A DNA stretch of 34,231 bases. It comes from Octopus sinensis (Eukaryota). The position numbers and the translations under genes are program-made. The stretch lies in NCBI RefSeq assembly GCF_006345805.1, contig NW_021831701.1, forward strand, positions 1 through 34,231, read 5' to 3'. Below the pieces are notes generated by a model. That model saw only the letters and a list, made by a program, of their open reading frames with translations. It had not been told where the DNA came from and searched no databases. This document shows positions 1 to 34,231 of this stretch, piece after piece (positions within the stretch are counted from its first letter, which is position 1; each line of letters opens with the position of its first letter).

Positions 1-377
1 ATGCTGGAGCACCGCCTTCAGTCGAGTCGAGCAAATTGACCCAAGGACTTATTCTTTGTAAGCCTGGTACTTATTATATCGGTCTCTCTTGCCAAACCAC
101 TAAGTTACGGAGGCGTAAACACATCAATGTCGGTTGTCAAGCGATGTTGGGGGGACAAACACAGACACACAAACATATACACACACATACATATACATAT
201 ATATACATATATACAACGGGCTTCTTTCAGTTTCCGTCAACCAAATCCACTCGCAAGGCTTTGGTCAGCCCGAAGCTATAGCAGAAGACAGTTGCCCAAG
301 GTCCCACGCAGTGGGAATGAACCCGAAACCATGTGGTTGGTAAGCAAGCTTCTTACCACACAGCCACTCCTACGCCT
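1..377 (-). mobile_element. tRNA-derived SINE, family A (3' tail cut by window edge)
   Basis: Minus strand begins AGGCGTAGGAGTGGCTGTGTGGTAAG (A-box-like) then GGTTCATTCC (B-box-like), with a central CA/TA microsatellite. Close copies at 19002-20059 and 27854-28253. Confidence 0.9.
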
Positions 378-398
378 ATTTATATATATATATATATT

Positions 399-605
399 AT
401 CAGATGTTGTTACACATCGCTGATCACAATGCGCTTCGCGTTGTTTTAGCCTTCAAATGACGCCACCCCGCTGGCTAAGCCCCCCCCCTGCCGTAGCCTT
501 GTGGAGCTTTTAGGTGTTTTCGATCAATAAACACTCACAACGCCCGGTCTGGGAATCGAAACCGCGATCCTACGACCACGAGTCCACTGCCCTAACCGCC
601 TCCAC
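399..605 (-). mobile_element. tRNA-derived SINE, family C head with a variant 3' body
   Basis: Minus strand GGTTAGGGCAGTGGACTCGTGGTCGTAGGATCGCGGTTTCGATTCCCAGACCGGGCG...AAAACACCTAAAAGCTCCAC matches the head of the 22499 and 25245 copies; the body differs. Confidence 0.85.
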
Positions 606-608
606 ACC

Positions 609-639
<31 letters not shown>

Positions 640-687
640 TATACCGACCACACACGCAAGCACGCGCACATATACATTTATCTTTTA

Positions 688-735
688 ATTTCACTTATTT
701 CACTCATTAGACTGTGGCCATGCTGGGGCACCGCC
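688..735 (-). mobile_element. 3'-terminal fragment of SINE family A
   Basis: CATTAGACTGTGGCCATGCTGGGGCACCGCC matches 27886-27916. Confidence 0.7.
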
Positions 736-1226
736 AAATCTGTTAATTCAACACAAGCTATAAATTACAGAACTCAATACCCAAGTGTAGAGCATTCTCT
801 AATGCATTATAATATAGAATGTACTTAGTCCACTAATCCTAGCTACACATTTCCGATCGTTCAGCTGGTAATCCGAGCCTCCTTTTCCTTTGAAATATCT
901 CTCTTTCGACTATTATACCAACGTAATGAGGAAAGTGCTTATCTTGATGTTTATTTTAATGTATATATTAATATGTATAAAATCATGCACTCATGCTTAA
1001 ACAGATAGATGGAGAGAGAGCGTTTCCCCTTAGGATACTGACATGGGATTTGAAAATTCAGATTAGTTTTCCTAGACGACTGAAGAATTTAGTTTCAGGT
1101 TTTCCACAAAATCCTGTCTATTTCTGTACAATTTTTTTTATCACTTTTTCTTGCAGACATTCACTCACCTTTCCATATGTTAGCGTATACACGAGCATAC
1201 GAAAATATGTATATGACAATTGTGCA

Positions 1227-1276
<50 letters not shown>

Positions 1277-1344
1277 GGCCGCAGCTCTGAGCTGAAACTA
1301 GAATATATAATATATATAATATATATATATAATATATATATTAT

Positions 1345-1569
1345 ATCAGTGTTACTTCAAACATCACACCACAAAGAGAAAAAACAACAACGCGAGGACG
1401 TGGAACAAATATAGTATTATTGGACGCTCAGGAAGGAAGGAATGAAGGAGGTTTAACGTTTCGAGCGGAGCTCTTCGTCAGAAACCTAGGAAAAGGAAAG
1501 ATCCAAGAGAAGGGAAGACAGAGGGGGAAAATCGCCAACGGTACACAACGCGGTCACACATTTTGAATG

Positions 1570-1572
<3 letters not shown>
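1345..1572 (-). mobile_element. Short non-coding element between (TA)n tracts, probable Penelope-like terminal-repeat fragment
   Basis: Bounded on both sides by (TA)n and contains a minimal hammerhead motif. Family assignment is inferred from that motif. Confidence 0.65.
1449..1487 (-). ncRNA. Minimal type I hammerhead ribozyme motif
   Basis: Minus strand AGGTTT-CTGACGA-A-GAGC TCC GCTC-GAAA-CGTT-AAACCT: 6-bp stem I, CUGANGA box, 4-bp stem II, GAAA box, palindromic ACGT helix III. Confidence 0.8.
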
Positions 1573-1626
<54 letters not shown>

Positions 1627-2179
1627 GAGTGCCTATATATATATACACATAGCGCCCTGAGTTGCCGTTACCTTGTGCCTGCCCTGCGCACATAATATAG
1701 GTATAATGATATGCTGGCTTGGCTTGAAGTCATGTAAGAAATAGAAGCTCTTCATTCTATATCTACTTCACACTTGTATATTTGTTACGATTACCAGACA
1801 CTACTGCAAAAACCAAGAGAAAAACAAACAAATATTACCCGCCCCAAATGAATTAACTATTGAACTAATAACGGCATAAACTCAAGAAAATGCACAGACA
1901 CAAGTATCTTGTACGTGTATACAATTGTATAGACGGGTATTTTGAGAAAAGTATAGAGAGAATTACAGTGAGAATAAGTATTAAGAAATAAACATACTGA
2001 AATAGACTGAAATAGATTGAAATTAGTAAAAGTTGAAACTAAAGTGTTGAGGGTCTTAGGAGAGCTAATCTGAATTTCCTCTACCATATTGGTATACTAA
2101 GGGGAGTTGTCTCTACAGCTATGTGTCGAAATATTTATGTATGTTTTTTTTTAAATATATACATAGCTATTTCTCTCTC

Positions 2180-2224
<45 letters not shown>

Positions 2225-2457
2225 TTTTGTGTGTGCTTGTGAGTGTGTGTGCATTTGTGTGTTGTGAGTGTGTGTGCATTTGTGTGTTGTGTGTGTGTAA
2301 TTATGTTGGTAGTTAAATATGTATGTATATCCTCATATATTCGCAAATTCTGACACATATATATATATATATGCTTGTATATATAATTTATATGCAAATA
2401 CACACACCACACACACACACGCACAAACACACACACACATACACACACACAGACATT

Positions 2458-2491
<34 letters not shown>

Positions 2492-2817
2492 AAGCATACA
2501 TACATATCCATTTATACATGTTTGTAAATATATAAGTATATCTATCTATATATATTGCCTGTATCCTTCTCTCCCCCCTTTCCCCCTCTCTCTCCCCCTA
2601 TCCCCCCACTCTCTACATATATATATACATATATATACATCACATATACATGCAAACGTGCACACATACAGACACACACACACACACATATAATAGGAAA
2701 CAGTGAAAGTGTGAGGGGGCTAACAATGCCTACAAAGATTAGGCAAGTGTTGAAACAAGTACATAAATAGCTAAATAAATGAACAACGGAGTATACAATA
2801 GCTATATATGTCTGTAG

Positions 2818-2850
<33 letters not shown>

Positions 2851-2852
<2 letters not shown>

Positions 2853-3132
2853 ATAAGAAAGTTTGTTTGGTAAAGCACGTGGGTGAATATATAAGAAAAT
2901 AGAAAGTGTGAAAAAACGACAGAAGGCTTAAATGTTAAAAAATATATATATTTGTGTCAAAATGTCTGGAGAATATTGGAAAAATTTTTTCCTTTCCTTA
3001 AAATGACATAATTTTAAAATTTTTAAAGAAATTACCGGTTTCGCGTGTAGCTTTTCAAATTTCTTGTGACGTTATGTTTATATTGCATGGAATTATCGTT
3101 GTTTTTATTTCCAGGAGATTTCTAAATAAATA

Positions 3133-3135
<3 letters not shown>
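2851..3135 (-). mobile_element. Short non-coding element between (TA)n tracts, probable Penelope-like terminal-repeat fragment
   Basis: TA-flanked island carrying the hammerhead variant at 3026-3065. Confidence 0.55.
3026..3065 (-). ncRNA. Minimal type I hammerhead ribozyme motif, U3-A8 core variant
   Basis: Minus strand AAGAAAT-TTGAAAA-GC TACAC GC-GAA-ACCGGT-A-ATTTCTT: perfect 7-bp stem I, UUGANAA core, palindromic ACCGGU helix III, GUA cleavage triplet. Confidence 0.7.
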
Positions 3136-3165
<30 letters not shown>

Positions 3166-3420
3166 TTATATATATATAAACGGTTGGAGAGGTGGCTAAT
3201 TCGTGTCTGCAGCATTAAACACACGCGAGTTTGCATAACACAATATTTAACACTGTTAGAAAATTAAAAAGGAAAAGAATGAAAAAAAGAAGCAAATATT
3301 AAAGATAGCAGAAACAAACAAAAAATAGAATCTTAAAAGTAAAACCTGCGAAAATATGACGTAATGAATATTTAAATTTGTTTGCCAGTTTATCTAATCA
3401 AATGTTGTAAGATAGTACTT

Positions 3421-5922
3421 AGCCATTCTTATACACTTGTCTACATTTCTTTTTGCCTATTTGTCTTCTAGCATTTTCTTATACACTTGTCTACATTTCT
3501 TTTGCCTATTTGTCTTCTAGCATTTTCTTATACACTTGTCTACATTTCTTTTTGCCTATTTGTCTTCTAGCATTTTCTTATACACTTGTCTACATTTCTT
3601 TTTGCCTATTTGTCTTCTAGCATTTTCTTATACACTTGTCTACATTTCTTTTTGCCTATTTGTCTTCTAGCATTTTCTTATACACTTGTCTACATTTCTT
3701 TTTGCCTATTTGTCTTCTAGCATTTTCTTATACACTTGTCTACATTTCTTTTTGCCTATTTCTTCTAGCATTTTCTTATACACTTGTCTACATTCTTTTT
3801 GCCTATTTGTCTTCTAGCATTTTCTTATACACTTGTCTACATTTCTTTTTGCCTATTTGTCTTCTAGCATTTTCTTATACACTTGTCTACATTTTTTTTG
3901 CCTATTGTCTCTTTCTAGCATTTTCTTATACACTTGTCTACATTTCTTTTTGCCTATTTGTCTTCTAGCATTTTCTTATACACTGTCTACATTTCTTTTT
4001 GCCTATTGTCTTCTAGCATTTTCTTATACACTTGTCTACATTTCTTTTTGCCTATTTGTCTTCTAGCATTTTCTTATACACTTGTCTACATTTCTTTTTG
4101 CCTATTGTCTTCTAGCATTTTCTTATACACTTGTCTACATTTCTTTTTGCCTATTTGTCTTCTAGCATTTTCTTATACATTGTCTACATTTCTTTTTGCC
4201 TATTTGTCTTCTAGCATTTTCTTATACACTTGTCTACATTTCTTTTTGCCTATTTGTCTTCTAGCATTTTCTTATACACTTGTCTACATTTCTTTTTGCC
4301 TATTTGTCTTCTAGCATTTTCTTATACACTTGTCTACATTTCTTTTTGCCTATTTGTCTTCTAGCATTTTCTTATACACTTGTCTACATTTCTTTTTGCC
4401 TATTTGTCTTCTAGCATTTTCTTATACACTTGTCTACATTTCTTTTTGCCTATTTGTCTTCTAGCATTTTCTTATACACTTGTCTACATTTCTTTTTGCC
4501 TATTGTCTTCTAGCATTTTCTTATACACTTGTCTACATTTCTTTTTGCCTATTTGTCTTCTAGCATTTTCTTATACACTTGTCTACATTTCTTTTTGCCT
4601 ATTTGTCTTCTAGCATTTTCTTATACACTTGTCTACATTTCTTTTTGCCTATTTGTCTTCTAGCATTTTCTTATACACTTGTCTACTTTCTTTTTGCCTA
4701 TTTGTCTTCTAGCATTTTATTATACACTTGTCTACATTTCTTTTTGCCTATTTGTCTTCTAGCATTTTCTTATACACTTGTCTACATTTCTTTTGCCTAT
4801 TTGTCTTCTAGCATTTTCTTATACACTTGTCTACATTTCTTTTGCCTATTTGTCTTCTAGCATTTTCTTATACACTTGTCTACATTTCTTTTTGCCTATT
4901 TGTCTTCTAGCATTTTCTTATACACTTGTCTACATTTCTTTTTGCCTATTTGTCTTCTAGCATTTTCTTATACACTTGTCTACATTTCTTTTTGCCTATT
5001 TGTCTTCTAGCATTTTCTTATACACTTGTCTACATTTCTTTTTGCCTATTTGTCTTCTAGCTTTTCTTATACACTTGTCTACATTTCTTTTTCCTATTTG
5101 TCTTCTAGCATTTTCTTATACACTTGTCTACATTTCTTTTTGCCTATTTGTCTTCTAGCATTTTCTTATACACTTGTCTACATTTCTTTTTGCCTATTTG
5201 TTCTTTAGCATTTTCTTATACACTTGTCTACATTTCTTTTGCCTATTTGTCTTCTAGCATTTCTTATACACGTCTACATTTCTTTTTGCCTATTGTCTTC
5301 TAGCATTTTCTTATACACTTGTCTACATTTCTTTTGCCTATTTGTCTTCTAGCATTTTCTTATACACTTGTCTACATTTCTTTTTGCCTATTGTCTTCTA
5401 GCATTTTCTTATACACTTGTCTACATTCTTTTTGCCTATTTGTTTCTAGCATTTTCTTATACACTTGTCTACTTTCTTTTTGCCTATTTGTCTTCTAGCA
5501 TTTTCTTATACACTTGTCTACATTTCTTTTTGCCTATTTGTCTTCTAGCATTTCTTATACACTTGTCTACATTCTTTTTGCCTATTTGTCTTCTAGCATT
5601 TTCTTATACACTTGTCTACATTTCTTTTTGCCTATTTGTCTTCTAGCATTTTCTTATACACTTGTCTACATTTCTTTTTGCCTATTGTCTTCTAGCATTT
5701 CTTATACACTTGTCTACATTTCTTTTTGCCTATTTGTCTTCTAGCATTTTCTTATACACTTGTCTACATTTCTTTTGGCCTATTTGTCTTCTAGCATTTC
5801 TTATACACTTGTCTACATTTCTTTTGCCTATTTGTCTTCTAGCATTTTCTTATACACTTGTCTACATTTCTTTTTGCCTATTTGTCTCTAGCATTTTTTA
5901 TACACTTGTCTACATTTCTTTT
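3421..5922. repeat. 50-bp tandem satellite/minisatellite, about 50 copies
   Basis: Unit CATTTTCTTATACACTTGTCTACATTTCTTTTTGCCTATTTGTCTTCTAG repeated head-to-tail with no spacers; variants are mostly 1-2 nt deletions. Confidence 0.98.
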
Positions 5923-6267
5923 TGTTTTGTTTTTTGCTATTTGTTTTCTCAGCATTTTCTTTTATATTATTTGTTTGTTCATTTGCTTGTTTTCGTTTGC
6001 TTATGCGTGTGTTTGTAAGAAACTGCAAACAAATTTATAAATAACCAAAAATCTAATCATTCTTTTGATAAAAATTCAACTGGGGAATTGTTTGCCAAAA
6101 TTTGGAAAAATATTCTAAAATTGTACGCGGAACATATGGGAATAAGCAGACGTTAAAGCATAGTTATGATGACTGACAAATTTGTTTCATATTAATAATA
6201 TTAGATTCGAGAAGGAGTGTAGGGGATTGGCCGAAGAGGCTAGCACCACAAAGATAACAAGATAACT

Positions 6268-6341
6268 ATATATATACATACCTAGATACATATGTAAATA
6301 TATATATATACATATATATTTATTATATATATATATATATT

Positions 6342-6374
<33 letters not shown>

Positions 6375-6563
6375 CATATATGCATGTATGTATATATGTA
6401 TGTATCTATTTATCTCTCTCTCTATATATATATATAATATATATATATATACAAATACATACATACATATATATATATATGTATATATACATATGTGTAT
6501 GTATGTCTGTATATATGTAAGTCTCTATCTATCTATATATATATATACATAATATATATATAT

Positions 6564-6632
<69 letters not shown>

Positions 6633-6655
6633 ATATATTTATATATGTATGTATA
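6268..6655. repeat. Compound (TA)n/(TATG)n microsatellite
   Basis: Direct inspection. Confidence 0.95.
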
Positions 6656-7035
6656 CACACGCACACACGTACATTTAGAATAATAAATTTGCACTCTGCA
6701 ATAATATAGATTAACCTTTCAGATTAATGTAAAATTGTTTTTTCATGACTGAAGATAAAAAACAAACAAACATTAATATACACACACATACCGACGCACA
6801 CACACACACACATACAGACTCGCAGACACACATACACACGCGCGCATGTATATGTCTGTACGTATGTGTGTGTGTTTATATATATACCGTATGGTATTAA
6901 TTTATTGCGAAGCTTTACGTTCGGGGTTCGAATCCTGCTGAGTCGAATCGATTTTTAATTTCATTGGCCCGAAGGCCAATAATGTATCACTCAAATATAG
7001 GATTCGATTTTACTGAGTTTATTCTTCAACTACAC

Positions 7036-7161
7036 TTAAACCTTTAAGCCCGTTACACCGGTTTACCGGAGGATGGCTTATTTTTTTCTATACCGTAGCA
7101 CCGGTGGAGTGCCAAGTATATGGTCGAATAAGGTCCAGGAGGTCAGGGCTCAAAGGGTTAA
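7036..7161. mobile_element. Putative piggyBac-type MITE
   Basis: TTAA-ACCTTTAAGCCC ... GGGCTCAAAGGG-TTAA: imperfect terminal inverted repeats bounded by TTAA on both sides. Confidence 0.5.
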
Positions 7162-7184
7162 GCCCTGTCACTTTGAAAGGAGTA

Positions 7185-8016
7185 ATTCTTTTCTTATATA
7201 GGCATAAAGGCATATAATTTTCGTGGAAAATTCTATTAGTCAAATAAATCCTTCCCAGTACTTGGTTACTATATTATTTTTATTATAGTGAACCCCGGAT
7301 CAATAAAATGCAAAATTGATCTTGGTGAGACTGGAACCCAGAACATATACATCCGGAAGAAATACCTCGTGACATTTAGTTCGACGTTTTAACAATTCTA
7401 CCATTTCCCTGCCTTTAGGAAATCAATAACAGATACACGATGGGGATGGGCTGGTAGAATCGGTAGAGCGGTTTAATCGTGTTTAGTTACCTTTTTATGT
7501 TCTGAGTTCAAATTCTAACCGATATGGGATTTGAACGTCGAACATAAATTTCCGAAATCGATAAAATCAGTATTAATCATGTACTAGGTCGATATAATCG
7601 ATTTCAACACTCATCCCATTCCTATTTTCAGAATGTATGGTCTTTCGTCTCTGTTGGACATCAATATCAGATTAAAAATAACAAAAAAAAAGGGGGTCAT
7701 TGAACGAATCGATCGCGCGGCGAACAAAATGCCTCATTAAGTCTTTTTTACGTTATATGTTCAAATCCCACAGGGGTCTTTTTCGTGTTTTATTATCGTG
7801 GGGTCACTATAAGACGCCGAGTTAGCAGAATTATTTGCATGCTGGAAAAGTGTCTAGTGGCATTTCGCTCGTCTTTTCGTTCTGAGTTCAGATTCCGCCG
7901 AGGTTGACTTTGCCTTTCATCTTTTCAGGATCAATAAAATAAGCCCTAATCAAGTTTTGTAATTGACTATACTCCTACACTAAGATTTCAGGCCCTATGA
8001 CTTTAGTAGAAAGACT
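7185..8016. mobile_element. Cluster of old, diverged SINE family B copies (about 7185-7415 minus; about 7445-7665, 7700-7810 and 7815-8016 plus)
   Basis: Recurrent TTCTGAGTTCAAATTC...GAGGTTGACTTTGCCTTTCATC...GATAAAAT motifs matching the 10531-10766 element. Confidence 0.7.
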
Positions 8017-8784
8017 ATTTGTAAGCTCGCTACATTGAGCACCTGTCTGTCAGAGAATGGGTTGATATTGTCTATGCCCTTATCCCCATGGTTTGATGCT
8101 TTTTATTTTCAAATAAAAAATGTATTAGCTGAGAAATACCTAGCAGCTCAGAAGTTGCAGTAAGATGGTGGATTATATCTGCATCCGTTACCCCCGTTCC
8201 TGCTTGAAACTATATAACCATTTTGCTTTGAGTAGGTCGTTAGCTGTGATTTCGGGAAAACATGGCTGTTATAATGTTCTGTATATTTTTGTGGTTAAAT
8301 CGCTTTTTATTCATATGACTCCGTTGTGTGCTGTACATCCATCTGTCTTGCGCAGTCTCAGAAGTTTCTGATTTTTTTTTTCCTAAGAGAAAACTTTGCT
8401 AGCTCCACGTTCAACGTTTCTTCATTTCTGAAGATTGACTCCTTGTCAGTGATTTCTCACAACCCTTCTCACTCACTCTGTGCAAACGCGACTGATTCCG
8501 GTAGAGAAAGCGGGACCGACAGAGAGAAGGAAAGAGACAGAGAGACAGAGATAGACAGAGATAAAGTTAAAGAGAAAATCAGGAAGATAGCTAAAAGATA
8601 GGCAGAGAGGGAGAGAAAAGAGGAAGGAAACGAGAGGCTAGAAGGAAGGAAGAGAGAGAGGGGGAGAGAAGGATCACTAATAATTGATTTATATTATATT
8701 TACCGACACCGAAGTAATGAAGTCAAAGTTGTCTTCGACAAGATCTCACCTCAGACTGAAAATAGCCGCAGCTTAATCGTAAGG

Positions 8785-9047
8785 TATTTGTTTCATAGTT
8801 TACAGAATCATTTGGGGGACATAATTTTCGCAAGCCAGGAGAAGGTCGAAACCGACGTTTCAGAGTTCTTCGCTTTGAAACCAAAATAGTTTTACTTTGA
8901 TGGGATTAAAATGCTTGTAAATAGATGGAAGGAAGCCATAGATAATCAGGGAAAGTACATTGATGATTAAATTTCAATTAAATATAATATTTTATCACTT
9001 GCTTTCCTTATTCAAAATTCGGACAGAACTTATGGGATAATCTGTTA
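8785..9047 (+). pseudogene. mariner transposase C-terminal remnant plus probable 3' terminal inverted repeat
   Basis: 8785-8970 translates YLFHSLQNHLGDIIFASQEKVETDVSEFFALKPK*FYFDGIKMLVNRWKEAIDNQGKYIDD*, the typical mariner C-terminus (LF.SLQN.L...FY..GI..L..RW...I...G.Y). Internal stop at 8887; GGACAGAACTTATGGGATAATCTG-TTA resembles a mariner TIR end. Confidence 0.85.
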
Positions 9048-9054
9048 ATTCGAT

Positions 9055-9402
9055 TTGCAATCACGTAGTTTTGGGCTCGGCTTGAACAAGAGTCTTTACT
9101 ATAAATCTGGGTTGACCAATATCCTGTAAGTGAATTTGGTTGACAGAAACTGCGTGAAAGACTGTCGTATGTGTATGTTTGATTTTGTGTCTGTATTTGC
9201 TCCCCCCCCCACACCACTTGACAACCGGTGATGGTTTATTTATGCTGTAACTTAGCAGTTCTACAAAAGAGATCGGTCGAACAGTACCAGACTTTACAAG
9301 AGAAACGTAAGTACTCGGGTCGAATTGCGCTACTAAACCCTTCAAGGCGGTGCTCCAGCATGGCTGCTGTCCAATGAATGAAAGAAGTAGAAAGTAAAAG
9401 AA
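9055..9402 (+). mobile_element. Diverged SINE family A copy
   Basis: Contains GAATTTGGTTGACAGAAACTG, CTTGACAACCGGTG and AAGGCGGTGCTCCAGCATGGC, the reverse complement of motifs in the 1-377 copy. Confidence 0.8.
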
Positions 9403-9919
9403 AAAACAAAGGTAATATTTAGCTGTAGCAGAAGATTGCCATCTTTAAAGCACTGACAGTTTTTAGTCTAATCAATCTTGATCTTGATTTTAAATCGGAA
9501 CCCCACCCACATCCCACATCCTTCGAAATCACTAAGATATGAATTGACAGCAAAACATTCATTACAGGTAAACTTGGTTTATCAAAAATGAATAGCTTGT
9601 TTGAAACACTGCCGTGTTAAATCAAAACGTAATAAATACAAGGTAGTTTGGAAGAGAGAGAGAGAATATCTGGTTTTTAAATATGTAACGTCATGTAACA
9701 AAAGTATTCCTCTGTGAGTCGGTGCTAATTAAATATTTAATTAGTTTAGCTAATATTCTGATTTCTGTTTAACTGAAAATGCAATCTGGTTAGTTTTACG
9801 AGGAAAAATAATTAACTTTTGGAACGGAGTTTTTATTCTCTGAGGGGAAAAACAAAAAAGTGATGTGTTTTTAAAAAAGAAAAAGAAACCCAGTTTACGT
9901 ATGTCATAGAGTTAAACTA

Positions 9920-10080
9920 GCCACTGGATGAAGCCTCTAAGTAATCGCTCAATCTGCTAGAAACAACTGCTAAATTTTCCTTAAATCACATTCGAGCAAC
10001 TTTAAACTGGGCGGTTACTTTGAGAATTGTGCCAATGTAGTCCGTGACACAATATTTGAATAAAAAAGAGACGTGACAAA
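9920..10080 (+). mobile_element. Old interspersed repeat (family D); related copies near 17140-17320, 17730-17820 (minus), 29815-29970 and 33175-33225 (minus)
   Basis: Shared degenerate motif GGTC(A/G)CTC...TGC(T/A)AGAAA...GC(C/T)AAAT(C/T)TC.CT.AAATCAC, compared by eye. Confidence 0.45.
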
Positions 10081-10147
10081 AAGTGAGGACTTAGAGGCTC
10101 TCATCTCTGTCCGTTGTTAATGACGTTATTTTAATTATCACAGTAAA

Positions 10148-10305
10148 AGCGGTGCGCTGGCAGAATTGGGCCTTGTGTTCTGAGTTCAAATGCTGCCGAG
10201 GCCGATCTTGTCTTTCATTCTTTCCGGCCCGAGGAAATAGAAACCAGTTACGCTCTCAGATCGATCTAATTGACTTATCTCTTTCCCCCGAAATTTCAGG
10301 CATAA
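10148..10305 (+). mobile_element. Diverged, internally deleted SINE family B copy
   Basis: GCGGTGCGCTGGCAGAA...GTTCTGAGTTCAAATGCTGCCGAGG...CTTTCAT...ACCAGTTACGC. Confidence 0.65.
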
Positions 10306-10375
10306 TCAATCCAGTTACCCGTCGGTGCATCTCAAGAATAGCACTGACTACCTCGGCATTGGATGCGTCCGACAC

Positions 10376-10467
10376 CATGACAGTGATGTAGCCCAACATG
10401 AGAGCGATTTAGTCCGACATGATTGAAATATAGTCCGCCATGAGAGTGAAGAAGTCCGCCATGACAA
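10376..10467. repeat. Degenerate 21-bp tandem repeat, about 4.4 copies
   Basis: CATGA recurs at 10376, 10397, 10418, 10439 and 10460; approximate consensus CATGAGAGTGATNTAGTCCGC. Confidence 0.8.
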
Positions 10468-10530
10468 TTTTGTTTGCAATATGGTGTGGAATACTCCTTA
10501 AAGTTTCCATCCTCTCAGCAAATCTTCCAA

Positions 10531-10766
10531 CAACTTATTTCTTTACTGCCCACAAGGGGCTAAACACAGAGGGGACAAACAAGGACAGACAAACGGATTA
10601 AGTCGATTACATCGACCCCAGTGCGTAACTGGTACTGAATTTATCGACCCCAAAAGGATGAAAGGCAAAGTCGACCTCGGTGGAATTTGAACTCAGAACG
10701 TAGCGGCAGACGAAATACCGCTAAGCATTTCGCCCGGCGCGCTAACGTTTCTGCCAGCTCGCCGCC
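10531..10766 (-). mobile_element. Full-length young SINE family B copy with 10-bp target-site duplication
   Basis: Minus strand GGCGGCGAGCTGGCAGAAACGTTAGC...GAGTTCAAATTCC (B-box-like)...CTTTCATCCTTTTGGGGTCGATAAATT...GGGCAGTAAAGAAATAAG; flanked by AATCTTCCAA at 10521-10530 and 10767-10776. Confidence 0.92.
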
Positions 10767-11287
10767 AATCTTCCAAAGACTTGGCACACAAAATGTGATG
10801 TGCATCTTTTATGCACTGTACAATACGGTTCCAGTAGTCAAAAACGATCATTTTTATTTGTATCGACAATATATTTTTATTAAGGACAACCAAGAAAAGA
10901 TCTGCATCAAAGAGGTAGAACCAACTTCAGAACTGATAAGATACATCTATAAGAAATGGAAAAAAATATATATATCCAGATTTAAAGGTTCGAAAATAGT
11001 GATAACTAAAACACAAAAGGAATGTTTATAATTATAGGCGTCTTGGGAATAATTAAAAATTAATGCAAATACAAATAAATATATAGGCAAAAAAGTCCCA
11101 ACACTTGAAATGTGCACAATACACAGAAAATATAAACTGTTGTAGATATGCTGCATAGAGTGCTTTGAATGCATCAGAAATTTCATGAGCGAAAGCATAA
11201 TATTAGGATGCATACCCAAAGAATAGCATCTGCTGTCTGTTGTGCAGCGGAAGTAATGCAATAAAGGTGGGAACAGTAAAGAATATA

Positions 11288-11294
11288 CGATGTA

Positions 11295-11328
<34 letters not shown>

Positions 11329-11352
11329 TGGTGGTGGTGGTGGTGGTGGTGA

Positions 11353-11386
<34 letters not shown>

Positions 11387-11990
11387 GATGGTGATGATGG
11401 TGGTGATGATGATGGTGATGATGATGGTGGTGGTGGTGATGGTGATGATGGTGATGATTATGTAGAGGGGGAGGACGTTTGTGATGGTGGTGGTGGTAGT
11501 GGTGGAGGTGATGAAGGTAGTAGTAGTGGTGATGGCGATGAAGATGGTGTCGCTGATGATGATGATGATGATGATGATGACGACAATGATGACGATGATG
11601 ATAACGATGACAATGATGACAATGTTGATGACGATGATCATGATCATGATCATAATGACGATGATGAGGTTGATGACGACGATGATGATGATGATGACGA
11701 TAGGATAAGGATGATGTTTGTGGTGGTGATGGTGCTGGTAGTGCTGGTGGTGCTAGTGGTGATGAGGATAATGTCCATGATGATGATGATGACGACGATG
11801 ACAACGACGACGACGGCAACGAAGAGGATGATGCAGATGATGGTGGTGGTGATGATAACAACGATGGCTGCGGCGGCGGTGGTGGTGTTGGTGTTGGTGC
11901 AGGAGACTTTTGTTGCTGATTGGTAGTGGCGATGATGGTGCCCCTGCATGTGATGATGATGATGAGGAGGAGGCGGAGGAGGAGGTTGGG
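11288..11990. repeat. Compound trinucleotide microsatellite (GAT/GGT/GAC)n
   Basis: Direct inspection; source of the poly-His/Met/Thr pseudo-ORFs. Confidence 0.95.
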
Positions 11991-12439
11991 GTGGGAGAGT
12001 GAAAGGAAAGATGAGAAGGTCGAGGGAAAGGGAGAGGGTAAGGTGAAATAAGGATATAAAAAACACTTTTTTTATGCAGAGAGATATTATCTTCGAAGCA
12101 GGCAAGTTTTGATTGTATGACCTGATGTCACAGATGAATAACCAGATTTTTGCCTCCGCTTTTCCATGAAATGTTATTATAGATGGTGCGTGACGTGTGG
12201 GAAATAAAGTAAGGATGGCTTGTCAAAGAGTATAACTAACAATGTATCCTCTTTTCTCTCTTTTTTTTATTTTTATTTTTTTTATTTTTTTGTCTTTTGA
12301 TTAAACTGTTATCACTACCTGAAGGCACTCTTCATAGCGGCTGCCTTTTATCAAACGATGCATATCGATATTGCATGCCTCTGTATATATAAACATCTTT
12401 TCTTTTATGTATATATGTGTGTGTGTATGTGTTACGTTT

Positions 12440-12476
12440 ATACTATATATATATATATAAATATATATATATATAC

Positions 12477-12516
<40 letters not shown>

Positions 12517-12622
12517 TATGTACGTATATATATATATATATATATATGAATATGTACGTATATATATATTATATATATATATGAATATGTACGTATATAT
12601 ATATATATATATGAATATGTAC

Positions 12623-12676
<54 letters not shown>

Positions 12677-12708
12677 ATATGTGTGTGTGTATGTATATGT
12701 ATGTCTAT

Positions 12709-12753
<45 letters not shown>

Positions 12754-12947
12754 CGACACACAGTCATAGTGAAAAAGGATGTTATCTGAATGGCGGCATA
12801 CAGTTTTCACATATATTTTATTTCATTGTGAGCATAAAATCGAAATATCCATGTTTGAATATGTGAATCTATTTCGTTTATCTGTTCAACTGACAGGGAA
12901 TATTATGGGTTAATTTATAATTTCTATGTATATTTATTTTGATATAT

Positions 12948-13015
<68 letters not shown>
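12440..13015. repeat. (TA)n region containing four GAATATGTACG islands
   Basis: TGAATATGTACGTA repeated 4 times between about 12513 and 12625, separated by variable TA runs. Confidence 0.9.
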
Positions 13016-13019
<4 letters not shown>

Positions 13020-13077
13020 TGTTTATATCTTTTGGTAATGTCATCTTGAATCTAGGTTAAAACAAAACAAGGATAAG

Positions 13078-13143
13078 ATAAATAAAATAAAATAAAATAA
13101 AATAAAATAAAATAAAATAAAATAAAATAAAATAAAATAAAAT
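13078..13143. repeat. (AAAAT)n pentanucleotide microsatellite
   Basis: Direct inspection. Confidence 0.95.
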
Positions 13144-13327
13144 ATAGGATATAAATGAAAGCTAGAAAAAAAAACACAAGAAAAATATGATTCATACCGT
13201 ATTTCCTAAATCACATGCATCCATTAGTTAAGTGGAGTAAGGTCCTACATGCAGAATGACTATTGATCCTAAACCCAATTCTCAAAGCAGCAGCAGATGG
13301 TTGACGTTGTGTTATATACTACGACAC

Positions 13328-13413
<86 letters not shown>
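13328..13413. repeat. (CTA)n(TAA)n microsatellite
   Basis: Direct inspection. Confidence 0.95.
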
Positions 13414-13414
<1 letters not shown>

Positions 13415-13594
13415 TTGTTGCTGCTGCCGCTGCTACTAGTGTTGAAGCTGTCACAAATTATACACGTCTGTGCGGCCCTGGGCAGGTTTTTTCAGAAGGC
13501 TACCATTCACATACACACACACACACACACATGCACACATATACACAAACATTGACACATTTTCTGTATGCATTTATTTATCTATGCATGTATG

Positions 13595-13656
<62 letters not shown>

Positions 13657-13730
13657 CATACATATTTATATTCATGTATATATGTATATATACATATACA
13701 TGTACATATATATATATACATATATACATA

Positions 13731-13783
<53 letters not shown>

Positions 13784-15103
13784 CGAACACACACGCATAT
13801 ATATATATATCATCAAAAGTTTGGAAGCCTGCAGCTCCTTCTCACCTTCTCACCCTTAGTTTATATCCCTTTCTCTTTCATTCTCCCACCATTTCTTTTC
13901 GCTCCCTCCCTCTATCTCTCTCTTTCTCCCTCTCTCTCACTCTCTCTTTATTTCTGTTTCCCTCCATATGAGTATGTGTTGTTTCATTTTTTTTTTTTTG
14001 CTTACTGATATTACTTCTTGGATTTCGATCATCCCGAGTGTCGCTGTTAGAGGATTTATTTTATCTTCCTTTGACACTTTGCTTGTTTTTCTTTTTCTTT
14101 TCTGTACCTTTTAATGAATCATACACCAAACCGCGATCACGATTTCATTCCACGTCTTCGAATATTAGCAAATAATCACTCAATCTGCAACACTTCGCAG
14201 CCTACCGTTTACCACTTCTTAAATTATTTCTATATCTACAATTGCTTTAAACAAGGATACGCTGCACAGCCAAACTCACACACCACAATGTAACATGATT
14301 TTTGTCCTTGGGTAGCAACTGTTATTTCCTATTGGCGTACCCCTAGAAAGCATGGCATAAAGCTAATACTTCCTTCAAACCTTCCTTTTGTTATATGTAT
14401 TCATATCCCAAAGTATTCCTCTCAACACATGATTGTGATGCACCCCCACTACACCTGTTCATGATCAGAGATGCACATATTGTCAGCCACTAAGGGACTT
14501 GCTCAAGTGGTGAGGGTCAAGCTACTGACAGGCAAATCTGTGGTATTTAGCAGAATATTTGCTATAACGATATTTCTGCTTCAGCAACTCAATGCTGAAT
14601 CTGTCTAAAATGTAATGGAAAATCGGTCAGTTTCAAAGCATTGATGTCCGGGTCACACAAGGAAAGTTTGAAGAGAATAGTGATTATTTCTTTTGATTTC
14701 TAGCTAAAAGCAAATAGGAAATAACAAATCCTGACCAAAGACAAAAAAAAAACGAAAAATTTGTTAAACAGTGTAATATCATATTTAATCAATCAACAGA
14801 GAATTCAACACCGCTTTCCAAGAGTGCTTGAAACAATACTCAACGTGTTATTCAAACATTCAAATGCCCTACATTGCAGCAATCTGCCAAATGTTTTCGC
14901 TGTTTTTTTTATTCTTTGTTTGTTAAATATTTTACACTTTTGGTGTTTTTTTCTTTTTGCATATTTTTCCTGAAAGGATTTTTTTGCTGTTTATATTTTT
15001 GCATTTTATATTCCAGTGGGCAGCTATATATAACCTACCCGCCTTCGTATGTACAATATTGTCTGTCGACTAAAGACCGCCGCACTAATGACTCTACAGC
15101 ATA

Positions 15104-15320
15104 ATACATACATACATACATACATACATACATACATACATACATACATACATACATGCATACATACACATATGTATTTATCCCTCTATCAAACTATCTA
15201 TCTATATGTGTATATATATATAATTGTAAATGTATGAGTATATATGTATATGTATGTATGTATGTATCTATGTATGTATGTATGTATGTATGTATGTATG
15301 TATGTATCTATGTATGTATG

Positions 15321-15351
<31 letters not shown>

Positions 15352-15465
15352 GTATGCATGCATGTATGTATGCATGCATGTATGTATGCATGCATGTATG
15401 TATGCATGTATGTATGTATGAATGTATGTATGTATGTATGTATTTATGTATGTATGCATGTATGC
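15104..15465. repeat. (TACA)n followed by its reverse complement (TGTA)n
   Basis: (ATAC)n at about 15104-15170, then (ATGT)n at about 15230-15465. Confidence 0.95.
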
Positions 15466-16077
15466 AAAACTTACTGAGTAAATTCTCCTTGAATCGAGGT
15501 TAAATACATTCGGTAGGACTTACCCTGTATTGTGAGCTGGTGTATGTATGCATATGTCATTGTGTATACGTACATTAGTGAATTTAGATATGAGTATGTG
15601 GATGTATGTGAGCAACTATTAGTGCGTGTCTGACAGCATGTGTCTGCGCGAATACTGCGTGTATATGTATATTTGTATGATTACGTGTGCATTTGTAAGT
15701 ATTTGTGTGTGTGTGTGTGTGTGTGTGTGTGAGTAATAATGAGAGAAGAAAAGAGAGAGAGAGAGTTGTGTGTGTTGAAGCGAAATCCTGGAAACAGATT
15801 AAAGAATGAATTAACAGATGCGAGTATAAAAAATAAGAAATCTTTTTTTAAGTTTTCCGAATGGTGTATCATTACAAGAATGGAAAGCTAAAAGAAAAGG
15901 AAAACAAAAACGGCTTCGAATTACTTAAACTCTAAGAGTAAACAAACATTATTCAACCGAGTTACGGGTAGCGAGACGTATTCGTGTGCTATACCTTCGG
16001 CGGAACTACGGCACTAAGTAGTAGATAGATAAATAAACAAAAGTGACTAATATATGACAATAAATGATAATTCTTGA

Positions 16078-16575
16078 TATTGGTTTCAAATTTTGGTTCA
16101 AGGCCAATAGGTTCAGGAGAAGGGTATTCTATTACATCAATCCCAGTGCTCAACTGGTATTTATTTTATTGACCCAGAAAGGATGAAATGCTAAGTCCAC
16201 TTCGGCGGAGATTGAACTCAAACCCAATGTATCTTACCCGGCGTGCTAATCATTCTGCTAGCTGGACACCTTGTATAATCCTTGTTATTATCATTGTGTA
16301 AGTGCTGGCAATAGTTTGGCAGAAACGTTAGAGTGTTGGGCTAACTATCTTGAGTTATTTGTTCCGAATCAGTAGGTTCTCATTTCCAATCCTGCTGAGA
16401 TCAGCAATGCTATTCATTTTTCTTGAGTCGATGAAGTAAGCTATACCTCAGGTACTGATATCGATTTAACAATTAATGACTGATCTTCGCAAATAACCAA
16501 TGTAGAAGCATGATATAGTACAGCTCCTTTGATTCCCTTCCCACCAACAAGATATGTGGTTCCATGCGGGTAGAA
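16078..16575. mobile_element. Head-to-head pair of diverged SINE family B copies (about 16078-16272 minus; about 16305-16575 plus)
   Basis: CCAGTGCTCAACTGGTATTTATTTTATTGACCCAGAAAGGATGAAA...TTCTGCTAGCT on one side and TGGCAGAAACGTTAGAG...GTCGATGAAGTAAG on the other. Confidence 0.7.
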
Positions 16576-16961
16576 ATATGATGAATATGACGTATTTATA
16601 TCCTATGTTACTGACGACACCAGCTACGTAGAAATCGGCGATGACTATTTTGTTGCGACATCCACTGAATCATCTATGCATCAAATTATATGCGTTGTAT
16701 TATAGGTAAGATCTATCTGACGAGCTTCCACACATTTAACATCTATCCTTTTCAAAACAAGGCTTGGATCAACATAAGGTTGTAGTAAAAGATACGTGTA
16801 TTGATGATATATTGTGGAATCAATTCGTTATTATTGCGAAGGGAAACTATCTTTTTGAAGCATTCGAGTAGACTCCACATCTATGCAACATATATGTACA
16901 TACACACATTTATTATAAGTTATGCTTACCTGTCTTCTCTCACACACTCTCTCTGTCTTTA

Positions 16962-17030
<69 letters not shown>

Positions 17031-17364
17031 AAGTGTGTGAACCTGAGAAGGGAAAATGTAGAAGAAAATCAATTATTTTCTTTTACCCAAAGTCAGGAAC
17101 TTTTCAGCACCCTAAACTGTCGCTAGCCAACAAACGAATCCCTTATGTGGTCACTTGAACGACTAGAGAATGCGAATTTATCTCTCTTAAATCTCATTTG
17201 GTTGTTTATATATTGCAATGACTCATTACATAATGTAGTCTTTAAACAGGATGGTCCTAGATGGAATTCACTTTTGATCATAGCCTATTCATTCAAAATT
17301 GATTTGAGGTAAACAAAATCACCAACAGTAACACAGAAAATGATAATCGTCGCCATCAATTCCT

Positions 17365-17625
17365 TGTGCAGCGCGTGGCTTAGTATTTCGGGTGTTGGGT
17401 CCTGATCGTAAGATTGTGGTTTCGATTCCTGGACCGGGCGACGCGTAGTGTTCCCCAACAAAACACTTCATTTCACGTTACTCCAATCTACTCACCTAGC
17501 AAAAACTGAATAATCCTGCGACAGGCCGGCGTCCCATTCGGGGAGGGAATTTATACGCATGGGAATCGAGAAACCGGCTCTTAAAAGTGGGCATCACTCG
17601 AGAAGGTAACCTTTCTTTACTTTTT
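17365..17625 (+). mobile_element. Diverged tRNA-headed SINE (family C-related head) with V-SINE-like central domain
   Basis: GTGGCTTAGT...GGTTTCGATTCCTGGACCGGGCG head, then CCTGCGACAGGCCGGCGTCCC...GAAACCGG, shared with 25450-25520. The V-domain similarity is from recall only. Confidence 0.65.
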
Positions 17626-17869
17626 ACCATCAACTACATTCTATTGACAACAACAACGTTAACGAAAATCTATAACTTGCCGACAAGACAAAGCATAATT
17701 ATGGAAAGATAAAGATGATTATTTATGATCGTCTTTTAATATGAAGAAAGCAGCATGTATTTGAGAGAGATTTGACCACCATTTTTCTTGCAGATCAATA
17801 ATAATGTAGAGGTCGTCTCACAAGGCGATTATCTTTAGTACCTACGACTGATGAAACTGTCATCCGTAA

Positions 17870-18053
17870 TTAGTAGTAGTAGTCGTAGTAGCAGTAGTAG
17901 TAGTAGTAGTAGTAGTGGTAGTAGTAGTAGTGGTGTGTTTGTGGCTGTGGTTGTTGTGGTGGTGGTTGTGCTGGGGGTTGTGGTGGTTGTGGTGACCGTG
18001 GTAGTGGTTGTCGATGTTGTGGATGATGTCAACGTTCGTTGCTGTAATCGTTA

Positions 18054-18085
<32 letters not shown>

Positions 18086-18180
18086 TGTGCGTGTGTGTGT
18101 GTGCGTGTGTGTGTGCGTGTGTGTGTGCGTGTGTGTGTGTGTGTGTGTGCGTGTGTGTATGTGTGTGTGTGTGTGATGAT
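17870..18180. repeat. (AGT)n/(GGT)n/(GT)n compound microsatellite
   Basis: Direct inspection. Confidence 0.95.
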
Positions 18181-19225
18181 AATCCGATTAGAAACTGTGC
18201 TGTATTGTTTATTGATTGCTGTTTGGCCGAGGTATTGAGGTCGATAAGACTGTCAACGGGCAACGGATTTTAAAAATTATGATGACGACGACGACGACGA
18301 TGATTATGATGATGTTGATGATGATGAAATGACGAGGATGGTGGTGGTAGTGGCTGTGGTGGGGTTAGTGTTTTTACTGGAAATGACCATGTGGTGATTG
18401 ATGCTGATGATAAAATTACTAAGATTAACTGCTTTTATTTGTGTGTGTTTTTTTTTCTGTTTTGTCCCCCACTTTTGCAACAATGGTGAGGAGTATGCAC
18501 TTCAGAAAATGTATTATTAATTGTCATCTTATTTAGGCTTAGTATTAAAAATTAATTATCTCCATTGCTTAAACGATAAAAAAAAATATGTATTTTCAAA
18601 AAAATGAGAAGCATACACCACACATAATAAAAAAAAATATCTAAAGGAAATATCTCTCTTACCGGAAGGAAGGAAAAAAGTTGGGAGTGGGAAATAATAT
18701 TATAACACCGTTACTGACAGGAAGTACAAAGCGTAATCTGATTCATGGGATATAAATATCCGGAGATATTCGTCGCCATCATTAAATTAAGATTATTCAA
18801 ACGGTATCTAAGATCAAATCAGCCACAGAGTAAGATTATTCAATTGCATGTTAATGATAGGCGTGAACTTGGCCAGCAGAAAGGGAAAATGTTCTAAGAA
18901 TGTAGTTGTTAGGGTGAAAGGAAGTTTTCTTTGCTTTGGAAGAAAAGAATAATAACAACAACAATAACAAACCTCTTTCTAGAATAGACACAAGGACTAT
19001 ATACTCTTTAATCTCTTTTACTTGTTTCAGTCATTTTGACTGTGGCCGTGCTGGAGCACCGCCTTTAGTCGAGCAAATCGACCCCGGGACTTATTCTTTG
19101 CAAGCCTAGTACTTATTCTATCGGTTTCTTTTGCCGAACGTTTTTGCTAAGTTACGGTGACGTAAACACACCAGCATCGGTTGTCAAGTGATGTTGGGGG
19201 GACAAATACAGACACACAATCATAT

Positions 19226-19264
<39 letters not shown>

Positions 19265-19472
19265 GTGAAATAGAAAGATGAATAATCTTGTAGTGGATTA
19301 ATCAAAAGTTTAACCGATACCTTAGTAGCAAAAATCACAGCAGTGAACAGCACGGTTGGAGGTACAACCATCTGGCGTTGCACCGTGCGTTGGTGCGGAT
19401 AATTGAAATTAAAACATTATTGGTGAATTGAAGAAATGGAGCTGAACGCAGATTGACACAGAAATCGTTTTA

Positions 19473-19560
19473 TTCATCTACACGTGTTTCGAAAGGCCAC
19501 AAATTACCAAAATCGATTGAATAATGGGACCATATTGTGTCTTTCTCTTCAGGAAGAAAA
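19473..19560 (-). ncRNA. Hammerhead ribozyme motif (left arm of palindrome)
   Basis: Minus strand TTCTTC-CTGAAGA-GAAAG...CTTTC-GAA-ACACGTGT-A-GATGAATAAA. Confidence 0.7.
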
Positions 19561-19717
19561 AAGGAATCCGTTGGAAAAAAACAAAACAGAACAGAGGCAG
19601 AGCAAAAAACAAATCGAACTGTGCTCCTAAGAGCCATGGCGAAACTCTTAGGAGCACAGTTCGATTTGTTTTTTGCTCTGCCCCTGTTCTGTTTTTGTTT
19701 TTCCAACGGATTTCCTT

Positions 19718-19806
19718 TTTTCTTCCTGAAGAGAAAGACACAATATGGTCCATTATTCAATCGGATTTTGGTAATTTGTGCCTTTCGAAACACGTGTAGA
19801 ATGAAA
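19718..19806 (+). ncRNA. Hammerhead ribozyme motif with extended stem II (right arm of palindrome)
   Basis: TTTCTTC-CTGAAGA(19726-19732)-GAAAGACACAA...TTGTGCCTTTC-GAAA(19787-19790)-CACGTG-TA-GAATGAAA; palindromic helix III, predicted cleavage after the GUA ending at 19798, AATAAA at 19805-19810. Confidence 0.8.
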
Positions 19807-20230
19807 TAAAACGATTTCTGTTCAATCTGCGTTCAGCTCCATTCTTCAATTCACCAATTTATATATATATATATATATATATATATGCATATATACGACG
19901 GGCTTCTTTCAGTTTCCGTCTACCGAATCCACTCACAAGGCTTTGGTCGGCCCGAGGCTATAGTAGAAGACACTTGCCCAAGGTGCCACACAGTGGGACT
20001 GAACCCGGAACCATGTGGTTGGTAAACAAGCTACTTACCACACAGCCACTCCTACGCCTATAATATATGTATATTTTTTTCTTTGACGGATTTGGGAGCT
20101 GGTCGATTACATAGTCCCTAGTGCTCGACTGGCATTTATTTTATTATCGAACCTGAAAATCCACCGCAAAGGAAATTGAACCCCTAAGCGTTTTTTTCTT
20201 TCTTTTTTTTTTTCTGGCGTGCCAACGATT

Positions 20231-20622
20231 CTTATTTCTTTATTGCCCACAAGGGGGTAAACATAGAAGGGACAAACAAGGACAGACAAAGGGATTAAGT
20301 CGATTACAGTGCGTAACTGGTACTTAATTTATCGACCCCGAAAGGATAAAATGCAAAGTCGACCTCGGCGGAATTTGAACCCAGAACGTAACGGCAGACG
20401 AAATACCTATTTCTTTACTGCCCAAAAGGCGCTAAACACAGAGGGCACAAACAAGGACAGACAGACGGATTAAGCCGTATTTCGTCTGCCGTTACGTTCT
20501 GAGTTCAAATTCCGCCGGGGTCAATAAATTAAGTACCAGTTACGCACTGGAGTCGATGTAATCGTCGACTTAATCCGTTTGTCCTCTCTGTGTTTAGCCC
20601 ATTATGGGTAGTAAAGAAATAG
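20231..20622. mobile_element. Tandem plus inverted multimer of headless SINE family B modules
   Basis: 20231-20407 minus, 20408-20474 minus (3' part), 20477-20622 plus; all match 10533-10718. Confidence 0.85.
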
Positions 20623-20625
20623 GTG

Positions 20626-20686
<61 letters not shown>

Positions 20687-21080
20687 CAGTAGCAGTAGTA
20701 GTAGTAGTAGTTGTGGTAGTAGTAGTAGGAGGAGGAGTCTCACAGTATGGTGCGTCGTGATACCCCCCTTTACTCCCCTGAGATCTTATCATATTCTTGG
20801 CTTTCTCGTTTTCATGCTGTCTTCTCTGTATCTTCGTAGAACATCTGTTTCAACTCTCAGGTGAAACTGCATTCAAATATTTATCTAAACCTAGGTTTTT
20901 TGCTTACGACTTCCAGCGCTGTCATTACCTCCCACTGTCACCACTATCACCACTATCATCATCATCATCATCGTCGTCGTCGTCGTCATTAAAATCATCA
21001 CCATCATCATCATCATCTTCATCGTCATTCCCGTCATTAACATCATTCATTATTATTATTAGCTTACTATACTATTACAG

Positions 21081-21132
<52 letters not shown>

Positions 21133-21191
21133 TACTACTACTACTACTACCACAACCATCACCACTACTACTGCTGCTGCTGCTACTACTA

Positions 21192-21224
<33 letters not shown>

Positions 21225-21228
21225 TTGA

Positions 21229-21447
21229 ATAGTCTTGATTATTAATTCTGCCATGAAGGGAAACCATTGCGCCGGCGGATTTCCAAGATGTAGCCTCCCC
21301 CCATCCCCAAATCATTACAGATCCTCTTCCATGTTTAACTGTTGGAAGAAGGCAGTCTGGGTCAAATGCTTCTTTTGGCTGTCTCCACAGGTATACTCGG
21401 CCGGTGATCTGAAATAGGGCAAAGGATGACTCATCTGAGAAAATAAC
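21229..21447 (-). pseudogene. Tc1-family transposase fragment (first catalytic Asp region)
   Basis: VIFSDESSF...GRVYLWRQPKEAFDPDCLLPTVKHGRGSVMIWG...LHGRINNQDY matches the Tc1 signature (V.FSDES.F...VWR...E.....C..PTVKHGGGSVMVWG); embedded between microsatellites. Confidence 0.92.
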
Positions 21448-21639
21448 ATACAACACCTGTATATACATACACATATATACATACATGCATACAAAGATAT
21501 ATACGTGCGTATATATATATGCGTGTATATATGTATGTATATGTATATATTTCTATATACATACATGTATATATCTACACACACACATATACATATGTAT
21601 ACACGCACCGGTACAGCCATGAGTCGTCTAGCAACCGTC

Positions 21640-22111
21640 CATCCATCCATACACATATGCACACACATACATACGCACATACAAACACACATTCATACAC
21701 ACATGCTCACATACATACATATATACATGCATGCATACATACATACATACATGCAAACATACATACATACATACATACATACATACATACGTACGTACGT
21801 ACGTACGTACGTACGTACATACATACATATATACATACATACATTCATACATACATACATATATACATACATATATACATACATACATACATACATATGT
21901 ACATACATACATACATACATACATGCTCACATGCATGCATACATACATACATACATACATATATACATACATACATACATACATATGTACATACATACAT
22001 ACATACATTCATACATACATACATACATACATACGTGCATACATAAATTCACACATGCGTACATAGGTATACATGTACATACCCATCCGTACCCATGCAT
22101 ATTTCCATACA

Positions 22112-22142
<31 letters not shown>

Positions 22143-22145
22143 CAA
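21640..22145. repeat. (CATA)n/(CGTA)n/(CA)n compound microsatellite
   Basis: Direct inspection. Confidence 0.95.
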
Positions 22146-22342
22146 TCTCTACCATTTCATACACACATTTGATTGCTTAAAGCGTGCAACATTCAGTTTG
22201 TCGATGCGTTTATCTGTATATATATTTACGCGTTTTCGTACATATGCGCTGTAGGAATTTGCGTACGAATTCGGCCATCTTAACGCGCCTCCATCTATAT
22301 CTGTATAAGTATGTGCGTCTATCTGCGTTTCTATATCTCTAT

Positions 22343-23043
22343 ATGTCTGTGTGTCCGTGTGATTATAAACGGAGAAAATTTCTTATGTTTTCAACTGTTT
22401 AACGTTTTTCGTTTTGTTTCCATGACTTTTTATCTCTTTTTTTTGTTCCCCTCCACAAATTGTTATATTTCCTTTTTTATCCTATGTACCGTTTGAACAT
22501 GTGGAGGCGCAATGGCCCAGTGGTTAGGGCAGCGGACTCGCGGTCATAGGATCGCGGTTTCGATTCCCAGACCGGGCGATGTGAGTGTTTATTGAGCGAA
22601 AACACCTAAAAGCTCCACGAGGCTCCGGCAGGGGATGGTGGTGATCCCTGCTGTACTCTTTCACCACAACTTTCTCTCACTCTTACTTCCTGTTTCTGTT
22701 GTGCCTGTATTTCAAGGGACCGGCCTTGTCACTCTCTGTGTCACGCTGAATATCCCCGAGAACTACGTTAAGGGTACACGTGTCTGTGGAGTGCTCAGCC
22801 ACTTACACGTTAATTTCACGAGCAAGCTGTTCCGTTGATCTGATCAACCGGAACCCTCATCGTCGTAACCGACGGAGTGCTTCCACCATGTCTGTGTGTC
22901 CGTGTGATTATAAACGGAGAAAAATTCTTTTGTTTTCAACTGTTTAACGTTTTTCGTTTTGTTTCCATGTCTTTTTATCTTTCGTTTTTTTTCCCCCTTC
23001 ACAATTGTTATATTTCCTGTTTTATCCTATGTACCGTTTGAAC
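22343..23043 (+). repeat. 156-bp direct repeats (22343-22498 and 22888-23043) flanking a SINE
   Basis: Both begin ATGTCTGTGTGTCCGTGTGATTATAAACGGAG and end TATCCTATGTACCGTTTGAAC. Confidence 0.93.
22499..22887 (+). mobile_element. Full-length tRNA-derived SINE, family C
   Basis: TGGCCCAGTGG (A box) and GGTTTCGATTCC (B box) in a tRNA-like head; homologous to 25245 and 399-605. Confidence 0.9.
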
Positions 23044-23129
23044 CTATTACAGATGTATCGATACAGTCGACAGAGTTATTGCACTGGATGCTGCTGTACG
23101 CGTCTGTATGTGTTCTACTCGTTTTTTTC

Positions 23130-24160
23130 TGTTGTTGTTGTAGTTGTTGTTGTTGCTGTTGCTGTTGTTGTTGTTGTTGTTGTTGTTCTTGTACTTGTTG
23201 TTGTTATTGTTGTTGTCATCGTCGTCGTCGTCTTGGTGAATGTGAGGCAGGAGATGATGAGAAAACCGTTGGTTGGAAACGACAACGATGGCTATTATGA
23301 AGATTATAAAGTTGTTGTTGTTGGTGGTGGTGGTGGCGGTGGCGGCGGTTGTGGTGGGGGTTGTGGTAAAGGTGGTGGTGGTGGTAGTGGTGGAGGTGCT
23401 GGTGGTGGAGGTGAAGGCGGCGGCGGCGGCAGTGGTCGTGGTCGTCGTGGAGGTGGTGGTGATGGTGGTGGTAGTGGTAGCTGTGATAGTGATGGAGGTA
23501 GTGGTGATAGTGGTGGTGAAGGTGGCGGCGGCGGTGGCGGTGGTGGTGGTGACGGCGATGGCTGCGGTGGTGGTCGTGGTGGTGGTGATGGTGGTGTTGG
23601 TGATGGTTGTGGTGGTAGTGGTGACAGCGTTGTTGGTTGTGGTGGTAGTGGTGTTAGAGGTGATAGTGGCGGCGTTGGTAGTGGTGGTGGTGATAGTGGT
23701 GATGATGGTGGTGGGGGTGATGGTGGTGGTGGTAGTTGTAATGTTGTTATTGTGGTTGTTGTTATTGGTAGTGGTGGTGGCGGTGGTGGTAGTGGGAGTG
23801 GTGACGGTGACGGTGGCAGTCGTAGTGTTGGTGGCAATGACCAGAATGAGGATGAGGATGATGTAAGCATTGTTGTCGTTTGCGAGGGCATCGGTGGTAT
23901 CGATATCGATGGTGGTAGTGGTAATGGCGGCGGCGGTGGTGGTGGTGGTGGTTTTGGTAGTGATGATGGTGGTGGGGACGTGAGGTGCTGTGCTACTGGG
24001 GTTGTTGTCGGGGATCGTGAAGCTGCTGCTGATGATTCCGATAATTATGATTATGGTGATGATTCTACCAATGGTGGTGTCGGTGGCGATGAAGTCCATT
24101 CATGCTGATGTGGATGATGTGGATGATGGTGATGACGATGATGATGATGATGATGATGAA
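23130..24160. repeat. Long degenerate (GTT)/(GGT)/(GAT) trinucleotide region
   Basis: Direct inspection; open in several frames on both strands. Confidence 0.92.
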
Positions 24161-24362
24161 GAGGGAGAGGACGTGAAGGAGTAGGATTCCAGGTCTTATG
24201 TAATGTTTCCATTTGTTTTTCAAGATATCGACAGAAATTACTTCATATTATACACATATATGAGCGTGTGTGGTATGTATACATATATGCATGTATACAC
24301 ACAAACACATCTATATTATATATATATGTCTATACATACAACACATACATATATAAATATAG

Positions 24363-24421
<59 letters not shown>

Positions 24422-24483
24422 GGATATGTATATATATACGGATATGTATATATATATGTATATATATGTATATATATATATAT

Positions 24484-24516
<33 letters not shown>

Positions 24517-24531
24517 CTATATATATATATA

Positions 24532-24570
<39 letters not shown>

Positions 24571-25244
24571 ATATATGTATGTATGTATATACATATGTAT
24601 ATACATATGTATATACGTTGTATATATATTACACATACCCACTTGAGATAAGCGGTCCGTCTGTGAATAGTAAAAGAAAGAAAAAATTTGAATTGTTCTC
24701 TCTAAAGTAACTGTAGGAAATCTTATATTAGCGAAATGAGATTACTGGAAACTGAATATTGGAATGTATAAATATAATGAAAGAAAATTGATTACAGGTA
24801 GTACGATGCGTCGGCATACGTCGTCTTGAGCGGAAATTAGAGGAGAAGTTGAAATAATAACAATAACAATGATGATGATAATAATAATAATAATAATAAT
24901 ATAATAATAATAATAATAACAATAATAATAATAATATAATAATAATAATATAATAAAATAATAATATAATATAATAATAATAATAATAATGCGGTTTGAA
25001 TAGTATACAGGCACGACAAATTAAGCAGTTATGTCCACTGGACAATATGCCTACATCAGAACATCAAAACTGACAGCTTACTAAAAAAAGTTTCCCAACC
25101 CCTGCTTTAGTAGAGGAATCTTATCCACGATGCACGCAGTGGAACTTGTGGTAAGATTCTTACCCCACAGCCAGGCCTCCGCTTGTATCCAAACATACAT
25201 GGTCTTGCAATGACATGACGGGTTTTATTTGTGCATGACAAAGT

Positions 25245-25552
25245 ATGTGGAGACGTAATGACCCAGTGGTTAGGACAGCGGACTCGCGGTCGGAGGATTG
25301 CGATTTCGACTCCCTGACCGGACGTTGTGTGTCTTTATTGAGCGAAAACACCTAAAAGCTCCACGAGGCTCCGGCAGGGGGTGGTGGCGGCCCCTGTTGT
25401 ACTCTTTCGCCACAACTTTCTCTCACTCTCTCTTCCCGTTTCTTGAGTAACGCTGCGATGAACGGGCGTCCAGTGCAGCTGGAGGGAAAACATACGCCAC
25501 AGAAACCGGGAAACCGAGCCCATGAGCCTGGCTAGGCTTGAAAAGGGCGACG
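25245..25552 (+). mobile_element. SINE family C head and mid-body joined to a V-SINE-like 3' part
   Basis: Collinear with the 22499 copy to about 25441, then GCTGCGATGAACGGGCGTCCAGT...CAGAAACCGGGAAACCG. Confidence 0.85.
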
Positions 25553-25719
25553 TTTTTATGAATACATGGCTGTATTCTGAGATGCAATGAGGGTGACGAA
25601 ACAGTACCCAGTTTGTTTTTGAACATCAGTGTGTTTGTAAAATTACGTTCCTATACGCGAACACACTGGTACACAGAAACATATGTATCTATGTACATAT
25701 GTGCATATGCACATATAAG

Positions 25720-25762
<43 letters not shown>

Positions 25763-25890
25763 CAAATAAAAGACAGAAGATGGAATATACGAGAATATAT
25801 TATTAATTACAATTGTTTCGACACATCTAGTATCAACTCCACTTGTGGGACACACAAAAACTGGTTCAGGAGTATCCGGTGGTGCAGACG

Positions 25891-25922
<32 letters not shown>

Positions 25923-25924
25923 GT

Positions 25925-25958
<34 letters not shown>

Positions 25959-26059
25959 TGTGTTTGTGTGTGCGTGCGTGTGCCCATGTGTGTGTTGAAG
26001 TGTATGCCTGTGTTCGTATACAAATACTTATGAATAGACTTCTACACACACACAATACC

Positions 26060-26090
<31 letters not shown>

Positions 26091-26195
26091 AAACCATGTA
26101 TATATGTCAGTAATGTGTATGTAAGTATATAGAAAGAGACAGACAGACAGAGAAAGGGAGACAGAGAAGTCCACACACTCACACGCGCGCACATA

Positions 26196-26228
<33 letters not shown>

Positions 26229-26627
26229 CTAATATATACTATATATATAGATATATATATATAGATATATATCATATATATATATTAGATCTTCTACACT
26301 CGCACACTAGAACGGAGAAATCACACACATACACACGCATGCATTCATATCGGTGAGCAACTGTGATGTCAAAAGGTTTGACTATTTGCCAGTTACCTAG
26401 TTTGATTATTATACACAAATACAAAACAAAAAAAATGAACACACACACACACGCAAATACACATACTCACACGTGCACACACACACGCACAGAATCAAGC
26501 ACACATACATAAAAAAATCATCAATTGGCGAAATGTATTTGGAGCAGAATGTTGGTGGGAGTCAGACACGACCTGTTTCGTGTATTTTTACATTGGGTTA
26601 CTTTTTTTACTATTGTTGATATTTTTT

Positions 26628-26640
26628 GTTATTATTTTTA

Positions 26641-26723
<83 letters not shown>

Positions 26724-26788
26724 ATTATATTATTATATTATTATTATTATTATTATTTATTATTATTATTATATTATTATTATTATTA

Positions 26789-26824
<36 letters not shown>

Positions 26825-26910
26825 CTATTATTATTATTATTATTATATTATTATTATTATCATTATTATTTTTGTTATAATTTTTTGTTATTATTTTTTT
26901 GTTATTATTC
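26628..26910. repeat. (TTA)n microsatellite
   Basis: Direct inspection. Confidence 0.95.
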
Positions 26911-27534
26911 GCTTACAGTTTTACTACGAAATTTTTTTTGTTTTTTTTTCGATGGACTATTTTGTATTTATTATTTGTTATGATTGTGTATGTGTGTGTG
27001 TTTATATGTGTGTGTGTTGTTGTTATTTTTTTAATTTTCCTTATTCATCTACTTCCAAAATACCGAACGAGTATTTCACGTTTGATTGACAACCGTCTCG
27101 TTTATCTTGATTACCGAAGCTGTTGGATTAATAATACTTGCTACTCTAACTTTTCTTCTTCCTTTCCAACGGCAGCTCCACCTTCCTCTCTGTCTGTCTG
27201 CCTGCATCTCTGTCTCTGCCTCTCTCTCTCTCTCTCTCTCTCTCGCTCCCTCTTTCACTCACTCGCTCCCTCATTCTGTCACTCTCTTGCACGCAAAGAC
27301 GCATACAAGCGATCTTCTAATCTGTCTTCTCTTCCTTCTCAATTTCTCTCTCTCTTTTCTTCCTCTTTCTCTCCCTCCCCTCTTTCTCTCTCTCTCTCTC
27401 TCTCTCTCCTCGTCAAACACTCACAAGCAAAAACACACGTACACAAACACACACGTATATGTGTCTGCGTGTGTGTGTGTTTGCATGAGTGATGGACGGT
27501 AAAGAGATGGATAGTTGCATACAAGGATAAATAG

Positions 27535-27544
27535 TGATAGATAA

Positions 27545-27620
<76 letters not shown>

Positions 27621-27643
27621 CGAGAGAGAGAGAGAGAGAGAGA
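27535..27643. repeat. (GATA)n(GA)n microsatellite
   Basis: Direct inspection. Confidence 0.95.
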
Positions 27644-27853
27644 GTTCCCGTGTCTGAGGTTCATGACTACCTTAGAGCAGTCAACAAACCGTTTTTACGA
27701 GTCTGACTTACAAAGAATCTCATTCACAAACCAGCTCAGCAACCCGGATTGCAGAAATAACAGAACCCTTAACCCATAAAACAAAAGTGCTTGTCAACAT
27801 TTCTTACCGAATTCAAATCCCATCGTGATCAATATTGCCTTCCATACGTTAAG

Positions 27854-28253
27854 TCTTTACTCTTTTACTCTTTTACTTGTTTCAGTCATTTGACTGTGGC
27901 CATGCTGGAGCACCGCCTTTAGTCGAGCAACTCGACCCCGGGACTTATTCTTTGTAAGCCCAGTACTTATTCTATCGGTCTTTTTTGCCGTACCGCTAAG
28001 TGGCGGAGACATAAACACACCAGCATCAGTTATCAATTAATGCTAGGGAGACAAACACAGACACGCACACATATATATACATACATATATATGACGGGCT
28101 TCTTTCAGTTTCCGTCTACCAAATCCACTCACAAGGCTTTGGTCGGCCCGAGGCTATAGTAGAAGACACTTGCCCAAGGTGCCAGGCAGTGGGACTGAAC
28201 CCGGAACCATGTGGTTGGTAAGCAAGCTACTTACCACACAGCCACTCCTGTGC
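27854..28253 (-). mobile_element. Full-length SINE family A with (TAAAAGAG)n tail, apparently nested in an older family B copy
   Basis: Complete head-microsatellite-body-tail. Flanks ATTCAAATCCC...TTGCCTTCCAT and GTCGATAAATAAAATACCAGTCAA read as consecutive parts of family B. Confidence 0.9.
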
Positions 28254-28705
28254 TGTTTTTTTCTTTTTGACGTCGATAAATAAAATACCAGTCAAAACCT
28301 GGAGTAGACTTGCCCTAGCCTTGAGCCAAAATTCGAGACAATTATTATCATATATTTTTTGTTCATGCAACTGCTTGTTCACCATACTTTATGAATATGT
28401 GTGCATATGGTATGTGTGAGTGTGTGTTTGTGTATGCATGCGTATGTGTCTGTGTGTGTGTGTGTGCTTTTGTGATTATTATAATGTATGTACATAATTC
28501 TTTTTGATACATATTACTTGTACGTTCATAAGTGAAATTCTAACTTATGAAACCAGCATTGGCAATGCCATTAATAAAACATTAAACAATGCAGCAGAGT
28601 ATTTGGCTGCCAGGCATTGGAGCAAATAGCAATTACAAATCACGTGTGTGCATGTGTGTGTGTGTGTATGTGTGTGTGTATACATACATATATATACATA
28701 CGGAC

Positions 28706-28862
28706 GGGCGTGACTGTTTGAGAAGAAGCTTGCTTCCCAATCACATGTCTCCGGGTTCAGTCCCTCTACATAGTACCTTGGGCAAATGTCTTCTACAATA
28801 GCCTCAGGCCCACCAAAGACTTGGGTGAGATTTGGTAGAGGGAAAGTGAAAGAAACCCGTCA
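28706..28862 (+). mobile_element. Diverged 5' half of SINE family A
   Basis: AGCTTGCTTCCCAATCACATG...GGGTTCAGTCCC...CCTTGGGCAAATGTCTTCTAC...GATTTGGTAGAGGGAAAGTGAAAGAAACCCGTC. Confidence 0.85.
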
Positions 28863-29972
28863 TATCTATATGTGTGTGTGTGTGTGTGTATGTGTGTGTG
28901 TGTGTGTGTTTGTGTGTATGTGTGTGTTTATGTGTCTTTGTGTCGACCAGCCCCTTCCCCAAAAATTTCGGGCCTTGTGCTTAGATTAGAAAAGAATTTT
29001 CATAAAATATTTCTCTTCGTTGTATAATCTACACAATTTGTCATGAGCAGAGCAAAATATGCATGTATTTTAGGTTTATGTAAATATTTATTGATATGTT
29101 ATTACAAAATTATTCTACAAGAAAATTAATGTCAAAGTCTGTTGTATGTCACTTAAAACTCCGCGCTTAGAAATATTATACTTCTCGATACACAACGCTT
29201 TATCAAGATCCGGGATGTTTAAGGTTTCGATGTTTTTGCTTTAGGTCTGCGAGACCTACTACAACAGCGACAGCAGCAGATGGTTTCCCTCTAAACAATT
29301 TAGTCGGTCTTGATTTACAGAACTTGTCGTTTAGTTTTACCCGTTCCCGTTGTCTACAGTAACACGCACGCACACAGCGCACACGCACATTATTATTATT
29401 ATTATTATATTATTATTATTATTATTATTATGTGATGCTGACTTTCATCTGAGTGTATTCGTTCAATATCTTTATAATCAGATTGTATCTGATCGAAGAT
29501 ATGACATATAATTCGTAATTATAACCAGCTCCTTCTAGACATTGCCTTGTGATGAATAATTTAAGAATTGTTTTTTCTTGATGAGAAGTTATATAGATTT
29601 TAATCACATGCAGCGACTACTTTGCCTCGGGCGCTTAAACGTTAACAGTAAACTTATATCAATAGGAAACAGATTGTCTCTTGTTATATCATTTCGATGA
29701 GCAACAAACAGCCTGATATACATCACAACCCTGGGCCCCATAAACCTCTAACAGTTAACTTCACAAGCCACACATGTCACCCTTGGTCGTCTCCGGTTTA
29801 TTCCAACGATGCAGGAGCCATACGTGGTCGCTCGAATTGCAAGAAAGAGATCCCAAACCTCTCCCAAAACATACCATACCGCCTTAAATAAGAAAATGAT
29901 ACGTTACACAATGCTATTTAAATATCTATAAAAATCGTGATGAGCTTGGCTAGAATATCTCTTATCATAACT

Positions 29973-30038
29973 TTTGATTGATGGGGTAGATATAAGGTTA
30001 ATCAATTTGATTGATGGGGTAGATATAAGGTTAATCAA
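29973..30038. repeat. Perfect 33-bp tandem duplication
   Basis: TTTGATTGATGGGGTAGATATAAGGTTAATCAA x2. Confidence 0.92.
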
Positions 30039-30400
30039 TTATAGTAAACAATGAAATCAATTATATCGATATGAACTCTGTGATCAGCACATTTTGATGC
30101 AATCATATCTGGATGGTAATTTGACTGCATAATGTGTAGAATTGTCTACCCGACGCATACAGTTGTGTAAGCTAAATGAGAACTGTGAATGCTTAATGCA
30201 TGAACTGTCGTGGTTTTATTGCTCTTAAAGGAGTCGATTAATTGCATGGATACGGAAATACTGAAGAAATAATTTAAACCATATTTCCCCTGCAATAATA
30301 ATCAGATAGATCTGAACGGTAATAAATACGAATAGTAAAAAAAATGTGGATTTGTATACGTAATTGTTGAAATACCGAGACAATAAACATGATGATGATG

Positions 30401-30452
<52 letters not shown>

Positions 30453-30469
30453 TAATAATAATAATAATG

Positions 30470-30538
<69 letters not shown>

Positions 30539-30539
<1 letters not shown>

Positions 30540-30986
30540 CAATCGATATAAACGTATCTGTCAAGACCTATCAGAAACTGAGCAAATATAAAGATCTGGA
30601 AGTAGAAATCAGCAAAATGTGGAACCTGAAGACTAAAACAATACCTGTTGTCATAGGTGCCCTGAGAATGATAGCAAAAGGGGCTGATTGCTACCTAACT
30701 CAGATACCAGGAAACCCCAAAATGGCAGAAATTGAAAAGATAGTGCTCATGGGAACTGCTCATATCCTATGCAAAATACTTTCTATGTAATCTCAAGTTT
30801 TAAAACAAACATAATTTCGTATGGTTTTTTTTAGGCATTCACTAGTACAACAATAAGTACAAAACCAAATATATGGCACCCTAGGCATAACACCAACACG
30901 AACTTCCAACTTGTTGTCTCTTGAGGTCTCTGGGGGGAAACTTGGAGCCAGCTTGTGCAAATGTAAAGCAAAAGTCAAACATAGAA
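30539..30986 (+). mobile_element. 5'-truncated R4/Dong-like non-LTR retrotransposon (restriction-like endonuclease C-terminus plus 3' UTR) inserted in (TAA)n
   Basis: 30539-30790 reads without stops as PIDINVSVKTYQKLSKYKDLEVEISKMWNLKTKTIPVVIGALRMIAKG...EIEKIVLMGTAHILCKILSM*; (AAT)n on both sides. Confidence 0.88.
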
Positions 30987-31009
30987 TGATAATAATAATA
31001 ATAATAATA

Positions 31010-31056
<47 letters not shown>

Positions 31057-31223
31057 TGATGATAATGATAATAATAATAATGATGATGATAATGATAATG
31101 ATAATAATAATGATGATGATAATGATAATGATAATAATAATGATAATAATAATGATAATGATAATAATAATGATAATGATAATGATAATAATAATGAAAA
31201 TAATAATAATAATAATAATTATA

Positions 31224-31281
<58 letters not shown>

Positions 31282-31375
31282 GATGATGATAATGATAATA
31301 ATAATAATGATGATGATGATAATGATAATAATAATAATAATATAATGATAATGATAATAATAATGAAAATAATAA

Positions 31376-31423
<48 letters not shown>

Positions 31424-31460
31424 TGATGATGATGATAATGATAATAATAATAATAATAAT
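30987..31460. repeat. (AAT)/(GAT)n microsatellite (companion tract at 30389-30538)
   Basis: Direct inspection. Confidence 0.95.
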
Positions 31461-32174
31461 AGTGGATAAGGAATGAAAGAATGAAATTATTTTTTACCAA
31501 CCACTTCTTAAATGTCGAGACAAAGTAAATGAAATTGAGAAAACAATATAAAAACTACACAATTATCGAAAACTCTTGATCTCTCCTTTGCGTCTGTGGA
31601 TGACTGACAAACACAGAAAGTGTGCTTTGGAAAAAAAAGAACAAAATGTTTATAGAGATCGTTCAGACTGCTGCTACGCTTAACAGAAATAAATAACATT
31701 ACATTTTTATTTTAAAAGTTAAATGTGTAAAAGAAAAGAAAAAAATAAGAGCAAAAAAAAACCGCGTGGAAGTTGATTTGTTTTATTGCTTATTTCGCAG
31801 TAATCAACACATATTCGGAATTTATTTTTCCATTTTATGAAGACGTGTCTTTAAAGAATTTCAGGCGATGGCATCTAAATGCTTTATTTTAATGCCATTA
31901 TAACTATAATTGTTTCTAAATTAGGCACAAAGTTAGCAGATTTTGATTGTCGTCTGATAGTCGATACCATCGCCCCAGGGATTAAATGCCAAATCGATCT
32001 CGCAAGATTTGGACTAAGAATGTAAAAGAGTTTGAAGAAATATTATGAGGTATTTTGTCCGTCACTCTAATGGAATGCTTTGTGGTACTTTTTCTTAACC
32101 CTTTATATTCTTGCCTTTTCATCATCCCATGGGGATCACAAAATTAAAGTACCAGTCAACTGGTACTTTAATTC

Positions 32175-32600
32175 AGTAGATTTATTTTTACAACGTGCTT
32201 TCACTTCACTACCGAGCGCAGCTCTGTGTGCCATGGGTATGTGCTGTGGTTTGCTGTGATGCTCTTATGGTTACTGTATTGAACGTGTTTGGCGTAGGAT
32301 GTGTGCTGTGCCCAGTAGTGCAATTTTCTGTGTGTTGTATATATTTGTAAGTCCTGGTGTTTTGGTTATGTATTTGTCTGAATATTCTTTTATTATACCT
32401 AATGCACCTACTATGATAGGAATTGTTTATGTTTTCAGATTCCACATTCTGGTTACCTCTATTTCCAGGTCTTTGTATTTTGAAAGTTTCTCCATTTCTT
32501 TTAGAGAAACGTTGTCATCTGCTGGTATTGATACATCAATTAGAAAGCATTTTTTCTTCGTGATCTCTGACAACTATATCTGGCCTTAATTTCTTTATCT
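32175..32600 (-). pseudogene. Second, distinct R4/Dong-like restriction-like-endonuclease retrotransposon 3' fragment
   Basis: Minus 32586-32271: RPDIVVRDHEEK/(frameshift)CFLIDVSIPADDNVSLKEMEKLSKYKDLEIEVTRMWNLKT*TIPIIVGALGIIK...QKIALLGTAHILRQTRSIQ*; contains the RPD...D...K..KY endonuclease motif. Confidence 0.88.
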
Positions 32601-32667
32601 GTGTGATTATTATTATTATTATTATTGTTGTTGTTGTTGTTGTTATTATTATTATTGTTATTATATG

Positions 32668-32802
32668 TTACATCTTGAGTTCAAATTCTGCCGAGGTCGA
32701 TTTTGCCTTTCAGCCCTTCGGGATCGATAAATTAAGTACCAGTGAAACGCTGGGGGTCGGTATATATCGACTAGTCTCCTTGTGCCTATAGTAGAAAGGA
32801 TT
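32668..32802 (+). mobile_element. 5'-truncated SINE family B-related copy ending in (TTA)n
   Basis: GAGTTCAAATTCTGCCGAGGTCGATTTTGCCTTTCAGCCCTTCGGGATCGATAAATTAAGTACCAG. Confidence 0.85.
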
Positions 32803-32806
32803 ATTA

Positions 32807-32843
<37 letters not shown>

Positions 32844-32877
32844 ATTATTATTATTATTACTATTATTATTATTATTA

Positions 32878-32922
<45 letters not shown>

Positions 32923-33852
32923 GTTATTATTATTATTATTATTTGACTCGCGTAATCTTGTCAACTTCGAAACACGATTTATAGCCGGGCGTAGACTAGA
33001 AGGGCTTGTTTTAGAAACTTCTAAAATATTAACACCCATTACATTTTCACAGCGAAAATTGCATCTCACCATACACGAGCGAACACTGCCACGGCAAACG
33101 AAAACGAAAAAACAAAAAACCGATACAGCCTCATTGATTCTATTTCTTTTTTTAAGCTGTCAGTGTTTCATCCAAGTTGGTTTTGGCTGCTATTTATTGA
33201 AAGTCATGCAACCATACAGAGACTCATATGGGACCACATTTACAGATAAACATCCATGAAACATAGAGTGTATGAAACCCTGTTTCTGTAATATGAATTT
33301 GTTTATGATTATTAACTTTGAAGTAGAGAGCAGTGGATATTTTCATTTTCATACCAAGAAAAAATAATGTTAACTTCAAGGCCTAGATCAGAAAACAATG
33401 TATTAGGCTTTCACAATCACTGGACCAATATGTTAACATACATACTGGGCCATTGTAGGACATAGGTACAAGAAATATATACAAATGCATGTATATAAGT
33501 ATGCTCATGTATAAGGAAGAATGAAAATGAACATAGTAGGGGGTTTAGCCAATATAGATATAACGATAGAATGGATCAATGACGTGTTACGAGTTACATA
33601 TATATTAGTGTATATGTGTATATAGATTAGTGTGTATGTGCGCGCGCGTGTGTGTGAACATGTGTGTGTGTGTGGGGGGGGTTAGTGAGTGACTTAATAA
33701 TAAACTTTATGTTGCTCAGGCTGTGGGTATTTAGAATATATATATTATATCTAGATTAATATATATAAAGATTTTGTTTACATATTTGATCATGTATAGG
33801 CACACACACACACATTATATATATATGTACGTGTTTGAGTTTGGGAACGCGA

Positions 33853-33885
33853 GTATGTATGTATGTATGTATGTATGTATGTATG

Positions 33886-33916
<31 letters not shown>

Positions 33917-34032
33917 GTATGTATGCATGTATTATGTATGTATGTATGTGTGTACGTATGTATGTATGTATGTATGTATGTATGTATGTATGTATGTATG
34001 TATGTATGTATATATATATATATATATATATA
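33853..34032. repeat. (TATG)n(TA)n microsatellite
   Basis: Direct inspection. Confidence 0.95.
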
Positions 34033-34231
34033 TTAGATGCATGTATATGGATATATGTAAATGTACGTATGTGCGTTATGAATTATACATACATATATAA
34101 ATAAATATATATAGATATATATATATATTATATATATAGATATAGTGAGAGAGAGAGACAGAGTCATACTTTTGTGCATTTAGGATTTCATTGATATATG
34201 TATATATATATGTATGTATATATATGATATA

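What the first reader, a model, noticed from the sequence alone, without database searches (positions are those of the whole stretch)
1230..3180. TA microsatellites as landing pads for several unrelated ribozyme-bearing mini-elements
Seen: (TA)n tracts alternate with short unique islands. Two hold clear hammerheads (1449, 3026). Three hold weaker remnants: 1277-1302 (GGCCGCAGCTCTGAGCT-GAAACTAG), about 2095-2140 (CTAAGGG, hairpin AGTTGT/ACAGCT, then GAAATATTTA) and about 2711-2762 (GTGAGGG, hairpin TGCCTA/TAGGCA, then GAAACAAGTA). Inference: a diverse community of TA-targeting, non-autonomous hammerhead retroelements that may both use and seed TA repeats. This is my best candidate for an under-described system in the window.
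Basis: inference. Interest (0 to 1): 0.7.

Follow-up and report, generated by a model that had tools for sequence, protein, structure and literature searches.

The report
Penelope retrotransposon ends in TA repeats
Two of the five proposed ribozymes are real minimal hammerhead motifs, lying in the short terminal repeats of two protein-coding Penelope-like retrotransposon families that sit in TA repeats all over this genome, a known kind of system; the other three are not supported as ribozymes.

Summary
Partly confirmed. Two minimal type-I hammerhead motifs are real, both on the minus strand: A (1487-1449, canonical core) and B (3065-3026, U3-A8 covariant core, fixed in its family). Neither is an orphan mini-element: each is the pseudo-LTR of a Penelope-like element (PLE) with reverse transcriptase, CX4CX2C linker and GIY-YIG-type endonuclease, found elsewhere in the genome (855 exact copies of B's motif; 7,851 of the 30-mer shared by A and a sister family). 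The three remnants fail: 1277-1302 is the 3' tail hairpin of a LINE, 2095 is one arm of an old local inverted pair at chance level, 2711 is single-copy. Hammerheads in PLE repeats and TA bias of PLEs are published. Two side results are worth a look: solo A copies stop at an initiator-like site, as if copied from the front of the mRNA, and 72 of 100 listed copies carry a U4C core change. 'Seeding' of TA repeats is not shown.

The parts
1230..1276 (.). (TA)n tract
1277..1302 (+). Last 26 nt of a non-LTR (CR1/L2-like, label recalled) LINE: 3' terminal hairpin; not a hammerhead
   Evidence: 1,048 exact copies; in 20 of 20 loci it follows a shared LINE 3' end and precedes an A run; upstream ORFs hit RVT_1 at 6.9e-16; 1 of 20 has a core-like word within 40 nt, in unrelated flank
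1303..1346 (.). (TA)n tract at the 3' end of element A
1351..1571 (-). Solo pseudo-LTR (about 220 nt) of PLE family A, starting at an initiator-like site and ending at the family's fixed 3' end
   Evidence: 88-93% identical copies; same sequence flanks an RT/endonuclease ORF on both sides in L218
1449..1487 (-). Minimal type-I hammerhead motif A, canonical core, extra A before stem II, palindromic stem III; predicted cut after 1455
1572..1626 (.). (TA)n tract at the 5' end of element A
962..1166 (-). Left arm of an old local inverted pair (68-71% identical to 1956-2165)
   Evidence: the shared pattern occurs only at these two places in the genome
1956..2165 (+). Right arm of that pair; holds the '2095 remnant'; both arms read CTAAGGG, the left arm lacks GAAA; no hammerhead shown
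2711..2762 (+). Single-copy hairpin; no family, no core; not supported as a remnant
2803..2850 (.). (TA)n tract at the 3' end of element B
2851..3125 (-). 5'-truncated 3' end (pseudo-LTR plus 36-nt tail at about 2886-2851) of young PLE family B
   Evidence: 98-100% identical copies; 23 of 24 other ends run on upstream into the element; pLTR-ORF-pLTR in L063; 811-aa open frame in L114
3026..3065 (-). Minimal type-I hammerhead motif B with U3-A8 covariant core and palindromic stem III; predicted cut after 3033
   Evidence: 855 exact copies, 98 of 100 listed U3-A8
3126..3178 (.). (TA)n tract at the truncated 5' end of element B

Best explanation
The two hammerhead islands are short ends of two unrelated, protein-coding Penelope-like retrotransposon families, likely pasted into existing (TA)n tracts by each family's own reverse transcriptase and endonuclease. 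Shown: family membership, ORFs, fixed 3' ends, TA flanks. Inferred: the GIY-YIG endonuclease nicks a TA tract; the nick primes reverse transcription at a fixed site inside the RNA, where the RNA has a short UA run; copying stops early, leaving a truncated 3' end (B) or, for A, runs from the 5' pseudo-LTR's initiation site to the RNA's 5' end and leaves a solo repeat. The hammerhead rides along as part of the repeat; it would cut only as a dimer or with protein help and is likely not needed for insertion. The neighbouring LINE tail is an independent insertion into the same soft target; the other two 'remnants' are not ribozymes.
For: B: RT (RVT_1 2.6e-8), CX4CX2C linker and GIY-YIG-like domain (Pfam 0.012, below cut-off), pLTR-ORF-pLTR with an inverted truncated copy in front; 64 of 100 listed motif copies lie in head-to-head pairs within 10 kb (counted by eye); 9 of 9 pairs inspected have the 36-nt tail on one end only, the PLE hallmark (PMC8557442, PMC11167929); both end points fall on short internal TA runs; 22 of 24 ends are followed by (TA)5. 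A: upstream ORF fragment in L166 led to ORF copies with YIDD RT, about 30% identical to B, CX4CX2C and GIY-YIG-like domain (0.014), and L218 with the A repeat at both ends; 22 of 25 solo copies with a recognisable 3' end have a TA 3' flank and 16 have TA on both sides, background 4.5% (5 of 30 dropped); two copies sit in (TACA)n instead, so the flank follows the target. Genome sample.
Against: No cleavage, RNA end or empty allele was observed. The GIY-YIG Pfam hits are below the curated cut-off. Monomer folds do not give the active hammerhead fold and the dimer fold of A by energy alone is not the hammerhead one. Clade (Neptune or Nematis) was not placed on a tree. In the one PLE studied in vitro, initiation needs no homology to the target (PMC11167929), so priming on the UA run is my inference. 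Solo repeats could also arise by recombination between two pLTRs (suggested in PMC3846280). TA tracts beside young B ends are longer than a length-biased null (median 45 vs 22 nt, n=17, P 4e-4; not so for A, 26 nt, P 0.38), which leaves room for tract lengthening.
Confidence: 0.85

Rival explanations
1. The islands are true non-autonomous retrozymes: short masters that are transcribed, self-cleaved, circularised and reinserted with borrowed PLE enzymes.
For: A is mostly found as a ~220-nt unit with both ends clustered; retrozymes are proposed to derive from PLE pLTRs (bioRxiv 10.64898/2026.07.22.740005, abstract and introduction); one other family in the sample (L126) is an ORF-less partial tandem of about 357 nt with an inverted arm, between TA tracts.
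Against: No tandem arrays: 1 of 100 listed A motifs has a same-strand neighbour within 400 nt, and it is of the other subfamily; the 5' end lies about 110 nt upstream of the cut site, not at it; the sequence after A's 3' end in ORF copies is the ORF leader, not the start of the next unit; 72 of 100 listed copies carry U4C; B runs into its own ORF in 23 of 24 ends.
Confidence: 0.1
2. The elements create or lengthen the TA tracts while inserting, by slippage of their telomerase-like RT on the short UA run at the initiation site.
For: Both families end on short internal TA runs; tracts at young B ends are long; four fully parsed B pairs have summed flanks of 52-88 nt against a null median of 40.
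Against: TA lies on both sides of 16 of 25 solo A copies, and copies in (TACA)n have TACA flanks; no excess length for A; the null includes old decayed tracts, a preference for long tracts explains B equally well; 5 of 9 pairs had one flank unparsed, so that test is inconclusive.
Confidence: 0.2
3. The three weak sites are decayed hammerheads of further families.
For: About 13 groups exist in 1.4 Mb, so old ones must decay somewhere; the 2095 site lies in an outward-facing inverted pair with AT-rich ends, the layout of PLE insertions.
Against: 1277 is a LINE tail; both arms of the 2095 pair share two core mismatches and one lacks GAAA, no third copy; 2711 has no relative at 3 mismatches in 25 or by DNA search.
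Confidence: 0.1

Closest known systems
Minimal hammerheads in pLTRs of metazoan Penelope-like elements (Cervera and de la Pena 2014, PMC4209133)
   Same: Type-I minimal motif, palindromic stem III, extra base after position 9 (A), U3-A8 variant (B), thousands of mostly single truncated copies, opposite-strand pairs, many sequence families per genome.
   Different: New families in another genome; B has a 2-bp stem II, shorter than the 7-8 bp described for Schistosoma; the TA link is measured here.
Neptune/Nematis-type EN+ PLEs and Naiads with (TA)n insertion bias (Craig et al. 2021, PMC8557442)
   Same: RT, CX2-5CxxC linker, C-terminal GIY-YIG with internal cysteines, pLTRs, inverted truncated copy, 30-40-nt tail at one end, microsatellite targets.
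   Different: Domain order is RT then endonuclease, so not Naiad; clade not placed by phylogeny; family A carries a ~2-kb 3' UTR made largely of CA/TACA-like repeats.
Poseidon element PAc of Anolis (Frangieh et al. 2024, PMC11167929)
   Same: Two fixed internal 3' end points that define the tail; AT-rich targets; hammerhead in the pLTR that is dispensable for insertion in vitro.
   Different: Here the end points coincide with short TA runs that match the target, whereas PAc starts without homology.
Non-LTR retrozymes (Cervera and de la Pena 2020, PMC7229834; Li et al. 2026 preprint)
   Same: Short (200-350 nt) non-coding units with a type-I hammerhead, related to PLE pLTRs.
   Different: A and B are not in head-to-tail arrays, have minimal and not canonical motifs, and belong to ORF-bearing families.

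Membership tests
Minimal type-I hammerhead (A, B) | Core CUGANGA (or U3-A8) and GAAA with stems I and II | tested here: met
Minimal type-I hammerhead (A, B) | Palindromic stem III allowing a dimer | tested here: met
   (4-nt and 6-nt palindromes); energy-only cofold gives the palindrome paired for B but a different fold for A
Minimal type-I hammerhead (A, B) | Self-cleavage | not testable with these tools
   needs an in vitro assay
Hammerhead remnants (1277, 2095, 2711) | Belongs to a family whose copies have an intact core | tested here: not met
EN+ Penelope-like element | Single ORF with RT followed by GIY-YIG endonuclease | tested here: met
   RT above Pfam cut-off for B only, GIY-YIG hits weak (0.012, 0.014) but motif visible
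EN+ Penelope-like element | Pseudo-LTRs flanking the ORF, inverted truncated copy, tail at one end | tested here: met
   B; A: pLTR at both ends in L218 and inverted copy in L224; tail not examined for A
Neptune or Nematis clade | CX2-5CxxC linker between RT and endonuclease | tested here: met
   CX4CX2C in both; feature as given in PMC8557442
Neptune or Nematis clade | Placement on an RT tree with reference elements | not tested
Non-LTR retrozyme | Head-to-tail tandem units each with a hammerhead | tested here: not met
Non-LTR retrozyme | No coding partner in cis | tested here: not met
Non-LTR retrozyme | Circular RNA intermediate | not testable with these tools
   no run on record as RNA, contigs only
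Non-LTR LINE 3' end (1277-1302) | Follows an RT ORF and precedes an A-rich tail; copies 5'-truncated at varied points | tested here: met
   CR1/L2 label from recalled motifs, no tree

The most novel reading that the evidence does not exclude
Solo pLTRs of family A are short cDNAs made when the RT starts at the internal site of the 5' pLTR and runs to the capped 5' end of the element's own mRNA, a strong-stop-like by-product that has put some 10,000-30,000 hammerhead motifs into TA tracts; and the larger lineages spread with a damaged core (U4C, and A6U in a more distant family) while keeping the stems, so the hammerhead fold serves these elements in a role other than cutting.
Probability: 0.3. 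Interest if true: 0.5.

Novelty: new member of a known kind. Interest (0 to 1): 0.27.

Why it matters
As found, it is an annotation result: two more PLE families and a measured TA bias in a repeat-rich animal genome. It matters a little more as material: B is young, has an 811-aa open frame and two mapped end points, so it is a ready substrate to test how a PLE endonuclease picks (TA)n and whether the RT adds repeats; A offers a natural comparison of intact-core and U4C lineages for the open question of what PLE hammerheads do.

Tried and rejected
Rfam scan: only microsatellite-driven miRNA hits, no hammerhead in the rows shown. DNA searches for the 2095 and 2711 islands: self only (the tool warns that this does not prove rarity), pattern searches likewise. 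First thought that B's core was decayed: rejected, it is fixed U3-A8. First thought that 1277-1302 might use the TA tract as stem I: rejected, it is a LINE tail. Thought that A had a separate non-coding master with a fixed start: weakened, since the native upstream sequence is the 3' UTR of the ORF-bearing family. RNA evidence: no RNA holder listed; contigs of four runs guessed to be RNA cover most of the B stretch, show no circular joint and cannot show ends or strand, so nothing is concluded; no read data were obtained for A. Extra G before the start site as a cap signature: 6 of 100 rows, no proper control, left as a hint. Summed-flank test for seeding: 5 of 9 pairs unparsed, inconclusive. 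Higher identity of the hammerhead than of its flanks between A and its sister family (0.92-0.94 vs 0.47-0.68) is partly by construction, since those copies were picked by the motif. Lunse et al. (PMC5785218) is not held; only its title was seen. Three look-ups in earlier scan findings returned nothing. No protein-database, structure or complex job was run: not needed for the verdict.

Full report
Setting. The window is a whole small contig (G000:C8172) of a 2.72-Gb genome, dense in microsatellites. Its SINEs look like those of octopuses; that label is recalled and comes from no call.

Observation. A strict minimal-hammerhead descriptor finds two hits in the window, both on the minus strand: A (core at 1481) and B (core at 3058) (relaxed version). 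In 1.4 Mb of block-shuffled DNA it finds 0-2 (10 shuffles). Rfam shows no hammerhead in the 150 of 172 rows listed. Of the three remnants only 2095 passes the relaxed descriptor, at chance level (8 real hits in the window against 5.2 in 20 shuffles; at least one hit in 16% of 200 shuffles of the region).

Family B. Forty best hits are 99-100% identical. The motif has 855 exact copies; 98 of 100 listed have U3-A8, the other two are one inverted pair with C3-A8. So the odd core is a compensatory variant, described for Schistosoma PLEs (PMC4209133), not decay. Longer loci show pLTR-ORF-pLTR with an inverted truncated copy in front. The ORF has RT (RVT_1 2.6e-8), a CX4CX2C linker and a GIY-YIG-like domain (0.012, below cut-off); L114, from the unbiased sample, keeps an 811-aa open frame. 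By eye 64 of the 100 listed copies form head-to-head pairs within 10 kb. Copies end at one of two points 36 nt apart, each on a short internal TA run; 9 of 9 pairs inspected have the longer end on one side only; 22 of 24 ends are followed by (TA)5 and 23 of 24 run upstream into the element, the window copy being the one truncated there. The window's island is thus a 5'-truncated PLE end.

Family A. Best hits are 88-93% identical. In the evenly spaced sample (140 stretches of 10 kb) A-like copies occur in 10 stretches, about 7 per Mb, roughly 19,000 genome-wide (9,000-36,000 by Poisson); 9 of 10 end at the same 3' point before TA. One copy with the 5' motif (L166, 1 of 30 fetched, 39 in the genome) ran into a PLE ORF fragment. 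Searching with it gave 201 candidates, 30 fetched, most with RT similarity to B at about 30%; of 12 extended, L218 has the A repeat on both sides of the ORF and L224 has it at the 3' end with an inverted copy; several others have it only in front. The ORF has YIDD, CX4CX2C and a GIY-YIG-like domain and is followed by about 2 kb of CA/TACA-rich 3' UTR shared between copies. A is therefore the pLTR of a second, older PLE.

Solo A copies have a sharp 5' boundary. Of 100 listed of 1,127 exact matches to the first 19 nt, 13 continue 11 or more nt into the native upstream sequence, 5 continue 4-8 nt and 82 stop within a base or two (by eye). Among 25 motif copies picked, 7 belong to a sister family with another 5' half; of the 18 others 14 begin between -9 and +14, 3 extend about 180 nt upstream and one is unclear (two pairs are local duplicates). 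The native boundary reads TCATTC, the arthropod initiator consensus (recalled). D. virilis Penelope has an internal promoter in its pLTR (PMC2377424, passages) and a PLE RT starts internally just after the pLTR (PMC11167929, main text). Inference: RT starting at the 5' pLTR's site and running to the RNA's 5' end gives exactly this unit. Recombination between pLTRs is the alternative but does not explain a boundary that most copies respect while full elements share sequence beyond it. No RNA data test this.

Core variants. The 30-mer around A's core has 7,851 exact copies; 72 of 100 listed have U4C, which includes the sister family. Within A the change is linked to a nearby site in 41 of 42 informative copies with either core, so it marks a subfamily. 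Three copies of a more distant family have A6U with a compensated stem I. U4C lowers activity in vitro but is tolerated in a viroid (PMC3088659, passage), and hammerhead mutants of PAc still insert. The window copy has the intact core.

Remnants. 1277-1302: 1,048 exact copies; 20 of 20 loci show a LINE 3' end before it and an A run after it; upstream frames encode RT. 11 of 20 are followed by (TA)4 against 6% background, so TA tracts also attract an element with no ribozyme. 2095: one arm of a 68-71% identical inverted pair with 962-1166, found nowhere else; both arms share the two core mismatches. It may be a very old PLE pair, but no hammerhead is shown. 2711: single copy.

In 1.4 Mb: 18 strict hits in about 13 sequence groups; 14 of 18 have (TA)5 within 250 nt downstream (7 upstream), background 12.4%, nominal P 4e-10, with two inverted pairs and some shared families among them; 9 of 18 lie in TA-flanked islands of 100-700 nt, which are 8.5% of the sample; 9 of 372 islands carry a hit. 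ORF partners were shown only for A and B; one group lies head-to-head with a PLE ORF (L259), one sits in (TAA)n, one (L126) is an ORF-less partial tandem and may be a real retrozyme-like family.

Use or seed. TA lies on both sides of 16 of 25 solo A copies and copies in (TACA)n have TACA flanks (5 of 30 dropped for lack of a 3' end): use of existing tracts. Tracts at young B ends are longer than a length-biased null, those at A ends are not; the paired test was incomplete. Lengthening is neither shown nor excluded.

Against the literature. Seen: PMC4209133 parts 1-2 of 4; PMC11167929 parts 1-2 of 4; the 2026 retrozyme preprint part 1 of 5; passages of PMC8557442, PMC13282606 (PLEs abundant and recently active in an octopus, no mention of hammerheads in the main text), PMC6765202, PMC3846280, PMC12602865 (68, nothing relevant), PMC3088659, PMC2377424, PMC7229834. 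Searches showed no paper on cephalopod PLE hammerheads in TA tracts, on a start-site origin of solo pLTRs, or on U4C PLE lineages; the library lacks most subscription papers and Repbase, Lunse et al. was not held, and I read no supplements (those of PMC4209133 and PMC8557442 may list such families).

Verdict. Real feature, known system: new members of the hammerhead-bearing, microsatellite-targeting PLEs. Interest 0.27; the side results could reach about 0.5 if confirmed.

Noticed in passing
window 19263-19860: A third hammerhead-bearing element between TA tracts: an inverted pair, each arm with a CUGAAGA core, long stem II and palindromic stem III, one arm with a ~155-nt longer end; relatives in at least 4 of the first 80 sample stretches.
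   Followed up: partly
window 25761-25892: TA-flanked truncated copy of another repeat family (4 relatives in 800 kb), with a GAAA and palindromic 8-mer on the minus strand but no clear core.
   Followed up: partly
window 3426-5924: 50-bp satellite, about 50 copies, 96% alike; no match in the first 800 kb of sample.
   Followed up: no
L218 (G000:C1:95863500-95870000) and L214-L225: Family A's autonomous form has a ~2-kb 3' UTR built largely of CA/TACA-like repeats with shared unique islands; long copies would spread such repeats.
   Followed up: partly
L166, L009, L016, L186, L190: Five copies join different points of the ORF's first part directly to the start of the A repeat, as if the RT jumped template at the RNA's 5' end.
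   Followed up: partly
L126:410-1460: ORF-less element with a 357-nt partial tandem, U3-A8 hammerhead, inverted arm and TA flanks: a candidate true retrozyme-like PLE derivative.
   Followed up: partly
L274 and relatives: A hammerhead family that lies in (TAA)n tracts rather than (TA)n, suggesting family-specific microsatellite targets.
   Followed up: no
G000:C1:133404096 and 133406556: Both arms of one B inverted pair share a private core change, as expected if both arms come from one template.
   Followed up: no
window 30540-30790 and 32240-32600: Two stretches flanked by (TAA)n that resemble each other and read like 3' ends of an R2/R4-type LINE (recalled resemblance).
   Followed up: no

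Follow-up and report, generated by a model that had tools for sequence, protein, structure and literature searches.

We found that the palindrome at 19263–19859 of the window (the whole 34,231-nucleotide stretch of Octopus sinensis DNA analysed here) probably arose when an autonomous Penelope-like element (PLE) of Hydra type inserted a short, ORF-less copy of itself into a (TA)n repeat, likely by priming from both nicked target strands on one sense RNA. The long arm (19263–19646, minus strand) represents the leader of the element (pLTR and tail), from a putative RNA start (+1, at 19646) to start site 1 (19263). It includes a one-sided tail of 156 bp (19263–19418, minus strand), which spans the element from start site 2 to start site 1 and, in full elements, runs on into the ATG 49 nt further. 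The short arm (19645–19859, plus strand) is the leader from +15 to start site 2. The arms meet at a central junction (19634–19647), where element sequence (+1 to +14) forms an 11-bp loop and the microhomology is CT(C). Because the arm spacer, CCATGGCGAAA, is element sequence, the left arm extends to 19646. Alignment of 19419–19633 with 19645–19858 gave 208 identities, 2 mismatches, and 9 one-base gaps, confirming the ~440-bp palindrome with ~215-bp inverted arms reported in a preliminary description of this DNA; the tail is on the left arm only, as also stated there. The long arm is 97–98% identical to 39 other genomic copies (best 40 of 1,959 candidates scored). The same palindrome centre was found at 63 genomic places and a reversed-pattern control at none, indicating that the palindrome is not due to chance.

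Each arm carries a type I hammerhead motif. The right motif (19716–19808, plus strand) has the core CUGANGA...GAAA (CUGAAGA at 19726–19732), an NUH site, and helices I–III, with a stem II of ~54 nt and a palindromic helix III at 19790–19797; GAAA-CACGTG-UA lies at 19787–19798, and the cut is predicted after 19798. In the left motif (19478–19552, minus strand; CUGAAGA at 19552–19546 and GUA at 19481–19479), helix I is damaged by one-base gaps in the assembly. A type I pattern scan accepted only the right motif; the left copy has the core and failed because of the one-base losses in helix I. To judge from another copy, against which the left arm shows 9 gaps, these losses are probably assembly errors. 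The two divergent hammerhead motifs claimed earlier are real and lie on opposite strands. The covariance model check proposed with that claim located the motif in the right copy at a score below gathering: Rfam Hammerhead_1 matched 19720–19804 weakly (14.9 bits against a gathering threshold of 34, E 0.82) because of the 50-nt insert in stem II. Over the whole window, the best 150 of the 172 Rfam matches listed were mostly miRNA models on repeats and included no hammerhead, and a short-stem hammerhead pattern gave only 2 chance-level matches elsewhere in the window.

The insertion is flanked by (TA)n repeats (19236–19262 on the left and 19860–19895 on the right), and these by the left (19001–19235) and right (19896–20062) halves of one SINE, which appears similar to octopus SINEs. 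At 19 other places among the sampled loci (duplicates removed by eye), a short TA run connects the two halves, so the proposed insertion into the TA core of a SINE was correct. At L055, another palindromic insertion, independent of the one in the window, interrupts the TA core of a member of this SINE family. Elsewhere in the window, there are a tandem array at 3426–5924 (50-bp unit, 50.6 copies, 96% matches, strongly strand-skewed), pieces of another repeat at about 20270–20600 that appear by eye to be inverted to each other, and an open stretch at 21067–21552 (minus strand) containing PTVKHGRGSVMIWG, which we take to resemble a Tc1-type transposase fragment.

The window arm corresponds to the 3′ terminus of an element of 3,632 bp that encodes a reverse transcriptase (RT) and a GIY-YIG nuclease, the unit having been read from a tandem locus, and most long-arm matches continue upstream into a common body. 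The genome-wide arm search called for in the preliminary description therefore found other copies that are palindromic, TA-flanked, and linked to an RT/GIY-YIG ORF, and the suspected Penelope link was borne out. Natural open frames of 842 aa and 895 aa (the latter from ATG to stop) encode RT and GIY-YIG. The best fold matches of a predicted model of the parent protein were telomerase RTs, and GIY-YIG was present in 26–50% of the members of its protein-atlas neighbours. Fifty-six protein relatives were obtained at E 5e-51 or better, the named ones being only from Argonauta; in 13 relatives, YRDD, DK(T/S), the GIY-YIG core (AVY..YIG), CxxC, and CxH align, as does the R/H/E/N region. Pfam searches with frame pieces, the 842-aa frame, and 4 relatives, and a PDB sequence search, gave no matches. 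A protein search of the genome for other Hydra families returned only the parent family among the best 150 scored.

Exact patterns matched 2,986 hammerheads and 2,601 tail ends genome-wide, and the median identity to the reference copy was 98.2% (145 sampled arms). The family is thus a young, autonomous, protein-coding PLE with about 2,600 copies in the genome. Insertions form a size continuum, the shortest being about 30 bp and the longest exceeding one unit, and palindrome centres are of many different kinds. The window palindrome belongs to the short end of this size range of a 3,632-bp RT/GIY-YIG element and is not a separate ORF-less element, contrary to the view that it represents an ORF-less derivative forming its own family. 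Contigs of four runs guessed to be RNA differ from the reference copy by single bases that affect the frame, suggesting assembly errors in the latter. The protein of L034:946-3471 (minus strand) has two long, low-confidence Ser/Asn/Pro-rich inserts (residues 433–517 and 579–716), which are absent from most relatives; P0001, P0002, and P0004 have shorter ones at the same places. An older subfamily (L070, L082, L192, L227, L228, and L260), 83–92% identical, has the same two end sites and likewise lacks the CxCX5C linker motif. L186, L187, and L188 are arrays of 2–3 full units in tandem, and at these loci a whole two-armed insertion is also duplicated head to tail.

The family has the characters of EN+ PLEs: its one ORF encodes a telomerase-like RT and a GIY-YIG nuclease, partial tandem copies form pLTRs, 5′-truncated copies are inverted and have a tail on one side only (about 150 nt, against a published 30–40), and the pLTR contains a hammerhead motif. 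We also compared it with the marks of the Hydra clade as defined in PMC8557442 (available in part). As in that clade, the RT is followed by a C-terminal GIY-YIG without CCHH (one Cys between AVY and YIG), DKT is present, N-terminal GxKF/Y is absent, and the C terminus has CNLC (CxxC) and CPH (CxH); a type I hammerhead near the 3′ end, 5′-truncated inverted copies, and insertion into (TA)n (93/95) are further shared features. The family also departs from that clade in several respects, according to the same partial source. The element is 3.6 kb long, compared with under 3 kb in the Hydra clade. Its linker has lost CxCX5C down to one Cys (21/21 full linker rows, including the older subfamily) and has long Ser/Asn-rich inserts, whereas the motif is present in 42 of the 48 relatives that reach the nuclease; at the RWK position of the Hydra clade, the family has IRWL, and 33 of the 56 relatives have RW[KR]. 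Stem II of the hammerhead is ~54 nt, in contrast to the short stems in File S2, and the hammerhead differs from that of Hydra-1_Obim, the sole cephalopod family in the Hydra table. Since the CxCX5C mark is lacking, we file the family as a PLE of Hydra type and not as a tested member of the clade.

To characterize the insertions, we took the first 100 tail ends in position order on one contig (C1), representing 96 loci, and classed 95, leaving out L233, which has no tail match. Ninety-three of the 95 tail ends run into TA, bearing out the proposed targeting of TA repeats. Two arms were present in 71/95, and several of the other 24 show a few bases of a second arm. The second arm ends at unit positions 3470–3484 (site 2) in 68/71 and never (0/71) at the first site (3632), about 150 nt downstream; the tail is therefore the distance between two fixed ends. 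An exact pattern found 579 site-2/TA ends genome-wide. The two end sites are rich in A/T, and each overlaps the flanking TA repeat. Of the hammerhead pairs in the first 100 matches, 29 were divergent and none convergent, and 16 of the divergent pairs lay within 300 nt (~480 if scaled). The arms are symmetric within 25 nt in 25/71 insertions (shuffle mean, 6.1), and in 14/71 they do not overlap, the site-1 arm starting at or after site 2. Both arms of one insertion share one haplotype: 12 of 501 diagnostic cells differed between arms (43 insertions with 3 or more diagnostic columns), and 5 of 271 in asymmetric insertions alone, compared to 27.9% of 16,972 cells across insertions. Later gene conversion or assembly polishing could account for part of this sharing.

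The 5′ breakpoints pile up at one place. Twenty-five of 166 fell in 17 nt around unit position 3246 (+1), with 26 in the next 84 nt and 2 in the 90 nt upstream. Genome-wide, a base other than C precedes the A of +1 at 128 places; all 30 places checked were true junctions, and the base was G in 74 of 100 among the matches listed (hand count). Controls 10 nt upstream and 9 nt downstream gave 16 places (1 G; 6/10 checked were real junctions) and 18 places (5 G; 8/10 real), respectively, and the excess of G at +1 was significant (Fisher p 9e-9). In an independent run, one contig (X5, place 5552) also ends at +1 behind a G. The context CAGTTT at +1 is, in our view, initiator-like. Cap copying is marked by an extra G in L1/SVA insertions (PMC3287187, in part), and the Penelope promoter sits in the pLTR (PMC2377424, in part). 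From these DNA junctions, we infer that +1 is the capped RNA start. The long arm in the window ends exactly at +1; the extra G at 19647 is ambiguous, and the junction is equally well explained without it. On the other hand, 1,195 arms extend beyond +1, and the tandem copies examined all begin elsewhere; longer templates, multimeric or circular and supplied by tandem arrays or circles, must therefore also be in use.

The following course of events would explain these insertions. The GIY-YIG nuclease would cut both strands of (TA)n, and the two target ends would prime on the same sense RNA, one at site 1 (+387) and the other at site 2 (+226 to +239). Both cDNAs would copy through the uncleaved hammerhead, stop at the RNA 5′ end or earlier, and be joined head to head by microhomology. 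In the window, one cDNA would have reached +1, the capped 5′ end, and 2–3 nt of microhomology near +15 would have linked it to the other. The hairpin would then be a by-product, whose read-through RNA would bury the ribozyme instead of activating it. A purified Anolis PLE, Poseidon_Ac, provides a precedent (PMC11167929, in part): it cuts and extends both strands, two internal RT start sites bound the tail, the targets are AT-rich, and the template is RNA with an uncleaved hammerhead. The start sites of the octopus family are about 150 nt apart (30–40 in Poseidon_Ac) and precede the ATG, whereas those of Poseidon_Ac are within the ORF; in a further difference, the octopus sites pair with the TA target, and each arm uses one of them. 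Contrary to the reading of one site per strand, start sites did not differ between strands in vitro for the Anolis PLE, according to the same partial source. We consider the chances even that ~two thousand two-armed insertions record strictly asymmetric twin priming (a single RNA with two fixed internal start sites separated by 150 nt, each serving one target strand, and run-off at the capped leader) and that TA targeting in this family does not depend on the linker zinc finger that has been credited with it. Twin priming in L1 also involves two primers on one RNA and results in a 5′ inversion. The octopus family and L1 have in common the extra G where a copy reaches the RNA start (PMC3287187, in part). 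In contrast to L1, both start sites of the octopus family are fixed internal sequences and not a poly(A) tail, and the arms usually overlap to form palindromes.

An alternative that retains the same parent element derives the second arm from fold-back: the first cDNA would snap back, or self-prime on antisense RNA, and the nuclease would resolve the hairpin at site 2, leaving the tail. The window junction has perfect snap-back geometry, with an 11-nt loop closed by CT(C)/(G)AG; symmetric junctions occur at 4 times the shuffle expectation, also far from +1, and the shared haplotypes are accounted for. Self-priming on antisense RNA has been proposed for head-to-head palindromes (PMC3846280, in part), as have nuclease-made tails (PMC8557442, in part). 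The symmetric arms in 25/71 insertions fit fold-back as well as a shared template end. However, many site-2 arms reach further upstream than the site-1 arm. The 14/71 insertions without overlap are not producible by fold-back of the site-1 arm; longer or non-overlapping site-2 arms need a second cDNA, and these insertions share a haplotype too. Single-armed elements ending at site 2 (L176, L177, L178, and L185) also argue against fold-back. We therefore regard it as rather unlikely for the family, although it may apply to symmetric cases such as the window locus.

Along the lines of the preliminary description, the palindrome could instead be a non-autonomous, ribozyme-bearing mini-element copied as a unit by the protein of the parent. 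Short double-hammerhead palindromes are indeed common (the 16 pairs within 300 nt noted above per first 100 matches), some junction sequences recur, and leader-only RNAs of truncated copies could be used in trans. Nevertheless, the 50 loci listed have about 20 different junctions (hand count), that of the window not being one of them, one recurring junction occurs in both polarities on different haplotypes, sizes are continuous up to full length, and the short unit was not seen in tandem arrays like those of retrozymes; copying as a unit is thus improbable. The inversion might instead be an assembly fold-back, as the window is an entire 34-kb unplaced contig with many one-base errors. This is hardly credible, since the flanks are two different SINE halves, the arms end at different fixed sites, and the 63 similar centres are mostly on chromosome-scale contigs, one of them (L055) in the same SINE. 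Equally remote is retention of the hairpin by the host as functional dsRNA, a source of siRNA or a substrate for editing. The hairpin is predicted to be very stable, Penelope inverted repeats yield siRNAs in Drosophila (PMC3681739, in part), a lizard Penelope is heavily edited, and hyper-editing in octopus is very high (PMC5625713, in part). Against this, the insertion is young and interrupts a SINE in DNA full of repeats, the 47 long frames of the window include nothing like a host gene, and nothing singles out this locus from hundreds of equivalent ones.

The core and helix III of the hammerhead are kept in 89/102 copies (74 loci), with variation mainly at N7, and no core cell was substituted (0/321) in 27 older arms, compared to 7.0% in the rest of the leader, a weak contrast because these copies are related. 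One older copy carries a gap in CUGA. The copies are very alike, and 18 older ones show no compensatory helix change. In structure predictions, the active fold lies 3.4 kcal/mol above the minimum, monomer folding is no better than that of shuffles (z −0.96), and cofolding yields an 8-bp intermolecular ACACGUGU helix. Dimer-type PLE hammerheads have been described (PMC4209133, in part), and the palindromic helix III of the octopus family fits this type. Since the two hammerheads are on opposite strands, one transcript holds one in sense, and the usual dimer does not form in cis. Breakpoints clustered near the cut among the 95 loci, a possible footprint of cleavage, but this was rejected as a genome-wide hotspot: the genome-wide junction search showed no pile-up of breakpoints at the predicted cut site (20 matches, 12 of them true junctions; about 5, 10, and 14 at three controls and 128 at +1). 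AATAAA was likewise rejected as a poly(A) signal; insertions continue 50–210 nt past it without poly(A), so the templates are not cut there. Animal non-LTR retrozymes are also ORF-less, carry a type I hammerhead, and derive from PLE pLTRs (bioRxiv 10.64898/2026.07.22.740005, in part). They consist of head-to-tail tandem units, each with a hammerhead, whereas the window holds a head-to-head pair with hammerheads on opposite strands and hence does not have retrozyme structure.

The read-through hairpin of the window palindrome has a predicted energy of −370 kcal/mol, and the sense hammerhead would be buried in it. By analogy with other systems, hairpin RNA is plausible as a substrate for editing or siRNA production. 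In contigs of the four presumed RNA runs, which covered all 30 bins, A>G changes were not clearly in excess.

Inverted, tailed, hammerhead-bearing, and TA-targeting PLEs are already known, and the origin of their tandem and inverted structures and tails has been named an open question (PMC8557442, in part). A full-text literature search, covering few subscription papers and not Repbase/Dfam, returned no report of this octopus family, the 150-nt tail, one-site-per-arm use, or a PLE cap G. The window locus itself is ordinary; the value lies in the mechanistic record of the family, whose hundreds of near-perfect hairpins may also serve as substrates for editing. The loss of CxCX5C while TA targeting is kept provides a test of the linker hypothesis. 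As a young, intact family with thousands of insertions, it yields exact predictions (the RNA start and two start sites, one per strand) and likely records how PLEs integrate.
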